The notes beneath the pieces are model-generated. The model did not search any database and was not told where the DNA came from. It saw only the letters and a list, made by a program, of their open reading frames with translations. This document shows, one piece after another, positions 1 through 60,139 of a stretch of DNA of 60,139 nucleotides. The translations under genes were made by a program, and so were the position numbers. Source of the DNA: Bacteroidota bacterium (GTDB lineage: Bacteria > Bacteroidota > Bacteroidia > JABEUT01); NCBI GenBank assembly GCA_021823405.1, contig JAKAOA010000003.1, forward strand, positions 1 through 60,139, in the 5' to 3' direction. Each line of letters begins with the position of its first letter. Within the stretch, counting starts at the first letter, position 1.

Positions 1-428
1 CGATCTTTGCAAATCAGTGCCGGTATATCTCTATAATTTACTATTAAATCCTTTCATCTATTTTTATTGGCTTTATTCATTTGCGCTGCCTAACCCCAAT
101 TACAGCAGTATTTTAGCAATAGAATTAAGCACAAGATAAAATGACAACATCTACAATAAGCCAAAGTTAATCTTTTTTACCTCTCACCCTCTTCTTGCAC
201 AAGGAGAGGGCAGGGTGAGGTAGAGTAATGGCTGATTGAGTTCAAGTGAACCCTCTCCTTACTCAAGGAGAGGGCAGGGTGAGGTAGAGTAATGGTCGTT
301 TGAGTTCAAGTGAACCCTCTTCTTGCACAAAGAGAGGGCAGGGTGAGGTAGAATAAGGGCAGAATGAGGCAGATTGTTAATAAATAAATTATCAATATAT
401 GTATTATGTAATAAATAATGTATATATT
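1..428. repeat. Long direct repeat, copy A. It may continue past the left window edge and lies 3' of the cassette.
   Basis: Near-identical to 3615..4104 with only scattered substitutions, except that it carries one fewer 64-bp unit. Both copies end at the shared ...aataatgtatatatt. Confidence 0.9.
187..378. repeat. Tandem array of 3 x 64-bp units, each with a 10-bp-stem hairpin.
   Basis: Units start at 187, 251 and 315. Each has the form ccctctcctt-nnnn-aaggagaggg followed by cagggtgaggtagagtaatgg..tgagttcaagtgaa. Confidence 0.9.
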
Positions 429-433
429 CTATA

Positions 434-639
434 GTACCCGCTAAGCTTAGCCCGCTGTAATTTGTTTTGCGGGCTGGCTTAGTGGGTTAGTAAAAAGTAA
501 GCTGTGCTTATTATATTTGCAATATGAAAACTATTTTTAAGTATAACTTAAAGGACTTTTTACCCACTAAGGCAATTTCTGCCCGAACTGTAGCAGGCGG
601 GCACGAAACAAATGCAGGTGAATTGACCTTAGCGGGTAC
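434..639. repeat. 206-bp palindromic element with nested inverted repeats around a promoter-like box.
   Basis: gtacccgctaag (434-445) is the exact reverse complement of cttagcgggtac (628-639). cttagtgggt (478-487) is the reverse complement of acccactaag (562-571). Each arm also has its own GC hairpin (agcccgc..gcgggct and tgcccg..cgggca). TATATTTG lies at 512-519 in the centre. Confidence 0.75.
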
Positions 640-769
640 GGGTTTAAGAGATGATAAAAACAAAAGCGAGATTTTTGTTGACAGGCGAAAGTGTCTATCT
701 GAACGTCATCCCTTTATGGGGCAGGAGAATAAAGTTTGTCTTAAGAGAAAAGACAAATAAGGAAAGATC

Positions 770-1177
770 CTAAGTACCCGCGGCATTACGTTCAAAATCA
801 AGTGGCGCAGATTTCTTGGCTAGTTTCTTAGCTATTCTCTTGGTATCACCGAGAATTAATGCATGCGCTCCATTTTGCGTATCTTCAGCAGGATAGGGGT
901 CATGTCTACACTCATAATTATTCTCTATTGGAATTTGGGCTAAAAATTCGGCAACTCTAAAGGATGTAAGTTCCCCTATAAATCTATTAATATCAAGTGT
1001 CAGAACCTTAATATTTATAGATAATCCATTTTCATCTCGTTTTGTTTTGAAAGCTGCACTGGTAGGATAATAACGACCATCAATCTTTTTAAAGAAGTGG
1101 ACAAATATAGGGTTGTCTATAATTGGAAACCTTCGAAGTAAATAATCTTCATTTATTATGGAATATAAAGTACACAT
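770..1177 (-). CDS. Hypothetical 135-aa protein, third gene of the cassette operon. No family assigned.
   Basis: The ORF starts 1 nt after the upstream gene's stop. Local pattern is ..YYPTSAAFKTK..GLSINI.. and ..NGAHALILGD... AT-rich codon usage matches its two partners. Confidence 0.65.
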   Translation of the reverse strand: MCTLYSIINEDYLLRRFPIIDNPIFVHFFKKIDGRYYPTSAAFKTKRDENGLSINIKVLTLDINRFIGELTSFRVAEFLAQIPIENNYECRHDPYPAEDTQNGAHALILGDTKRIAKKLAKKSAPLDFERNAAGT

Positions 1178-1178
1178 G

Positions 1179-1673
1179 TTAAACTGCTACAAATAGGTCT
1201 AAAACAGAATATGGATCCGATAGCTTATCTTCAACTGTAATATCACCTTCATTGTTATAAATAATAAGATTCAGTTGCCCGTTCTCACCTATCTCGATTT
1301 CTGCCATTGCATTTTCATCATCGAATTCAAATTGCACCCCACCATCTCTCATTGGGAAAACATTAATGTGAGCAGTATTAGTTGAACCAATGTGAGTATC
1401 TATAATACCCAATATTTCTATAGCTTTAATTATAGCCGTAGGAGAAATTGCATTAGCATTGTAGCTATCCCAATTCTGTTTAAGATCTTTAAAAGAATTT
1501 ATTGAATTAAGTAGCTTTAAATACCTATCATCGGTTACTGTGGGTGTACTAATATCAAAAAAAGGTACAGGTCCTTGTATAAATAAGTTATTGGCGGTAC
1601 TACCAGTTACGAAAGTACTCCAAGTCTTGGAGTCCATGGTATTGTCAAATAATAATTCCGGAGTATATGCCAT
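1179..1673 (-). CDS. Hypothetical 164-aa protein, second gene of the cassette operon. Possibly immunity/antitoxin-like.
   Basis: There is a 2-nt gap to the upstream gene's stop. The motif LKQNWDSYNANAISPTAI is reminiscent, from memory, of small immunity-type proteins. The C-terminus is acidic. Confidence 0.65.
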   Translation of the reverse strand: MAYTPELLFDNTMDSKTWSTFVTGSTANNLFIQGPVPFFDISTPTVTDDRYLKLLNSINSFKDLKQNWDSYNANAISPTAIIKAIEILGIIDTHIGSTNTAHINVFPMRDGGVQFEFDDENAMAEIEIGENGQLNLIIYNNEGDITVEDKLSDPYSVLDLFVAV

Positions 1674-1675
1674 AT

Positions 1676-3526
1676 TTAATTGTTTGGAAATTTATAATTA
1701 CTTAATTTAAGTATTATACATAGAGCATAAAGAGGGTGAACAAAAGAATATTCATAATTGTCCATTAATCCGTGCGCTATGCGGTTTCTAAGATTTATTC
1801 CAGCTTTATCGGATAATATATATCTCATAAAAAACACATTATCCTGTCCCAACTGAAATTTTAATCCGTCTAATAGTTCATCAAGTATACATTCCATTAT
1901 AATTCCGGATGGACCTTTAGGAACTGGCTTGAACGAGGGAATCCCAAATTTTGTGCATAATTCTCTAAGTAAGTATTCTATTTTTAGAATAAGAGAATCT
2001 GTGGCTATCATAAAATTTGGTGACTGAGTTGGATGGTTTTTCCAATATTCTAATTCTTTAAAGAAAAGTTCAAGACCGGGCGAAATCATTGCCAAATAAT
2101 CGATTTCTTTCTCTGTTCCGTAAACTTTTCTAATGGCTGGGGCATTCAACCATGTTTTTTTTAAGAATGAAATAACTGAAACATAAGAAATCTTTTCTGC
2201 TCTATGTGCCTCTAAAAAGAAATTTATTAAGGTTTGGGTTGCGACCTGGAAATGAATACCATATACTCTTTTAAATGTAAAATCATTCTTTTCATCATCT
2301 GAGGTATATTTAGCTATCGTATTCCCAAATTTATCTATAACTTCTGAATTCATTAAATTAAGTAAGACGTTTTCATGGGACATTCCTTTTGACATTTCCT
2401 TAATCTCCTCCAAGGGTCTGATCATAGGTAAAAAAAGCAGTGTCTTGATTATGGTCTCTTGGTCTCCATTGGTCACGGTATCTTTTATGTAATCCAGTAT
2501 TTCTTTTGTTTCGTCGTCAGTAAAAGACATTCTACTTTTATTTAACGTAAAGTGGTTCCGGTATTTGACATATTCGACTTGTAGTCGCTTATGATTCTTT
2601 TCGTCCTTTAAATCCTTGTGGATTTTCATTGCTTGTACAATAAAAGATACGGTAGAGATATCGTCTCTTTTTAGACCTTCTTTCGCTAAAATTTCACATT
2701 GGTTAGCTTTTAGACGCAAAAAGGTTTCACGACTTGATTTGGTGAGTTTAATTAGTTTCAAACTAATGTCACTTGTATAAATAGCTCCCCAGGCATTATT
2801 GTGATTGCTTAAGAAGTTAGCAGCTTCTAAATTTTTGGTTAGTATTCTTGAAACATCTACATACCTGCTGAATTCCCTATAATATTTTATTGCGAAGTCT
2901 GTTAAGTCAATAATTACTCGCAAAGTACTTCTACTATTTAAATTCCATTCACTGTGAGTTGTAACAATATAATCGGTTAAGAATTTAACTTTTTCAGCGA
3001 ATTTTCGATAATAAGCGATATAATAGGCATTGCTTAAAGCTGCTTTGAAATTAAAAATGTAATGAAATTCATCATCGTTGATCTTAGCTTTGTTTAGATA
3101 ACTGTTTGTTAAATCAATTAAGGTGTCAAGCAAAACTATAGACTCTTCTTTTGATAATTTACCCTTGTAAAAGAGTAGCAATCCATATTCGGATTTTGCA
3201 TATTTGTTTTTGCATGATTGGAATCGCTTATGGATATGTTCGAATTGATAGTTGTCCCATTCCCTGATATTGGGCCACTCGAACGGGACAATTGTCCCAT
3301 CGTCCAATTTCCGCTCACCCCTCAATTTAAAAAATACTCCTTTGTCGGGATTTTTATTAAATTCGAAAGTATGTCTCTCGGCTTCAGATTTAAGGAGATC
3401 ATCTTCTAGATTTTCCTTATGAAATTCATCACTAACTTCAATGAATTCATGGAGAATGAGATCCTTTTGCCTTTCATCCCAGTCAGACTCATCAATTTTT
3501 TTATATACCTGATTAAGTAGACTCAT
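1676..3526 (-). CDS. 616-aa protein with a C-terminal HEPN-like (Rx4H) motif, DUF4209/Abi-like. Putative RNase effector.
   Basis: The long ORF is clean. The C-terminus reads ...SDKAGINLRNRIAHGLMDNYEY..., which is R-N-x-x-A-H with a polar residue after Arg, as in HEPN active sites. The preceding ~540 aa are helical and K/E/N-rich with no recognisable domain. Confidence 0.75.
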   Translation of the reverse strand: MSLLNQVYKKIDESDWDERQKDLILHEFIEVSDEFHKENLEDDLLKSEAERHTFEFNKNPDKGVFFKLRGERKLDDGTIVPFEWPNIREWDNYQFEHIHKRFQSCKNKYAKSEYGLLLFYKGKLSKEESIVLLDTLIDLTNSYLNKAKINDDEFHYIFNFKAALSNAYYIAYYRKFAEKVKFLTDYIVTTHSEWNLNSRSTLRVIIDLTDFAIKYYREFSRYVDVSRILTKNLEAANFLSNHNNAWGAIYTSDISLKLIKLTKSSRETFLRLKANQCEILAKEGLKRDDISTVSFIVQAMKIHKDLKDEKNHKRLQVEYVKYRNHFTLNKSRMSFTDDETKEILDYIKDTVTNGDQETIIKTLLFLPMIRPLEEIKEMSKGMSHENVLLNLMNSEVIDKFGNTIAKYTSDDEKNDFTFKRVYGIHFQVATQTLINFFLEAHRAEKISYVSVISFLKKTWLNAPAIRKVYGTEKEIDYLAMISPGLELFFKELEYWKNHPTQSPNFMIATDSLILKIEYLLRELCTKFGIPSFKPVPKGPSGIIMECILDELLDGLKFQLGQDNVFFMRYILSDKAGINLRNRIAHGLMDNYEYSFVHPLYALCIILKLSNYKFPNN

Positions 3527-3614
3527 GCCATTAGTGTATAGTTACTTAAATATACAGAAAAAAAGTCGTTCATACACTGTTTACAATATATAGCCATAAA
3601 ATCTCCCGTAGGCG

Positions 3615-4104
3615 CTGATTTGTAATCAGTGCCGGTATATCTCTTTAATTTACAATTAAATCCTTTCATCTATTTTTATTGGCTTTATTCATTTGCACTG
3701 CCTAACCCCAATTACAGCAGCATTTTAGCAATAGAATTAAGCACAAGATAAAATGACAACATCTACAATAAGCCAAAGTTAATCTTTTTTACCTCTCACC
3801 CACTTCTTGCATAAGGAGAGGGCAGGGTGAGGTATAGTAATGGTGGTTTGAGTTCAAGTGAACCCTCTCCTTACTTTAGGAGAGGGCAGGGTGAGGTATA
3901 GTAATGGTCGTTTGAGTTCAAGTGAACCCTCTCCTTACTCAAGGAGAGGGCAGGATGAGGTAGAATAATGGTCGTTTGAGTTCAAGTGAACCCTCTCCTT
4001 GCACAAGGAGAGGGCAGGGTGAGGTAGAATAAGGGCAGGATGAGGCAGATTGTTAATAAATAAATTATCAATATATGTATTATGTAATAAATAATGTATA
4101 TATT
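3615..4104. repeat. Long direct repeat, copy B. It is the 5' leader/promoter region of the cassette operon.
   Basis: Aligns to 1..428 and carries four rather than three 64-bp units. Confidence 0.9.
3799..4054. repeat. Tandem array of 4 x 64-bp hairpin units.
   Basis: Units start at 3799, 3863, 3927 and 3991. The consensus is the same as at 187..378, and variation is concentrated in the loop and upper stem (ttgcataa, ttactttag, ttactcaag, ttgcacaag). Confidence 0.9.
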
Positions 4105-4270
4105 TGCGTTCTTTAGCGATGAGAGATAAGATATGAGCTATAAACGATAAGCTATGAGATATAAGCTATAAGATATAAAAGATGAACAATGAGATAAACT
4201 TCTAACTGCTATAAAATGATTTTGATAACAGAAAATATAGTGCCTGTGAATTATTTTGTAAAGGAAAAAA

Positions 4271-4314
4271 TACCGGCAATGAATGAAAATGCAAAACATT
4301 CATGTCGCTATAAC
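4271..4314. repeat. 44-bp palindromic element, copy 1 of 2 in the window.
   Basis: taccggcaatgaatgaaaatgcaaaacattcatgtcgctataac matches 45491..45534 at about 40 of 44 positions. Its core is atgaatg..cattcat. Confidence 0.7.
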
Positions 4315-4794
4315 GTCAAATTTTCAAATCTTTATAAAATTATTGGAAATCAACATGTTTCATTAAAATATCTGAAATACACCTCCACCCCCCAATATGA
4401 AAAAATACGCATTTTCCGACAAAAAGCGACAGAATTTGCTACGCCTTTCAGGACTGGTATCAACAGGGAACAGCCATACGGACAGGGCAATAGACAAGGT
4501 GTTAATGGTGCGGCGCCGTTTTCGGCTAATTACGTCGGCAGGTGCAAGAGAAATATTGGCTCAATCCCGCGAACCAACTATAATTGTTGAAATTCAGCGA
4601 ACAAGAGAAATAGCAGAAAATAGCGCTGTTATCAAAAAAGCCATAATTAGCCATTTTTAGCCAAATGTTAAAATATAGGCATACACTCCCCGTAAACGAT
4701 TTTGCTTCGCTAAATCAATTGCCGGCAATATACAATGGCACCGGCATGTTTAACTTACGATTAACTTTTTGCCGAAGAGATGAGCGGAAATGAT

Positions 4795-4802
4795 TAAATT
4801 TG
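4795..4802 (+). promoter_or_regulatory. Bacteroidota -7 promoter box (TAnnTTTG) for clpX.
   Basis: TAAATTTG lies 40 nt upstream of the clpX ATG. Confidence 0.45.
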
Positions 4803-4841
4803 CATAAACTAATTTGACATCGGCGCGAAAATTCAACTCCA

Positions 4842-6089
4842 ATGGCGGAAAAAGATTTAATAAAATGTTCCTTTTGCGGTAAAGACAAAAAGGATGTTTT
4901 CATGATGATAGGCGGTTTGAGCGGTCATATCTGTAATCAATGTATTGAGCAGGCGCAAAAGATTGTAGAGGAAGAATACAAGCAGCGGCTCCAGCCCAAC
5001 AAAATTCAACTGACAAAACCTTCGGAAATAAAGAGGCGGCTCGATGAATATATTATTGACCAGGATGACGCCAAAAAGGTAATGTCGGTGGCAGTGTACA
5101 ACCATTACAAGAGAATACTTCAGAATAAGTCGGAGAAACAGAACGACGAAGATGATGTTGAACTCGAAAAGTCGAACATCATTCTGGTAGGAGAAACGGG
5201 AACAGGCAAAACCCTCCTCGCCCAAACAATAGCCCGTATTTTAAATGTACCCTTCTGCATTGCTGATGCAACCGCCTTCACCGAAGCCGGCTATGTAGGC
5301 GAAGATGTGGAGAATGTACTCGTGCGGCTGCTGCAAGCGGCAAATTACGATGTAGCGGCAGCTGAAAAGGGCATAGTTTTTATAGACGAAATAGATAAAA
5401 TATCGCGCAAAGAAGGTGACAGCCCTTCCATAACAAGAGATGTAGGCGGCGAGGGCGTTCAGCAGGCATTGCTTAAAATGCTTGAAGGTTCAATAGTAAA
5501 TGTTCCTCCTCATGGCGGTAGAAAACATCCCGAACAGAAGACCATCCCTGTGAATACCAAAGACATATTATTCGTATGCGGCGGAGCGTTCAACGGTATA
5601 GAGAAAAAAATTGGACGGCGGCTACAGTCGCATGCCATCGGTTACTTTTCTCAAAGCGAAAAGCAGGAAATAGACCGTAATAATATGCTACAGTATGTTT
5701 CGCCGGAAGACCTGAAAAGTTTCGGTTTAATACCGGAACTTATAGGACGGCTTCCTGTAATTACCTTCCTTAACCCGCTCAACAAGGAAAGTTTGAAACG
5801 AATACTTACCGAACCGAAGAACGCTCTTATAAGGCAATACACCAAGTTATTCGCCATCGACGGGATAAAACTTACCTTTGATAAAAGTGTGTACAACCTT
5901 ATTGTGGAAAAAGCCCTTGACTATAAACTCGGGGCAAGAGGATTGCGCGCTATCTGTGAGGCGATACTTACCGATGCCATGTACGAAACGCCTTCAAAAT
6001 CGGACGTAAAGGAATTTCATGTAACATTGCGATATGCAAAAGAGAAAATAGAACGTTCTGCATCTCTTAATCGTCTTAAGGCGGCTTAA
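4842..6089 (+). CDS. clpX: ATP-dependent Clp protease ATP-binding subunit ClpX.
   Basis: N-terminal zinc finger CSFCGK..CNQC, Walker A GETGTGKT, and [31 protein letters not shown]. Confidence 0.97.
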
Positions 6090-6117
6090 ACCCTAATAAC
6101 CGGACATACATACAGAT

Positions 6118-6708
6118 ATGAAAAAGGGATATATTGTTCTTATAGTAATACTGGGATTATTGTTGATGATGTTTCTATGGGTTAAGAACATCTACAATAA
6201 TATAGTTACCATGGATGAAGCGGTAACCGCCCAATGGCATAACGTAGAAACTCAATACCAGCGTCGTATGGACCTTATCCCTAACCTTGTAAACACTGTA
6301 AAGGGATACGCCAATTTTGAAAAATCAACGCTCACAGCAGTAATAGATGCCAGAGCCAACGCTTCTAAAGTTACCATTGACCCAAGCCATATCACCCCAG
6401 ACCAGATGCAGCAGTTCGAAGCGGCACAGGGGCAGTTGTCCTCATCTTTATCCCGGCTTCTGGTTACTGTTGAGCGCTACCCTGACTTGAAAGCCGACCA
6501 AAATTTTTTGAGTTTGCAGGCGCAGCTTGAAGGCACCGAGAACCGTATTGCAACCGAACGCCGTCGGTTCAATGAAGCTGCCCAGGATTTTAACACCTAT
6601 ATCAGGCGCTTCCCGCAGAATATTTTTGCAGGAATGTTTAATTTCCAGACGAGGGCATATTTCAGTTCCGACCAGGGCGCCGAAAAGGCACCACAGGTGA
6701 ATTTTTAA
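6118..6708 (+). CDS. lemA: LemA family membrane protein.
   Basis: An N-terminal TM segment followed by QWHNVETQYQRRMDLIPNLVNTVKGYANFE, typical of LemA. Confidence 0.9.
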   Translation: MKKGYIVLIVILGLLLMMFLWVKNIYNNIVTMDEAVTAQWHNVETQYQRRMDLIPNLVNTVKGYANFEKSTLTAVIDARANASKVTIDPSHITPDQMQQFEAAQGQLSSSLSRLLVTVERYPDLKADQNFLSLQAQLEGTENRIATERRRFNEAAQDFNTYIRRFPQNIFAGMFNFQTRAYFSSDQGAEKAPQVNF

Positions 6709-6791
6709 CTGACTGTTGAATAGCCCAAAGCGCCTGTGCCATCCGGAAAATGGCGTCAGTAAAAATTCAATGGGTTCTTACTGCGGAGCGG

Positions 6792-7940
6792 TTACTTCAG
6801 CAGCTGGTGTATCCTTATGCTTGTGCTCATGAATAATATTTTTGGATTGGCGTTCCGCTCAATTGCATGAAAGACCTTATTCAGCTCTTCAGCAATGAGC
6901 GCTGCCTGCGAAAACGGAAGATACGTTGAAAACTTTATCAGAAATTCCTCTTCGTTTTGTCGCAACCTCACCGGGAATCCAACCCCAAGCAGTAAACTCT
7001 GTCTTATCAGTTGAATGCAGTACGCCATGAACTGTTTCTGCTTTTCCCTGCCAATGCCCGCCATTTCGGTAACCCATCCGATAATACCTTCCCCATTCAG
7101 TTTCATACATATTCTCATCCATTCTGCGAACTTCTGAAAATGAAAGTCGGTATGCTCTTTATCGCTTGCCAGTATTCGGGCAACGCGGTAGTTGCCTTCT
7201 GATGTTTGCGCTATATATCGGGCTGCCTCGCCGGTGAGTTCATATTTGCATATCAGGTCAGCTATCATCTCTTCTTCGTCTATTCGCGGCACCCTTGTAA
7301 GCTGCGTTCTGGATAATATGGTAATGGGGAGATGGGAGTTTTCCGTTATTAATATGAAGATGGTCTTATCCGGCGGCTCTTCCAGTACTTTCAGTATCTT
7401 ATTGGCAGTGGTAATATTCATCTTTTCAGCCATCCACATAATCACAACCTTATACGAACCCTCGAACGAGGTAAGGCTTAGCTGATGAATTATTTCTCTG
7501 GCTTCATCCACACCTATTACCATCTGCTTGTTCTCCACTTCAAGCGCTTCCATCCAGTCGGCAAGCGATAAGTAAGGGTTTTGCAGAAATGCCTCCTTCC
7601 ATTGATGGAATACATCTATGCTTTTGCTTATCCCGCCTGATTTTGACTCTGTCCCTCGTATGCCGCCTTCCTTCGATTTGGTAAGGGAAAGAGGATAAAC
7701 AAAATGAACATCGGGATGCATGAGTTTGGCTATTTTGCGGCATTCCGGACACTCGCCGCATGAATCGGTTTCGCTTTTATTTTTACAAAAAAGGTATTGA
7801 ATGTATGCCATTACTAGCGGAAGCGCTCCGTTGCCTTCAGGTCCGGCGAATAGTTGCGCGTGGCTTATTCGCCCTTCTCTTGCAGATTGCAGAATAGATT
7901 GTTTTACACGCTTTTGTCCTATTACTTCGGAGAATTGCAT
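6792..7940 (-). CDS. holB: DNA polymerase III subunit delta'.
   Basis: ISHAQLFAGPEGNGALP (AAA+ P-loop variant), zinc module CGECPECRKI, and LKVLEEPP. Confidence 0.9.
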   Translation of the reverse strand: MQFSEVIGQKRVKQSILQSAREGRISHAQLFAGPEGNGALPLVMAYIQYLFCKNKSETDSCGECPECRKIAKLMHPDVHFVYPLSLTKSKEGGIRGTESKSGGISKSIDVFHQWKEAFLQNPYLSLADWMEALEVENKQMVIGVDEAREIIHQLSLTSFEGSYKVVIMWMAEKMNITTANKILKVLEEPPDKTIFILITENSHLPITILSRTQLTRVPRIDEEEMIADLICKYELTGEAARYIAQTSEGNYRVARILASDKEHTDFHFQKFAEWMRICMKLNGEGIIGWVTEMAGIGREKQKQFMAYCIQLIRQSLLLGVGFPVRLRQNEEEFLIKFSTYLPFSQAALIAEELNKVFHAIERNANPKILFMSTSIRIHQLLK

Positions 7941-7980
7941 CGGCGTTATTAAAAGGAGGTGAATGAAAAATAGAGAGGAA

Positions 7981-8409
7981 TTATTCTTTCAGGAGGTAAG
8001 TGTAACGAACGGTAATCAGGTCGGGGGTTTGATAGTCGAGAACAAGCTTGTTCGCCTCAATACTAATGGCTTTGAACAGCATCTTGGTTTCGGTTGTAGC
8101 TCCGGATGATTTCGATACGGTATTTAAATAAACGCCTGCGGCTTTCCATGTTCCGCTGCCGCTAACGCCTTCTGTAGTAATTAAAAAAGAGCCATCTGTG
8201 TTGAATGTCACACAGTCGCCTTTTTCTTTGGCGTTTGCCGTATGCGCAACATCGAACATTTCAACCGAATCCAGTTTCCACGTTTTGCAGAGCATTTTAA
8301 CCTTGTCCGCCGTAAGGTTTACGCCGTGCGATACTCTCCACGATGGCTGCGCCCTACCTGAAAGCGATACCATTATAACGAGGATGGAAATTAAAGCTGT
8401 TTTTTTCAT
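7981..8409 (-). CDS. Small secreted hypothetical protein, lipocalin-like by size.
   Basis: Signal peptide MKKTALISILVIMVSLSGRAQ. The start was chosen at the internal Met rather than the ORF-track start at 8448. Confidence 0.6.
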   Translation of the reverse strand: MKKTALISILVIMVSLSGRAQPSWRVSHGVNLTADKVKMLCKTWKLDSVEMFDVAHTANAKEKGDCVTFNTDGSFLITTEGVSGSGTWKAAGVYLNTVSKSSGATTETKMLFKAISIEANKLVLDYQTPDLITVRYTYLLKE

Positions 8410-8437
8410 GATTTTTTGGGATTGATATTTATACAGA

Positions 8438-10855
8438 TTAATGAACAAATACTTTTACATACTGGTATTGCTGATATTTTTCTTGATCCTGTGCATCTTC
8501 AGCATAATCGGGACCTTGAACTTCGGCATTCATCTCAAATCTCAATTTCTTGACATTCGCCTGTCTTTTTTTAAGGGCGTTCAGAATTGTTGTCTTTTCG
8601 GATTGCCCTCTTTTTTCCGCCAGTATCCTGTTGCTGTTTTCGTATTGGGCGCTTGTAGGTACTTTGGATGCGCTGGATTGAATGGTTACCGTTACCGAAT
8701 CGTGCATCAGCCGGTTCCTGATTTTATTTATCAAAGCGATAAAATTACTTGCTTTCTGTATATTCTGGTCGGCATTATATTTGAAATATTCAACAAAATC
8801 GGCATCTTCGGCAGATATTCGGATAATCTTCGGGGCAACTGCTGCAACTCTTGATATCTCCGATAAATCATCAAGATTGGCGGGTAAGTCGTGATAATAA
8901 TATGAGTCCTCGGTATTCTGATCGAAATTGCGCACTACTTTACCTTTGCTGTTCGCAAGTAAAAGTTTCTTCAGATGTTTTAACTTGGTATCCTTCAAAT
9001 CAATCTTTATTTGGTAACTCTTATTTCTCGGCAGCTTATAGAAAGTAAAGTGACCATGTTTATCGGTTAGGGTTGTTTGAATAACATTGCCTTTCTCATC
9101 AATCAACTGTATCTGCATATTAGCCAGTGGAGTGAGTGGTGCATCATTCAATAGAATTGAGCCGGTCATTGAATCGAGGGGCGTTTTTGGTTTTGGTACG
9201 AACACGTTGGTTGTATCGCCCAGAATAATTCCAGTCCGGAAGAAGGCGCGCGATAGCGAGTAGTATGAGCTATCTGCTGGTAGATAGAAATTTTGGTTGA
9301 ACACATTCTTGCCCTGGGTAGAAATTACCACATTATAAGTTTGATTCGGGCGCAGTACTTGCAGAAATTTACCGGTTTTCGGATTGGTTCTCGCCTTTAT
9401 CACATTTTTATGTCCATTCACCGCCGATGTTTTTATTATAATATCATTCGGTATGGGTTTATTATCCGGCGAGCGTATATAGCCCGAAAGCACTGCAACA
9501 TGTTTTACGGGTAAGGGAACGTTAAATATGACCTCATAAATATCTTTTTCTCCTATCTCATCCTTTCTAACGGTACTGTAATACGCTCTTCTTCCATCAG
9601 GCGATACGTTAAAATAGGCATCATCGTCGGGGGTATTGATAGGATACCCGAGGTTTGTCGGCTTTCCCCATGTTGCTCCCGTATCCATCTGCGCCATGAA
9701 TACATCAAAGCCCCCCATAGTGTTATGACCTTTTGAACTGAAAAATAATGTTGAGTCATCGGCGTGTATAAAGGGTGCATCTTCGTCATATTCGGTATTG
9801 ATGTTCGGTCCCAGATTAACTGGCTGGCTCCATCTACCACTGTCGGAAATGGTTATTTTGTATAAATCGGCGCCGCCGATTCCGCCTGCCCGATCGCTTG
9901 AAAAAATAAGCGTTTTACCATCCGGGCTGATACAGGCACCCCTGCCGGCAGTACCGTTGTTTATCGTACCCGGGCTAGCCGAATCCAATGTCTGACCTCC
10001 GCTCCACTGCATACCGCGCAGATAACTTACATAGAGGTTATTGGCGCCGGTTTCCGACTGAACGAAGAATAACTCCTGTCCGTCTGGCGAAACAGAAAGG
10101 GTTGCATTGTTTCCGCCTGCATTTACCGTATTGCCAAGAGTTTTAGCTTTTGTCCAGGAGTTGTCAGTTTTAGGATAGGATATCCACATTTGTTCATTGT
10201 AAAACCCTAAAGAATCTTTTTCAGAGTTAGAGTCATTAATACCACCTAATCGGCGGGAGGTAAATAGAATTTCCTGTTCATCGGCGGAAACAGCCGGATT
10301 ATAATCGGGATACTTACTGTTTATGCTGTCACCCATGTTTATTATTTTGCAATCTACAGGCGATTTTACAAGTTCAATACCGCTACTGCAACAGTTGATC
10401 CAATAATCTATATCCTTCTGGCGAGGGTCGGATTTGGACAACATTTTTTTGAATACATTAAAGCTATAAATGGCATCGTTAAATAGATAATTTATATGTT
10501 GTGCGCGGGCGTAGTAGTAATAGGCGGGTGCTGGCGCATCCTTTTCGTACGGGTCATCGGGCGTATATCTTGATGTGATATGCGCAGCTGCCTTTTGGAG
10601 GTATGGCAGCGCCTTATATTTATAAGCGGGGGTTTCAAGATAGAGTTGTCCGATAAAATAACATACGTTGGCATTCTGCGTATCTGCCTTGTAAAGTTGC
10701 AGGAAGGTTCTTAATGATGAGTCGCTAAGGTGTTCATTCATCATCAGGTTGCCTTGTGTGAACAGGTAACGGATATTCTCGTTCCCTGAACCCTTCTGCG
10801 CAGACAGGTGGAGAGAGATAATTGTTAAAACCGCTACTGCGATAATTTTTTTCAA
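8438..10855 (-). CDS. TPR / PD40 (TolB-like beta-propeller) / CarboxypepD_reg-like envelope protein with a divergent OmpA-like C-terminus.
   Basis: Signal peptide, repeated SPDG/SADE PD40-type motifs, GSILLND..GHFTFYKLP, and a C-terminus reading TVTIQSSASKVPT..NSNRILAEKRG. Confidence 0.8.
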   Translation of the reverse strand: MKKIIAVAVLTIISLHLSAQKGSGNENIRYLFTQGNLMMNEHLSDSSLRTFLQLYKADTQNANVCYFIGQLYLETPAYKYKALPYLQKAAAHITSRYTPDDPYEKDAPAPAYYYYARAQHINYLFNDAIYSFNVFKKMLSKSDPRQKDIDYWINCCSSGIELVKSPVDCKIINMGDSINSKYPDYNPAVSADEQEILFTSRRLGGINDSNSEKDSLGFYNEQMWISYPKTDNSWTKAKTLGNTVNAGGNNATLSVSPDGQELFFVQSETGANNLYVSYLRGMQWSGGQTLDSASPGTINNGTAGRGACISPDGKTLIFSSDRAGGIGGADLYKITISDSGRWSQPVNLGPNINTEYDEDAPFIHADDSTLFFSSKGHNTMGGFDVFMAQMDTGATWGKPTNLGYPINTPDDDAYFNVSPDGRRAYYSTVRKDEIGEKDIYEVIFNVPLPVKHVAVLSGYIRSPDNKPIPNDIIIKTSAVNGHKNVIKARTNPKTGKFLQVLRPNQTYNVVISTQGKNVFNQNFYLPADSSYYSLSRAFFRTGIILGDTTNVFVPKPKTPLDSMTGSILLNDAPLTPLANMQIQLIDEKGNVIQTTLTDKHGHFTFYKLPRNKSYQIKIDLKDTKLKHLKKLLLANSKGKVVRNFDQNTEDSYYYHDLPANLDDLSEISRVAAVAPKIIRISAEDADFVEYFKYNADQNIQKASNFIALINKIRNRLMHDSVTVTIQSSASKVPTSAQYENSNRILAEKRGQSEKTTILNALKKRQANVKKLRFEMNAEVQGPDYAEDAQDQEKYQQYQYVKVFVH

Positions 10856-10875
10856 GCAGGTAAACTGTTAGTTAC

Positions 10876-13419
10876 TTATTTTACATATACCTTGACGAAC
10901 TGATACCACTGATATTTTGATTCATCATCCGCATCATGCCGGTAAGCAGGACCATTCACCTTGGAGCGTGTCTGTATATCAAGGTTTGATATGTCCGCCT
11001 GTTTATTTTTCAATGCTTCTATTATTACCTCTTTTGCCAGTTTAGCTCTGTCTTCCGACAGCCCTTTATTCCCTTTTGCAAATATATGAGTCGGTACTTT
11101 AGAGGCGCTTGCTACAATAATAACGGTAACCCTACCGCTGGCAAGCAGGGTTGATATTTTATCTATAAGACCTGTAAATCCATCGTCTTTTTCTGAAATG
11201 GAGTTGGTGTTATACCCAAAATATCTGACGAAATCGGGAGCGGCGGAAAGCAGGACTTTTTTCCCTTTAGTCCCTTTGCGTTCCTGCGTTGATGCTGCAG
11301 GAATAACGGTGGTATCGGGTGCGGCGGCGACAGGGTTAACCTTAACTATTCGTTCCTGTACAAGTTCAGGTAATTTATTCAGGTCGGCAGGCAAATCGTG
11401 GTAATAATATTTCTTTTTCTTCGTCTCGTCGAAATTGCGTACCACTTTGCCGTCCGAATTTACGAGTAGCAATTTTTTCAAACGCATTTTTGTCTCTTTT
11501 TCATCGATTCCAATTATAAATGCGCCATCGGGGTTGAGGTCTTTGAAAGTAAAAGCGCCATCGGTTCCCGTTACTGTTTTTTGAATTACTTTTCCATCAC
11601 TTGCGATAAGCTGTATCTCTGTTTCAGATAATGGTTCCACAGGACTATTATTTAATAAAACCCTTCCGATCATATCCGCTGTTGTAACCTTCTTTTCAGT
11701 TTTTACGGCTACTGCCGCGGCTTTCTTTTTAGGAACAAAGACGTTGTTAGTATCGCCTAGTATAATTACAGACCGGAAAAAGGCGCGGGTTAGGTTTGAA
11801 TAGGAGCTATCGGCTGAAAGAAAGAACTTTTGGTTGAATACATTTTTCCCTTGGGTGGAGATTGTTATATTGTAGTTCCTGTCAGGGCGCATAACCTGAA
11901 GGAATTTTCCGGAAATATAATTTACCGGTACGGTAACGCTATATGTTCCGCCTACCATACCGGCGGTAACCTTCAGGTCATTAGGCAAGCGGCTTCCGTC
12001 CGGGGTTTTTATGTATCCTACAAGAACAGCCACAGGTTGTACCGACAGCGGCTGCCTGAAAATCGCCTCGTAAATATCCCGCTCATCTATCCCATCATTT
12101 CTTATAGATGTGTAGTATGCCCTTCGCCCGTCTGCGGATACCGTGAAGTTTATATCATCATCAGGGCTATTTATCGGGTAGCCAAGATTTTTAACCTTTC
12201 CCCATTTGCCGGATGCATCTTCCTGTGCGCTGAACACATCGAAGCCCCCCATGGTATTATGTCCCTTTGAACTGAAATACATGGTAGAGTCATCGGGATG
12301 GATAAAGGGTGCATCTTCATCGTACTGGGTATTCACTAAACTTCCGAGATTCACTGGGTCATCCCATTTGCCGTTACTCTCTATGTTTATTTTGTAAAGG
12401 TCGGTGCCTCCGAAACCGCCTGCTCTCCTGCTCGCAAATATCAGTGTATGCTGGTCGGGACTTAGGCAGCAGTTTGGCTCAAATGTATGGCTATTCACAG
12501 CGCCCATGTCGAATGAATCTATTGCCTGGGGGTAGGTCCATTGCGTTCCTTTAAGGTAGCTCACCATCAGGTTGCCGTTTTTCCCTTCGGAAAGCATGGA
12601 GTTGTCTTGGTAAATTATCAGTTCCTGACCATCCGGCGAGAGGTAAACTGCCCTGTCGTTCCGCGGAGAATTAACCGGAGACCCGAGATTGCTCGCCTGT
12701 GTCCACCCGCCATCAGGTTTTGCATTTGTAATCCAGACATCTTCATAATAATGCCCGTTAATATCTTTATTCGAGTCGCCGTTGGACAGAGGGCGGCAGG
12801 AGGTAAAAAACAATTCCTGTTCATCGGCGCTTACAACCGGACCAAAGTCAGGATAACGGCTGTTCACACTGTCTCCGAGCTTAATAATCTTACAATCCAC
12901 CGGGTATTGCATAAGGTCTTTTGCGTTGTTGCAGCAGTTAATCCAGTAATCGATAGAATCGGCATCAGCAGTTAGCAGCTTTTTGAACCTGTTGAAATTT
13001 AAAATTGCATCATCGAATTTATAGTCCAGATGTTGCGCGCGCGCAAGATAAAAGTACGCTATCGGCGGGGCGTCTTTTTCATAAGGGTCGTCGGGATGAT
13101 AGTTATCGGTTACATGCGCCGCGGCTTTTTCAAGATAGCGCAATGCCTTCGTCTTCCGTGCGGTCGTTTGCAGGTAGAGTTCTCCAATAAGGTAACAGAC
13201 ATTTGCATTTGAACTGTCTGTTTTATACATTGCCAGAAAGGTCATTAATGCGGAGTCGTTAAAATGCTCCCCCATCATCAGATTCGCCTGTGTGAAAGAT
13301 TTTCTCCAGCTTTCGCTGACGTTGTTGGCGGGCTGGGCGCTTGCCCTGAAATGTGAAACAGCGAGGGTAAAAGAAATAAATATTATTGTAAAAATCGTAA
13401 CTTGTTTAGAGGAGTACAT
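10876..13419 (-). CDS. Paralog of the preceding TPR/PD40 envelope protein.
   Basis: Collinear similarity to the 805-aa neighbour, for example ANVCYLIGELYLQ..PDDPYEKDAP..DEDAPFIHPDDST..GHNTMGGFDVF. Confidence 0.8.
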   Translation of the reverse strand: MYSSKQVTIFTIIFISFTLAVSHFRASAQPANNVSESWRKSFTQANLMMGEHFNDSALMTFLAMYKTDSSNANVCYLIGELYLQTTARKTKALRYLEKAAAHVTDNYHPDDPYEKDAPPIAYFYLARAQHLDYKFDDAILNFNRFKKLLTADADSIDYWINCCNNAKDLMQYPVDCKIIKLGDSVNSRYPDFGPVVSADEQELFFTSCRPLSNGDSNKDINGHYYEDVWITNAKPDGGWTQASNLGSPVNSPRNDRAVYLSPDGQELIIYQDNSMLSEGKNGNLMVSYLKGTQWTYPQAIDSFDMGAVNSHTFEPNCCLSPDQHTLIFASRRAGGFGGTDLYKINIESNGKWDDPVNLGSLVNTQYDEDAPFIHPDDSTMYFSSKGHNTMGGFDVFSAQEDASGKWGKVKNLGYPINSPDDDINFTVSADGRRAYYTSIRNDGIDERDIYEAIFRQPLSVQPVAVLVGYIKTPDGSRLPNDLKVTAGMVGGTYSVTVPVNYISGKFLQVMRPDRNYNITISTQGKNVFNQKFFLSADSSYSNLTRAFFRSVIILGDTNNVFVPKKKAAAVAVKTEKKVTTADMIGRVLLNNSPVEPLSETEIQLIASDGKVIQKTVTGTDGAFTFKDLNPDGAFIIGIDEKETKMRLKKLLLVNSDGKVVRNFDETKKKKYYYHDLPADLNKLPELVQERIVKVNPVAAAPDTTVIPAASTQERKGTKGKKVLLSAAPDFVRYFGYNTNSISEKDDGFTGLIDKISTLLASGRVTVIIVASASKVPTHIFAKGNKGLSEDRAKLAKEVIIEALKNKQADISNLDIQTRSKVNGPAYRHDADDESKYQWYQFVKVYVK

Positions 13420-13733
13420 GTTCTTATTTTAAAGAGTGTTCATTTAGCCAGAAAATTATGTCACCCAAAAGTAAAGTTTTTTTACTAAAAATGGTCAGTT
13501 TTCCTATAAATATCAGTTTTGACGGACAAATTACGCCTATTAAAGCGCCCTATCCGGTTCAGATTCATCAGCTAAATCATATTTGGAAGAACGGCGTATT
13601 TATTGCAATAACGGTTGGAGGCGAAAAAACGGAGCAGGTCGCCGCAAAACTGCTAACTGTCTTTTGTTTTAATGGGCTTCGGTTAATTGCATGTTAAATT
13701 TTAATAATATTGGCAAGAAATTTACTAATCTGA

Positions 13734-14588
13734 ATGATGACTCTAATAGCAGATAGCGGTTCTACAAAGGCGGCATGGCGGCTGATTGACAAGAGCGGCG
13801 GCGTTCGCAGTTTACATACTGAAGGGCTTAATCCCTATTTCAAAACAAAGACGGAAATTATTGATGAGGTTAGGAATACATTGATACCCGGTTTCCAATC
13901 AGCCGCATTGGTAAAAAAGGTATTTTTCTATGGCGCCGGATGTTCGGGTCCTGAAAAATGTAAGCTGGTAAAAGATGCCCTATCGGAATGTTTTCCTCAA
14001 GCGAAAATAACCGTAGAGCATGATATTCTGGCTGCGGCGCATGCTACATGCGGAAACTCACACGGGATAGTGAATATTCTCGGAACAGGGTCTAATTCAT
14101 GTTTGTACGATGGCAAAAAGATTATAGACCAAATTGGCGGGTTGGGACATATATTAGGAGACGAAGGCAGCGGGGCGCACTTGGGGAAGAACCTGTTGGA
14201 GGATTTTATGAATCATGCTCTGCCAAAGGATTTAGAAGATGATTTTAAACAGAACTTCCACCTTGGAAAGGAAGAAATTAAGATGCGGGTTTACGAAAAA
14301 CCGCTTCCAAACCGCTTTTTAGCTTCGTTCGGTTGTTTTATCGGCGAAAGGAAAGGGCATCCGTATTTTTCGGGGATGATAGGGAACTGCTTTAATATTT
14401 TTCTTGAAAAGCATGTTTGTATGTACCCCGATTATAAAGTAATGCAGGTGCATTTTGTAGGTTCGGTTGCATACTTTTTCAGCGATATACTTAAGAAGAC
14501 GGCCAGAGCAAAGGGAATTAAAATCGGGAAAATTTTACCTTACCCGATTGAAGGGCTGACCGAATACCATCTAAAAAAAGTAAGGTAA
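13734..14588 (+). CDS. N-acetylglucosamine kinase-like ATPase (BadF/BadG/BcrA/BcrD family).
   Basis: LIADSGSTKAAW, ILGTGSNS and GDEGSGAHLG motifs. Confidence 0.85.
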   Translation: MMTLIADSGSTKAAWRLIDKSGGVRSLHTEGLNPYFKTKTEIIDEVRNTLIPGFQSAALVKKVFFYGAGCSGPEKCKLVKDALSECFPQAKITVEHDILAAAHATCGNSHGIVNILGTGSNSCLYDGKKIIDQIGGLGHILGDEGSGAHLGKNLLEDFMNHALPKDLEDDFKQNFHLGKEEIKMRVYEKPLPNRFLASFGCFIGERKGHPYFSGMIGNCFNIFLEKHVCMYPDYKVMQVHFVGSVAYFFSDILKKTARAKGIKIGKILPYPIEGLTEYHLKKVR

Positions 14589-14748
14589 TCAGGTTAGGAT
14601 AATTTACCCTCTGCAGGCAAACTTTATTTGTCGGATTGCAGTAAGGCGCCTCAACCGGAATGACAGCACGATTACCACATTATCTTGTAACATAGCAGAT
14701 GCGTTAGTTTGTAAATACCTATCCGTTTTTTTAACGATTCTTCTTTCT

Positions 14749-15675
14749 CTATAAATTCTTTTGCGGAATCAGAGTTTTAAAGGTTTTCATGGTTCTATCA
14801 AATCTGCCAAGTTTATAAAAATTGAAAATTCCGCAGTTCAAATGTCCCCTTAGTAAAAACCACTTCAGGAAAAATTGTTTTATTGTAAAAATGACTCTGA
14901 AAGGAACCAGAAATCCGGTTCGTTTTAACTTAAAATAGTATTTTAACAGCGTAACATCCTCAATAAAATCAGGAGCGTTGTTCACATAAACCAGAATATT
15001 ACAAAGATTGGCTAGTGCGTCATCGGTCTTCTTTAGAAATTCTTTATTGGTCTCTAATCTGCCGTGAAGAACCGGATTTTCAATATGTTCAATCGCTACT
15101 TTTCTTTTCTTCAGTTCATAACCAAACAAGGTATCCTCGTGGCCGTATCCGGCAATCCGTTTGTCGAACAGGATGGATTCCAGGGTTTTTTTTGCTATCA
15201 TAAAATTATTGGTCATGAACGATCTGTATGGATGCCTCATGCGCTCCGTTGCCGGCTTGCTTTCGTTCCTTCTGCCATAATTCCAGTGGAGATGGTATTG
15301 TTCCGGAGGCGATAGGTTTGTGTAAATCCTTCCACCGCAAACAACTTTCGCTCCTCTTCCTGTTTCCCGCAGATAGTGTGCTATAAAGTCGGAGGAAATA
15401 ATGCGAGAATCGGCATCAAGAAATAAAAGCCAGTCATGTCGGGCATATTTCAGAAATTCATTCCTTGTCCTGCTGCGTCCAATGTTCTGCAGCAATTCGA
15501 TATATCTAACTAACTCGCCTGTTAGTTTGCTGTTAGCGGACCTGAAATTATCCGCTGAACAATCATCAATCAAAAGTATTTCAATAGGCGCATTACTTTT
15601 CTTCTGCTCTGAAAGCAATGATTCAACGAGCGGTTTTACTTCAATATTAAATATGGGTATACAAACGGATAGCAT
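14749..15675 (-). CDS. Glycosyltransferase family 2.
   Basis: LSVCIPIFN, LLIDDCSAD and FLDADS motifs. Confidence 0.85.
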   Translation of the reverse strand: MLSVCIPIFNIEVKPLVESLLSEQKKSNAPIEILLIDDCSADNFRSANSKLTGELVRYIELLQNIGRSRTRNEFLKYARHDWLLFLDADSRIISSDFIAHYLRETGRGAKVVCGGRIYTNLSPPEQYHLHWNYGRRNESKPATERMRHPYRSFMTNNFMIAKKTLESILFDKRIAGYGHEDTLFGYELKKRKVAIEHIENPVLHGRLETNKEFLKKTDDALANLCNILVYVNNAPDFIEDVTLLKYYFKLKRTGFLVPFRVIFTIKQFFLKWFLLRGHLNCGIFNFYKLGRFDRTMKTFKTLIPQKNL

Positions 15676-15796
15676 GATTTAGCTCTGCGCAGGGTTACGG
15701 AAAGCGACTAAAGTAAGCATTATAGAATCAGCAAATGTATAAATCAGCGGAGATGGCGTTTATTAACCGAAGTTAAATTTCACCGCCGGTTCTCAA

Positions 15797-16336
15797 TCAT
15801 TCTGGAACGAATTCGCGTTGTCTCGGAGGCGGTCCTTGCTGTCGTCTTATCAGTTGTTTCAGCAAATAAATTTTGAATTCATCTTCGGCAAGATAGAATT
15901 TTGCAACCTTCCGGATGGGTAACACCTGTTCGAACTTTACCAGATATTGCTTTTCCAGGTCGAGTTCACGAGTCCTTTCGTCGGTTTCGTCAGCTATCCA
16001 CTTTTGCACTTGGGCATCTGTCATTTTATCGAAACCTCCTGCTTTGTTTACCATTGCCTTATCGTCATCTCTCTGTTTTTTAAGTTCATCTTTTGCACTA
16101 CGGTAATCATCATACACGGGCCAGAATTTTTGCGCTTCAGCATCGGTAAGATTTATTTTTTCAGTAATATATGAGGTGTGCAAGTCGTTTAATCTGTTTC
16201 TTCTGTCTTGGGCATGTGAAGCTGAAAAGCCGAATATGAGCAGGAACAGGTAAAGTGATGATAGGGTTGTTACTGGCAAATATCCGGGATTACTGAATAA
16301 TCGCAACTTTTTGAATTTTATTTGTGCTGATTTCAT
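15797..16336 (-). CDS. Periplasmic helical protein, Spy/CpxP-like by pattern. Third gene of the ECF sigma operon.
   Basis: Signal/TM segment, LTDAEAQKFWPVYDDY, and charged helices. It starts 4 nt downstream of the anti-sigma gene. Confidence 0.6.
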   Translation of the reverse strand: MKSAQIKFKKLRLFSNPGYLPVTTLSSLYLFLLIFGFSASHAQDRRNRLNDLHTSYITEKINLTDAEAQKFWPVYDDYRSAKDELKKQRDDDKAMVNKAGGFDKMTDAQVQKWIADETDERTRELDLEKQYLVKFEQVLPIRKVAKFYLAEDEFKIYLLKQLIRRQQGPPPRQREFVPE

Positions 16337-16339
16337 GTA

Positions 16340-16876
16340 TTATAGTTCTTTTTCAATATCCGAGGCGTCGATATTATTGTTTATCAAATAATTAATTATC
16401 TGACCGCCGGAGCTATCCTGTATATCTGCATCCGGTATGTTCACCGGCAGCACCTCATCCTGATTATTTACCATATTTTCGAGGGCGCTTACATCTACAT
16501 ACGCTATATTATTCTGAACGGATGCCATTAGTACGCTGTCGGGGATGGTTGCGGCAATGCTTTCATATTTTTCAAGCGGCTTATTGCCTTCGCGGCGGAG
16601 GTAAACAGATAGGGCGATAACCGCAATAAGGACAGCAAAAATAGATTGCGGCTTAAAAAGCAGGAATGCCCTGTTGTAATTGACCGATGGCATCCGTTTT
16701 GTATTCTCCCTGCATTGTGCCATTATCTGCGAAGGCAGGTTATCGAAATACCCTTCGGGCACGGTGAAGGGGTTACTTTTCGGAATAGTCCTTAATAAAG
16801 GAGCATCATCCAAGGGATTCCATCTGTCCGTATCCGTATTAGATTTCTCCGGTTCTATGTTTCTTTTGCCTGTCAT
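16340..16876 (-). CDS. Putative anti-sigma factor with a single TM segment.
   Basis: Lies immediately downstream of the ECF sigma gene and has a central TM segment IFAVLIAVIALSVYL. Confidence 0.6.
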   Translation of the reverse strand: MTGKRNIEPEKSNTDTDRWNPLDDAPLLRTIPKSNPFTVPEGYFDNLPSQIMAQCRENTKRMPSVNYNRAFLLFKPQSIFAVLIAVIALSVYLRREGNKPLEKYESIAATIPDSVLMASVQNNIAYVDVSALENMVNNQDEVLPVNIPDADIQDSSGGQIINYLINNNIDASDIEKEL

Positions 16877-16910
16877 TGTAAGCTTTTGACATGAGTAAGG
16901 TTGGGAAAGT

Positions 16911-17474
16911 TTAATTCTTCCTTAAAAATTCTTCAATTTTCTTTACTGCATGATGAAATGACGCCTTTAATGCCCCCACCGAAGTATCAAGCGCCTCTGC
17001 CATCTCTTCGTATTTCATTTCCTCAAAGTATTTGAGGTTAAATACAATACGTTGCTTTTCAGGTAACCGCAATATCGCATCCTGTAACTTTTTTTCCACC
17101 TCGTCGCCTTTAAAATAGCTGCTGTCGCGCAATTTTCTCGATAGAGCGAATTCAACCTTTTCAAAAGATACGAACATGTTCAATTTCTTTTGTTTTAAGA
17201 AGGTGAGCGATTCATTTACGGCAATCCGGTAAAGCCATGTATAAAGCCGTGAAGATTCTTTAAAATTATCAAGGTTTTTCCATACTTTTATAAATACATT
17301 CTGTACTACATCGTTGGCGTCCTCGTGGTCGATTACTATGCGTCTGACTTGCCAATATATGCGTTTCTGGTATTTAGTGACAAGCTGGTGAAAAGCAAGA
17401 TTCCGGGTATCCGGGTTGCGGAATTGCTTAAGTAAGGCGGCATCCGCCGCTGCTTCATCCTCTTCCGCCGCCAT
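16911..17474 (-). CDS. RNA polymerase ECF-type sigma-70 factor.
   Basis: Region 2 DANDVVQNVFIKVW, and region 4 RIVFNLKYFEEMKYEEMAEALDTSVGALKASFHHAVKKI. Confidence 0.9.
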   Translation of the reverse strand: MAAEEDEAAADAALLKQFRNPDTRNLAFHQLVTKYQKRIYWQVRRIVIDHEDANDVVQNVFIKVWKNLDNFKESSRLYTWLYRIAVNESLTFLKQKKLNMFVSFEKVEFALSRKLRDSSYFKGDEVEKKLQDAILRLPEKQRIVFNLKYFEEMKYEEMAEALDTSVGALKASFHHAVKKIEEFLRKN

Positions 17475-17652
17475 ATATTATTTTGAATGGTAAATAGCTA
17501 TCAATCATATAGAAGGGGCTAAATAAACTCTCCCAAAATGAAGAATAAATGAATTGGGAGGGCAAAATAGCTTACTTGACATGAAAAAATGGGTTATACC
17601 TCGGTTTTTGCGCACATTTGATGCCTAATGCGTTTTGAATATATAAAATTAC

Positions 17653-17660
17653 TATCTTTG
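17653..17660 (+). promoter_or_regulatory. TAnnTTTG -7 box upstream of rpsF.
   Basis: TATCTTTG lies 20 nt upstream of the rpsF ATG. Confidence 0.45.
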
Positions 17661-17679
17661 CCGTCCATTTTAAAAAAAC

Positions 17680-18066
17680 ATGAATCAAAAAATTGCATAC
17701 GAGACCGTATTTATACTTACTCCTGTGCTTAGCGATGAGCAGACGAAGGAGGCAGTAGAGTTTTACCGTAAAACCCTGAAGGATAATGGCGCCAAAATAA
17801 CCAATGAAGAACATTGGGGCTTGCGTAAACTGGCTTATCCCATCGAAAAGAAAAGCACTGGCTTCTATCACGTAATGCAATTTGAGGCGCCCGGCTCTAT
17901 CGTGAAAAACCTTGAAATTACCTACCACCGCGATGAACGGATTTTACGTTTTCTTACTGTTTCATTAGACAAACATGCCATAACCTACCTTGAGAAGAGA
18001 AAAGCAAGGTTTGGCAAAAAAGAAGGCAAACCCGAAAAAAATAAAGCTGAATCAACTGTTTCATAA
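17680..18066 (+). CDS. rpsF: 30S ribosomal protein S6.
   Basis: [15 protein letters not shown]..., followed by rpsR and rplI in the conserved order. Confidence 0.95.
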
Positions 18067-18086
18067 TTGAACAAACCACTCCACTC

Positions 18087-18362
18087 ATGACAACGGAACC
18101 GAAAGGAAATGAAGTAAGGTATCTTACGCCGCCTCCGATAGAGGTGAAGAAAAAGAAGTATTGCCGCTTCCGCAAATACAACATTAAATATGTTGACTAT
18201 AAGAATCCCGACTTTTTGAAACATTTCATCAACGAGCAGGGAAAGTTATTGCCGGTGCGCATAACGGGCAATTCATCAAAATACCAGAGAAAAGTTGCCC
18301 AGGCGGTAAAACGTGCGCGCCACCTTGCATTGCTGCCTTTTGTGGGCGACCTGCTTAAATAA
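18087..18362 (+). CDS. rpsR: 30S ribosomal protein S18.
   Basis: [59 protein letters not shown]. Confidence 0.95.
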
Positions 18363-18403
18363 ATAATCATCGGAATTAATAATCAGTCGTGACCTTATAA
18401 ATC

Positions 18404-18850
18404 ATGGAAGTAATACTTACAAAAGACGTTGAGAACCTCGGCTCGCGGTTCGATTTAGTAAAAGTGCGTCCTGGATATGCGCGCAATTTTCTTATACCGC
18501 GCGGATATGCCGAAGCAGCCACTGAAAGCAGCCGCAAGGCTCTTGCCGAAACCCTGAAACAGAGGGCTCATAAAGAAGAAAAACTAAAGAAGGACGCTGA
18601 AACCACTGCATCCAAACTAAAAACTATATCGGTAAAAGTGCCGGCAAAGGTGGGTGAGAATAATAAGATTTTCGGTTCGGTGAATGCCATACAACTCGCC
18701 GAGGCGATACAAAAAGCAGGTCTTACGGTAGACCGCAAGAATATTGACCTGAAGGCGGACCACATTAAAACAACAGGTAGTTATACGGCTACCATACGCC
18801 TGCACAGGGATATTACCGTAGAAGTGCCCTTTGAAGTGGTGGCGGAATAA
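18404..18850 (+). CDS. rplI: 50S ribosomal protein L9.
   Basis: MEVILTKDVENLG...VKVRPGYARNFLIPRGYA. Confidence 0.95.
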   Translation: MEVILTKDVENLGSRFDLVKVRPGYARNFLIPRGYAEAATESSRKALAETLKQRAHKEEKLKKDAETTASKLKTISVKVPAKVGENNKIFGSVNAIQLAEAIQKAGLTVDRKNIDLKADHIKTTGSYTATIRLHRDITVEVPFEVVAE

Positions 18851-18931
18851 ACCTGGGCTAAAAGTGCTTCTGTTTATCTCCAGTGATAAGTAAGTATAGC
18901 ACTATATAAATTTTTTAATCTATAAATTGTT

Positions 18932-20590
18932 ATGAAAGGAAATATACTCATCCCTGCAATCTTATTAATGCTCAATACAATTGCGTTTGCACAACCTCCG
19001 CATATTAAATGGAGCGCAGAAAAGGAAGATTTTTGGCCTGTATGGAAAATAATCGGGTCTGATACCGGGGGTTATTATGTGTACAGAAATAAGGAAAGGA
19101 TTGAGAAGTCCCCTAATGTAACCGATGGCGTTTGTATTGAAAAAAGAAATTATAACAATAAGATTATTTTCACAAAAAATTACGATTTAAAGGACAATGG
19201 CACAAAGTACTATTTTATAAAAACCTTGATGCTTAAAAGCGGTCCGATTATAATAGTATATGAATATGGTACTAAAGATTACTACGCTTATAACATAGGA
19301 AACGACGGCGCTCTTGGGAATAAAACTCTATTAATGAATGATGATGATATTCCAAAGGCGATGCTCGGTAACGGGAATATTTCTGAAATGGTTCAAAGCA
19401 CCAAGTATGCCACCCATTTTGTTGTGTCGGATGATAAGAGCGCTTTGCTTGGATATCATGTAAATAAAAGTGACAAATCCACATTGACTGTTCGACTTTT
19501 TAACGATAACCTTAAACAAATGTGGAGTACGAATGTGGAACCAAACTTAGACGATGATGCTAAAATTGACCAAGTTTTAACAGATGGGAAAAGTGCATAT
19601 CTTATACTATGTGACACAAAAAATAAAGAAATTCCAAAGTATATTCTTTGTAAAGCAGAGCAATCGGGCGATACAAAAAAAATAGACCTTAATCCTTCTG
19701 ATGGTTCAGTTTGCATTACATCATTAAAAGCGAAAATAACCGATGATGGCGGAATGATAATTGGAGGTTTGACCAGCAAATATGACCCCAATTCGAAATT
19801 TAAGTATAATGGCAATACGGGTTATTGTTACATGCATTTTGATATATCTAGTGAAAAGATAAACGTTAATACTGCCGAGAATTTTGATAAATCCTTCATG
19901 TTAAAGTACCTTAGCGAAAAGCAGATTGATAAAGGAAAGGGTATAGAAAATTTAGGTATAAAGGGCATCGAAGAAAATAGTGATAAGAGTATAATATTGT
20001 TAGCGGAGCAATCCACAAGCGGCGTTTCAACATTCACTTCTTATGGTCCAAATCCTGTTGCCCAGGCAGGAAATCCGGCAGCGGCGCCAGGGACATTTTC
20101 ATCTTATAGTATTGGAAATTATGAAGCGGATGATATAATTATAGTTAAGTTAAAGCAGGACGGCTCGCAGGAATGGGTACAGGATGTCCCGAAGATTCAA
20201 AAAGTAGATATGCTGGGAAAATATTATGAGAATGTGGGTTCGTTCGGTTATTGGATCGAAAATGATAAAATTTATCTCCTCTATAACGATAATAAAAAGA
20301 ACGAGAAACTGAATGCCGATAAAATGGAAGAAAACAGAAAAGATATTGAATCTACCCGGTTATGGCCTCCCATTTCTACTTTAATTCTTGAAACGGTCAA
20401 TCTTTCCGATGGCACATTAAAAAGAATTCCCTACGGCAATCAATACGGCGATATTCAGGAGCAGGACAAAACCATGGTTTATTGCTCCATGGCTAAAAAA
20501 GTGGGAAATATCATCCTGTTGTACAGGAGTGACGAAAAAAATAAAATGGAACAGTTTGGCGCAATAAATATTGCCGATATTTCCAACTAA
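18932..20590 (+). CDS. Secreted hypothetical protein (552 aa).
   Basis: Signal peptide ...LNTIAFAQ. The ORF is long, AT-rich and N/K/D-rich. No family recognised. Confidence 0.7.
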   Translation: MKGNILIPAILLMLNTIAFAQPPHIKWSAEKEDFWPVWKIIGSDTGGYYVYRNKERIEKSPNVTDGVCIEKRNYNNKIIFTKNYDLKDNGTKYYFIKTLMLKSGPIIIVYEYGTKDYYAYNIGNDGALGNKTLLMNDDDIPKAMLGNGNISEMVQSTKYATHFVVSDDKSALLGYHVNKSDKSTLTVRLFNDNLKQMWSTNVEPNLDDDAKIDQVLTDGKSAYLILCDTKNKEIPKYILCKAEQSGDTKKIDLNPSDGSVCITSLKAKITDDGGMIIGGLTSKYDPNSKFKYNGNTGYCYMHFDISSEKINVNTAENFDKSFMLKYLSEKQIDKGKGIENLGIKGIEENSDKSIILLAEQSTSGVSTFTSYGPNPVAQAGNPAAAPGTFSSYSIGNYEADDIIIVKLKQDGSQEWVQDVPKIQKVDMLGKYYENVGSFGYWIENDKIYLLYNDNKKNEKLNADKMEENRKDIESTRLWPPISTLILETVNLSDGTLKRIPYGNQYGDIQEQDKTMVYCSMAKKVGNIILLYRSDEKNKMEQFGAINIADISN

Positions 20591-20911
20591 ATTACTTACC
20601 CTATTTTTTGGGGAAGCATTGCCGCAATGCCGAACTGCCTTGCCCTGAATGATTGAATGTTCACCTGAACCACTTTTTCGCGCCCGGTCTGCGGTGCGGA
20701 CAACCGGGCAACAGCATGGTCTGCGCTTCCCACGGAGTATTTCTTCACTTAACCCAACAATATGTTCCTTCCTTGTCTCGGGCTTTTTAACTATGGTAGT
20801 CCAGCAAATCCATTCGTTGCGAGCGAGCGGTGTAAGATTATTCCAGTTACCTAGCAGAACCGGATTGGAAGTTAACGATTCGGCTAAATCTTTAGGGGTC
20901 CTATGAACCAC
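20417..20911 (-). pseudogene. YdeI/OmdA-like protein. It is apparently frameshifted, has only a GTG start, and its 3' end overlaps the convergent gene.
   Basis: PKDL..NWNNLTPLARNEWICW..KKPETRKEHI..GKRRPCC matches the family. After CC the frame reads on for ~90 aa into the neighbouring gene. Adding a 1-nt insertion gives CCWPGCPHRRPGAKKWFR-stop at 20661. Confidence 0.6.
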
Positions 20912-20980
20912 GCCATCTAATACTGCTTTTTTACCATCTCAATTCTATTTTATTCTGACTTGTATTACAAATCATAATCA

Positions 20981-21010
20981 TGTCGGTTGTTGTCGGTTGT
21001 TGTCGGTTTT
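20981..21010. repeat. Tandem decamer (tgtcggttgt) x 3.
   Basis: Read directly from the sequence. The third unit ends tttt. Confidence 0.9.
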
Positions 21011-21040
21011 TTATAGTCCCTGAATTTTTGAAAATCTAAT

Positions 21041-21562
21041 TCAGGGCAGGTTCATAATCGTTTCAACCACCTTTTTTGCTTCCTCATTTTCTACTACAAT
21101 TGTCGGCATCAGGTTTTGCGTACTGTTCTTTTCCAATACTTTCGGCTGCCGGTATGCGCCTCTCTTTTTCCATATCATATCTATCGCTTTCAGTATAGTG
21201 GAGTAGGATGGGGGTTGTTTTATCTCGGAGGTTTTGCCGTCGGAGCCGGAGATTAGTTTTTCTGTGCGCAACTCGCCTTCAATGATTGAAATAAGCTTAG
21301 CTTCCAGTTCAAGATTGCTCCGGAGGTACTGTTCCGCCTCGTCGGCTATTATTTCGCCGCGCATTATTTCAATCATGGCGTTTTTATCCTCCATCCTGTC
21401 CATTACAATATCCCTGGAGTATGCGATATAGCGTTCTGCTGTGCGCTCCGATACTTTGTATTCAGTGGTACAGAGACGGATAATTTCGGAGCACGTCTTT
21501 CCGTTCTCCAGGTATCCTGCAACCTTTTCAATGCGTTTTTGAATTTCAATTTTGTTCGTCAT
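21041..21562 (-). CDS. Hypothetical protein with an N-terminal HTH-like segment. Possibly phage or mobile-element derived.
   Basis: GKTCSEIIRLCTTEYKVSERTAERYIAYSRD resembles an HTH. A ~220-bp very AT-rich region lies upstream. Confidence 0.55.
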   Translation of the reverse strand: MTNKIEIQKRIEKVAGYLENGKTCSEIIRLCTTEYKVSERTAERYIAYSRDIVMDRMEDKNAMIEIMRGEIIADEAEQYLRSNLELEAKLISIIEGELRTEKLISGSDGKTSEIKQPPSYSTILKAIDMIWKKRGAYRQPKVLEKNSTQNLMPTIVVENEEAKKVVETIMNLP

Positions 21563-21781
21563 GGTAATTAAGTATTATGTTGTTAAGATTAATTTGTTTA
21601 ATGGCACAAAGATATATAATATAATATTACATAATATATAAAAAGATAAATAATTTATAAATAAAGCCATAAGTATTTGACAATGAATAAATAAAAATTT
21701 TTAACTTTTCATGCTTCACCGAAGAAAAAGGTTGTTCTAACACCCGATGAATGTAGTCCGGTTAATAGTAATTTACCTTTT

Positions 21782-23248
21782 CTACTTAAGATTTTCCTTT
21801 CTGAATGGATATATCCGGTATAATTCTAACATTGTATAAGTAGCGCCGGCTATGATGAACGACCATGCCGGCATCAGATACCGGTTTTGAGCATAATGCA
21901 GAATCAGAGGATGGATAACTATAGTGTAAATGGGAATTGAAGCCGGCAACAGCAGCATTCTGTTGTGTTTAATTCCATTGATAGCCATGAGTAAAATACC
22001 CGGCAAACCAGCTACCAGTATAAACAGATAAAATATGGTGTAAAAGCCCTCAATTAATATGCCAAAACTTTTAAATACCTGTCCTCTTTTCAGGTACAGT
22101 TTTGTTTCCCTGCCGTATAAGAACTCGCCCAGAAGCCGCAACGGACGATAGATATAGTATAATACAGGTTTTTCACGGATGAATGAACGTCTGTAAATGC
22201 CAAGCTTTGATATTAATTGATTATTGACTTCACTCTTCACTGCCGGCGACGTTGCTGGATTTTGCGCCACCTCAATTAAATTTCTTATTAACAGCAAACT
22301 ATCCCTGTTAAATGCAGTGGTGTAAATATAACCGGGAAGCGAATCATAAGCAGTTTGTTTAGGCGTACCGGTAATGTAGTATCCAAACCAACCAAGCGCG
22401 GAATTATTATCGGTATAGCCGGTGCAGCCGCCCCACGACTGTACAAAGGAGGTAAGTGGAACAATAAATGTGTTGCCCACCTGCGGATAAAGGATGCTTG
22501 AGGTAAGTGGAATGAGTTTTTTATGAAAGATATAATTTCTAATTATCCAAACGCCGTCGCATATTAAAAAAGGAATAAGAAAAGCCATTACATATTTCGC
22601 CGCTGATAGTTTCACGGTGGTCGACTGCATTATAATGAAACCCCCGAAGAGCGCCGTAAGCGGGAGAAAAACCGGACGAAGGAATATTACCCATGTAAGA
22701 AAAATGCCTGACAGAAGAATATGCCTTAACCTGTATGAATCATTCCACCTGACAAAGTAGTAGGCGGAGAAGATAAGCGCGGATGAACAGAAGCTTTCGG
22801 TAAGCAGGTAGCCGTCGTAAAAATTGGAGTATGTGCTCACAAGCAGAAGATAAAAACTAATGTAAAATGCGCTTTTGCTTTTAAATACCCTCATCACCGT
22901 CAAACTGAAAAAATAAACGCTTAATGCGGCTAAGACAAACTGAAGAAGAATAATTAAATTACACGCAGCGGCTTTAGAGGCGAACAACCGGAAGAGAAGG
23001 TAAACAATGCCGTAACCCGGCATGCGGAAATCGGGAGCATATATTCCGGCGGACAGAAGTGAATCGATGGGATTGAGGTATGAAGGCGTATCGCCCATGC
23101 TTCCGCCTACAAAGCCGGGTATATCGTTAACGGGCTTGTGAATTAGCAGAATAATAAAAGGCGCGCTTTTGAAAAGCAGGGAAAGCAGCAGCCAGAATTT
23201 GAAGCGGTACGGCTCTTTTAGGAACAGATGTGCGAGTTTACTTTTCAT
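21782..23248 (-). CDS. Polytopic membrane protein, GT-C (ArnT/PMT-like) glycosyltransferase candidate.
   Basis: More than 10 predicted TM segments and an aromatic-rich composition. No soluble domain. Confidence 0.6.
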   Translation of the reverse strand: MKSKLAHLFLKEPYRFKFWLLLSLLFKSAPFIILLIHKPVNDIPGFVGGSMGDTPSYLNPIDSLLSAGIYAPDFRMPGYGIVYLLFRLFASKAAACNLIILLQFVLAALSVYFFSLTVMRVFKSKSAFYISFYLLLVSTYSNFYDGYLLTESFCSSALIFSAYYFVRWNDSYRLRHILLSGIFLTWVIFLRPVFLPLTALFGGFIIMQSTTVKLSAAKYVMAFLIPFLICDGVWIIRNYIFHKKLIPLTSSILYPQVGNTFIVPLTSFVQSWGGCTGYTDNNSALGWFGYYITGTPKQTAYDSLPGYIYTTAFNRDSLLLIRNLIEVAQNPATSPAVKSEVNNQLISKLGIYRRSFIREKPVLYYIYRPLRLLGEFLYGRETKLYLKRGQVFKSFGILIEGFYTIFYLFILVAGLPGILLMAINGIKHNRMLLLPASIPIYTIVIHPLILHYAQNRYLMPAWSFIIAGATYTMLELYRIYPFRKENLK

Positions 23249-23316
23249 CGCAGGCTAAAAAGTTCAGTCATGGGAGATGGGGTTACAAAGACCGGATTCC
23301 TGCGTTTCAATAGCGG

Positions 23317-23913
23317 TTACTTTTTATGTCGTTGCTCAAGAACTGCCTCCACTTCATTCAGCCCGGTATTTTTTGCCGAAAGTAGAACAAGATAATGAAA
23401 AAGCAGGTCAGCCGCTTCGTTCAGGAATAATTCCTCGTTGTTATCTTTCGCTTCAATAATCAGTTCGGTAGCTTCTTCGCCTACTTTCTGGGCTATCTTG
23501 TTTATACCTGCGGCGAAGAGCGAAGCAGTGTATGATTTATCGGGAGGAGCGGCTTTGCGCTCCTTTATTAATTTTTCAAGGCGATAGATGAAGCTGTTGT
23601 TTTCGTTCTTCTCATTCCAGCAGGTATCAGCTCCCGTATGGCATACCGGACCGCGGGGAACGGCTTTTACAAGCAGCGCATCATTGTCGCAGTCGGTAAG
23701 TATTTCGGTAATATCAAGGTAATTACCCGACTCCTCGCCTTTGGTCCAGAGGCGTTTTTTACTGCGGCTGTAAAAGGTCACCCGCTTATCTTTCGCGGTT
23801 TTATCCCATGCTTCGGAGTTCATATAGCCGAGCATCAGAACCTTTGCGGTATTGGCATCTTGTATAATAGCCGGTGCAAGTCCGTCATCGTATTTTTTAA
23901 AGTCGGGTTTCAT
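23317..23913 (-). CDS. hisI: Bifunctional phosphoribosyl-AMP cyclohydrolase / phosphoribosyl-ATP pyrophosphatase.
   Basis: GLAPAIIQD..MLGYMN.EA...T...VTFYSRSK..LW.KGE.SGN, plus a C-terminal HisE helical part. Confidence 0.95.
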   Translation of the reverse strand: MKPDFKKYDDGLAPAIIQDANTAKVLMLGYMNSEAWDKTAKDKRVTFYSRSKKRLWTKGEESGNYLDITEILTDCDNDALLVKAVPRGPVCHTGADTCWNEKNENNSFIYRLEKLIKERKAAPPDKSYTASLFAAGINKIAQKVGEEATELIIEAKDNNEELFLNEAADLLFHYLVLLSAKNTGLNEVEAVLEQRHKK

Positions 23914-23964
23914 GGTGATTATAAATAAATGGTTTTAAAATCCGGTTTAGGTAACGGTAATTAT

Positions 23965-24726
23965 TCATTGTCTTACAGCAATTTTCTGCGATAAAAGATA
24001 ACGTTTGAGTTCGGGTATCTCTATCTCTTTATAATGAAATACGCTTGCCGCCAATGCGGCATTGGCGCAGCCAATAGTGAATACATCGGCGAAATCCTGC
24101 ATTTTACCTGCACCGCCTGACGCTATAACGGGTATGTTCAGCGAAAGCGATATTTCACGGGTTAAGTGGAGGGCAAAACCGTTCTTGGTTCCGTCGTGGT
24201 TCATTGAGGTAAGCAATATTTCACCTGCGCCCGCTTCCTGGGCTTGCAGCGCCCACCCATGCGCATTTTTCGCAGTTTTTATTCTGCCGCCGTTAACATA
24301 TACCGTCCAATCGCCGTCGGGATTTTCCATTTTTACATCCATGGCGACCACGATACATTGCGAGCCGAATCTTTTCGCCATTTCCGTTATTAAAGAAGCG
24401 TTCTTTACAGCAGCCGAATTTATCGATATTTTATCGGCGCCCGCTTCGAGCAATAGATTAACATCTTCAATGCCTGTAATACCGCCTCCTACCGTAAAAG
24501 GTATGTTTATATTACGGGCTATCTCCCTCACAAGCGATAAAAATACTTTTCTTTTTTCTTTGGTGGCGGTTATATCGAGGTACACAAGTTCGTCGGCTCC
24601 CTGTTCGGCGTAATACCTGCCCATCTCAACAGGGTTACCCACTTCTTTAATCCCGCCAAAGTTGATTCCTTTTACAATCCTGCCCTCCTGAATATCCATG
24701 CAGGGTATTATTCTTTTACTTAGCAT
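23965..24726 (-). CDS. hisF: Imidazole glycerol phosphate synthase cyclase subunit.
   Basis: KRIIPCMDI..GRIVKG.NF; FTVGGGI; ADKISINSAA. Confidence 0.96.
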   Translation of the reverse strand: MLSKRIIPCMDIQEGRIVKGINFGGIKEVGNPVEMGRYYAEQGADELVYLDITATKEKRKVFLSLVREIARNINIPFTVGGGITGIEDVNLLLEAGADKISINSAAVKNASLITEMAKRFGSQCIVVAMDVKMENPDGDWTVYVNGGRIKTAKNAHGWALQAQEAGAGEILLTSMNHDGTKNGFALHLTREISLSLNIPVIASGGAGKMQDFADVFTIGCANAALAASVFHYKEIEIPELKRYLLSQKIAVRQ

Positions 24727-24780
24727 CGGTTTCGGTGATATTGTATTTTTTTAAAATCGGAAATAGTAATTGGAACGGTC

Positions 24781-25503
24781 TTAATGTATCCAGGGTTTCA
24801 GTTCTTCAAGTTTTATTTTCCCTTCATAAAGCGCTTTACCTATGATAACTTCTTTACAACCCGCCTTTTCAACAGCATCAATATCCGCGAGCCCGCTAAT
24901 CCCGCCGCTCGCTATCAGATGGAAACCGGGTGAGTTTTCGAGAATCTTTTTATAAAGCCCTGTCGCCGGACCCTCTAATTTGCCGTCTTTTGAAATGTCG
25001 GTGCAGAGAATTTGATCTATTCCCGTTTGCAACATCTCATTTATTCCCTCCAAAATAGGAATATCGGTATCATACTGCCAGCCCGAAATTGAAATCTTTT
25101 CCTTTCGCGCGTCTGCTGCAACAATAAATAGTTGCGAACCGAAACTGCTGATCCATTGCTTAAATAGAGTTTTATCGCCGAACGCTATGCTACCCGTGGT
25201 TATGTATTTTGCTCCGCTGTTTATGGCAATATTAATGTCATGTTCCGACTTAACGCCTCCGCCGAAGTCAATTATAAGCTGCGTTTGTGCAGCCAGTTTT
25301 TCAAGTGTTCTGAAATTCATTACTCTGCCTTCCCTTGCGCCGTCCAGGTCAACTAAATGCAACCGTTTCAGTCCGGCATCTTCAAACCTCTTTGCCACAT
25401 CCATAGGGCTTTCCTTATACTCCGCCTTTTTCGAGAAATCGCCCGTAGCAAGCCGTACGCACTTGCCATCCATTATATCTATTGCCGGAATAATGCCTAT
25501 CAC
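24781..25503 (-). CDS. hisA: ProFAR isomerase.
   Basis: IIPAIDIMDGKCVRL..GD; LHLVDLDGA; ASGGIS. Confidence 0.95.
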   Translation of the reverse strand: MIGIIPAIDIMDGKCVRLATGDFSKKAEYKESPMDVAKRFEDAGLKRLHLVDLDGAREGRVMNFRTLEKLAAQTQLIIDFGGGVKSEHDINIAINSGAKYITTGSIAFGDKTLFKQWISSFGSQLFIVAADARKEKISISGWQYDTDIPILEGINEMLQTGIDQILCTDISKDGKLEGPATGLYKKILENSPGFHLIASGGISGLADIDAVEKAGCKEVIIGKALYEGKIKLEELKPWIH

Positions 25504-26111
25504 AGTTCAATAAAGTTTTTAAGGATTGCCGCTCCTACACTACCGCTCTTTTCAGGGTGGAACTGAACCGCAAAATAGTTATCCTTCATCAGCGCCGCAC
25601 TGAAAGGATGTATGTAATCGGTCAGGGCGCATGTGTTCGCACCTGTTTCGGCATAATAGCTATGGACATAATATACATAACTGTTTTCGGCAATTCCTTT
25701 GAACAGCGGACCTTGCAGGTTGGTTATGGTGTTCCAGCCCGTATGCGGAACTTTGAGTTTTTGAGTTTCTGCGCCGGTGGCGGCAGGAAATTGCTCAAAT
25801 TTTTTTACTTCCTGCCCGAAGATATTTAGGCAGTCCGCGTTTCCCTCTTCAGTATGGCGGCACATCAACTGCAAACCGAGGCAAATACCCAGAAACGGCT
25901 GCTTTAGTTGCTGAAGAGCCGCGGTAATGCCCAGCCGCTCAAGTTCATGCATGGTACTACCCGCTTCGCCTACACCCGGAAAAATAACCTTATCGGCTTT
26001 TGCAATCTCCTCCGGTTTGGAAGAGAGCAATGGGGTAATGCCCAACCGTTCCAAAGCGAACAATACGGACTGTATGTTGCCCGCGTTATATTTTACCACC
26101 GTCACGTTCAT
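25500..26111 (-). CDS. hisH: Imidazole glycerol phosphate synthase glutaminase subunit.
   Basis: FPGVGEAG; GICLGLQL; QFHPEKS. Confidence 0.95.
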   Translation of the reverse strand: MNVTVVKYNAGNIQSVLFALERLGITPLLSSKPEEIAKADKVIFPGVGEAGSTMHELERLGITAALQQLKQPFLGICLGLQLMCRHTEEGNADCLNIFGQEVKKFEQFPAATGAETQKLKVPHTGWNTITNLQGPLFKGIAENSYVYYVHSYYAETGANTCALTDYIHPFSAALMKDNYFAVQFHPEKSGSVGAAILKNFIEL

Positions 26112-26127
26112 CGGTCATATATATTCT

Positions 26128-27240
26128 TCATAGAAACCCTTTGGTACTCGGAGTACTCATATTACCGGCGTCACGCCTTACAGCCATCTTTATCGCTTTG
26201 GCAAGAGCTTTGAAGATAGATTCAATTTTATGATGTTCGTTCGTTCCTTCCGCTTTAATATGGAGGTTGCATTTTGCACCATCGCAGAACGATTTAAAAA
26301 AATGGAAGAACATTTCAGTCGGAATGCCGCCTATCGATTCCCTTTTAAAATGGGCTTTCCATACAAGCCAGCTTCTTCCGCCGAAGTCAATAGCCGCCTG
26401 CGCCAGGCAATCATCCATAGGGAGGCAGAACCCGTACCGCTCGATGCCTTTTTTATCGCCGAGGGCTGCCCCGAATGCCTCGCCGAGGGTAATGGCGGTA
26501 TCTTCGATGGTGTGGTGTTCGTCGACATGCGTGTCGCCTTTGGTCCGTATCTTCATATCCACCGATGAATGCTTGCCGAGTTGTTCGAGCATGTGGTTGA
26601 AGAAGGGTAGTCCTGTGCGTATGTCTGTTTTTCCCGTACCATCGGGGTTAAGGGTTATCTTCACGTTGGTTTCGTTCGTCTTTCTTTCTTTTGTAATCAG
26701 CCGTCCGGGCAGCAACAGAAAGCGCGTTATCTCTTTCCAGTTGCCGGCTTTCAGGGCAACATAGGGAAGTAAGGGTTTTGGAACGGTTTTTCTGCAATTA
26801 ATAAGCATTGCTTTACAGCCCAGATTTTTTGCCAGTTCAATATCGGTGAGCCGGTCGCCTATTACGAACGATTTTTTCAAATCATAGGCGGCGGAAAAGT
26901 AGGATGTTAGCATGGCAGTTCCGGGTTTACGGGTAGGCGATTTATCGGCGGGGGTGGTTCTGTCAATGTGCGAGGCAAAAAACTCTACCCCTTCGCCTTG
27001 AAGGGTTTTGAGCATTTTACAGTGAGGCGCGAGGAATTTTTTTTCAGGAAATGACTTTGTTCCGAGTCCATCCTGGTTGGAAACAAGTACAAGAGCATAG
27101 TCGCTCTTAGCCGCTATTTCGGCGAGGGCGGTAATAGCTCCCGGCAGAAACTCCAGAAGCTCAAGTGAGTCGATCTGCTCTGTGGCGGCGGGTTCAACGA
27201 TAATGGTGCCGTCCCTGTCGATGAACAGTACTTTTCTCAT
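26128..27240 (-). CDS. hisB: Bifunctional histidinol-phosphatase / imidazoleglycerol-phosphate dehydratase.
   Basis: MRKVLFIDRDGT (HAD motif I), plus the IGPD motifs HHTIED and NEHH..ES.FKALA. The start was chosen at 27240 rather than the ORF-track start at 27315. Confidence 0.93.
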   Translation of the reverse strand: MRKVLFIDRDGTIIVEPAATEQIDSLELLEFLPGAITALAEIAAKSDYALVLVSNQDGLGTKSFPEKKFLAPHCKMLKTLQGEGVEFFASHIDRTTPADKSPTRKPGTAMLTSYFSAAYDLKKSFVIGDRLTDIELAKNLGCKAMLINCRKTVPKPLLPYVALKAGNWKEITRFLLLPGRLITKERKTNETNVKITLNPDGTGKTDIRTGLPFFNHMLEQLGKHSSVDMKIRTKGDTHVDEHHTIEDTAITLGEAFGAALGDKKGIERYGFCLPMDDCLAQAAIDFGGRSWLVWKAHFKRESIGGIPTEMFFHFFKSFCDGAKCNLHIKAEGTNEHHKIESIFKALAKAIKMAVRRDAGNMSTPSTKGFL

Positions 27241-27247
27241 ATTTTTA

Positions 27248-28309
27248 TTATGTAGTTTTTCGCTCATAGTTCCTGAAAAGGGACAATAGTTTTTTATTTT
27301 CTTCCGGAGCGCCAACGGTTATGCGCAACCCTCCTTCGCATAAGGGCGAACTGGCGCGGTTGCGCACCACTATTCCTTCTTCTGTGAGATGATTGTACAG
27401 GACGTCCGGATGTGCGGTTTTAATAAGAATAAAATTCGCCTCGGAAGGAATAACCTTTTTTATAAACGAAAAACCGGCGAATTCCTTCTCCAGTTTGGTG
27501 CGTTCTGTTTTGACTATTTCAACCATTTTCTTCACCTTATTCCTGTTTTTTAATGCCTGTAAAATAACTTTCTGCGATAATTCCCCGACATTATAAGGCG
27601 CTTTAATTTTGTTCATAACGTCCACTATTTCCTTGCTTGCGAACGCCATACCAACTCTCAATCCTGCCATACCCCATGCTTTAGAAAAGGTCTGCAATAT
27701 TACCAAATTGGGGTGTTCGGGAAGCAGTTGAAGAGTGGAGGGGGCATCGGTAAAATCAATATATGCCTCATCTATGACAACAATTCCGTTAAACTTTTTC
27801 AGAAGCGTTTTAATCTGGTTATGGCTGATTACCGTTCCGGTAGGATTATTAGGGCTGCACACAAAAATAAGTTTTGTGCGGCTGTCCGCCGCTTTGATAA
27901 TTTTATCAAGATTTAACCGGAAAGCGGCGGTTAGATTTACCCGCTTTATTCCCACATCGTTTATTTGTGCGGCTACTTCGTACATGCCATAAGTGGGCGG
28001 CATTACCAAAATAGAATCTTTACCCGGGTTGCAGAATGCCCTTATCAGAATGTCTATCGCCTCGTCGCTTCCGTTGCCTAAAAATATGTTGTTTGCAGCC
28101 GTTTTTTTCAGTTGGGCTATTTTTCTTTTTACATCGGTTTGTAAGGGGTCAGGGTAGCGGTTGAGCATATATGTAGCGGTAGCCGAGCCGATCGGATTTT
28201 CGTTTGCATCGAGAAAAATGTCCGCTTTTCCTTTAAAATCGTGCCTTGCCGAAGAGTAGGGGATAAGCCGTTTTATGTTACTGCGTATGATGCGGTTTAA
28301 GGTAAACAT
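27248..28309 (-). CDS. hisC: Histidinol-phosphate aminotransferase.
   Basis: LDANENP; YPDP; the TFSKAWGMAGLRVG PLP-lysine motif. Confidence 0.95.
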   Translation of the reverse strand: MFTLNRIIRSNIKRLIPYSSARHDFKGKADIFLDANENPIGSATATYMLNRYPDPLQTDVKRKIAQLKKTAANNIFLGNGSDEAIDILIRAFCNPGKDSILVMPPTYGMYEVAAQINDVGIKRVNLTAAFRLNLDKIIKAADSRTKLIFVCSPNNPTGTVISHNQIKTLLKKFNGIVVIDEAYIDFTDAPSTLQLLPEHPNLVILQTFSKAWGMAGLRVGMAFASKEIVDVMNKIKAPYNVGELSQKVILQALKNRNKVKKMVEIVKTERTKLEKEFAGFSFIKKVIPSEANFILIKTAHPDVLYNHLTEEGIVVRNRASSPLCEGGLRITVGAPEENKKLLSLFRNYERKTT

Positions 28310-28328
28310 AATTTTTCCGGTCGTCAGA

Positions 28329-29621
28329 TTATAACTGTTTTCTTTTCTTTTTGAGCCGAATGGTTACGGCATTTTTATGCCCCGTAAGTTGCTCCGCTTC
28401 CGCCATGGTTTCTATTGTCTCGGCAAGTTCCTCCAGCCCTGTACGGCTTATTTTCTGAAACGAGATATATTTGATAAAGCTTTCAACAGAGATGCCGCTT
28501 AATGTGCGTGCGAAGCCCGATGTAGGCAATGTGTGATTGGTTCCGGATGCATAGTCGCCTGCACTTTCGGGGGAATAGTTCCCGATGAAAACAGACCCTG
28601 CATTAATGACTTTACCAGCCATCTCTGCGGCATTTTTGCAGCAGAGTATCAGGTGTTCGGGCGCATATAAATTTGAGAAAGCCATTGCCTCGTTAAGGGA
28701 TTTGAATAGTAGAGCCCTGCTTTTTTTCAATGCCTCCGAAGCCAATTTCTTTCTGGGCAGGTATTCCAATTGTATGTTTACCTCCAACATGGTCCTGTTT
28801 ATCAATTCTGTGCTATCCGACAGGAGAATAACCTGGCTATCCGTTCCATGTTCCGCCTGGCTAAGCAGATCGGCGGCGATAAAAGCAGGATTAGAGCTGT
28901 CGTCCGCAATAATCAAAACTTCCGACGGTCCCGCCGGCATGTCAATGTCAATGCCTGTGCCTTCACAGTTAACGAGTTGTTTTGCAGCGGTAACATAAGC
29001 ATTGCCGGGTCCGAATATTTTGTCGGCTGCGGCTATGGTAGCAGTACCATAAGCCATAGCCCCTATCGCCTGTGCGCCTCCTATATTAAAAATATTTTTA
29101 ATTCCGCATAATCCGGCGGCATATAGTATTGCAGGGTGTACCGGTGGAGGCGAGCAGAGAATCACTTCCTTACATCCTGCTATTTGAGCGGGTATTCCCA
29201 GCATCAGCACGGTTGAAAATAGCGGTGCGGAGCCGCCGGGAATATACAACCCGACCTTTTCAACAGCCACCGGTTTTCTCCAACAGAGAACTCCTTTCGC
29301 CGTTTCGGTTTTTTTTACCTTCCCGCTAAATTGTGATGTATGAAAGGTGTAAATATTTTTATATGCTTTGCCAATAGCTTTCTTTAAAGCGGGCGAAATT
29401 TTGTTACCTGCTTCGCCGATAGCCCGTGCATCAATTTTTAAACTGGAGAGCCGTATTCCATCCAGTTCTTCCGTTATTTCAATCAAGGCGTTATCGCCTC
29501 TTTTTTTCACCTGCGTTAAAATGTCGCGAACAGTTTTTTCAATTGCCTTGTTTCCCGAACCCGGTCTTACGGCGAGATTCTCCCAACGGTTTCTCGGAGG
29601 ATATTTAAAAGTTTGCATCAT
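28329..29621 (-). CDS. hisD: Histidinol dehydrogenase.
   Basis: GPGNAYVTAAK; AGPSEVLIIAD; LLSQAEHG. Confidence 0.96.
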   Translation of the reverse strand: MMQTFKYPPRNRWENLAVRPGSGNKAIEKTVRDILTQVKKRGDNALIEITEELDGIRLSSLKIDARAIGEAGNKISPALKKAIGKAYKNIYTFHTSQFSGKVKKTETAKGVLCWRKPVAVEKVGLYIPGGSAPLFSTVLMLGIPAQIAGCKEVILCSPPPVHPAILYAAGLCGIKNIFNIGGAQAIGAMAYGTATIAAADKIFGPGNAYVTAAKQLVNCEGTGIDIDMPAGPSEVLIIADDSSNPAFIAADLLSQAEHGTDSQVILLSDSTELINRTMLEVNIQLEYLPRKKLASEALKKSRALLFKSLNEAMAFSNLYAPEHLILCCKNAAEMAGKVINAGSVFIGNYSPESAGDYASGTNHTLPTSGFARTLSGISVESFIKYISFQKISRTGLEELAETIETMAEAEQLTGHKNAVTIRLKKKRKQL

Positions 29622-29633
29622 GGATTCAGGCGG

Positions 29634-30488
29634 TTATATTACCATTTTTTCTATCGGCACAACCAGTATTCCTTGTGCGCCGTAATCTTTAAGTTTTTCA
29701 ATAACATCCCAAAATTCTTCCTCCATAATTACGGAATGCACGCTGCACCAACCCTTTTCGGCGAGCGGAAGTATTGTAGGGCTTTTCATTCCCGGAATGA
29801 GCGTTAAAATTTTGTTGAGATTCTTATCAGGAGCATTCAGCAGGATATATTTGTTTTTTTTCGCCTTTCTAACCGCCTTCATGCGGAATATCAGTTTCGT
29901 AAGAATTTCCTGCTCCTGCCTGTTCAGGCGAGGGTTGGCTATCAGAGCCGCCTGACTCTCCATTACGGTTGCCGCTTCTTTCAGTCCGTTTGAGAACAGA
30001 GTGCTGCCGGAGCTTACCAGATCGCAGATGGCGTCGGCAAGCCCAATTCCGGGGGCTATTTCCACCGAACCGCTTATTTCATGTATTTCGGCTTTAATTT
30101 TGTTTTTTTTCAGATATGCGGAGAGAATATTGGCGTACGAGGTGGCTATACGCATGCCGTTCAACCCCCTTGCGCCGGCATAGGTTTTGTCTTTGGGTAC
30201 GGCGATGGAGAGACGGCATTTGCCGAAACCGAGTTGTTGCACCACCTTAACCTTTTTCTTTTTTTCGGCAATCACATTTTCGCCGACTATGCCTGTTGCC
30301 GCAACCTTGTCCGCCACGTATTGGGGTATATCATCGTCGCGCAAGTACAGTATTTCCAGCGGAAAGTTAGATGCTTCGGTGCGCAACTTATTCATGCTGT
30401 TGTTAAAGTCGATACCGCATTCTTTAAGCAGTTTTACGGAGTCGTCGTATAATCTGCCCGATTTCTGTATTGCAATTTTCAGTTTCAT
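29634..30488 (-). CDS. hisG: ATP phosphoribosyltransferase (long form).
   Basis: LKIAIQKSGRL; DLVSSGSTL. First gene of the his operon. Confidence 0.94.
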   Translation of the reverse strand: MKLKIAIQKSGRLYDDSVKLLKECGIDFNNSMNKLRTEASNFPLEILYLRDDDIPQYVADKVAATGIVGENVIAEKKKKVKVVQQLGFGKCRLSIAVPKDKTYAGARGLNGMRIATSYANILSAYLKKNKIKAEIHEISGSVEIAPGIGLADAICDLVSSGSTLFSNGLKEAATVMESQAALIANPRLNRQEQEILTKLIFRMKAVRKAKKNKYILLNAPDKNLNKILTLIPGMKSPTILPLAEKGWCSVHSVIMEEEFWDVIEKLKDYGAQGILVVPIEKMVI

Positions 30489-30510
30489 GGATGGTTCTGA
30501 TTATTGGTAT

Positions 30511-30538
30511 AAAAAAAACTTACTTGATTAGGTAAGCC
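30511..30538 (-). terminator. Candidate attenuator terminator upstream of hisG.
   Basis: The minus strand reads GGCUUAC-CUAAUCAA-GUAAGUU, a 5 bp stem plus 2 G.U pairs, followed by further U residues (8 consecutive T in total). It ends 22 nt before the hisG ATG. Confidence 0.45.
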
Positions 30539-30582
30539 GCGAGAATATTGTTAAGTTGTTTGGAAAGAGTGAACAATATGCC

Positions 30583-30642
30583 TTAAGCTCTGGATTTAGC
30601 GTGATGCGCCTGGTGATGCCGATGTAGAAGCAAAATGTTCAT
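30583..30642 (-). CDS. Candidate his operon leader peptide (19 aa, MNILLLHRHHQAHHAKSRA).
   Basis: Five His codons fall within 8 consecutive codons. The ORF is on the same strand as the his operon, ~95 nt upstream of hisG, and is followed by hairpins and a U-tract. Confidence 0.5.
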   Translation of the reverse strand: MNILLLHRHHQAHHAKSRA

Positions 30643-30646
30643 GGCG

Positions 30647-30654
30647 CAAAGATA
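30647..30654 (-). promoter_or_regulatory. TAnnTTTG -7 box for the his leader / his operon.
   Basis: The minus strand reads TATCTTTG, then cgcc, then the leader ATG. The spacing implies a leaderless or near-leaderless transcript. Confidence 0.4.
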
Positions 30655-30726
30655 AATTAAAAAATGGAATCGCTTACTATTTCGGCGGCGACTGACCGTC
30701 ATCATGAGAATATTTTGCATATTGCG

Positions 30727-30734
30727 TAACTTTG
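30727..30734 (+). promoter_or_regulatory. TAnnTTTG -7 box for the copper ATPase gene.
   Basis: TAACTTTG lies 30 nt upstream of the ATG at 30764. Confidence 0.45.
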
Positions 30735-30763
30735 CATGATAATCACCTGCAGGGAATATAATA

Positions 30764-32899
30764 ATGGAACAGTCCGATATAACGCTTGATATAGAAGGGA
30801 TGCACTGCCAGAGTTGCGCCAATACCATTACAAGCGCGCTAAAAGGGCAGGGATTGGAGAATGTAAAGGTGGATTACCTGGCAAAAGAAGCCACCTTTTT
30901 CGTTGATGATAAGAGAAAAGTAGCGGAAGCCATCAAGACGATTGAGCGGTCGGGATACAAGGCGCGTATCCATAACGACGGTATTGTGGGCGCGGCTCCG
31001 CCACAGACCATCTGGCAGAAGTTCGGATTGCAGATACGATTCGCAGGGGCTGCCATACTTACCGCGCCTCTGCTGCTTCACATGCTTCTGAATATAAACG
31101 CCCTTCACGACCCGCTTGTTCAGTTCATGTTCTGTTTGCCCGTATTTGTTACCGGCTTGTTCTATTTTGGCAGAAGCGCATGGGGTTCGCTGCGGGCGAA
31201 ATCGGCGAACATGGATGTATTGATTACGTTAGGATTTAGCGCCGCATTCCTGTACAGTTTGATAGTTATGCGGCATTACCCCCTTATATCGCCCCATCCG
31301 CTTTACTTTGATACCTGCGCCACTATAATAACGCTCGTATTGCTCGGCAATATGATAGAGAGCCGGTCTGTTAAGGGAACCACATCGGCGCTTACAGAAT
31401 TATTGAAGATACAGAAACAGAAAGCCAATAAAATAGTTTTACAGAACGGCAAGGAGGAAATTGTCGCGACTGATTATGAAGAGTTACAGAAGGGAGATAT
31501 GCTCTTGGTAAAAAAGGGCGAGAGCATACCTGTTGACGGTACTATTACCGAAGGCGTAGCATCCGTAAACGAGTCGATGGTAACGGGTGAAAGCATTCCG
31601 GTAACCAGGCAGCAGGGCGAAGCGGTTATTGGCGGCACCATTGTAGTGGGCGGTCATTTGCGTTTTCGCGCCGAAAAAGTGGGTAAGGATACAGTGGTGG
31701 CGCATATAATATCAATGGTTAAAAGCGCCGAAAGTTCTGCGCCGAGGATACAGCGTATCGGCGACAGAGTAAGCGCCGTGTTCGTACCCGTTGTTATAGG
31801 AATATCAGTTTTAACCTTTATAACCGCTTATCTTTTGTTGCATTTAAGTATTGAAAATTCCATACTTCACAGTATAGCGGTGCTTGTAATCGCCTGCCCC
31901 TGCGCAATGGGACTCGCCACCCCTACCGCGGTTGCGGTAGCCATGGGAATGGCGGCGCGCAAAGGCATACTGATTAAAGGCGCTTCGACCATGGAGGCGG
32001 TGGTAGCCATAAAAAATGTAGCGTTCGACAAGACCGGCACTCTTACCACAGGGGCGTTTACGGTAAAAAATATTTCACTTTTTAATGGTGCCGCTCCCGA
32101 ATTCGTAAACAGCATCCTTTACAGTATGGAGCAATATTCAACACACCCTATTGCCCGGTCAATTACCGGATTCCTTGAAGGGAAATGCGCTAAAATAGTT
32201 TTAAAGGAAATAGAGGAAAAGGAAGGGACCGGCATGAGTGCGAAAGATGAGGCAGGTCGCATTTACCTGCTCGGTTCTTATAAAATAGCCGCCGGGCTCA
32301 CCGACGAAGCGCACCACGCCGTGTACCTTGTACAGGATGAAAAGCTTATTGCGGCGGTAGACCTCGAAGATGCCATCTGCAAAAATGCGGTAAGCGCCGT
32401 TGCCGAACTAAAGAAGATGGCGATACACACAGTTATGCTTACCGGAGATAAACAATCGGCGGCGGAACAGATAGCGGCAGAGATCGGTATTGATGAAGTG
32501 CATGCAGGGCAGCTGCCTTACCAGAAGTTAGATGAGATAAGCCGCCTTTCAGGCATATCGCCTACCGCCATGGTTGGCGACGGGATTAATGACGCGCCAG
32601 CCCTTGCTATAGCAAATCTGGGCATCTCTCTCGGTGGCGCCACAAAAATTGCCATGCAGGCAGCGAGCGTGATATTGCTCGGCGAACACGATTTAAGTCA
32701 ACTGCCGATGGTTTTTAAAATAAGCAGGGCTACGCTTCGGGTTATTAAGCAGAACCTGTTTTGGGCGCTGCTGTACAATGTGGTTGCCATACCGCTTGCA
32801 GCAACAGGCGTATTAAGTCCGGTATGGAGCGCGCTCGCCATGTCGTTCTCCGATGTTATAGTGGTTGGAAATTCATTAAGGTTAAAGAGAATGATATAG
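30764..32899 (+). CDS. copA: Heavy-metal (Cu+-type) translocating P-type ATPase.
   Basis: HMA domain GMHCQSC, plus CPCAMGLATP, DKTGTLT and GDGINDAP. Confidence 0.93.
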   Translation: MEQSDITLDIEGMHCQSCANTITSALKGQGLENVKVDYLAKEATFFVDDKRKVAEAIKTIERSGYKARIHNDGIVGAAPPQTIWQKFGLQIRFAGAAILTAPLLLHMLLNINALHDPLVQFMFCLPVFVTGLFYFGRSAWGSLRAKSANMDVLITLGFSAAFLYSLIVMRHYPLISPHPLYFDTCATIITLVLLGNMIESRSVKGTTSALTELLKIQKQKANKIVLQNGKEEIVATDYEELQKGDMLLVKKGESIPVDGTITEGVASVNESMVTGESIPVTRQQGEAVIGGTIVVGGHLRFRAEKVGKDTVVAHIISMVKSAESSAPRIQRIGDRVSAVFVPVVIGISVLTFITAYLLLHLSIENSILHSIAVLVIACPCAMGLATPTAVAVAMGMAARKGILIKGASTMEAVVAIKNVAFDKTGTLTTGAFTVKNISLFNGAAPEFVNSILYSMEQYSTHPIARSITGFLEGKCAKIVLKEIEEKEGTGMSAKDEAGRIYLLGSYKIAAGLTDEAHHAVYLVQDEKLIAAVDLEDAICKNAVSAVAELKKMAIHTVMLTGDKQSAAEQIAAEIGIDEVHAGQLPYQKLDEISRLSGISPTAMVGDGINDAPALAIANLGISLGGATKIAMQAASVILLGEHDLSQLPMVFKISRATLRVIKQNLFWALLYNVVAIPLAATGVLSPVWSALAMSFSDVIVVGNSLRLKRMI

Positions 32900-32995
32900 A
32901 CGTGTGAAAATTGCCGAATCAGCATAATTCGTAACACCTTCAGACGATTTACGTATAATATTCGTATTCTCTTAATAACTTCTAATTTTCACTTT

Positions 32996-33721
32996 ATGTC
33001 TAAATTAAGTTCTAACTGGTTAACCGAGAATCATATTGATTTTGAATACAAAAAATATGTGCTTCTTGCCTATCTCCAGGAAGTAAGCCGCGATTTTGAG
33101 ATGCAGAAGCTGTATCCATCGTTGAAAGAGCTTTTTGTCCATTACAGGCAGGTACTGGCTATAAGAAAAAACAGGGATGAATTGCGCAACGGATTCCCGC
33201 AGGAAGCCAAAGATATAGATATGGAAAAAATGACGCTTGTGTACGACAGTTTGTTTTCGGACAGCGAGCTTATGAAAGAGATAGATGAAATAATAAATTA
33301 TTCCATACCCTGTTTTGAAAAGTACCTGGCTGAAGGCAGAAGAATATATGATTTAATAGACCAGCAAATTTCTATTAATCCGGTAGGGATAGTGCCGCTT
33401 CATGCAGTGGAGGGATATATGTTTATAAGAGACGGAAGGAACGCCGACACAAAGGTTTTTGAATATGACATCTCGCTTTTTGAACAGCCGGACGGTAAAT
33501 ACAGGGGGATACATACCGAGTTCATCAAGACCTGTGAATCGGGAATAAGTTTCACATACCAATATATTAAAATGGAGCTTATAAAGGAAAAGAAGGAATT
33601 GCCGAATCCCGCAGCTTACGCCATAGAAAGCGAACTTGTTCTGCCGCTGGAGCAAACGCTGCTGCCTATCGCCAAAATGAGGTTGCTCCAATATCTGCAA
33701 GCGGATGCGAAGATGGAATAG
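32996..33721 (+). CDS. Conserved hypothetical protein (241 aa).
   Basis: A clean ORF with typical local composition. No family recognised. Confidence 0.7.
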   Translation: MSKLSSNWLTENHIDFEYKKYVLLAYLQEVSRDFEMQKLYPSLKELFVHYRQVLAIRKNRDELRNGFPQEAKDIDMEKMTLVYDSLFSDSELMKEIDEIINYSIPCFEKYLAEGRRIYDLIDQQISINPVGIVPLHAVEGYMFIRDGRNADTKVFEYDISLFEQPDGKYRGIHTEFIKTCESGISFTYQYIKMELIKEKKELPNPAAYAIESELVLPLEQTLLPIAKMRLLQYLQADAKME

Positions 33722-33751
33722 ACGCTGCAGGACACATTTTGTTGCCTGAAT

Positions 33752-34663
33752 TTATTCCCAGAAAGTCCAGGAACTTACGCTCTCAAAATTAGGGTTAAAG
33801 GTCGGGTGAATGCTCAAGACGGGAATATAGGAATGGTTTACCACTTGCTGTATAACGGGACCAATTATAAATTCTGAAATAGATTGCCTGTCAAGGTCGG
33901 CGGTAACTGCAATGAGGTCGGCTTTTTTCTTAACTGCATATTCAAAAATCACTTTGGCTGCATAATTTCCTTTAATCACATCCGATGTAGTATTCACCCC
34001 CGCCTTTTCAGCGGCATTTTCAATCTGTTTCGCCTCAATATTTAATTTTTTCATTGCGGAAGCGGAGGAATCGTAGCTGATACCGAGTATGTGGAGCGTT
34101 GCGCCGAAAAGTTCTGCCATACAGATGGCGAAATCGACCGATTCTCTTGAATGGGGTTTGTCGCAAAACGGGAGAAGGATATCTTTAAAACCACCTTTGG
34201 TTGTGCGTTTCTGCACCGACAGTACAGGGCATTCCGCCTCGCTTACCACCCTGAAAGTATTGCTGCCTACAACAAAATTTCTTACGCCGCCGGAGCCGTG
34301 GGTACCCATAATGATGATGTCGGCTTTGATCTTTTTAACTGCAGAAAGTATCATTTTGTAAGGCGTTCCGTTTTCAATTATGGTTTCAACTTTAGGAACT
34401 CCCGCGTTCTGCAAATCTTTTTTCATGTCATTCAGCTGCTCTTTTACCCATGATAAAACTTCTTTTTCATACATCCCCGGCGGCAGAGTCGATTTTCTGA
34501 AGTAATCGCCTTTTTTGCTTCCAAGCGGGCTGTCAAGTGCATGAAGCAGGGTTATTTTCGCTTTGGTTATCTTAGCCATTACTATAGCTTGTTTTAATGC
34601 TTTTTCGCCTGTTCCCGAAAAATCAACCGGAACGAGAATGTTCTGAATCTTGAAGGAAGCCAT
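33752..34663 (-). CDS. Universal stress protein with tandem UspA domains.
   Basis: ILVPVDFS...A..A...A; IIMGTHGSGG; the second half repeats the pattern. Confidence 0.85.
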   Translation of the reverse strand: MASFKIQNILVPVDFSGTGEKALKQAIVMAKITKAKITLLHALDSPLGSKKGDYFRKSTLPPGMYEKEVLSWVKEQLNDMKKDLQNAGVPKVETIIENGTPYKMILSAVKKIKADIIIMGTHGSGGVRNFVVGSNTFRVVSEAECPVLSVQKRTTKGGFKDILLPFCDKPHSRESVDFAICMAELFGATLHILGISYDSSASAMKKLNIEAKQIENAAEKAGVNTTSDVIKGNYAAKVIFEYAVKKKADLIAVTADLDRQSISEFIIGPVIQQVVNHSYIPVLSIHPTFNPNFESVSSWTFWE

Positions 34664-34802
34664 AATGTGTTTAATTTAGGGTGATATGTGGGCGCAATAA
34701 TAGTGATTTTTTGGCATTCGCACCATCGGGGTTAAAACATTTGCCATGCAAATAGCAGGGATGATGCCGGTAACAGGCAATATCGGATGCCGTTCAATAG
34801 TA

Positions 34803-36035
34803 TTATGGGGCGCCTGAAGGGGTTTGTTTTACCGACAGGATGTTACCGGTTTCAGAGTACGCTGTTCGTGTGAATATAAGGGCAAACATCATTACCAAAC
34901 TGGTTGCTATAATTACGAAATAAAGAATACCATTGTCAAAAAGAGGAGAAAGGTAACGCGGCGGGATATTATAGAAAAGCACAACTGTAACCAGTCCTCT
35001 CGGGGCAATGAAAATTTCCGGAAATACATTCGCCCTCGACACGAAGAAGAGAAAAATGAACCGTGCGATAAGAATGCACACGGTAATAGCCAGTCCGGTT
35101 ATAATAATATTGGTATTGAACAGGGCATACACTTTCATGGTATAGCCGAAAAGGATGAAAAAGAAGGTGCGCACCAGAAACGCCGATTCGGCGGTAAGCA
35201 ATTTCAGTTCTGCTGTAACTGCCGACATCTTTTCGAGATGAAGTACGTTGGCGAGCTTTCCTCTGATATAATATTTACTGCTGTTCAGCATCATGCCAAA
35301 GACCAGGATTAACAAAAGGGAAGGTAATTGGAAAATTTTAGCAAACGTGTAAATAAGCGTAAGAATGGCAAAAATGAGGAATGACTTGATGTGCGCGCTA
35401 AGCTTGTTTAACATAAAAATAAGAAGCGCTGAACTTGCAAACGAGATTAGTATGATGGCGATAAGTTGAATAAAAAACTGAACAAAGGAGTTGGAAGTTA
35501 TAATCTCATCAGCGATTACAAAATTGAAGACCATAATGCCAATTATATCCGATATGGTTGATTCATAAATAATGAACTCCATCTTACCTTCAGAAAGCCA
35601 CCTTACCGAGGGAATTGCGATAGAACTGCTGATTACACCCAGTGGTATGGAGTAAATGATTGAATTCATAAGGGGTATTCCCTTATATTGATAAAGAACA
35701 AGAACAATCAGGGCGCAACTGCCTATAATAATAAGTATGGAAACAAGGATGGCTTTGCCGATAACCGGAAGTTTTTTACGCGTTACATCCAGTTCCAGCG
35801 CGCCTTCGAGAACAATAAGGATCAGTCCTATCTCGCCGAAGATGCCGAGCAAAATCTGAACGTCAGGCACCTGTATAGAAAATTTCTGGGCAAGTAGCCG
35901 CAAACCTACTCCTGTGCCAAGCAGGAGAATAACCGATGGTATCTTTATATACTTTGCAACAAAATTAAAGAGATATGAGAGTATTATAAGTACGCTTAAG
36001 GAGATTAATATTTTGTCGGTTACCATGTAGTACAA
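34803..36035 (-). CDS. Cation:proton antiporter (Na+/H+ exchanger family).
   Basis: About 11-12 TM segments and a GAL-E-LD-type segment. The start may instead be the Met at 36026. Confidence 0.8.
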   Translation of the reverse strand: MYYMVTDKILISLSVLIILSYLFNFVAKYIKIPSVILLLGTGVGLRLLAQKFSIQVPDVQILLGIFGEIGLILIVLEGALELDVTRKKLPVIGKAILVSILIIIGSCALIVLVLYQYKGIPLMNSIIYSIPLGVISSSIAIPSVRWLSEGKMEFIIYESTISDIIGIMVFNFVIADEIITSNSFVQFFIQLIAIILISFASSALLIFMLNKLSAHIKSFLIFAILTLIYTFAKIFQLPSLLLILVFGMMLNSSKYYIRGKLANVLHLEKMSAVTAELKLLTAESAFLVRTFFFILFGYTMKVYALFNTNIIITGLAITVCILIARFIFLFFVSRANVFPEIFIAPRGLVTVVLFYNIPPRYLSPLFDNGILYFVIIATSLVMMFALIFTRTAYSETGNILSVKQTPSGAP

Positions 36036-36215
36036 AAATAGGAAAGAAAAGCGGACTGCCGGTGATGTTTAAGTAAATTTAGCATTAAAGTTTTATTAAA
36101 AAACACTACTTACGGGCAGTACACCTTTACGGGCGTCATACCGATGCTTTGATCCCAATAGATACCAAGTTCTATTGTAGTCGGTATAGTTCACCTCTTG
36201 TTACTGATTCTTCCT

Positions 36216-36223
36216 TATATTTG
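36216..36223 (+). promoter_or_regulatory. TAnnTTTG -7 box for thrS.
   Basis: TATATTTG lies 25 nt upstream of the ATG at 36248. Confidence 0.5.
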
Positions 36224-36247
36224 CACCCCTGTCGAAAAAAAGTGGCT

Positions 36248-38206
36248 ATGGTTCGTATAAAATTTCCTGACGGAAGGGTAAAAGAATATCCCGAAGGCGT
36301 TACCGCCCTCGAGGTGGCTAAGAGTATTAGCAACTCGCTGGCGGATAAGGTTATTGCCGCCAAAGTGAACGGACAGGTGTGGGATGCCACCCGCCCGCTG
36401 AAAGGCGAAGTGGAACTTAAATTACTTACGTGGAATGACCCCGAAGGCAAAGCTGCTTTCTGGCATTCTTCGGCTCACCTGATGGCGGAAGCGCTGGAGT
36501 CGTTTTATCCCGGAATGAAATTCGGTATCGGTCCGCCTATAGAAACCGGATTTTATTACGATGTGGATCCGGGCGACAAAGTGATATCGGCGGAAGATTT
36601 TAAGAAGATAGAAGACAAAATGCTGGAGTTGGCGCGCCGCAAAAATAAATATATAAGAGAGGATGTGCCTAAGAAAGAGGCGATAAAGTATTTTAAAGAT
36701 AAAGGCGATGAATATAAGTTGGACCTTTTAGAGAACCTGCAAGACGGCTCCATCACCTTCTACCGGCAAGGTAATTTTACAGATTTATGCCGCGGTCCGC
36801 ATATACCCGATACCGGATATATAAAGGCAGTGAAGCTGCTTAACGTAGCGGGTGCATACTGGCGCGGCGATGAGCATAACAAACAGCTTACCCGCATATA
36901 CGCGGTAACCTATCCTGACCAGAAGGAACTTGCCGAGTACCTTACCATGATTGAAGAAGCCAAGAAGCGCGACCACCGCAAATTGGGCAAAGAACTGGCA
37001 TTATTTACCTTTTCGGAGAAAGTAGGGTTGGGGTTGCCGCTGTGGCTGCCGAACGGCGCCGCTCTGCGGGAGCGGCTGGAGAATTTTATGCGCAATGCCC
37101 AGCGCGAAGCCGGATATATGCAGGTTGTTACCCCGCACATAGGGCATAAAGACCTCTACATTACCTCGGGGCATTATGAGAAGTACGGAAAGGACTCTTT
37201 TCAACCGATACGTACTCCCCAGGAGGGCGAGGAATTTTTCTTAAAGCCGATGAATTGTCCGCACCATTGCGAGATATACCGGAGCAGCCAGCATTCCTAT
37301 CGAGAACTTCCACTGCGGCTTGCCGAATTCGGCACCGTGTACAGATATGAGCAGAGCGGTGAATTGCATGGTTTGACACGCGTGCGCGGCTTTACCCAGG
37401 ATGACGCCCACATCTTTTGCCGCCCCGACCAGGTTAAAGAGGAGTTTGTGAACGTTATAGACCTTGTGCTTAAAGTATTCAAAACGCTCGGATTCACTGA
37501 CTATACAGCGCAGGTTTCGCTGCGCGACCGCACTGAAACAACGTCTGTCGGTCAGAAGGGCAGTAAATACATTGGAACAGAAGAGAATTGGGAGAAGGCG
37601 GAAAAGGCGATAATAGAGGCAGCTGACGAAAAGGGATTGAAAACGAATGTTGTTTACGGCGAAGCCGCTTTTTACGGACCCAAGCTCGATTTTATGGTAA
37701 AGGATGCTTTAAAAAGAAACTGGCAGCTTGGTACCATACAGGTTGATTATAATCTGCCGGAACGGTTTGATCTGGAATATGTTGGTTCCGATAATCAGAA
37801 GCACCGCCCTGTAATGATACACCGGGCTCCGTTCGGCTCGCTGGAAAGGTTTGTCGCCGTACTGCTCGAACATTGCGCCGGCAACCTGCCTCTATGGCTT
37901 GCCCCTGACCAGGTAGCCCTGCTCACCATAAGCGAAAATAATTTGGCATATTCTCAAAAAATTTCGCATTTGCTGAAAAAATACGATATTCGCACCCTCA
38001 TTGATGAAAGGAATGAGAAAATAGGAAAGAAAATAAGAGACGCCGAACTGAAAAAAATACCCTATATGCTGATACTCGGGGATAAGGAGATGGCAGAGGA
38101 TAAGGTAGCGGTGCGAAAGCATGGCAAAGGGGATGTGGGAGCGATGAGTGCAGAAGATTTCGCTAAAAAGATTGAGGAAGAGATAAAAGAGGAACTTGGA
38201 AAGTAA
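36248..38206 (+). CDS. thrS: Threonine--tRNA ligase.
   Basis: TGS domain [14 protein letters not shown]; HSSAHLMA; RDHRKLG; class II motifs [21 protein letters not shown]. Confidence 0.96.
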
Positions 38207-38274
38207 TTACTAAAGAACGGAAAACAGGAATTCATTGTACTATAATTTTTAACCAATAAAAAAGGGAGGACAGT

Positions 38275-38841
38275 ATAGCAGCGCCAGTAAATTTTCGACA
38301 AAGCGTTTCGCACCGCGACAGAGTTCGTAAGAATGAGCCGCAACACAATATTAATGATAGGATAAGAGCGCGAACGGTAAGAGTAGTGGGAGATGGGATA
38401 GATCAGGAAGTAGTTCCAATTGAAAAGGCGCTCCAGATGGCGAAGAACGCCGGTCTCGATCTTGTTGAAATCTCATCGACTACCGACCCTCCGGTTTGCA
38501 AGATAATAGATTATAAGAAATTCCTGTACGAGCAAAAGAGGAAGCAGAAGGAAATAAAGGCAAAAACGTCTAAGGTAATAGTAAAGGAAATACGTTTCGG
38601 ACCGCATACTGAAGACCACGATTTTAATTTTAAAAAGAATCATGCCATCAGCTTTCTTAAACATGGCGCAAAAGTGAGGGCTTATGTGTTTTTCAGAGGC
38701 AGAACAATATTGTTCAAGGAACAGGGTGAAGTGCTTCTGTTAAAATTTGCGCAGGAACTGGAAGAATTTGGAAAGGTAGAACAGTTGCCGGTACTTGACG
38801 GTAAAAAAATGACGATGATACTGTCGCCGAAGAAAAAATAG
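38275..38841 (+). CDS. infC: Translation initiation factor IF-3, with a probable non-AUG (AUA) start.
   Basis: The conserved N-terminus ...[20 protein letters not shown] lies upstream of the first in-frame AUG/GUG. The frame is open from 38260, and the only plausible near-cognate start is ATA at 38275, preceded by GGGAGGA. Confidence 0.8.
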
Positions 38842-38913
38842 AAAACCGATAACGACAAAAAGGATTAGCTAACGCAAAAAATAAATTATAACCACCATAT
38901 ATAACGACATACA

Positions 38914-39108
38914 ATGCCTAAAGTAAAAACAAATTCAGCCGCAAAAAAGAGGTTCCAGTTTACAGCCACAGGTAAGATAAAACGGAAACGGGCTTTCAAG
39001 AATCATATACTTACCAAAAAATCGAAAAAACGGAAACGTCATCTGGCGCATCCTGCATTGGTAGATCACACACAGGAACATCGAGTTAAAGCATTACTCG
39101 TAAAATAA
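38914..39108 (+). CDS. rpmI: 50S ribosomal protein L35.
   Basis: [23 protein letters not shown]. Confidence 0.95.
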
Positions 39109-39169
39109 CGGACAGATAAAAGAATCGCTCATTCAAAATCGTAAATAATAACTCTTAATTTAAAAAGCC

Positions 39170-39517
39170 ATGCCACGTTCAAGCAATGCAGTTGCCTCAA
39201 GAGCAAGAAGAAAGAAAATATTAAGCAGAACCCGCGGGTATTGGGGCGCAAAGAAAAATGTGTACACCATAGCGAAAAACACTTATGAAAAGGGGTTGAA
39301 ATACGCTTACCGCGACCGCAAAACCAAGAAACGTAATTTTCGCGCACTTTGGATACAGCGTATTAACGCCGCCGCACGCGAGCATGATATGTCGTACTCC
39401 CAATTGATGAACAGAATAGAAACCAAAGGTATTTTACTTAACAGAAAAGTGCTTGCCGACCTCGCCATGAACCACCCGGAGGCGTTCAAGGAAGTAGTGA
39501 ACACTGTTAAGAAATAG
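39170..39517 (+). CDS. rplT: 50S ribosomal protein L20.
   Basis: [28 protein letters not shown]; [14 protein letters not shown]. Confidence 0.96.
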
Positions 39518-39544
39518 ACCGATAATAATTAGCGAATTAAATAG

Positions 39545-39575
39545 AAGGATTCCCGGAAAGGAATCCTTTTTCGTT
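39545..39575 (+). terminator. Rho-independent terminator after rplT.
   Basis: aaggattcc-cggaaa-ggaatcctt gives a 9-bp stem, followed by tttcgtttt. Confidence 0.75.
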
Positions 39576-39604
39576 TTAATTTAGCGGGCGTTTTAGCTTT
39601 CTTT

Positions 39605-40414
39605 ATGATTCAGAACATACCGCAAATCAAACATACAGGTTCAGGTAATTTTTTGTTGATAGCAGGTCCTTGCGCGGTGGAAAGTAACGAGTTGTGCCAT
39701 GAGATAGCGGATAAGATTTCAGAGATTACAGATAAGCTTAAAATCCCATTTATCTTTAAGGCGTCCTATCGCAAAGCGAACCGCACACGCTACGATTCCT
39801 TTACCGGCATTGGAGATATAAAAGCGCTTGAGATAATAAAAGAGGTGGGAAAAAAGTATTCGCTGCCCACCCTTACCGATATTCATTCGGCAGATGAAGC
39901 CGCTTTGGCGGCTGAATACGTTGATGTATTGCAGATTCCGGCACTGTTATGCAGGCAGACCGAAATACTTGTCGCTGCTGCAAAAACAGGTAAATTCGTA
40001 AACATAAAGAAAGGGCAGTTCGCTTCGGCGGAAGTAATGAAATATGCGGCAGAGAAAATACGGAAAAGCGGTAATAATAAGGTAATGCTGACCGAACGGG
40101 GCTCTATGTTCGGGTACCACGACCTTGTAGTGGACATCCGGAATATACCTGAAATGAAAAAGAACAAAGTACCTGTTATATTGGATGTAACACACTCTTT
40201 GCAAAAGACCAACGGGCAGGGAGTAGCAGCAGGCGGCAACTTGGAAATGATAGAGTGTTTGGCGAAAGCGGGAATAGCTGTAGGCGCCGACGGCATTTTT
40301 GTAGAAACGCACCCCAACCCGTCTAAAGCCCTATCGGACGGCGCTGTTATGTTAAAACTGGAAAAAATGGAGGGTTTGCTGGGGCGATTGGTGAAACTGA
40401 AAAAAATACTTTGA
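39605..40414 (+). CDS. kdsA: 3-deoxy-8-phosphooctulonate (KDO8P) synthase.
   Basis: LIAGPCAVES; FKASYRKANRT; LDVTHSLQ. Confidence 0.93.
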   Translation: MIQNIPQIKHTGSGNFLLIAGPCAVESNELCHEIADKISEITDKLKIPFIFKASYRKANRTRYDSFTGIGDIKALEIIKEVGKKYSLPTLTDIHSADEAALAAEYVDVLQIPALLCRQTEILVAAAKTGKFVNIKKGQFASAEVMKYAAEKIRKSGNNKVMLTERGSMFGYHDLVVDIRNIPEMKKNKVPVILDVTHSLQKTNGQGVAAGGNLEMIECLAKAGIAVGADGIFVETHPNPSKALSDGAVMLKLEKMEGLLGRLVKLKKIL

Positions 40415-40453
40415 AAGTACCTGTCCTAGAGGAATTCAAGATTGTGGAAGGGG

Positions 40454-41875
40454 TTATTGCATTAGCATAAATGAATCTCCTTTGCATGTTATGTTCACAT
40501 ATTTCTGATGCCCTAAATCAAAATAATTGGAGTTTAATTGGCTCTCGTCCGAATATTTCCAGAACGGAACCAGTAGAAAAAGGTTGGTCTCATTTAAATG
40601 GCTTGTGTCGCCGTCATTGATATATGCGGTCATAGAGTTTTCCTTGCCTGTTAAAGAGCTGTACAGTAAAGTTTCAGCTCCTATTGCCCAGTTAATCTCC
40701 CGGCTTGGAGCGCAAGAACTGGGGATAAGAAGTTTGCGCTTACCGGTTTCATTAGTGAAAGAAGAAAGATTATTATAGAACTCAATTCTTTTGCGAATAT
40801 GTTTTGAATAAGCAATTTCGGTTGTAAACCCAACAACCACCGAACAAAATACCATACCTAAAATTATTTTCTTTTGCCTGTCGGATGCCTTGTTCACAAA
40901 AAAATAGCAGAGGGGAATAGCAATAAATATTGCGAATGGCATAAAATTTTTTTCCATCATAACATCCGAATCCCCTTTGCCGAAAGTTAATTGGAGTATG
41001 ACAAAAAAGACCAATGCAGAAAGAACCGAATAATAGAGCAGGACGTTTTTTTTACTACGCCGGTAATAAATGAATAATGTAAATACCATGACCGCAGGGA
41101 ATGCGTATAGTATGTAGTGAAAAAAGACAAATTTAATAGGGTATAGCGTTAGGAATCTCCATCCGATATTTGCCGTCAATTGTGAATAGAACTGACCATC
41201 ATAAGAATGGACTGGAGTTAAAATCGCTCTTAATATAAATCCGAATAGTGTAAGAATAATTAAAGGAACATAATAAGAGATTATTTTTTTTCGGTCGTCT
41301 GTATTATTATGCCAACTTTCTATTAAGAAAAAACCAATAATGAACAGAATAGGGAAGAATGTAACTGGGTGCGCCCCAAAAGCCAAAAATATCATTAATG
41401 AACTTACTAGATTGAAGATGATAGGATTTTTGAATGCCTTTATATTGTAATAATTAATCCAGGAAAACAGTAATATGCAGTAAATTAGCCCTTGATGCGT
41501 TTCGGTAACGATATGGAAATAGCTTTGTTCGCTGAAACATGTCAGGACAAGTATTATAGGAAATATAACTTGAGGTGTTTTAAATGTGTATGCTGAAAGT
41601 AAAAAAACGGAATAATAGAGTATCGTATATGATAATGAGAATGAAAGAAGAATTACTGATAAGGGTGCTTTAAGTACGATAAAAAGTAAAGGGATTATTT
41701 CAGGTATAACCACACTATATCTTTGACTTGCGATGAAAAACCATTTAAAGTTTATGATATTGAAACAATGATAGGCGCAATCCATGTATAAGGTGCGCTC
41801 CATATAAAACACAATTGATAAAATGAATAGGAATATAAAATAAAGATGTCCGATTTTTACCAAGTTTAGTTTCAT
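40454..41875 (-). CDS. Polytopic membrane protein, hypothetical. AT-rich.
   Basis: About 12 TM segments rich in F/I/L/Y, with a soluble C-terminal ~100 aa. Confidence 0.65.
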   Translation of the reverse strand: MKLNLVKIGHLYFIFLFILSIVFYMERTLYMDCAYHCFNIINFKWFFIASQRYSVVIPEIIPLLFIVLKAPLSVILLSFSLSYTILYYSVFLLSAYTFKTPQVIFPIILVLTCFSEQSYFHIVTETHQGLIYCILLFSWINYYNIKAFKNPIIFNLVSSLMIFLAFGAHPVTFFPILFIIGFFLIESWHNNTDDRKKIISYYVPLIILTLFGFILRAILTPVHSYDGQFYSQLTANIGWRFLTLYPIKFVFFHYILYAFPAVMVFTLFIYYRRSKKNVLLYYSVLSALVFFVILQLTFGKGDSDVMMEKNFMPFAIFIAIPLCYFFVNKASDRQKKIILGMVFCSVVVGFTTEIAYSKHIRKRIEFYNNLSSFTNETGKRKLLIPSSCAPSREINWAIGAETLLYSSLTGKENSMTAYINDGDTSHLNETNLFLLVPFWKYSDESQLNSNYFDLGHQKYVNITCKGDSFMLMQ

Positions 41876-41966
41876 AATCCTTACCTTTTATTCCGTAATA
41901 TTGATTCAAAGATAGATAATAACGGGATTTTTCTAACTTTGCATTAAGGAACTATTCCAAGAGCAA

Positions 41967-43487
41967 ATGAATTTAAGGTTAATTATTCTACTTCTATTAA
42001 TGCCAGCAGCCGGGTATTCCCAGTTTAATGATACTGCATATATTTATACTTATGGTGGCATTCAGAATGAGGTGTGCTACCAGGCAAAGCCGACATGGGA
42101 CAAGGGTTATATACTGATAGGGTCAACCAACAGTTTTGGTCCGGGTGAAAACAATATATATGTTGTTAAAACCGATTCCTTGTGCAGACATAAATGGTCA
42201 AATGCCTATGGCGGAACTCAAATACAGAACGGTTACTCCATAACACCTACACTTGACCATGGTTACACATTATTAGGGTTTACCAATAGCTATGGTGCAG
42301 GTGGTTATGATGTCTATTTAATCAAATTAGATTCTATAGGTAAACAACTCTGGCAGAAAACTTATGGAGGAGCGGATTGGGATTTTGGCTACTCTATTGC
42401 ACAGACCGCCGATAGCGGTTATATTATCTGCGGGTTAACATATAGCTATGGCAGCGGGAATGGTGATGTATATGTGGTGCGAACGGATAAAAACGGTGAT
42501 ACATTATGGACGCGGGCTATTGGAGGCAACGGATACGATGTAGGTAATTCTGTTTATGTTCAGCAAGATTCACTCTATTATATTGCAGGTGTTACTACGA
42601 GTTTCGGTCATGGAGATACAAGTATGTACCTTTTAAAAATTAATAATTACGGCAAGCTTGAATGGGATACCACCATCGGGTCATCACATAATACCATCGC
42701 CCGTTCCATTAACGGGACAACCCATAACGGATTTATAATTTACGGCTCAACAGACAGTATTACGAATAATACTTATCAAAGACAATATAATGAAACCATG
42801 GTTAAATTAGACAGTACAAAAAAAATTCAGTGGTGGGATATTTTTGTAGCTATTGCTAACGGAGGTGGTATTGGGAAGGATGCAGTTGAGAAAGACGATG
42901 GTAATTTTCTTACATTAGGCACAACAAATAACTGTGGGTCGGGTGCGCTTAATCTGGATTTGCAGGATATTAATATTAGTGGGAACTGGCAAACAGGTGC
43001 TTGTTTCGGTGGCACGGCAGAGCAGTATGGCAATTCAATAGCTTACCGGGATAAAGATAATGTTGTATTTGCAGGCGCATCCAATAGTCCGGGCTATACA
43101 GCAGGTCTCTACGATTTCTATGTCGTAAGGTTCACAAGTGATTCAATTATTGGAAGCTATACGCTGAAAATTAAAAATTTTACAGATACTTTGTCGCCGG
43201 CGACAGTGAGAAACCTGACACCATCTGATATTTCAATTAAAATTTACCCCAACCCCATAGTAACCGGTGCAACAATACTTGTTCAGGGAGTAATATCTGC
43301 GAACTATAAATTTAATGTATATGATGTATCGGGTATTTGTGTGATGGAAAATATCCCTGTCAACGCTTCATATCATGGAGAATCAGTGGGTCATCTATCA
43401 CGGACGAATTTAACTGCCGGTATCTATTTTTATGAACTTTACGGGCAGGATAAGGTTGTTGCAACAGGCAAATTAATCATAGAGTGA
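41967..43487 (+). CDS. Secreted repeat (beta-propeller-like) protein with a T9SS C-terminal sorting domain.
   Basis: Signal peptide. A reiterated ~45-aa unit YGG...D.GYSI..T.D.GYI..G.T.S.G.G..D.Y..K.D..G..W. C-terminus IKIYPNPIV...GIYFYEL....ATGKLIIE. Confidence 0.85.
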   Translation: MNLRLIILLLLMPAAGYSQFNDTAYIYTYGGIQNEVCYQAKPTWDKGYILIGSTNSFGPGENNIYVVKTDSLCRHKWSNAYGGTQIQNGYSITPTLDHGYTLLGFTNSYGAGGYDVYLIKLDSIGKQLWQKTYGGADWDFGYSIAQTADSGYIICGLTYSYGSGNGDVYVVRTDKNGDTLWTRAIGGNGYDVGNSVYVQQDSLYYIAGVTTSFGHGDTSMYLLKINNYGKLEWDTTIGSSHNTIARSINGTTHNGFIIYGSTDSITNNTYQRQYNETMVKLDSTKKIQWWDIFVAIANGGGIGKDAVEKDDGNFLTLGTTNNCGSGALNLDLQDINISGNWQTGACFGGTAEQYGNSIAYRDKDNVVFAGASNSPGYTAGLYDFYVVRFTSDSIIGSYTLKIKNFTDTLSPATVRNLTPSDISIKIYPNPIVTGATILVQGVISANYKFNVYDVSGICVMENIPVNASYHGESVGHLSRTNLTAGIYFYELYGQDKVVATGKLIIE

Positions 43488-44695
43488 GGAGATTTGTACT
43501 GAATCTCCTTTTAAGCGCATCCTATTTTGTAGGAATATTTACCGTTTTCGCACTCGTAATTCGATTCTGCGGAACTGAAAATCCAGTGAGCAGGAATAGT
43601 TTTTTAGTGTGGGATACAATCCATTACTACGATATAGTTAAAAATGGCTATAATCCGGCGAGTACGGCTTTTTTTCCGCTATTCCCGTTTTTCTGGAAAA
43701 TAACAGGGCTGGGCGGTATTGGAATTGCGGTTCTTAATGGAATCATTTTTATTTTGTCTGTTTCATATCTTGCCACGGTATTGAATCTCCCTTCAAAGAT
43801 TTATTTACTGCTGCTCACCTTCCCGTCAATTTTCTTTTGTTTCATTCCCTACAGTGAATCATTGTTTTTTTTAGGCGGATGTCTTTTACTTGTTGGAATA
43901 ATACAGGGAAAGAATTATCTGGCGCTTGCAGGGATACTGATAGATTCCATTACACGACCTGTAGCTGCTGTTTTTGTGCCCGCTTTTATCATTATGGCAT
44001 TATTCACCGTTGCAGAAGCAAAGGAGAGAAGACGAAATGCCTTATTATATTCGCTGACTGCTGTAGCCGGCTTGCTGCTGGTGTTATTCATTCAATACAG
44101 CGCCACCGGCGAATGGTTTACCTTTTTTAAAGCCCAAAGGGACGGCTGGGGCAATAGCTTTCGCCTGCCTCGTTTTCATTTTACTTCTTGGAATGGCGAT
44201 AATATTGTAAGGTTGGACGCAACTGCTTTTTTAATCGGCATGTCTGCTACCGCCGCGCTGGGTTATATGCTGCTAAAAAGAAAATTGAAGGAGATGAATC
44301 CCGCTTTATTATTCTCCTTACTTTATCTTGCCGGTATCTGCTGGCTTGTACTATTTACAAGGGGCGGAAGCATGTTCAGTTTGAACCGCTTTATCTATGC
44401 AACGCCATTTTTCTTTGTTGCTTTACCGGAATTGATAAAAATAAGATGGAGTATTAAAAATTACATTTTATTATTCGTTACCGTAAATGCGTTTTGGTTA
44501 TTATTCGGGAGTTATGTTCACATTCAACAGGTATTAATTTACCTGCTTTTAACCATCTTCCTGTTCTCCCTTTTGTTTATTTCGCATCCGAAAAGAATAA
44601 TTAATATGGTCGGCTATTCAGTTTTTATGCTCGGAAATATTACCTTGCAGATTTACTTTTTCCAGTGGTTTCTTAATGGGGGATGGGTTGGTTAA
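43484..44695 (+). CDS. GT-C type membrane glycosyltransferase candidate (PIG-V / DUF2029-like).
   Basis: WDTIHYYDIVKNGY....AFFPLFPFFWK motif and about 10 TM segments. The GTG start overlaps the upstream stop (GTGA). Confidence 0.6.
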   Translation: MRRFVLNLLLSASYFVGIFTVFALVIRFCGTENPVSRNSFLVWDTIHYYDIVKNGYNPASTAFFPLFPFFWKITGLGGIGIAVLNGIIFILSVSYLATVLNLPSKIYLLLLTFPSIFFCFIPYSESLFFLGGCLLLVGIIQGKNYLALAGILIDSITRPVAAVFVPAFIIMALFTVAEAKERRRNALLYSLTAVAGLLLVLFIQYSATGEWFTFFKAQRDGWGNSFRLPRFHFTSWNGDNIVRLDATAFLIGMSATAALGYMLLKRKLKEMNPALLFSLLYLAGICWLVLFTRGGSMFSLNRFIYATPFFFVALPELIKIRWSIKNYILLFVTVNAFWLLFGSYVHIQQVLIYLLLTIFLFSLLFISHPKRIINMVGYSVFMLGNITLQIYFFQWFLNGGWVG

Positions 44696-44697
44696 AA

Positions 44698-45486
44698 ATG
44701 AATAAAATGAACACAAATAAAAAAAATAGTAATCCACGAGAACTTATTCGGAATAGTACTGCCGGCACTCGCCTTAATAAATACATAGCCGCGGCCGGAT
44801 ACTGTTCGCGGCGCGATGCCGATGAACTTGTATTTGCCGGATTGGTAACTGTGAACGGTAAGCATATTCTTGAACCGGGATATCGCGTAAAACAGGGAGA
44901 TATGGTGATAGTGGAGGGCAGAAAAATAAGGCAGCCGCAGAAGTATTATATACTCCTCAACAAGACGAAAGATGCAATTACTACCACCTCTGACGAACGG
45001 GGGCGGAAAACGGTGATGGACTTGATACGAGGCGCCTGCGACGAGAGTGTTTATCCTGTGGGGCGGCTCGACAGGAATACGACTGGCTTACTGCTGCTGA
45101 CCAACGACGGCGAACTGGCTAACCGGCTGATGCACCCTTCCGGTGAAGTAAGAAAGGTGTATAAAACCCGTTTGGACAGAGATATTTCCTATGAAGTAAT
45201 TAAAAAGATAAGAAAAGGAGTTATGCTTGAAGACGGACTTGCCTTAGTTGACGAGGTCAATCACATAAAAGGCGAAACCGGTGATACGCTGATGCTGGTA
45301 TTACACAGCGGAAGGAACAGAATAGTAAGGCGCATATTTGAAGCGGTTGGGTTTAAAGTAGCTGCGCTCGACAGGGTAGGATATGCGGGCTTAACGCTCC
45401 ATGGTCTCGGCAGAGGCGAATGGAGGTATTTATCGAATGAAGAAGTAAAAGAACTGTATAAGAGAACCAACCGGCTCAAAATCTAA
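44698..45486 (+). CDS. Pseudouridine synthase, RsuA/RluB family, with an S4 domain.
   Basis: RLNKYIAAAGYCSRRDAD.L (S4 domain); GRLDRNTTGLLLLTNDG (catalytic Asp). The start was chosen after the upstream stop. The ORF track begins at 44683. Confidence 0.9.
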   Translation: MNKMNTNKKNSNPRELIRNSTAGTRLNKYIAAAGYCSRRDADELVFAGLVTVNGKHILEPGYRVKQGDMVIVEGRKIRQPQKYYILLNKTKDAITTTSDERGRKTVMDLIRGACDESVYPVGRLDRNTTGLLLLTNDGELANRLMHPSGEVRKVYKTRLDRDISYEVIKKIRKGVMLEDGLALVDEVNHIKGETGDTLMLVLHSGRNRIVRRIFEAVGFKVAALDRVGYAGLTLHGLGRGEWRYLSNEEVKELYKRTNRLKI

Positions 45487-45490
45487 GTTA

Positions 45491-45534
45491 TACCGACTAT
45501 GAATGAAAATACAAAACATTCATGTCGGTATAAC
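45491..45534. repeat. 44-bp palindromic element, copy 2, lying between convergent genes.
   Basis: ttataccgac(t)atgaatg-aaaatacaaaa-cattcatgtcggtataa gives a ~17-bp stem with one bulge. It matches 4271..4314. Confidence 0.75.
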
Positions 45535-45611
45535 TGCCGTAAAGATATTTTGCCTTTGCAAAATCACTTACGGGCGCTATAAATTCAAATTTTGCTTTAA
45601 ATCTATATCGT

Positions 45612-45914
45612 TCATTCCACCACCTCCATCAAAGTACGGAAGGCGGTGAATTTTTCGCCGAATTTATTTAATGCATCTTGTTGCAGTCGCGGCGCGTATT
45701 CGGCTTTGTATTTGTGGTAGTCGTTCAGGTTTTTACAGGAATATTGTACCGAGTAGGTAGTGCCTTCGTCCTCCACATCGAGCAGCCGGCAAAGCCGGTA
45801 GCCGGTGAAAAGACCGGTGCTCAATACATCGGGGATATGTACTTTCTGCATCCAGTTAAGCCAATCTGCGTGGGCATCGTCATCCACATTGATAGTTACA
45901 TTATAGATTATCAC
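45612..45914 (-). CDS. DUF4286-like small protein.
   Basis: MIIYNVTINVDDD.H.DWL.WM...HIP.VL.TG.F pattern. Confidence 0.7.
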   Translation of the reverse strand: MIIYNVTINVDDDAHADWLNWMQKVHIPDVLSTGLFTGYRLCRLLDVEDEGTTYSVQYSCKNLNDYHKYKAEYAPRLQQDALNKFGEKFTAFRTLMEVVE

Positions 45915-45926
45915 TAGAACTCAAAT

Positions 45927-46994
45927 TTAATTGTTTAGGTTTAAAAAATTTTCGCTAAGATAAATATCAATTAAACGAGGCACGGGATAATCTGATATGT
46001 TTCGCAGTTTTATCCATTCGCATCCTTCCGGCAGCTCAATTTCTTTCCTACCGGCTTTAAGTGAGATGAACTTTGCAAGCAGGAGCCGGTGGGTTAAAAC
46101 ATGACGGTATTCAGAGGATACTGATAGGACGATTACCTTTCTGTTCCTGAAAATCCTGCGCCACTCTTTTGATGATGCAAGCGCCAACGGCGTTCCTGCG
46201 GCGGCGGTCTCGATACATGGAAAGTCGTATAAGCCCTGCCAGATATCGCCCCGAGGACGCTTTCTCATTATTATACTATCCCCCGATTGTATTACAAGAT
46301 AGTTCAGAAAGCGTTTCACTATCTTCTTCTTGACCTGTTTTACCGGCAATTTAGCGGTTAAGGTATGCGAATACGCATAGCATTGATCTTGTATAGGGCA
46401 TTGCGTACAAAAGGGTTTTTTTGGCAGACATATCAGGGCTCCCAGTTCCATCACGGCTTGGTTATAACTGGCTGAATTTTTCTCCGGTAAATAATCATTG
46501 GCGATAAGTTGCAGTTTTTTACGCCCCGAACTGCTGTCAACAGGTTCGTCAATGCCCAGTAACCGTGAGTAAACCCTCATTACATTTCCATCCAGAACCG
46601 CATAAGGTTGGTTGAAAGCGAACGAAACAATGGCTGCGGCTGTATAGTCGCCTATTCCTTTTAGTCCGCGGATTTGTTGGTAAGTGCGGGGGAATTTGCC
46701 CCCAAGCGACTCTTCTATATAACGGGCGGTATGGAGCATATTACGCGCACGCGAATAATACCCCAATCCTTGCCACATCTTCAGAACATCATCTTCCGAA
46801 GCTGCGGCGAGAGATGAAACGGTGGGATATTTACTTACAAAGCGCAGATAATAATCTATTCCCTGATTTACCCGCGTTTGTTGCAGAATAATCTCTGAAA
46901 CCCAGATTTTATAAGGATCTCCGGTATTTCTCCATGGCAAATCCCGTTTCTCCTTTTCGTACCAGTGCAATAGTTTATCCACCCAATTCTCCAT
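45927..46994 (-). CDS. mutY: A/G-specific adenine glycosylase.
   Basis: LPWR...DPYKIWVSEIILQQTRV; HhH-GPD LKGIGDYTAAAI; 4Fe-4S cluster CLPKKPFCTQCPIQDQC. Confidence 0.94.
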   Translation of the reverse strand: MENWVDKLLHWYEKEKRDLPWRNTGDPYKIWVSEIILQQTRVNQGIDYYLRFVSKYPTVSSLAAASEDDVLKMWQGLGYYSRARNMLHTARYIEESLGGKFPRTYQQIRGLKGIGDYTAAAIVSFAFNQPYAVLDGNVMRVYSRLLGIDEPVDSSSGRKKLQLIANDYLPEKNSASYNQAVMELGALICLPKKPFCTQCPIQDQCYAYSHTLTAKLPVKQVKKKIVKRFLNYLVIQSGDSIIMRKRPRGDIWQGLYDFPCIETAAAGTPLALASSKEWRRIFRNRKVIVLSVSSEYRHVLTHRLLLAKFISLKAGRKEIELPEGCEWIKLRNISDYPVPRLIDIYLSENFLNLNN

Positions 46995-47137
46995 GCTGTT
47001 CCCCGAAAAATAATTATAAAGATATGATTATGTGTAATGCTGCGCCGGAAATGAATTTGCCCGTTTCGGCTTTAACTTAATTTAACGGCGCTAAAGGAAA
47101 GAAATTTACTACTTTTGGGAGACACTTAAACGGAGAA

Positions 47138-47806
47138 ATGGTGAAAAAGATTTTCTTAATTGCGGCGCTCTCTGTATTTGCTTCTTTACTGAAAGCGCAG
47201 CAGGAAGAGATTCCGGATGCGAAAGCCAAGGCAGTGATTGAGGCATTGAGCAAAAAGGCGAAGACATACAAGACCATCAAGGCGGACTTCACAATAGTGG
47301 TGTATGACAGGAATAAACAGCCCGGCGACCCGCAGAAAGGTAGTTTATGTTCGAAAGGGGCTAAATACCGGCTTGATATAAAAAGTCAAACTGTGATATG
47401 CGACAGCGCCACCACCTGGACATACCTGAAGGACGCAAACGAGGTTCAGATAAATAATGTGGAGAGCGACCCGGATAAGGGTAATATTTCTCCCGCCACA
47501 ATTTTTACAATTTATGAAAAAGGATTTAAGAGCCACTGGGATGGTGAAACGAAAAATGGGGCAGAGACTATGGAGGTTATAGATTTGTATCCAAAGCACC
47601 CTGAAAGGGAAAAGTACCATACTCTTAAACTTACTATTAACAAGGAAAAGGATGCGGTGGAGGAGATACTGGTAATGATGAAGGACGGCACTACCGTAAA
47701 GTACACAGTGAACTCATTCAGCCCTAATACAACTTTGTCACCGGGTACGTTCACTTTTAACTCAAAAGATTATCCGGGCGTTGAGGTGGAAGACCTAAGG
47801 AATTGA
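47138..47806 (+). CDS. LolA-like outer-membrane lipoprotein carrier protein.
   Basis: Signal peptide; TIKADFTIVVYD......G.L..KG.KYRLD. Confidence 0.8.
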   Translation: MVKKIFLIAALSVFASLLKAQQEEIPDAKAKAVIEALSKKAKTYKTIKADFTIVVYDRNKQPGDPQKGSLCSKGAKYRLDIKSQTVICDSATTWTYLKDANEVQINNVESDPDKGNISPATIFTIYEKGFKSHWDGETKNGAETMEVIDLYPKHPEREKYHTLKLTINKEKDAVEEILVMMKDGTTVKYTVNSFSPNTTLSPGTFTFNSKDYPGVEVEDLRN

Positions 47807-48196
47807 TTAAATCAACGTTGTTTCAATGGTGTTGCCTGTCTCCAAGGTCTTATGAACGGGGCATTTGTTGGCTATAGCCAATATCCTGCTCTTTTGCTCT
47901 GCATCAAAGGCGCCGCGAACCTCAATTATCCGTTTGAAGATATTTTTTCCGGCTTCGTCCTTACTATGTGAAACTTCGGCGGTAATGCCTTCAGTTTGCC
48001 ACTGTTTGTGGTTCAGGTACATTTTTATGGTAGTTACCGTACAGGCGCCAAGTGCGGCGCAAACCGTTTCCATGGCTGTAGGTCCTTTGTCCTGTCCGCC
48101 GCCGGCTAACGGCTCATCGAGTATCAGCGAATGATTCCGGATGGATGCCGTTGCCGTAAAATCTGTTTTGCCGAGAGTTACTTTTGTTGTGAGCAT
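47807..48196 (-). CDS. OsmC family peroxiredoxin-like protein.
   Basis: GGQDKGPTAMETVCAALGACTV..CPVHKTL. Confidence 0.88.
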   Translation of the reverse strand: MLTTKVTLGKTDFTATASIRNHSLILDEPLAGGGQDKGPTAMETVCAALGACTVTTIKMYLNHKQWQTEGITAEVSHSKDEAGKNIFKRIIEVRGAFDAEQKSRILAIANKCPVHKTLETGNTIETTLI

Positions 48197-48222
48197 ACTG
48201 TCAATTAAATTAATGATTGTAT

Positions 48223-49209
48223 TTAAACCGCTTCCGCATACCGTACCCCAATATTTTCAAGCATGGCCATTATCTCCGCATAAGAATCGGTGGTAACGAG
48301 TTTCAGGCGGGTTTCTTTAAAATTCTCCATCCCTTTGAAGTAGCTGGTATAGTGCCTGCGCATCTCAAGTATACCAAGTTTTTCGCCCTTCCACTCAATG
48401 GATTTTAGCAGATGGGTGCGGCATGAGTCGAGCCGTTCGTTAAGAGTGGGCGGCGGAAGCAGTTGTCCGGTTGCCAGATAATGTTTTATCTCCCGGAATA
48501 TCCATGGATAGCCAATGGCGGCTCTGCCAAGCATTATACCGTCTATTCCATACCGGTTTTTCATTTCGGCGGCTTTCGCAGGCGAGTTTACATCGCCGTT
48601 ACCGAAGACAGGTATATGTATGCGCGGATTGTTCTTTACCTCGCCAATCAGCGTCCAGTCGGCATCTCCTTTATACATCTGTTTGCGGGTTCTTCCATGA
48701 ATGGTAATTGCCTTTATCCCTATATCCTGTAAGCGTTCCGCCGCTTCAACCACATTTAACGTGCTATCGTCCCACCCCAGCCGCGTTTTTACTGTAACCG
48801 GCGCCGATACTGATTTCACAATTTCAGCCGTCATGCTTACCATCTTAGGAATATCCTGTAAAAGAGCGGCTCCCGCGCCTCTGCACGCTACCTTTTTCAC
48901 CGGGCATCCGTAATTGATGTCGATTAAGTCGGGATTTACTTTTTCAGCGACTATTGCCGCTTCACGCATGGAATCAATATCACTGCCGAAGAGTTGTACG
49001 CCTACCGGTCTTTCATTTTCAAAAATATCGAGTTTCTTCATGCTCTTAACGGCATGGCGGATCAAGCCCTCCGACGAAACAAACTCTGTATATAGCATAT
49101 CCGCACCCTGCTGCTTGCATACATGGCGGAACGGCGGGTCGCTCACGTCTTCCATGGGAGCGAGTAACAGCGGAAAATCGGGAAGTTTTATGTTGCCAAT
49201 GCAAATCAA
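48223..49209 (-). CDS. dusB: tRNA-dihydrouridine synthase.
   Basis: LAPMEDVSDPPFR; DINYGCPVKKV; ITIHGRTR. Confidence 0.93.
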   Translation of the reverse strand: MICIGNIKLPDFPLLLAPMEDVSDPPFRHVCKQQGADMLYTEFVSSEGLIRHAVKSMKKLDIFENERPVGVQLFGSDIDSMREAAIVAEKVNPDLIDINYGCPVKKVACRGAGAALLQDIPKMVSMTAEIVKSVSAPVTVKTRLGWDDSTLNVVEAAERLQDIGIKAITIHGRTRKQMYKGDADWTLIGEVKNNPRIHIPVFGNGDVNSPAKAAEMKNRYGIDGIMLGRAAIGYPWIFREIKHYLATGQLLPPPTLNERLDSCRTHLLKSIEWKGEKLGILEMRRHYTSYFKGMENFKETRLKLVTTDSYAEIMAMLENIGVRYAEAV

Positions 49210-49302
49210 GCGGTAGCGAAAAAAGGAATTAACATATTTTAAGACGGAATTTTATAGATATAATAACGGATTATAAAATTACCATTTACCAAATAGCTAT
49301 TT

Positions 49303-50292
49303 TTGCAAATATACTTTAACTTAATGAATATAAAGTTACCGGGGCGACCGGCTCCTTTTTCAATGTTAGGCGCAGGTAGGCAATTTGCAATACTAATGTC
49401 CTTTTTTTTGACGGGATTGGTCTTGTTTAGTATTGTCGGAGTGTTGTGCATTGTCTGGATAGGTCATGTGAGCATTTACGATATACAAGGGATGAATGAT
49501 TATAGTAACCCTGCCCTGGTTCTTGGCTTAAAGGTAGCGCAGATAATTAGCTCGGTGGGCACCTTTATCCTGCCGGCTTTGGCATTCGCTTTTTTTGTAT
49601 CTGACAGTCCTGCCGGCTACTTGCAGATTGACAGATTTGGCAATGTAGCGGTTATGCTGCTCGGCGGGTTGCTTATGTGGTGCGCCGTTCCTCTTATCAA
49701 CTATCTTGCCGCGCTGAACAGTCATTTGAGTTTGCCCTCTTTTATGAGCAGTATAGAGCAGTGGATGAAGGATTCAGAACAGAAGGCGGATGCTCTTACC
49801 AATGCCTTTATGGAACATCAGACCATATCAGGGCTTATACTTAATCTGTTTATGATAGGTTTGCTGGCGGCATTTTGCGAAGAGTTGTTTTTCAGGGCAA
49901 CCCTGCAAAAAATCATGATTCAGTGGACCAGGAATGTTCATGCGGGAATATGGATTACCGGCGCTCTGTTCAGTTTTCTCCATTTTGAGTTTTACGGCTT
50001 TCTGCCGCGAATGCTTATGGGAGTATATCTTGGCTATCTTTTCTTATGGTCTGAATCGCTGTGGGTTTCCGTTTTTGCCCACTTTTTGAACAATGCAACG
50101 GCGGTGGTATTCGCCTTTTTTGAAGAACGAACCATCGTTCCGAAAGACAGTGACCAGATTGGTTCCGATTCATCGCAGGTGGTATATGTGCTTATAAGTT
50201 CAGTTCTTGTCGCATTGCTGCTCCTCCTTATTTACAGGATAGGGAACAATAGGAAAAAGGCGGAAATAGCGGAATTCACTCCTCAAGAATAA
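49303..50292 (+). CDS. CPBP (CAAX) family intramembrane metalloprotease.
   Basis: EELFFRATLQ; FLHFEF; AHFLNN. The start is possibly the Met at 49324. Confidence 0.88.
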   Translation: MQIYFNLMNIKLPGRPAPFSMLGAGRQFAILMSFFLTGLVLFSIVGVLCIVWIGHVSIYDIQGMNDYSNPALVLGLKVAQIISSVGTFILPALAFAFFVSDSPAGYLQIDRFGNVAVMLLGGLLMWCAVPLINYLAALNSHLSLPSFMSSIEQWMKDSEQKADALTNAFMEHQTISGLILNLFMIGLLAAFCEELFFRATLQKIMIQWTRNVHAGIWITGALFSFLHFEFYGFLPRMLMGVYLGYLFLWSESLWVSVFAHFLNNATAVVFAFFEERTIVPKDSDQIGSDSSQVVYVLISSVLVALLLLLIYRIGNNRKKAEIAEFTPQE

Positions 50293-50330
50293 TTTTTTAC
50301 CCATAAGTTATTTTGTAGTTAATTTATTAT

Positions 50331-50338
50331 TATTTTTG
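50331..50338 (+). promoter_or_regulatory. TAnnTTTG -7 box ahead of the cobalamin riboswitch.
   Basis: TATTTTTG lies immediately 5' of the riboswitch P1 region. Confidence 0.45.
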
Positions 50339-50339
50339 C

Positions 50340-50512
50340 CCCGCAATGGTTCCGCCGTTGGCGGATTAAAAGGGAATCGGGTGAAAGTCCCGGACAGTTC
50401 CCGCTGCTGTGAGCTCTTAAATAGGTTTTTTGGACATAGTAAGCCACTGACCGCAACTTTGCGGAATGGGAAGGCGCCAAAAACAGAGCGAGTCAGAAGA
50501 CCTGCCAAAGCG
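50340..50512 (+). promoter_or_regulatory. Cobalamin (B12) riboswitch.
   Basis: Core AAAAGGGAAUCGGGUGAAAGUCCCGGACAGUUCCCGCUGCUGU (50369-50410), and B12 box AGUCAGAAGACCUGCC at 50491-50506. Confidence 0.9.
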
Positions 50513-50608
50513 AAATAATAATTCAATGCTTCGGGAGAAAGCGGAGAGTGAATAAACTCGGGATTTATTCCTTTCCTGTTTGTCCCACAAAGTTAAAAAC
50601 TCAATAAT

Positions 50609-51937
50609 ATGAAACAAGATTTCAAATGGACATTATTCAATGTCGGCAAACGCTTTTTTACCATTCCGTTAACCCTATCATTACTTATCGGAACAACATC
50701 GGTAAAACTTCATGCGCAAGCGTACAAACTGAATCAGGTAATAGTGCTGAACGACGGCAACCGGCTGAATGTAAACAACGGAAGCTACGCCACTATCGGC
50801 AGTTATAATCCCGCTACCAAAGTGTATCAGGATTTTGATGTGATACGGGCGAATTTCGGCTGTTGCGTTATTATTGACAGCGGATTTATCTATGCCGCAG
50901 TCGATTCACTGCTTATTAAGTATAACCTGAACACAAAAGCGAGGTTATTGACGCAAACTGTTGTCGGCATCCGCGAGATAGCTGTGTGGGGCAATCAGAT
51001 TCTTGTTACACGCGGAACAACATTCCCACTCAAGTCATATTTTCAGGTATATGACAAGCATACGCTGAACCTTTTATATCAGGACACCACGGTAAGCCAC
51101 GCCTCGCAGGGAATAAAGGTACTCGGCGATTCCGCCTATATCGCTATTAATGATTTCGGCTCCGGCAGCATGGGCAATTTAGGAGTAATTGACCTGAAAG
51201 CCCAAAAGGAAAAACACGAAGTAAATTTAGGTCCTTCGGGTTTGAACCCCTATGATGTAGAAGTTGACCCGTTGAACAAGAAGATATATACCGTGAACGA
51301 CCTGACATTCTCCAATTCTACCGTTACCAAGTATGATGCACCTACGGTAACCTTTACCAATACATCGCTTAATCTTACGGCAAGTTGCACCGGCTCAACC
51401 TATTATATAGGCAATGTTTATTTTCAGGCGGGTAACGACTATAACATCGGCGAGTTCAGCACCTCATCCCTGTCTGTATGGGATTCGCTGAAGATTAAGA
51501 AGTACGTATATGGATTAAGCATTGATTCGGCGGATGGGTATGTTTATGTCGGCCAGACGGACTATGTGTCATACGGAAAAGTTTTTGTTTATAACCTTTT
51601 CGGTCAGGCGGTCGATTCATTTCAGGTAGATGTCGGTCCCGGTAATTTTGCCTTTGATATAAGCTCGGTTAATGCAGTTCCCGAAACCAATATTTCTATC
51701 GGATTGTCGGCTTATCCGAACCCCGCCGTAAATGAGATATATGTTAAATGTACCGACACCTATAATGAACGCGCAACCCTTTCGCTCATAGATGTATTGG
51801 GAAGAACCGTTTACCAAACCTTTTTCAATACCGGTTCTCCTCTTACAATACCTCTCAACGGTATCCCAAGCGGGGTATATTTTATAAAAGTGGAAACGGC
51901 AAACAGTTCGGTAGTAAAACAAATTGTTAAGCAGTAA
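50609..51937 (+). CDS. Beta-propeller (YVTN/YncE-like) surface protein with a T9SS C-terminal sorting domain. First gene after the B12 riboswitch.
   Basis: Signal peptide ...VKLHAQA. Propeller-like repeats, for example DVEVDPLNKKIYTVND. C-terminus YPNPAVNEIYV...GVYFIKVE...VVKQIVKQ. Confidence 0.8.
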   Translation: MKQDFKWTLFNVGKRFFTIPLTLSLLIGTTSVKLHAQAYKLNQVIVLNDGNRLNVNNGSYATIGSYNPATKVYQDFDVIRANFGCCVIIDSGFIYAAVDSLLIKYNLNTKARLLTQTVVGIREIAVWGNQILVTRGTTFPLKSYFQVYDKHTLNLLYQDTTVSHASQGIKVLGDSAYIAINDFGSGSMGNLGVIDLKAQKEKHEVNLGPSGLNPYDVEVDPLNKKIYTVNDLTFSNSTVTKYDAPTVTFTNTSLNLTASCTGSTYYIGNVYFQAGNDYNIGEFSTSSLSVWDSLKIKKYVYGLSIDSADGYVYVGQTDYVSYGKVFVYNLFGQAVDSFQVDVGPGNFAFDISSVNAVPETNISIGLSAYPNPAVNEIYVKCTDTYNERATLSLIDVLGRTVYQTFFNTGSPLTIPLNGIPSGVYFIKVETANSSVVKQIVKQ

Positions 51938-52007
51938 TCATAGAATATAGAACTATTTTGCCTGAATTTAAAGAACAAGTTTAGGCGGAAACTAAAAACA
52001 CATCAAT

Positions 52008-52580
52008 ATGAAAACAGATAAAGTCAATGTTCGAACCGGCGTAATCACACTTACAGTATTAGCCGCAGCGTTCAGCCGCCTTATTCCGCATCCGTGGAAC
52101 TTTACAGCAATAGGCGCCACCGCTCTCTTTGGAGCAGCTTATTATTCCAATCGCTTACTGGCGCTCTCTATTCCGTTGCTCGCCCTCTGGCTTAGCGATC
52201 TGGTAATGAACAACACCATATATTCAGGGTTCAATAACCATTCACTGTGGCTCTTTCCAAGCAGTTTTCCCTGGGATTACGCCGCCTTCTTATTAGTTGG
52301 CGTTACCGGTATGGGATTACTTAAAAAGATAAATCTTACAAGGGTAATAGGCGCAAGCGTTACCGCCTCCGTTGTTTTCTTCCTCGCATCAAATTTCGGA
52401 TGCTGGCTGGGCAGCGCATTATATCCACATAGTTTAGGAGGGCTTATGCTTTGCTACGGGGCAGGAATACCATTTTTCTGGAATTCTGTTGCCGGTGACC
52501 TCTTTTATTGCGGAATATTGTTCGGTGCGTTTGAACTGGCTAAGTTTAAATTCCAAGTTCTGGGGAAGACATCTGTTTGA
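52008..52580 (+). CDS. Small polytopic membrane protein. Candidate corrinoid-related transporter component based on context only.
   Basis: Five to six TM segments and an RLIPHPWNFTAIGA motif. It lies in the riboswitch-controlled gene string. Confidence 0.65.
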   Translation: MKTDKVNVRTGVITLTVLAAAFSRLIPHPWNFTAIGATALFGAAYYSNRLLALSIPLLALWLSDLVMNNTIYSGFNNHSLWLFPSSFPWDYAAFLLVGVTGMGLLKKINLTRVIGASVTASVVFFLASNFGCWLGSALYPHSLGGLMLCYGAGIPFFWNSVAGDLFYCGILFGAFELAKFKFQVLGKTSV

Positions 52581-53269
52581 TGAGAACAACACTTCCAAGA
52601 ACTGCGGTTCTATGGACTGGCGGAAAGGACTGTAATCTTGCATTGTATGAAGCAAAAGTTTCCGGCTATCCTGTTTTTATGCTGGTAACTTTTATCATGA
52701 GTAAAAGTAAATTTAAAGCCCACCCTATAAGGTTAATGAAACTTCAATCTGAATCTCTTGGCATACAACATATATCTATTCCTATATCAACGCCATATAA
52801 AGATAATTATGAGAAGGCAATTAGAAAACTAAATAAGGAATATGGCATTGAAACGCTTGTAACAGGCGATATAGCCGAAGTAAACGGCAACACCAATTGG
52901 ATTACCGAACGGTGTAAGCCGATGGGGGTTAAGGTCATCCTGCCCCTTTGGCATCGTGATAGAGAAGATATTTTGAACCAACTGTTCACGCTGAATTATA
53001 AAGTAATTTTTACCTTTGTAAAGCAACCTTGGTTTGATGCTTCATGGCTTGGAACAGTACTCAATGATGGGACACAAAAGAAGTTTCGCAACATTAAGAA
53101 TCTTGACCACTGCGGCGAGCAGGGCGAATATCACACCATGACGCTGGATGGACCCGGTTACCGCAAAGCAATAAGCATTGATGCTTATTCAACCTGCACG
53201 GAAAATGGGGTAAGTTATATGAATTATCATAAAACTTCATTTAAGAAAAAGCTCTTGGAACATCTTTAA
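52580..53269 (+). CDS. PP-loop ATP pyrophosphatase, Dph6/MJ0570-like.
   Basis: AVLWTGGKDCNLAL is an SGGKDS-type PP-loop variant. GEQGEYHT near the C-terminus. The ATG overlaps the upstream stop (TGATG). Confidence 0.7.
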   Translation: MRTTLPRTAVLWTGGKDCNLALYEAKVSGYPVFMLVTFIMSKSKFKAHPIRLMKLQSESLGIQHISIPISTPYKDNYEKAIRKLNKEYGIETLVTGDIAEVNGNTNWITERCKPMGVKVILPLWHRDREDILNQLFTLNYKVIFTFVKQPWFDASWLGTVLNDGTQKKFRNIKNLDHCGEQGEYHTMTLDGPGYRKAISIDAYSTCTENGVSYMNYHKTSFKKKLLEHL

Positions 53270-53293
53270 AATTGCATCTTACATAAATATGAT

Positions 53294-54223
53294 ATGAAGG
53301 TCTGTTCGTTTCTCCCCGCTGCTACAAGTATGATTTACCAGATGGGGCTGGAGCAATACCTTTATGGCGTTACGTTTGAGTGCCATTCCGATAAACCAAA
53401 AGTAGTCAGGTCGCATTTGGAAGGCAACTGCTATTCCAGCATGGAGATAGAAAAGATAGTATCCGATGCAGCTAAAGCAGGCAGACCCCTCTACTATATA
53501 GACGAGGAACTCTTACAGAAAATCGAACCTGATGTAATCTTTACACAGGACGTTTGCGAAGTATGTCAGATAAGCACAAGCGTTGTTCAGCGCGCATTAC
53601 ATAAACTGAAGAAGCAGCCGCTGGTGGTTCCTTTAACCCCGCGGAACCTAAGCGATGTCTATCTGAACGCCCTCACCGTAGCCCAGACACTGGGTAAAGA
53701 AGAAGCGGCTTACTCACTTCTCGCCTCACTGGAGCAGCGCACAGACAGAATTATTGATACACTCCGGCAGCATAAAGCGCCTTTGAAGCGGGTAATGCTG
53801 ATGGAATGGCTGGACCCCATATACAATTGCGGTCATTGGATACCTTACCAGATAGCGCAGGCAGGCGGCGTGGACATGCTTTCTAATCCTTCAGGTTATT
53901 CCGTTATTACTCCATGGGAAAAGGTCAGGAATTACAATCCGGAGGTTTTGATTATCGCCCCATGCGGATTTACCATTGAACGTACCGTTAAAGAAATCGG
54001 AAAACTATACAAACAGGAGGACTGGGAGAACTTGCAGGCGGTAAAAAACAATAAGGTATTTATTGCCAATGCCGATTTATTTACCTGTCCGAGCGCCCGA
54101 TTAGTGGATGGAATTGAACTGCTTGCATCATTGCTTCATCCTGATATATTCGCTATTGATAGGAAGTTTAAGGATAGGTACATGTCGTTAGAGCGCATCA
54201 AAAGGGTTTATGCCGGCAGTTAA
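53294..54223 (+). CDS. BtuF-like cobalamin/siderophore-type binding protein (class 8 PBP fold) lacking a signal peptide.
   Basis: MKVCSFLPAATSMIYQMGL...L.GVT.EC; DVIFTQDVCEVCQ. There is no N-terminal hydrophobic leader. Confidence 0.7.
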   Translation: MKVCSFLPAATSMIYQMGLEQYLYGVTFECHSDKPKVVRSHLEGNCYSSMEIEKIVSDAAKAGRPLYYIDEELLQKIEPDVIFTQDVCEVCQISTSVVQRALHKLKKQPLVVPLTPRNLSDVYLNALTVAQTLGKEEAAYSLLASLEQRTDRIIDTLRQHKAPLKRVMLMEWLDPIYNCGHWIPYQIAQAGGVDMLSNPSGYSVITPWEKVRNYNPEVLIIAPCGFTIERTVKEIGKLYKQEDWENLQAVKNNKVFIANADLFTCPSARLVDGIELLASLLHPDIFAIDRKFKDRYMSLERIKRVYAGS

Positions 54224-54252
54224 AAAATTGACATAAAAAAAGGCAAGGTGAG

Positions 54253-54900
54253 ATGGTTATTCCTGAAGTTTCAATAGTTATGGCGGTTTTTAACCGCGAT
54301 TTCCGGTTGGTGGAACGGGCGCTGAACTCGGTTCTGGGACAGGATTTCAAGAGTACCGAGATAATTATTGCCGATGACGGAAGCACGCTTGCGCTCGGTG
54401 AGAAATTATTGGAATATGCGATTCGCAATGAATCAAATATAACCTACCTGCGCCATGCCAACATCGGTCAGGCGGATTCCGTAAACCAGGCGGTAGCCAT
54501 AAGCAAGGCGCGTTATATCGGATTGATAGATTCGGATGACGAATACAAACCCAACCATATTTCACAATGTCTGAAGAGCATCAGCGCGGGTAGCGACCTG
54601 ATTGCCTCCATACCCGAAATAGCAGCTAATAAGCCGGAGGATTATTATGTACCCGATAAGTATGATTTGCATAAAGACATACACATAGATGATTGCATCA
54701 TCTTCGGCACCCTGTTCGGGAAGCGCGAGGTATTTACTGATATAGGATTTAAGAATATCTATTCCCTCGACTCCGATTTTTATGAAAGAGCGGGCAAAAG
54801 GTACAAAACGTTAAAAGTACCTCTGAAAACCTATAAATATTACTCCGGCTCCGAAGACGGTATTACGGCAAAGCACAGGCGGCTGCGAAATATATCTTAA
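54253..54900 (+). CDS. Glycosyltransferase family 2 (short).
   Basis: VSIVMAVFN; IIIADDGS; LIDSDDE. Confidence 0.8.
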   Translation: MVIPEVSIVMAVFNRDFRLVERALNSVLGQDFKSTEIIIADDGSTLALGEKLLEYAIRNESNITYLRHANIGQADSVNQAVAISKARYIGLIDSDDEYKPNHISQCLKSISAGSDLIASIPEIAANKPEDYYVPDKYDLHKDIHIDDCIIFGTLFGKREVFTDIGFKNIYSLDSDFYERAGKRYKTLKVPLKTYKYYSGSEDGITAKHRRLRNIS

Positions 54901-54912
54901 ATTTGTCCGGTT

Positions 54913-55338
54913 ATGGCAGAAGAACAGAAAACAACCCGCCCGATACGCGTACTGGTGGCAAAGGTAGGACTGGACGGACATGACCGCGGTGCAAAGGTGA
55001 TCGCCTCATTTTTGAGGAATGCCGGAATGGAGGTGATTTACACCGGTTTGCACCAAACGCCGGAAAGTGTTGTAAATACCGCTCTACAGGAGGATGTGGA
55101 CGCAATAGGGATAAGCATCCTTTCAGGAGCTCATTTAACCGTATTCCCGAAGATATTGAAACTGATGAAGGAAAAGGGATTAAATGATGTGCTACTAACC
55201 GGCGGAGGCATAGTACCCGAAAAAGATGCCGATAATTTGCGGAAGATGGGCGTTGGTAAGTTGTTCGCTCCCGGAACCGATACCCGGGAAATAGTAGAAT
55301 ATATCCAAAAATGGGTAAAAGAAAACAGGAAGTTGTAA
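54913..55338 (+). CDS. Stand-alone cobalamin-binding domain protein (methylmalonyl-CoA mutase small/C-terminal domain type).
   Basis: [20 protein letters not shown] contains the DxHxxG B12 motif. GISILSGAH; GGG.IP. Confidence 0.88.
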
Positions 55339-55348
55339 TTACGCCTAT

Positions 55349-56122
55349 ATGAACACATACGCAAATCTTAAAGTCGGTATCGAGAACGGTATCTGCACCA
55401 TTACCATCAATCGCCCCGACAAGCTGAATGCCCTGAACCGCGATACGGTACAGGAGATTGGTGCAGCCATAGCTGAAGCGCGGAAAGACAGGTCGGTCTA
55501 TGGCATTATCCTTACCGGCGAAGGGCAGAAAGCATTCGCCGCCGGAGCCGATATTAAGGAATTTATAGGGCTGACCCTTGAACAAGGAAAGGCAATGGCG
55601 AAAGCGGGGCAGGATGTTTTCAGAAGCATTGAAGATTGCCCTAAACCTGTAATAGCCGCCGTGAACGGTTTTGCCCTCGGAGGCGGCTGCGAACTGGCGA
55701 TGGCTTGTCATGTAAGGGTGGCTGCTGTTAATGCAAAATTCGGTCAGCCGGAGGTAAACCTCGGATTGATACCCGGCTATGGCGGCACACAGCGACTTAT
55801 CCGTTACATAGGCAGAGCTAAAGCGTTGGAACTGATGATGACTGCCGAAATGCTGAAAGCAGAAGATGCCCTACGGCTCGGTTTGGTGAACTACGTTGTT
55901 CCGCAGGAACAGTTATACCCCAAATGTTTGGAATTACTTAATGAGATAAAAACCAAATCGCCATTCGCAATAGGAGCCGTAATAAGAGCCGCCAACGCAT
56001 ACACCGGCGCATCCAATGGATATGATACGGAATTGGACGAATTCGGTAAATGTTTTGCTTCAGAAGAAATAAAGGAAGGGATTAATGCGTTTTTAGAGAA
56101 AAGAAAACCGCAGTTTAATTAA
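55349..56122 (+). CDS. Enoyl-CoA hydratase / crotonase family protein.
   Basis: INRPDKLNALN; AAGADIKEF; NGFALGGGCELAMACH. Confidence 0.9.
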   Translation: MNTYANLKVGIENGICTITINRPDKLNALNRDTVQEIGAAIAEARKDRSVYGIILTGEGQKAFAAGADIKEFIGLTLEQGKAMAKAGQDVFRSIEDCPKPVIAAVNGFALGGGCELAMACHVRVAAVNAKFGQPEVNLGLIPGYGGTQRLIRYIGRAKALELMMTAEMLKAEDALRLGLVNYVVPQEQLYPKCLELLNEIKTKSPFAIGAVIRAANAYTGASNGYDTELDEFGKCFASEEIKEGINAFLEKRKPQFN

Positions 56123-56131
56123 TTATTACAC

Positions 56132-57646
56132 TTGAAACCACTCAAGGATTTAGCCGGTCAAACCACAGTATATGGGCTTCCGAGCATTGTGGGTAGGTCC
56201 TTGAGCTACCTGCTTGTTCCGCTCTATACTTACACCTTTGCCACCGGTGAATACGGTAAGATAACATATATCTACGCCTACATTTCTTTTATCAATATCA
56301 TCTTGACATACGGTATGGAAACCTCTCTTTTCAATTTTTCCCGATTGGAGGAGAACAAAAAGAAAGTATACAGCACCATACTATTATCCGTAAGCGCAAG
56401 TTCCGCATTTTTTTTAATCGTTTTCTATTTATTCCGTCAACCTATTGCGAACTTCGCCCTTATCGGAAACCATCCGGAATATATAACATGGCTGGCGCTT
56501 ATTTTATGCAGTGATGCGGTTTCGGCAATAGTGTTTGCCAAATTAAGGCAGCTGAATAAAGCGCGCATCTTTGCAATTATTAAAACCCTGAATATTCTTA
56601 TTTATATCTCCTGCAATCTGTTTTTTATTTTGCTTTGCCCTGCTGTTTGTAAGAACCCCGATGGATTTTTATCCCCGTTTATTCATGCTGTTTATAATCC
56701 CTCCATAGGCATTGGATACATTCTTATTTCAAATATTATTGCCAGTTTGCTCACCCTGCTAATGTTATCGCCTTTCATGGTCATGGCAGGTTTCGAGTTC
56801 GACTCCGCTCTGTGGAAACGGATTTTACCTTACGCCATGCCGCTTATCGTAGCGGGGCTTGCCGGTATGGTGAACGAAACCCTCGACCGCGTTTTATTGC
56901 AGTATTTATTACCCGCCGAGGTGCATTGGCAACAGGGTGGAATTTACAGTGCCTGCTATAAGTTATCTATCATTATTACCATGTTCGTTCAGGCGTTCAA
57001 ATACGCCGCAGAGCCATATTTCTTCGCCAACGCGCACGAAAAGGATTTTCATAAGACATACGCCGACATTGTCAAATACTTTGTAATAGGTTGTCTGTTC
57101 ATTTCGCTGGGAACTCTTGCCAATCTTTCATGGTTGAAACACTTTGTTGGTCCGGCATACTGGAGCGGGATTAAGATTGTGCCTATCCTGCTGTTGGCTA
57201 ATGTATGTCTTGGCGTATTTTATACGCTGTCCATCTGGTATAAATTGATTCATAAGACAATCTATGGCGCAATTCTTACATTCTTTGGCGCCGCTATTAC
57301 CATCGCCCTGAATGTATATTGGATTCCAAAAATTGGCTATATGGGTTCGGCGTGGGCAACCCTTATCTGTTATGCCGCCTGCATGATAGCATGTTACCTC
57401 TGGAGCAGAAAATACTTCCCCGTTAAGTTTGACCTTACGCGTATTGGTATTTACTTCGCCTTATCCTTAATTTTGTACTTCTTGAGCGTCCGGATAGTTT
57501 TAGATTCTAAATTATTATCATTGATTGTAAATAACAGCTTAATCCTTATCTTCGTGGCTGTTGTTTTCTTTATGGAAAAACCAACCTTTGCACTGCTGGA
57601 CGAATTAAAAATAAAACGAAAAGATGAAAGTGAAAATTGTAAATAA
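56132..57646 (+). CDS. Polysaccharide biosynthesis / oligosaccharide flippase (MOP/Wzx-like) protein.
   Basis: About 14 TM segments and an N-terminal ...[20 protein letters not shown]. The start is TTG according to the ORF track. Confidence 0.8.
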
Positions 57647-58058
57647 ATCGAAGCATACCCTGCCCGAATATGCCACCGAGGAATCAGCCGGCTTTGATGT
57701 GCGTGCGAATATCGATTCTCCAATCATTTTAAAACCAATGGAACGAACATTGGTGCCTACCGGATTGTTTATTGAACTGCCTGAAGGATATGAAGCGCAG
57801 GTGCGTCCCCGCAGCGGACTCGCTCTGAAACACGGTATCACTGTGCTCAACTCTCCCGGCACAATCGATGCCGATTACAGGGGTGAGCTGAAGGTAATAC
57901 TAATCAACCTCTCCAATGAAGTATTTACTGTTAACGACAGCGAGCGCATCGCCCAGGTGATTGTAGCAAAACACGAACGTGTGCAATGGCAAGAAACCGA
58001 ACAGTTGCAGGAAACCAACAGAGGCAGCGGCGGGTTCGGACATACGGGAAAGAAATAG
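57624..58058 (+). CDS. dut: dUTP diphosphatase.
   Basis: AGFDVRA; [11 protein letters not shown]; [11 protein letters not shown]; [10 protein letters not shown]. Confidence 0.96.
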
Positions 58059-58086
58059 CTATAAACTATGAACTAATAGCTGATAA

Positions 58087-59526
58087 ATGCAATTTAATTC
58101 CCGCCTCGAATACTTTGAGTGGGTAGCTAAAAAGCGCCCCGATAAAAGGAAAGCCCATTCCTATTACTGGAAAGACATAACATACTTCTGCAACTATTTT
58201 GCGCACGACGACCTCTCTGTTCTCGAAGTGGGTTGCGGTACGGGTGAACTGATAGGCAGGATAAAAGGAAAACGTAAAACAGCCATTGATTTCAGCCCTT
58301 CCATGATTGAGCTGGCGAAGAAAAATTTCCCCGACATTGAATTTTATTGCATGGATGCTGAAAACATCACCCTGAACGGGCAATACGATCTCATCCTGCT
58401 TTCCAACGTAATAGGTCATCTTGAGGATGTTCAGAAAGCTCTATCCGGTTTGCAGAAACTATGTCATCCGCGCACCAAAATCATCGTAACGTATTATAAT
58501 TATTTGTGGGAGCCGGTTCTGAAATTTGCCGAGTGGCTGCGGCTTAAAACCCCTACCGACAGGCAAAATTGGTTGAGCTTGAAGGATATTAATAATCTGA
58601 TGTATTTAGCCGGCTTCGATGTGTATCGTAATGTACGGCGGATGATTGTTCCGTTTCGCCTGTTAGTCATTTCGCCGCTTTTCAATGGATTTATTGCCAA
58701 GATGCCATTTTTCAGGCATTTTTGCATAAACCAGTACGCTTTTGCTAAACCATTGCCCGATGAAACGCCTGAATTGAAGGATGTACGCCAAAGTAATTCC
58801 GGCAAATATTCGGTATCGGTTGTTATACCTGCGCGAAATGAAAGCGGCAACATTGAAAACGCAATAAAGCGGCTTCCGGCGCTCGGCAGCCATACCGAAA
58901 TAATTTTCGTGGAAGGACATTCAACTGACAATACATGGCAGACCATTTTAGATGTAGAGAAGAAATATGCCGCAACCCATTCCATAAAAGCCATACGGCA
59001 AAGCGGTAAAGGGAAAGCGGATGCCGTAAGGGCTGGTTTTGACATTGCCTCCGGTGATATCCTGATGATTCTGGATGCCGACCTTACCGTACCGCCCGAA
59101 GACCTTGTGAAATTCTACAATGCCATTGTCTCCGGAAAAGGTGATTTTATCAATGGCTCACGGCTCGTTTATCCTATGGAAAAGCAGGCAATGCGTTTTT
59201 TAAACCTGTTGGGCAACAAATTTTTCAGCGCACTATTTTCCTGGCTGCTCGACCGTCCGTTTAAAGACACCCTTTGCGGCACAAAGGTTATTTTCCGGGA
59301 TGACTACAAACGGCTTATAGCTAACCGCTCTTTTTTCGGCGACTTTGACCCTTTCGGCGACTTCGACCTGATATTCGGCGCTCATAAACTGAACCTGAAA
59401 ATAGTTGAAGTGCCTGTGCGTTACCGGGAAAGAACCTACGGAACTACTAACATCTCGCGGTTTAAACACGGTTTCCTGCTACTTAAAATGTGCCTTTTTG
59501 CAGCAAGGAAAATAAAATTTGTGTGA
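58087..59526 (+). CDS. Fusion protein: class I SAM-dependent methyltransferase plus family 2 glycosyltransferase.
   Basis: N-terminal VLEVGCGTGEL (SAM motif I). C-terminal half SVVIPARNESGNI ... LDADLT. Confidence 0.85.
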   Translation: MQFNSRLEYFEWVAKKRPDKRKAHSYYWKDITYFCNYFAHDDLSVLEVGCGTGELIGRIKGKRKTAIDFSPSMIELAKKNFPDIEFYCMDAENITLNGQYDLILLSNVIGHLEDVQKALSGLQKLCHPRTKIIVTYYNYLWEPVLKFAEWLRLKTPTDRQNWLSLKDINNLMYLAGFDVYRNVRRMIVPFRLLVISPLFNGFIAKMPFFRHFCINQYAFAKPLPDETPELKDVRQSNSGKYSVSVVIPARNESGNIENAIKRLPALGSHTEIIFVEGHSTDNTWQTILDVEKKYAATHSIKAIRQSGKGKADAVRAGFDIASGDILMILDADLTVPPEDLVKFYNAIVSGKGDFINGSRLVYPMEKQAMRFLNLLGNKFFSALFSWLLDRPFKDTLCGTKVIFRDDYKRLIANRSFFGDFDPFGDFDLIFGAHKLNLKIVEVPVRYRERTYGTTNISRFKHGFLLLKMCLFAARKIKFV

Positions 59527-59527
59527 T

Positions 59528-60139
59528 ATGGCTAAAACCAAAACAGCTTTTTTCTGCCAGAACTGCGGCGCTCAATCTGCAAAATGGGTAGGCAAATGCC
59601 CCTCATGCGGTGAATGGAACACTTTTGTAGAAGAAGTGATTAAAAACGAAAAAGAGGAAAAGAAACCCTATACCGTCACCTCCGATAAACCCTATCTTAT
59701 TTCCGACATTCTGCCGGGTAATACCTTCCGTATCCCCTTGCCCGATAAGGAACTAAACAGGGTATTGGGCGGCGGACTTGTGCAGGGCTCGCTGGTGTTA
59801 TTCGGCGGAGAACCGGGTATCGGCAAGTCCACTCTTTTATTACAGATAGCTCTTTCAGCCGGCGGACTTAAAGTATTGTATGTATCGGGTGAGGAAAGTC
59901 AGGATCAGATCCGCATGCGCGCAGAACGCACCGGTATTAAAAACAAGAATTGCTACATACTTACAGAAACCCTGATACAAAATGTATTCCACCAGGCGGA
60001 ACTGGTGAAACCGGACCTGCTCGTTATCGATTCCATCCAAACCCTGAATACCAACCTTATAGATTCAACCCCGGGCAGCATATCGCAGGTGCGGCAATGC
60101 ACCGCCGATTTGATGCGGTATTCCAAAACTACCAAAGTG
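59528..60139 (+). CDS. radA: DNA repair protein RadA. The 5' part only; it runs off the window.
   Basis: It is absent from the ORF track because no stop is reached. Zinc finger CQNCGAQSAKWVGKCPSCGEWNT; Walker A GGEPGIGKST. Confidence 0.93.
   Translation, partial: MAKTKTAFFCQNCGAQSAKWVGKCPSCGEWNTFVEEVIKNEKEEKKPYTVTSDKPYLISDILPGNTFRIPLPDKELNRVLGGGLVQGSLVLFGGEPGIGKSTLLLQIALSAGGLKVLYVSGEESQDQIRMRAERTGIKNKNCYILTETLIQNVFHQAELVKPDLLVIDSIQTLNTNLIDSTPGSISQVRQCTADLMRYSKTTKV

Follow-up and report, generated by a model that had tools for sequence, protein, structure and literature searches.

A candidate HEPN defence cassette between non-coding direct repeats upstream of clpX in a Bacteroidia lineage

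Background

Foreign DNA can be gained and lost by bacterial chromosomes with very little dedicated machinery. In Campbell-type insertion-duplication and the excisable units that resemble it (the AUDs of Streptomyces, integrated plasmids), an insert lies between same-orientation copies of a few hundred base pairs, no dedicated recombinase is needed, and the expected outcome is a one-repeat circle, a solo repeat or a tandem array. Integrons are more elaborate: the cassette array adjoins an IntI-type tyrosine recombinase with its attI, and each cassette is bounded by attC sites, imperfect palindromes of 57-141 bp with R''/L''-L'/R' cores (GTTRRRY). The rAID-1 arrays are defined by a 5' XerD-like recombinase of more than 44% identity to BF9343_RS08045, followed by at least two co-directional genes of no more than 41% GC with repetitive intergenic sequences between them (Ross et al., bioRxiv 10.1101/471110). 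Among the proteins relevant here, the DUF4209 (ERMARD-type) domain has been assigned to HEPN (Anantharaman et al. 2013, PMC3710099).

We describe a locus in an uncultured Bacteroidia lineage at which a three-gene operon of ~3.2 kb lies upstream of clpX between two co-oriented, non-coding repeats, R_A and R_B. The window, by which we mean the whole stretch of DNA analysed, is an entire 60139-nt contig; the left copy, which had been placed at the window edge, thus adjoins the contig end, with its left boundary no more than 11 nt from it. Taken overall, the bracketed arrangement is fairly ordinary.

The repeat pair and its hairpin units

A first-pass annotation of the DNA had reported near-identical direct repeats around a 3.2-kb cassette and an extra 64-bp unit in the right-hand copy. 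Both observations are real, and the extents are now precise:

12-428, no strand assigned: R_A, left direct repeat, 417 nt, comprising a 174-nt unique part, three 64-nt units and an AT-rich tail
186-377, plus strand: tandem array of R_A, 64-nt units A1-A3
3624-4104, no strand assigned: R_B, right direct repeat, 481 nt, laid out as R_A with four 64-nt units
3798-4053, plus strand: tandem array of R_B, 64-nt units B1-B4, copy number variable

With unit B2 taken out of R_B, 15 substitutions remain between the copies over 417 aligned bases (identity 96.4%); they are scattered along the full repeat length and include the quoted pairs ctataatttactatt versus ctttaatttacaatt and gcgctgcc versus gcactgcc, both of which we verified. 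The final 65 nt are free of differences, and the longest exact common block is 80 nt (110-189 and 3722-3801). Bases 1-11 and 3613-3623 match at only 5 of 11 positions, so the repeat begins after them, and the right edges are sharp (428|429 and 4104|4105); both copies bound one foreign block at exactly the same edges. No ORF that touches R is longer than 48 aa and no transposase is encoded, and sequence inspection of the four R boundaries found neither terminal inverted repeats nor a target-site duplication.

Each 64-nt unit is a hairpin with a 10-bp stem, CCCTCTCCTT-NNNN-AAGGAGAGGG, followed by CAGGGTGAGGTAGA, and R carries three or four such perfect hairpins with 4-nt loops, all in direct orientation. 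The 34-nt hairpin-plus-tail motif occurs seven times in the window, always within R_A or R_B, against none expected from shuffles, which rules out chance as a source of the repeat. A CRISPR reading of the array was ruled out, as its 'spacers' are conserved.

Outside the pair, R was not recovered. A 22-mer from its unique part had no exact match in GTDB genomes or JGI metagenomes; a 20-mer across a unit junction returned from JGI metagenomes and IMG/VR only a chance 24-nt match within a phage coding sequence; R_B plus flanks gave nothing by blastn against PLSDB plasmids and INPHARED phages; and there are no further copies in ~80 kb of this genome (the window and contigs L091 and L104). A scan of the cassette genes, their neighbours and the ORFs within the first 34 kb found no integrase, transposase or recombinase domain. 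For that portion, the first-pass view that the window holds no integrase or transposase stands. A tRNA-linked integrase island does not fit: the window contains no tRNA or tmRNA, and the island no integrase.

The cassette and its homologues

The cassette genes run leftwards as a single operon, as had been proposed, and are foreign in composition, with 33% GC against 43% in the flanking genes:

1676-3526, minus strand: gene 1, 616 aa, a helical N-terminal region and a C-terminal DUF4209 (ERMARD-type HEPN) domain
1179-1673, minus strand: gene 2, 164 aa, conserved partner with motifs NWDSYNA and FPMRDGGxQxExD
770-1177, minus strand: gene 3, 135 aa, conserved partner
3545-3562, minus strand: promoter-like motif TTTTTCTGTATATTTAAG, ~21 nt upstream of the gene-1 ATG and outside R

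Gene 1 matches PF13910 (E=3e-9; 37.3 bits against a Pfam cut-off of 22.3) and the PADLOC candidate PDC-S39 (E=3.9e-19), and R580 and H585 of its Rx4H motif are invariant in a 34-sequence alignment. On these sequence features it is a predicted HEPN RNase and a candidate defence protein; its structure model (pLDDT 88) drew only generic helical-repeat matches from a PDB fold search. Gene 2 weakly matches the C-terminal part of PADLOC PDC-M32A, and neither small gene has a match in Pfam, PHROGs or NCBIfam.

A DUF4209 gene followed by two small conserved proteins occurs at no fewer than six other Bacteroidota loci, and the same operon is found in unrelated chromosomal contexts in Bacteroidota and on the Hymenobacter plasmid pHA, at 33-61% amino-acid identity. 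The cassette is horizontally acquired, and we count both its conservation and its mobility as established. PDC-S39, catalogued as a single gene, is in Bacteroidota a conserved three-gene operon.

What travels with the operon is not R. The repeat is absent from five homologous cassettes elsewhere, and no flanking direct repeats of 25-30 nt or more were found at the homologous loci. A TTTTCGTATCTTTAAG-like motif ~21 nt before the ATG is conserved across these cassettes, whose upstream regions are otherwise unalignable, and here it falls within the 97 nt that are specific to the cassette. The suggestion that the right-hand copy is the operon's own promoter or leader region is accordingly rejected: homologues do without R, each with its own promoter-like motif, and R is therefore better regarded as local DNA. 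Bacteroidetes -7-like boxes (TAnnTTTG) do lie in R at 169 and 3781 on the minus strand, at the density of the chance background, and scans for sigma-70 promoters and terminators stayed at chance level.

The flanks and the closest relative

Three further features frame the bracketed block:

434-641, no strand assigned: two long hairpins with four ACCCRCTAAG copies, between R_A and the 3' end of the operon
4105-4841, plus strand: 738-nt non-coding stretch from R_B to clpX
4842-6089, plus strand: clpX, the first conserved housekeeping gene on the right

The hairpins at 434-641 (z = -4.9 and -5.7) are not found in the homologous cassettes, and they overlap a doubtful 78-aa ORF (524-760, plus strand). 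Rfam returned nothing for them or for R, and at E<=1 positions 1-4900 gave one chance miRNA match only. To the right of R_B, short AT-rich tandem repeats (4115-4196) are followed by a palindromic element of 45 nt (4270-4314); a TAnnTTTG box at 4795 precedes the clpX ATG by 47 nt.

The gene order clpX-lemA-holB-... is common to the closest relative, whose ClpX is 91% identical (a GTDB ClpX scan gave a best identity of 68% among the matches listed). Upstream of clpX the relative has a glycosyltransferase-like gene (PF19528) at a distance of 113 nt, and neither R nor the cassette. Contig L104, which carries the orthologue of that gene, continues from it into sufS and sufD, not clpX, and ends before any R. 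The region upstream of clpX is a variable spot.

The locus in other samples

Contig L001, from a separate metagenome and assembler run (sample ERZ27237364), is 100% identical to the window over 458-3797 and 4041-4329 and confirms the junctions from cassette through R_B to the right flank. Its R_B has three units, the first a B1/B2 hybrid. That the sequence is identical and yet the unit number has changed indicates that repeat-mediated recombination is faster here than point mutation; together with 417 nt of homology and an 80-nt exact block, the hybrid makes credible the earlier suggestion that the repeats are a substrate for recombination. The two strains show no substitutions in 3.6 kb, and the B-type R differs from R_A at four of four diagnostic sites in the left part. 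Since near-identical strains share it, the 3.6% divergence of R_A and R_B would be much older than the strains or would have been imported ready-made, and either would favour an incoming diverged R over duplication in situ.

The junction of R_A with the cassette (428|429) is seen solely in the window's own assembly. Contig L103 (60436 nt, found via a 124-aa ORF) starts at 3958, inside R_B, as by inference does a second assembly of 63803 nt, and in other samples the cassette appears as contigs of 3.0-3.8 kb. Exact look-ups of the 616-aa protein returned L001 and L002 only, the 78-aa ORF led to L001 again, and a 395-aa ClpX call led to L091, which starts at 4648; the 415-aa ClpX and LemA gave no record. 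None of these look-ups, nor that of the upstream-gene orthologue on L104, reached the sequence left of R_A or an unoccupied site.

How the bracket may have arisen

Two co-oriented copies of a single homologous segment flank the insert, and its junctions bear no further signature. The best reading, offered tentatively as plausible rather than probable, is an insertion-duplication from which the cassette can be excised. A DNA circle with the cassette and a single R, the latter from a donor somewhat diverged in sequence, would have recombined with a resident R by a single Campbell-type crossover, giving R-cassette-R. RecA-type recombination between the repeats could then loop the cassette out on a circle that takes one R with it and leaves the other behind alone, or alternatively amplify it in tandem; R would serve as a recombination handle, while the cassette would keep its own promoter. 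Crossover, circle and solo-R allele are the parts of this model that we infer. The searches of GTDB genomes, JGI metagenomes, plasmids and phages, in which R matched nowhere else, offer no donor for the incoming R, and the model is recursive in that the origin of the first R-cassette circle is left unexplained. Nor would a simple presence/absence polymorphism predict that the contig ends exactly at the outer boundary of R_A, a hint that a third copy resembling R exists or that the content on the left is variable.

That hint bears on an unlikely alternative, in which several cassettes form an array, integron-like or rAID-1-like, that extends leftwards with R as the module common to the gaps between them, and in which a site-specific recombinase encoded outside the contig uses R, perhaps by way of the hairpins. 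Assemblers halt, as here within 11 nt of R_A, where co-occurring strains differ; in rAID-1 arrays, too, co-directional genes of low GC go together with repetitive sequence between genes (bioRxiv 10.1101/471110); and R offers its three or four perfect hairpins, with R_A and R_B maintained as distinct paralogues. Against this, only two copies are known and the 34 kb scanned hold no recombinase, R at 417-481 nt greatly exceeds an attC site in size and does not resemble one, the module is missing from homologous cassettes, and the cargo, three genes in one operon with a promoter-like motif of its own, differs from a promoterless cassette of one gene. A bolder version is a highly speculative proposition: an undescribed system of cassette capture would recombine at R, with its phased hairpin units of 64 nt and its AT-rich tail, and the contig would end at R_A because a variable array of more defence cassettes bounded by R, perhaps along with a recombinase, lies leftward between the suf operon region and clpX.

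It is quite unlikely that R belongs to a dispersed non-coding family (a REP- or MITE-like element, or an intergenic element bearing a minisatellite), with the cassette caught between two members or mobilised composite-like. At least one other assembly, L103, does begin inside R_B (the 63803-nt one by inference), short cassette contigs are typical of a multi-copy repeat, and a similar hairpin, followed by GGCAGGGTGAGGTAGA, is present in an unrelated high-GC phage, so that the core motif recurs. A family of this kind is opposed by the lack of more copies in ~80 kb, by the null and chance-level k-mer searches in GTDB genomes, JGI metagenomes and IMG/VR, by an R that has no terminal inverted repeats, target-site duplication or ORF above 48 aa, and by two co-oriented copies with exact edges around one foreign block.

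An assembly artefact, in which the genome's only R, on the chromosome, was fused in the contig with a strain variant or an episomal cassette-plus-R to give a linear order R_A-cassette-R_B that does not exist, would suit a metagenome source, a left copy at the contig end, a 428|429 junction peculiar to this contig and assemblies that break within R, but is very improbable given that L001 independently links the cassette, a B-type R and the clpX-side flank at 100% identity, that the 80-nt exact block is shorter than the k=141 used for such contigs, and that a circle alone cannot yield two R sequences with 15 differences at two junctions.

Implications

If the insertion-duplication bracket works as proposed, the locus would be a clean natural example of a defence cassette that ordinary homologous recombination at a non-coding handle moves or removes, with neither integrase nor transposase involved, and would help to explain small defence operons found among housekeeping genes where no mobile-element genes are close by. 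The present evidence comes from one locus in one lineage. The locus also documents a three-gene make-up for the DUF4209/HEPN candidate system PDC-S39 in Bacteroidota.

Comparison with known systems

Among described systems, the Campbell-type and AUD units share with this locus foreign DNA between direct copies of a few hundred base pairs and, on the insertion-duplication model, their products and independence of a dedicated recombinase. Unlike the classic cases, neither circle nor solo site has been observed here, the repeats are 3.6% diverged, and each contains a variable 64-nt hairpin minisatellite. IS26-type translocatable units and composite transposons similarly hold cargo between direct copies and exit as a one-copy circle; R, without transposase, terminal inverted repeats or target-site duplication, does not form an IS-bounded unit, and a MITE is rejected for want of the latter two.

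With rAID-1 (of Bacteroidales) and integron arrays the locus shares low-GC co-directional accessory genes, repeated intergenic sequence and conflict-related content. It differs from both in that the 34 kb scanned show neither an XerD-like nor an IntI recombinase, only two repeats are known, and a HEPN system takes the place of immunity genes as cargo; and its three co-directional genes form a tight operon that the repeat brackets, where in rAID-1 repeats lie between genes. An attC identity for R is rejected on its length, its perfect direct-orientation hairpins and boundaries free of any GTTRRRY/RYYYAAC pair. The cargo itself resembles PDC-S39 and the DUF4209 HEPN proteins in its matches and its invariant Rx4H motif, and departs from the catalogued single gene in that two small partners, of 164 and 135 aa, follow.

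Architecture of the repeat bracket

The three-gene cassette upstream of clpX lies between two copies of a non-coding direct repeat, R, on whose extent sequence reading, a repeat finder and global alignment concur. The locus is laid out as follows (window coordinates):

12-428: R_A, the left copy of R
770-3526, minus strand: cassette operon of three tightly packed genes
3624-4104: R_B, the right copy of R
In each copy of R: one unique part of 174 nt
In each copy of R: 64-nt units in tandem, numbering three in R_A and four (B1-B4) in R_B
In each copy of R: a tail of 51 nt, nearly all A+T

With one 64-nt unit of R_B taken out, the two copies are 96.4% identical (15 substitutions in 417 positions), sharing a longest exact block of 80 nt and an identical final 65 nt; among the variants specific to R_A are those at 33, 42, 85, 109 and 363. 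Their homology stops sharply on the right, between 428 and 429 and between 4104 and 4105; on the left it begins between 11 and 12 and between 3623 and 3624, positions 1-11 and 3613-3623 matching at 5 of 11. In every unit a perfect hairpin with a 10-bp stem, CCCTCTCCTT-N4-AAGGAGAGGG, precedes CAGGGTGAGGTAGA, and all seven occurrences of this 34-nt motif in the 60-kb window fall within R, where none would be expected by chance. By this identity and motif count, the direct-repeat bracket described in the first-pass annotation is borne out as real and non-random. As the window is the complete contig of 60139 nt, the left copy abuts a contig end and not an arbitrary window edge. Directly to the right of R_B, AT-rich short tandem repeats (ATAAGAT/ATGAGAT; periods of 7, 14, 21 and 35 nt) occupy 4115-4196.

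A mobile accessory operon

The cassette is a horizontally mobile accessory operon. Its genes have a GC content of 33%, against 43% in the adjoining conserved genes, and their order is kept in several uncultured Bacteroidota contigs at 33-61% identity amid quite different housekeeping neighbours. The Hymenobacter plasmid pHA carries the trio too, with metal-resistance genes and a HipA toxin-antitoxin pair as neighbours. Gene 1 encodes a protein of 616 aa whose match to PF13910 (DUF4209, since renamed for ERMARD/C6orf70) exceeds the gathering score; the protein also matches the PADLOC candidate system PDC-S39 with E=4e-19. Anantharaman et al. (PMC3710099) placed DUF4209 within the HEPN RNase superfamily, and in gene 1 both R580 and H585 of the Rx4H motif are invariant across a 34-sequence alignment. 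Its AlphaFold model is confident (pLDDT 88), and a fold search of that model against the PDB returned generic helical repeats only. Genes 2 (164 aa) and 3 (135 aa), to which family searches gave no assignment, are conserved partners of gene 1. Judged by these family matches, the cassette is most plausibly a putative HEPN-based conflict or defence system.

On pHA (Hymenobacter sp. APR13; L106) the full three-gene DUF4209 system spans 4854-7629; the PLSDB gene table does not list its third gene (7303-7629). Three viral contigs from IMG/VR (L107-L109, 6001-7884) also encode full-length DUF4209 relatives, at 28-29% identity, and tblastn found no homologues of genes 2 or 3 in them.

The cassette and the repeat are separate

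The proposal that R serves as a shared promoter or leader module is unsupported: the homologous cassettes are without R, and the promoter-like motif lies outside it. Those cassettes also have no 64-nt array and no flanking direct repeat of at least 25-30 nt, and their upstream regions are unalignable save for one motif about 21 nt 5' of the ATG (TTTTCGTATCTTTAAG and variants), which resembles the Bacteroidetes -7 element (consensus TAnnTTTG). The window's version, TTTTTCTGTATATTTAAG at 3545-3562, sits in the 97 cassette-specific bases that separate gene 1 from R_B; with this motif of its own, the cassette appears to bring its own predicted promoter. Minus-strand TAnnTTTG boxes inside R, at 169 and 3781, carry little weight given the 70 such boxes in the window. 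R is not part of the cassette.

Other cassettes also lack the 340 nt (429-769) that separate R_A from the 3' end of the operon. Four copies of ACCCRCTAAG (436 and 562 on the plus strand, 478 and 628 on the minus) form two long hairpins at 434-641, with folding z-scores of -4.9 and -5.7 and no Rfam match.

Genomic setting upstream of clpX

To the right of R_B, 738 non-coding bases precede clpX-lemA-holB and further conserved genes. The closest available relative, represented by several MAGs labelled Bacteroidia bacterium, has a ClpX 91% identical to that of the window and matching downstream synteny. The stretch upstream of its clpX contains neither R nor the cassette and shows no DNA similarity; it holds a PF19528 glycosyltransferase-like gene whose end lies 113 nt from clpX. 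In the window's species, sufS and sufD, both on the opposite (minus) strand, take the place of clpX after the orthologue of that gene (55% identical), which indicates that the region up to clpX has been rearranged or is variable. This synteny break was read from L104 (Logan SRR13206618; 4480-7968), from the same sample as two contigs 100% identical to the window, against the relative's contig L086 (8490-11248).

A 45-nt palindromic element, ATACCGnCnATGAATG-AAAATnCAAAA-CATTCATGTCGnTAT, occurs at 4270-4314 and 45490-45534 (91% identical). The second copy is terminator-like, 4 nt past the end of the ORF at 44683-45486; the first has no preceding gene and may mark a gene displaced or deleted upstream of clpX. 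For clpX itself (4842-6089), public gene calls begin at Met21 (395 aa, P0191) and lose the first CxxC of the N-terminal zinc finger, while the 415-aa ORF agrees with full-length ClpX models and with the 91%-identical relative. Further along, adjacent PD40/CarboxypepD_reg genes at 8438-10855 and 10876-13419 (805 and 847 aa) are paralogous, which accounts for a 162-nt, 70%-identical repeat at 10251 and 12794.

Variation among independent contigs

Contigs of the same species from other assemblies bear on both the arrangement and its variability. L001 (ENA ERZ27237364) spans 458-4329, with 100% identity over 458-3797 and 4041-4329, and, coming from a second sample, it confirms the order cassette, R_B, flank. 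All four diagnostic sites in the left part of its R are of the B type, and this R holds three units, the first a hybrid of B1 and B2; a change in unit number against a background of 100% identity implies that repeat-mediated deletion or expansion outpaces point mutation here. L002 (Logan SRR13206618) is identical over 613-3638, so that two independent contigs, L001 at 458 and L002 at 613, end within the hairpins at 434-641. L103 (GCA_027320225.1), identical over the 10.6 kb fetched (3958-14590), begins within the last R_B unit, and a 63.8-kb contig has the same ClpX without the 616-aa gene; from which contig the look-up displayed, we infer that the latter begins at or to the right of about 3958. 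Contigs that break in R make it a recurrent assembly breakpoint.

Origin of the bracket

At the bracket there are no terminal inverted repeats, target-site duplications, att-type RNA gene or recombinase, which points to homologous recombination. No recombinase or transposase domain was found in the cassette, its neighbours or ORFs up to 34 kb, and the window holds no tRNA; its sole Rfam match is a cobalamin riboswitch (RF00174, 50330-50523, 99.9 bits), which lies upstream of the ORF at 50609-51937. R_A and R_B differ from each other at 15 sites, whereas in two strains whose cassettes are identical the B-type R is shared; the copies are therefore either far older than the strains or differed before the bracket formed. 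Our best explanation, tentatively held, is a Campbell-type insertion-duplication: circular DNA bearing the cassette and a diverged R would have entered at a resident R by a single crossover, giving R-cassette-R with copies already different at its formation. As a corollary, the cassette could loop out or amplify. The suggestion in the first-pass annotation that R might be a recombination substrate is a reasonable one, the repeat being real and L001 showing repeat-mediated unit change.

Alternatively, an array of R-bounded cassettes may extend to the left of the contig, or R may be a dispersed repeat family; that the contig ends exactly at the outer boundary of R_A mildly favours one of these two. 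No exact copy of a 22-mer taken from the unique part occurs in GTDB species genomes or JGI metagenomes, the one match to a unit-junction 20-mer lies within a phage gene and is attributable to chance, and blastn against plasmids and phages returned nothing. Since repeats are usually missing from MAGs, these negatives leave the copy number in this genome unfixed. The hairpin core with a GGCAGGGTGAGGTAGA tail does recur in intergenic DNA of an unrelated high-GC phage (L083, IMGVR_UViG_3300048080_000407), as CCCTCTCC-loop-GGAGAGGG hairpins at 3063-3084 and 3877-3918, one of them followed by CAGGGTGAGGTAGA, with a similarity to an R unit of 35 of 40 nt; the short hairpin motif is thus not unique, whereas the 64-nt unit and R are. 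Lastly, R_A-cassette-R_B may be an assembly chimera, the junction of R_A with the cassette being seen in the window's own contig only.

The locus is a fresh instance of a familiar structure, the direct-repeat-bracketed accessory cassette, made modestly more interesting by a variable hairpin minisatellite within the repeats and by the occurrence of a catalogued HEPN candidate system as three genes.

Follow-up and report, generated by a model that had tools for sequence, protein, structure and literature searches.

A conserved three-gene operon of Bacteroidota that joins a DUF4209-type HEPN protein to two small partner proteins: a candidate conflict system

We find that a three-gene operon, encoding a DUF4209 protein (gene 1) followed by two small proteins that we call g2 and g3, is conserved across Bacteroidota, plasmids included. 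The copy studied here lies in a window of 60,139 nt (the whole stretch of DNA analysed, from contig JAKAOA010000003.1), and its features are collected in Table 1. The most likely reading of the operon is an anti-phage or addiction module, not a housekeeping unit, and the locus is probably a conflict system of some kind. For the specific wiring that we propose below, a three-component conflict system serving abortive-infection defence and/or addiction, we would put the chances at about even; the biochemical activities, the trigger, and which protein neutralises which are what we infer. In the searchable literature there are neither experiments on the three-gene system nor a description of it, and on DUF4209 there is nothing beyond the 2013 prediction of a HEPN RNase and the PADLOC candidate lists.

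Table 1. Positions in the window of the operon, its predicted domain features and its flanking elements.
Feature	Position	Strand	Basis or remark
Left direct repeat, 417 nt	12..428	none	three 64-nt palindrome-bearing units at 186-368
g3 (gene 3), 135 aa	770..1177	(-)	ORF listing
g2 (gene 2), 164 aa	1179..1673	(-)	ORF listing
Gene 1, 616 aa	1676..3526	(-)	ORF listing
HEPN (DUF4209) domain, residues ~504-608	1703..2017	(-)	Pfam and PADLOC match ranges
Predicted catalytic RNxxxH motif, R580-N-R-I-A-H585	1772..1789	(-)	32-homologue alignment
ExxxR helix of HEPN domain, E517...R521 within TDSLxLKxEYLLR	1964..1978	(-)	32-homologue alignment
Unique leader, 97 nt	3527..3623	(-)	between right repeat and gene 1 start
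Right direct repeat, 481 nt	3624..4104	none	four 64-nt units at ~3799-4026

The three minus-strand genes are tightly packed, with gaps of 2 nt (1674-1675) and 1 nt (1178), just as the initial annotation of this DNA had described, and the peptide strings that it quoted (DKAGINLRNRIAHGLMDNYEY, LKQNWDSYNANAISP, PTSAAFK, GLSI and NGAHALILG) are all found in the ORF translations. It had further noted that the operon is AT-richer than the clpX side and bracketed by long direct repeats, and both observations stand: the GC content is 0.30-0.35 across positions 750-3500 and 0.40-0.48 from clpX rightwards, where clpX, LemA and holB were confirmed, and the two repeats share ~96% identity apart from one additional 64-nt unit in the right copy. 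Each repeat copy holds 3-4 of these units in tandem, every unit with a 24-nt palindrome whose motif occurs seven times in the window, solely within the repeats, against an expectation of zero. The right repeat stands directly upstream of the operon as read on the minus strand, and the left repeat abuts the end of the window, with its outer flank outside the view. Within the leader, a TAtaTTTa box ~25 nt upstream of the gene 1 ATG may act as a promoter, to judge from its letters; the strict Bacteroidetes promoter pattern has zero matches across the entire window.

By its sequence, gene 1 is a full-length DUF4209 protein (PF13910, the ERMARD/C6orf70 type of HEPN). The C-terminal HEPN domain that had been proposed for it is matched by Pfam PF13910/DUF4209 with E 3e-9 over residues 517-607, which cover positions 2-88 of the 89 in the profile; the score of 37.3 bits exceeds the gathering threshold of 22.3. 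The proposed Rx4H motif is likewise borne out by an alignment of 32 homologues, with identity down to 19%, in which R580 and H585 are invariant, as are D510, S511, L512, K515, E517 and R521, while N578, L579 and G586 are nearly so; the invariant columns lie mostly inside the HEPN domain. After R580 most of these homologues have N or H and a few have one of Q, K, E and S, and the HEPN motif has been defined as R-[N/D/H]-x-x-x-H (PMC3710099). We collected 70 full-length homologues of ~620 aa, of which 63 carry a precomputed PF13910 assignment. Ahead of the HEPN domain lies a family-specific N-terminal region of ~500 aa, and profile searches of gene 1 against PDB sequences gave no match. The suggestion that most of this protein cannot be named does not hold for the protein as a whole, which matches PF13910 and, with E 4e-19, the PADLOC candidate PDC-S39 (PDLC05011, E 3.9e-19; PDLC05012, E 6.1e-15); the best-matched stretch is the C-terminal ~105 residues (504-608), and a second stretch is also reported.

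For the DUF4209 family, catalytic activity was predicted and a link to R-M operons noted; it reaches eukaryotes, where it was predicted to help degrade RNA at the ER membrane, and its bacterial versions are the proposed source of eukaryotic ERMARD/C6orf70 (PMC3710099). By analogy with that eukaryotic protein, the operon could be a housekeeping or stress RNA-processing unit, and both the conservation of DUF4209 into eukaryotes and the position of the window copy beside clpX and other core genes would fit such a role. We consider this very improbable, however, as the DUF4209 system is patchily distributed, with genomic neighbourhoods that differ among relatives, and rides on plasmids and prophages, its window copy is AT-rich and repeat-flanked, its small genes are exchanged elsewhere for PIN toxins, and its matches in PADLOC are to defence candidates. 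None of the three proteins matches a housekeeping pathway, in agreement with the initial annotation.

That the trio co-occurs in a fixed order across Bacteroidota, which had been put forward as a prediction, is what we observe: g2 and g3 follow at 29 of 65 species-level DUF4209 loci. At a further 24 of the 65 a small gene that is not homologous to g2 takes its slot, and in 22 of these 24 a PIN nuclease gene comes next; we refer to these as type-B loci. The remaining 12 have neither type of pair, four of them on contigs that are too short, so that paired partner genes stand at 53 of ~61 informative loci (about 85%), in the same order and orientation. Close homologues of gene 1 in unrelated neighbourhoods are accompanied by the same trio in three of three cases, and a search anchored on g3 recovered the order DUF4209-g2-g3 in ~30 of 35 loci with sufficient upstream DNA. 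Since the same trio recurs in dozens of unrelated genomes, its association is beyond chance. The PIN genes of type-B loci belong to at least three subfamilies (PF01850/PF13470), each with a small partner of its own, and altogether at least five non-homologous small-gene pairs are found in the slot downstream of DUF4209.

This variety would also be expected if two independent modules merely travelled together, namely a single-gene DUF4209 element and an autonomous toxin-antitoxin pair that stabilises the locus as an addiction cassette, with no cross-talk between them. DUF4209 does occur without a small pair (L048, L054, L065, L071, L078, and variants in gut prophages), and because g2-g3 occurs without DUF4209 at three loci (L111, L125, L126), the pair can stand alone like a toxin-antitoxin system. 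As each part also occurs apart, the functional coupling between DUF4209 and the pair stays putative, and the presence of other toxin-antitoxin genes around some loci, such as HipBA and ParDE, points the same way. Nevertheless, we regard such independence as unlikely. The pair is present at the large majority of informative DUF4209 loci, and the genes of relatives overlap, by 4-40 nt, or stand a few nt apart; the type of partner follows the DUF4209 clades with few switches; and DUF4209 accompanies most g3-anchored loci. Moreover, DUF4209 and g2 are fused in one 790-aa ORF at L131, a single metagenomic instance in which a sequencing error is possible. The small partners at type-B loci match no known antitoxin families; an N-terminal EPxxxYxxxxW-like motif, recognised by eye, is common to the small partners of different PIN pairs. 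We therefore favor a three-component system over independent modules.

The g2 protein is acidic (pI 4.06; family median 4.6) and has 546 representatives among its relatives. Its AF2 model (pLDDT 83 overall, >95 for residues 50-150) has a disordered N-terminal stretch of 48 residues and then an alpha2-beta5 core with the motifs NWDSYxA, FPMRDGGxQFEFD and AELEI. With E 1.3e-7 this core, at ~residues 55-150, aligns to the C-terminal domain of the PADLOC candidate PDC-M32A, along ~90 C-terminal positions (~260-350 of 375) of that profile, and its fold is a new domain, common to g2 and the PDC-M32A C-terminus. We predict that g2 is an adaptor or antitoxin. A Foldseek search with the g2 model gave a weak, non-significant match (E 0.11, TM 0.43 on the target) to TriTu, which protects against the Rhs ADP-ribosyltransferase toxin TreTu as its immunity protein. 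Together with the small size and acidity of g2, which could suit an immunity protein, this match is what speaks for a polymorphic toxin-immunity pair that acts between bacteria, the least probable of the readings that we weighed. The putative toxins are of a cytoplasmic type (HEPN, PIN), Pfam and NCBIfam place no signal peptide, Rhs, PAAR, T6SS, T9SS or trafficking domain on any of the three proteins, and there are no secretion genes in the visible flank of the operon, so that the toxin-immunity reading offered by the initial annotation is not upheld.

The g3 protein has no sequence matches in Pfam, PADLOC, NCBIfam, PHROG or PDB. Its AF2 model (pLDDT 88) has an alpha/beta fold, and R15, G34, F43, G51, S53, H105 and A106 are invariant in the family. 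We predict that it is the effector or toxin. This label follows from the position of its gene, from two polar residues that are invariant, and from the PIN nucleases that stand in for it elsewhere, the protein having no recognisable catalytic fold. The best Foldseek match in PDB was 9ldi (TkoKptA; E 0.37, TM 0.43), chains of the Tpt1/KptA type, RNA 2'-phosphotransferases with the ART fold, made up eight of the top 50, and two Tpt1 entries appeared in BFVD (E 1.2-2.6); none of these matches is significant. Tpt1/KptA is ~50 residues longer than g3, its R-H-R-R catalytic tetrad could not be aligned in g3, and hhalign of 18 g3 against 9 KptA sequences gave a probability of 0.8% (E 0.07), equal to negative controls. 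Against the PINs of type-B loci, hhalign of g3 gave a probability of 0.2%.

Mobile elements carry the trio and parts of it. On Hymenobacter plasmids the trio adjoins HipBA or the MmeI R-M system, at locus L132 it adjoins ParDE and Fic, and DUF4209 is also present in gut prophages. A phage-like contig, recovered from two samples, has g2 and a 3'-truncated g3 beside an Rnl2-type RNA ligase; its g2-g3 stretch matches a Lentimicrobiaceae system along 820 nt with 100% identity. Phages in IMG/VR encode core-only homologues of g2 near a PNK-like kinase. Copies of g2 near RNA-repair genes are as expected of an antitoxin decoy against an RNA-damaging system.

In the anti-phage toxin-antitoxin systems RnlA-RnlB and LsoA-LsoB, the gene for a large HEPN RNase precedes that for a small protein, and Dmd of phage T4 is a phage-encoded neutraliser. 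The system described here shares the large multidomain HEPN protein and the small downstream protein, and its phage-borne g2 is comparable to Dmd. It differs in having other N-terminal domains, no detectable sequence similarity, and a third gene (g3 or PIN). DUF4209 could be the sole toxin and g2 its dedicated antitoxin, with g3 or PIN as an accessory that serves as activator, in RNA-end processing, or as a second-line effector blocking phage RNA repair. The order of a large HEPN gene and then a small acidic one, the fusion, which ties g2 to the HEPN protein and not to g3, the Dmd-like phage decoys beside RNA ligase or PNK-like genes, and the weak but repeated high ranking of Tpt1/KptA for g3 in two structure libraries are all in keeping with this arrangement. 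We nonetheless think it rather improbable: g2-g3 without DUF4209 is hard to square with a g2 that serves DUF4209 alone, and the Tpt1 link is at the level of negative controls in hhalign and stays at E >=0.37 and TM <0.45 in Foldseek. In addition, the PADLOC scan of the three proteins (E<=1) lists only PDC-S39 and PDC-M32A, with no RnlA or RnlB among the matches listed for gene 1 and g2, RnlAB models presumably being part of PADLOC-DB.

The initial annotation had held that the gene combination matches no nameable system, and this is partly so: gene 1 and the g2 core each match a PADLOC candidate, and either candidate fits in part. PDC-S39 resembles gene 1 in PF13910, in length (616 aa, the profiles having 595-615 positions) and in its C-terminal HEPN domain, but is listed as a one-gene candidate, whereas the system here has two further conserved partner genes. 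PDC-M32A shares its C-terminal domain with g2 but has an N-terminal part of ~260 residues that g2 lacks; PDC-M32B is matched in PADLOC by neither g3 nor gene 1, the partner here being DUF4209, and g3 matches none of the PADLOC models. The g2-g3 pair is laid out like VapBC, with a small upstream gene overlapping or abutting a ~130-aa downstream gene (with a 1-nt gap in the window), and the VapBC PIN is present in the sister type-B systems. In the window the orphan g3 takes its place, VapB and antitoxin DNA-binding families are unmatched by g2 and the type-B partners, and the pair is subordinate to a large HEPN gene. HepT-MntA (type VII) resembles gene 1 in its HEPN RNase domain with Rx4H and a small neighbouring putative neutraliser, but that neutraliser is an MNT protein, its HEPN protein is ~4-5x smaller and the system here has three genes; there is no nucleotidyltransferase domain in the three proteins or their window neighbours. 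Like the ART-fold toxin DarT of DarTG, g3 would be a small nucleic-acid-modifying toxin. ERMARD/C6orf70 has the DUF4209 HEPN domain in common with gene 1 and is a membrane-anchored eukaryotic protein, for which we know of no operon partners and no proposed role in conflict.

Other HEPN families are metal-independent endoribonucleases that act as dimers, with a four-helix up-and-down bundle as their fold and a composite active site in the dimer, and we suggest that the HEPN domain of gene 1 would likewise be an active, dimeric, metal-independent endoribonuclease, with the ~500-aa N-terminal region as a sensor or scaffold. The g2-g3 pair forms an exchangeable cassette with the layout of a type II toxin-antitoxin pair, the small non-enzymatic protein first and the enzyme-like protein second. 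In uninfected cells the g2 tail and alpha2-beta5 domain would keep both the HEPN protein and g3 inactive; a trigger such as phage infection, either detected by the DUF4209 N-terminal region or working by loss or titration of g2, would then unleash the HEPN RNase and g3 on RNA or other nucleic acid and so arrest growth. Besides the orphan fold of g3 and the separate occurrence of the parts, it counts against this proposal that g2 is without the kind of DNA-binding domain usual in type II antitoxins, which autoregulate and neutralise the toxin by complex formation (no HTH, RHH or AbrB domain in Pfam), and that there are no defence genes on the visible side of the operon in the window, where the neighbours are clpX, LemA and holB alone.

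More tentatively, the operon could represent an undescribed three-component family of anti-phage systems, in which a HEPN sensor-RNase works with the g2 adaptor and interchangeable effectors (PIN or a new-fold g3), and in which phages have captured g2 as decoys, set beside RNA-repair enzymes (Rnl2 ligase, PNK-like kinase). If this possibility, somewhat doubtful as it is, were true, g3 would be a new toxin fold, g2 a new family of antitoxins or adaptors and of anti-defence proteins, and the system would give the first mechanistic context for the bacterial relatives of human ERMARD. In conclusion, what PADLOC lists as a single-gene candidate becomes a defined three-part system across Bacteroidota, and two orphan families are brought out with it, an adaptor- or antitoxin-like fold that has seemingly been captured by phages and a small putative effector. 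Bacteroidota, gut lineages included, are under-sampled in experimental defence screens, and a widespread module specific to this phylum would be useful for the study of phage-host biology in Bacteroidota.

The three minus-strand ORFs reported in the initial annotation are found in the window, with all the peptides quoted from them present in the translations, and they are separated by 2 nt (gene 1/g2) and 1 nt (g2/g3). The C-terminus of gene 1, which had been taken for an HEPN RNase domain on the strength of a motif, is indeed predicted to be one. Residues 517–607 match Pfam PF13910 (DUF4209; E 3e-9, above the gathering score; listed as 'EMARD_N' in our neighbourhood tables), and the protein matches the PADLOC defence candidate PDC-S39 with E 3.9e-19 (best stretch 504–608), while NCBIfam and PHROGs returned nothing further. 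There are 70 full-length homologues of ~620 aa each, and in an alignment of 32 of them, with identity down to 19%, R580 and H585 (NLRNRIAHGL) are invariant, as are D510, S511, L512, K515, E517 and R521 (TDSLxLKxEYLLR); these correspond to the Rx4H motif and the ExxxR helix that an active HEPN domain should have. DUF4209 has been classified as the C6orf70/ERMARD family of catalytically active HEPN proteins, with bacterial members in 'R-M related operons' (Anantharaman et al., 2013; PMC3710099), and human EMARD is still a hypothetical HEPN enzyme in a 2026 preprint. Because profile match, motifs and published classification agree, we assign gene 1, from its sequence, to the DUF4209/ERMARD HEPN family. 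The N-terminal region also has residues that are invariant among the 32 homologues (R101, Y114, D398, W459) and matches no Pfam, NCBIfam, PHROG or PADLOC family at E ≤ 1, and profile searches of the PDB sequences with either full-length DUF4209 or the HEPN domain returned no solved relative.

Coordinates of the operon, its flanking repeats and the related features in other loci
Feature	Locus	Position	Strand	Remarks
gene 1 (DUF4209 protein)	window	1676..3526	minus	616 aa
g2	window	1179..1673	minus	164 aa
g3	window	770..1177	minus	135 aa
left direct repeat	window	12-428		417 nt
right direct repeat	window	3624-4104		481 nt; one extra 64-nt unit relative to the left copy
g2-core fusion (g3 follows)	L125	3008-3988
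g2-core fusion (g3 follows)	L126	3292-4005
viral g2-core gene	L094	4989-5288
viral g2-core gene	L095	4974-5276
viral g2-core gene	L096	1527-1829
direct repeats	L132	39-338 / 6345-6644		duplicated 3′ end of Fic gene

The two genes downstream of gene 1 occupy a slot that is filled in two ways. In three close homologues (42–55% identity), found in unrelated neighbourhoods, the DUF4209 gene is followed by overlapping or abutting genes of 166–171 aa and 123–127 aa, and in farther homologues (33–37% identity) by a small gene of 88–120 aa and a gene of 126–154 aa with a PIN or PIN-like domain. A scan with one genome per species gave 79 loci, nearly all from Bacteroidota. When the 65 loci with a complete DUF4209 gene were classed by ad hoc ORF calls and custom-built HMMs, 29, including the window, were found to carry g2 and g3 (type A), 24 a non-homologous small gene, after which a PIN gene was detected in 22 (type B), and 12 neither pair, four of these 12 lying on contigs cut less than 800 nt from the DUF4209 gene. 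At least three subfamilies, PF01850 variants and PF13470, are represented among the type-B PIN genes, and every one comes with a different small partner that carries no annotation. With an hhalign probability of 0.2%, no homology was found between the small proteins of the two types, nor of g3 to PIN, and we thus rejected common descent in favour of non-homologous replacement. Partner type tracks the clades in a neighbour-joining tree of the DUF4209 proteins, with few switches, so that the slot holds either g2 and g3 or a small protein and a PIN nuclease by clade, in the gene order of type II toxin-antitoxin systems. An independent metagenome search anchored on g3 gave 44 loci, and of the ~35 with enough upstream DNA, ~30 have the order DUF4209-g2-g3. 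As the searches from both directions agree, the proposed co-occurrence and synteny of the three genes is upheld from the gene 1 anchor as well as the g3 anchor.

By eye, a (V/I)xxEPxxxYxxxxW-like N-terminal pattern is common to otherwise dissimilar type-B small partners that precede different PIN subfamilies (loci L039, L029 and, at 2173-2439, L011), a pattern through which these partners may all dock to the DUF4209 protein. A common insertion site upstream of DUF3467-UbiA for loci L001 and L007 was also considered and dropped; the ~105-aa neighbours are not homologous.

Neither small protein of the window matches a Pfam family. Residues 58–149 of g2 match the C-terminal domain of protein A of the PADLOC defence candidate PDC-M32 (PDC-M32A; E 1.3e-7), which is the one domain the two have in common, and an exhaustive search gave 546 representatives related to g2, mostly stand-alone proteins of 100–200 aa. 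The giant repeat proteins P0084 and P0092 were rejected as relatives, since their 11–12 matches each all fall on one short tandem-repeat unit. An AF2 model of g2, built from a 70-sequence alignment (pLDDT 83), predicts a disordered N-terminus of 48 residues and, after it, two helices and an antiparallel sheet of five strands (pLDDT > 95), to which Foldseek found nothing significant in the PDB. The protein is strongly acidic (pI 4.06; family median 4.6). For g3, searched singly or as a family, PADLOC, NCBIfam, PHROGs and the PDB sequences likewise gave nothing. Its invariant residues are R15, G34, F43, G51, S53, H105 and A106, and its AF2 model (pLDDT 88, pTM 0.82) is a compact alpha/beta fold with seven strands. 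RNA 2′-phosphotransferases (KptA/Tpt1) were the top Foldseek matches in the PDB and were also matched in BFVD (E ≥ 0.37, TM ≤ 0.43), and by eye the g3 stretch 'LLRRFP...GLSVDI' resembles 'LRHxP..GLxLD' of KptA. When g3 was run in hhalign against an alignment of nine diverse KptA sequences, E. coli and plasmid homologues, it scored a probability of 0.8%, a value that the negative controls matched, and the Tpt1/KptA or ART identity, no longer claimed for g3, stands as a weak lead. Because this profile-profile test stayed at the level of the controls, we describe the modelled g3 as an orphan fold, in which an Arg/His pair is suggestive of catalysis.

Five g3 loci lack a DUF4209 gene. L111 has the g2-g3 pair alone, and L125 and L126, also without DUF4209, carry the g2 core on other N-terminal extensions (326 and 237 aa) followed by g3; the N-terminal regions comprise ~230 aa, predicted by eye to be helical, and ~130 aa, an architecture resembling PDC-M32A. 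From these three loci we conclude that g2-g3 can be an autonomous pair, and the two fusions hint at the g2 domain being a general adaptor that joins different front ends to g3. The stand-alone pairs also bear on the proposal that g2 serves as antitoxin to DUF4209 alone, with g3 as an accessory enzyme; they speak against it, and we hold it to be improbable. In L131 (448–2820) a complete DUF4209 gene and a complete g2 lie in frame in one 790-aa ORF with g3 next. This single metagenomic case may be a genuine fusion of the genes or may come from a stop codon lost in assembly; it fits with g2 being in physical contact with the gene 1 protein at the HEPN (C-terminal) end. The fusion is one of four points against the main competing explanation, in which DUF4209 is a single-gene system and the downstream pair, a toxin-antitoxin cassette of the ordinary sort, does no more than stabilise it. 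The slot is occupied in ~85% of loci, the pairing is stable by clade, and no small partner resembles a known antitoxin, why we think hitch-hiking of this kind unlikely, although less so than a g2 dedicated to DUF4209.

Two further arrangements of DUF4209 genes were seen. L127 has two within 7 kb (1644–4363 and 6743–8335), the first with g2 and g3 and the second starting 2.4 kb downstream, a tandem arrangement of related systems. L071, L143 and L145 (~3665–6893), from gut Bacteroidales (Butyricimonas/Alistipes-type) and IMG/VR prophage-like contigs, encode a distant 639-aa DUF4209 protein with no small downstream pair. The gene overlaps, on its upstream side, an ORF of 444 aa in which a GKT P-loop-like motif was read by eye; these loci are a different architecture of the same HEPN family.

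The small genes are also found on mobile elements. In L133 and L139, from two different samples, g2 and a g3 without its 3′ end lie among phage-type genes, and the 820 nt of L133 3486–4305 (identical to L139) match L020 6798–7617, a chromosomal system of Lentimicrobiaceae, with 100% identity. Directly upstream are an Rnl2-type RNA ligase (PF09414/PF18043, phrog_548) and further genes with PHROG matches, other neighbours are a Nudix protein and phrog_34511, and immediately downstream is a gene whose translation, judged by eye, is TnpB-like. A mobile element seems to have captured a putative antitoxin in recent times; a metagenomic chimera is a less likely reading, as the locus was assembled independently in the two samples. 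The g2 core alone (NWxxYxA ... VFPMRDGGxQ) makes up ~100-aa proteins encoded on three viral contigs in IMG/VR, one of which is 429 kb long, and these proteins are candidate anti-defence decoys. L095 and L096, two of the three contigs, have a PNK-like P-loop kinase close to this gene, along with a 254-aa ORF that is likely a metallophosphatase, judging from a GDxHG motif read by eye; g3 was not found on viral contigs. DUF4209 homologues are furthermore present on five Hymenobacter plasmids, with g2 and g3 next to them in both of the two examined, and there the trio, labelled only 'DUF4209 domain-containing' and 'hypothetical' in RefSeq, adjoins HipBA, or an MmeI restriction-modification gene and ParA/Rep. 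The trio of L132, which has ParDE and a Fic gene for neighbours, is enclosed by perfect direct repeats at least 300 nt long.

L132 is the second case, after the window, of the module inside long direct repeats. Both compositional claims of the initial annotation hold for the window: the operon is AT-rich (GC 0.30–0.35, against 0.40–0.48 from clpX rightwards, where clpX, a LemA gene and holB follow), and it is bracketed by direct repeats that align at ~96% identity. Each copy contains 3–4 units of 64 nt in tandem, in which a 24-nt perfect-stem palindrome, CCCTCTCCTTGCACAAGGAGAGGG, is followed by GCAGGGTGAGG; the palindrome occurs seven times in the 60-kb window, always inside the direct repeats, against none expected by chance. 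The repeats could represent a REP/BIME-like element, or else they could have been left by a recombination-mediated insertion beside clpX, and they are not general to the system, as L132 alone of ten other loci checked is bracketed by repeats. The outer edge of the left repeat coincides with the contig end, which may reflect an assembly break at the repeat. No tRNA gene was found in a window-wide scan, no Rfam family in positions 1–10000, no match to the strict Bacteroidetes promoter pattern, and no other contig in an exact ClpX look-up.

Between the right repeat and clpX there is an AT-rich nest of short tandem repeats with periods of 7, 14, 21 and 35 (4115–4196; ATAAGCT/ATAAGATATGAG), followed by unconserved ORFs of 124 aa and 87 aa without a Pfam match (4216–4660). 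On the other side, a 78-aa plus-strand ORF (524..760) converges on the operon and was rejected as a gene candidate, since related loci lack it; it has no Pfam match either. It is spanned by an inverted repeat of 34 nt that is imperfect (434–467/606–639, 71% complementary), and instead of a gene there could be a terminator region or a small RNA here. A 48-aa Cys-containing minus-strand ORF (3523..3669), whose TGA overlaps the gene 1 ATG (ATGA) and whose start lies inside the right repeat, was considered as a fourth coupled gene. The idea was dropped because the ORF has no counterpart in any related locus and meets an early stop in the left repeat copy, and it is probably not a gene.

From the HEPN signature, the exchangeable slot, the tight packing, the fusion, the autonomous pairs, the phage carriage and the genomic contexts we infer a tripartite abortive-infection or addiction module. 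That it is a conflict system of some kind we consider probable; a housekeeping RNA-processing operon and an interbacterial toxin-immunity system both find little support. In the wiring we propose, which we regard as evenly balanced, the DUF4209 protein would serve as sensor and RNase in one, a second effector, g3 (or PIN), would be directed at nucleic acid, and g2 (or its type-B analogue) would be a non-enzymatic adaptor or antitoxin that would silence one or both until a trigger arrives. Phage-borne g2 copies would then act as decoys, for which T4 Dmd, which acts against RnlA, is a model, and the RNA ligase and kinase genes beside phage g2 fit with an RNA-damaging system.

By analogy, this working may be likened to RnlAB/LsoAB or VapBC fused onto an HEPN gene; the module belongs to neither family. 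It differs from HEPN-MNT systems in having no MNT partner, and gene 1 is a distant relative of PDC-S39, the single-gene definition of which is not fitted here. HEPN-based toxin-antitoxin or defence modules are an already known kind. The searchable literature on DUF4209, PDC-S39/PDC-M32 and tripartite HEPN systems gave only the 2013 HEPN survey and listings of PADLOC matches, and the three-gene architecture, the g2 fold and the g3 family are therefore, within that literature, undescribed. We rate its interest as moderate to good: the module occurs widely, has clear limits and lends itself to testing, and it provides a concrete context for the relatives, in bacteria, of a human protein whose function is unknown.
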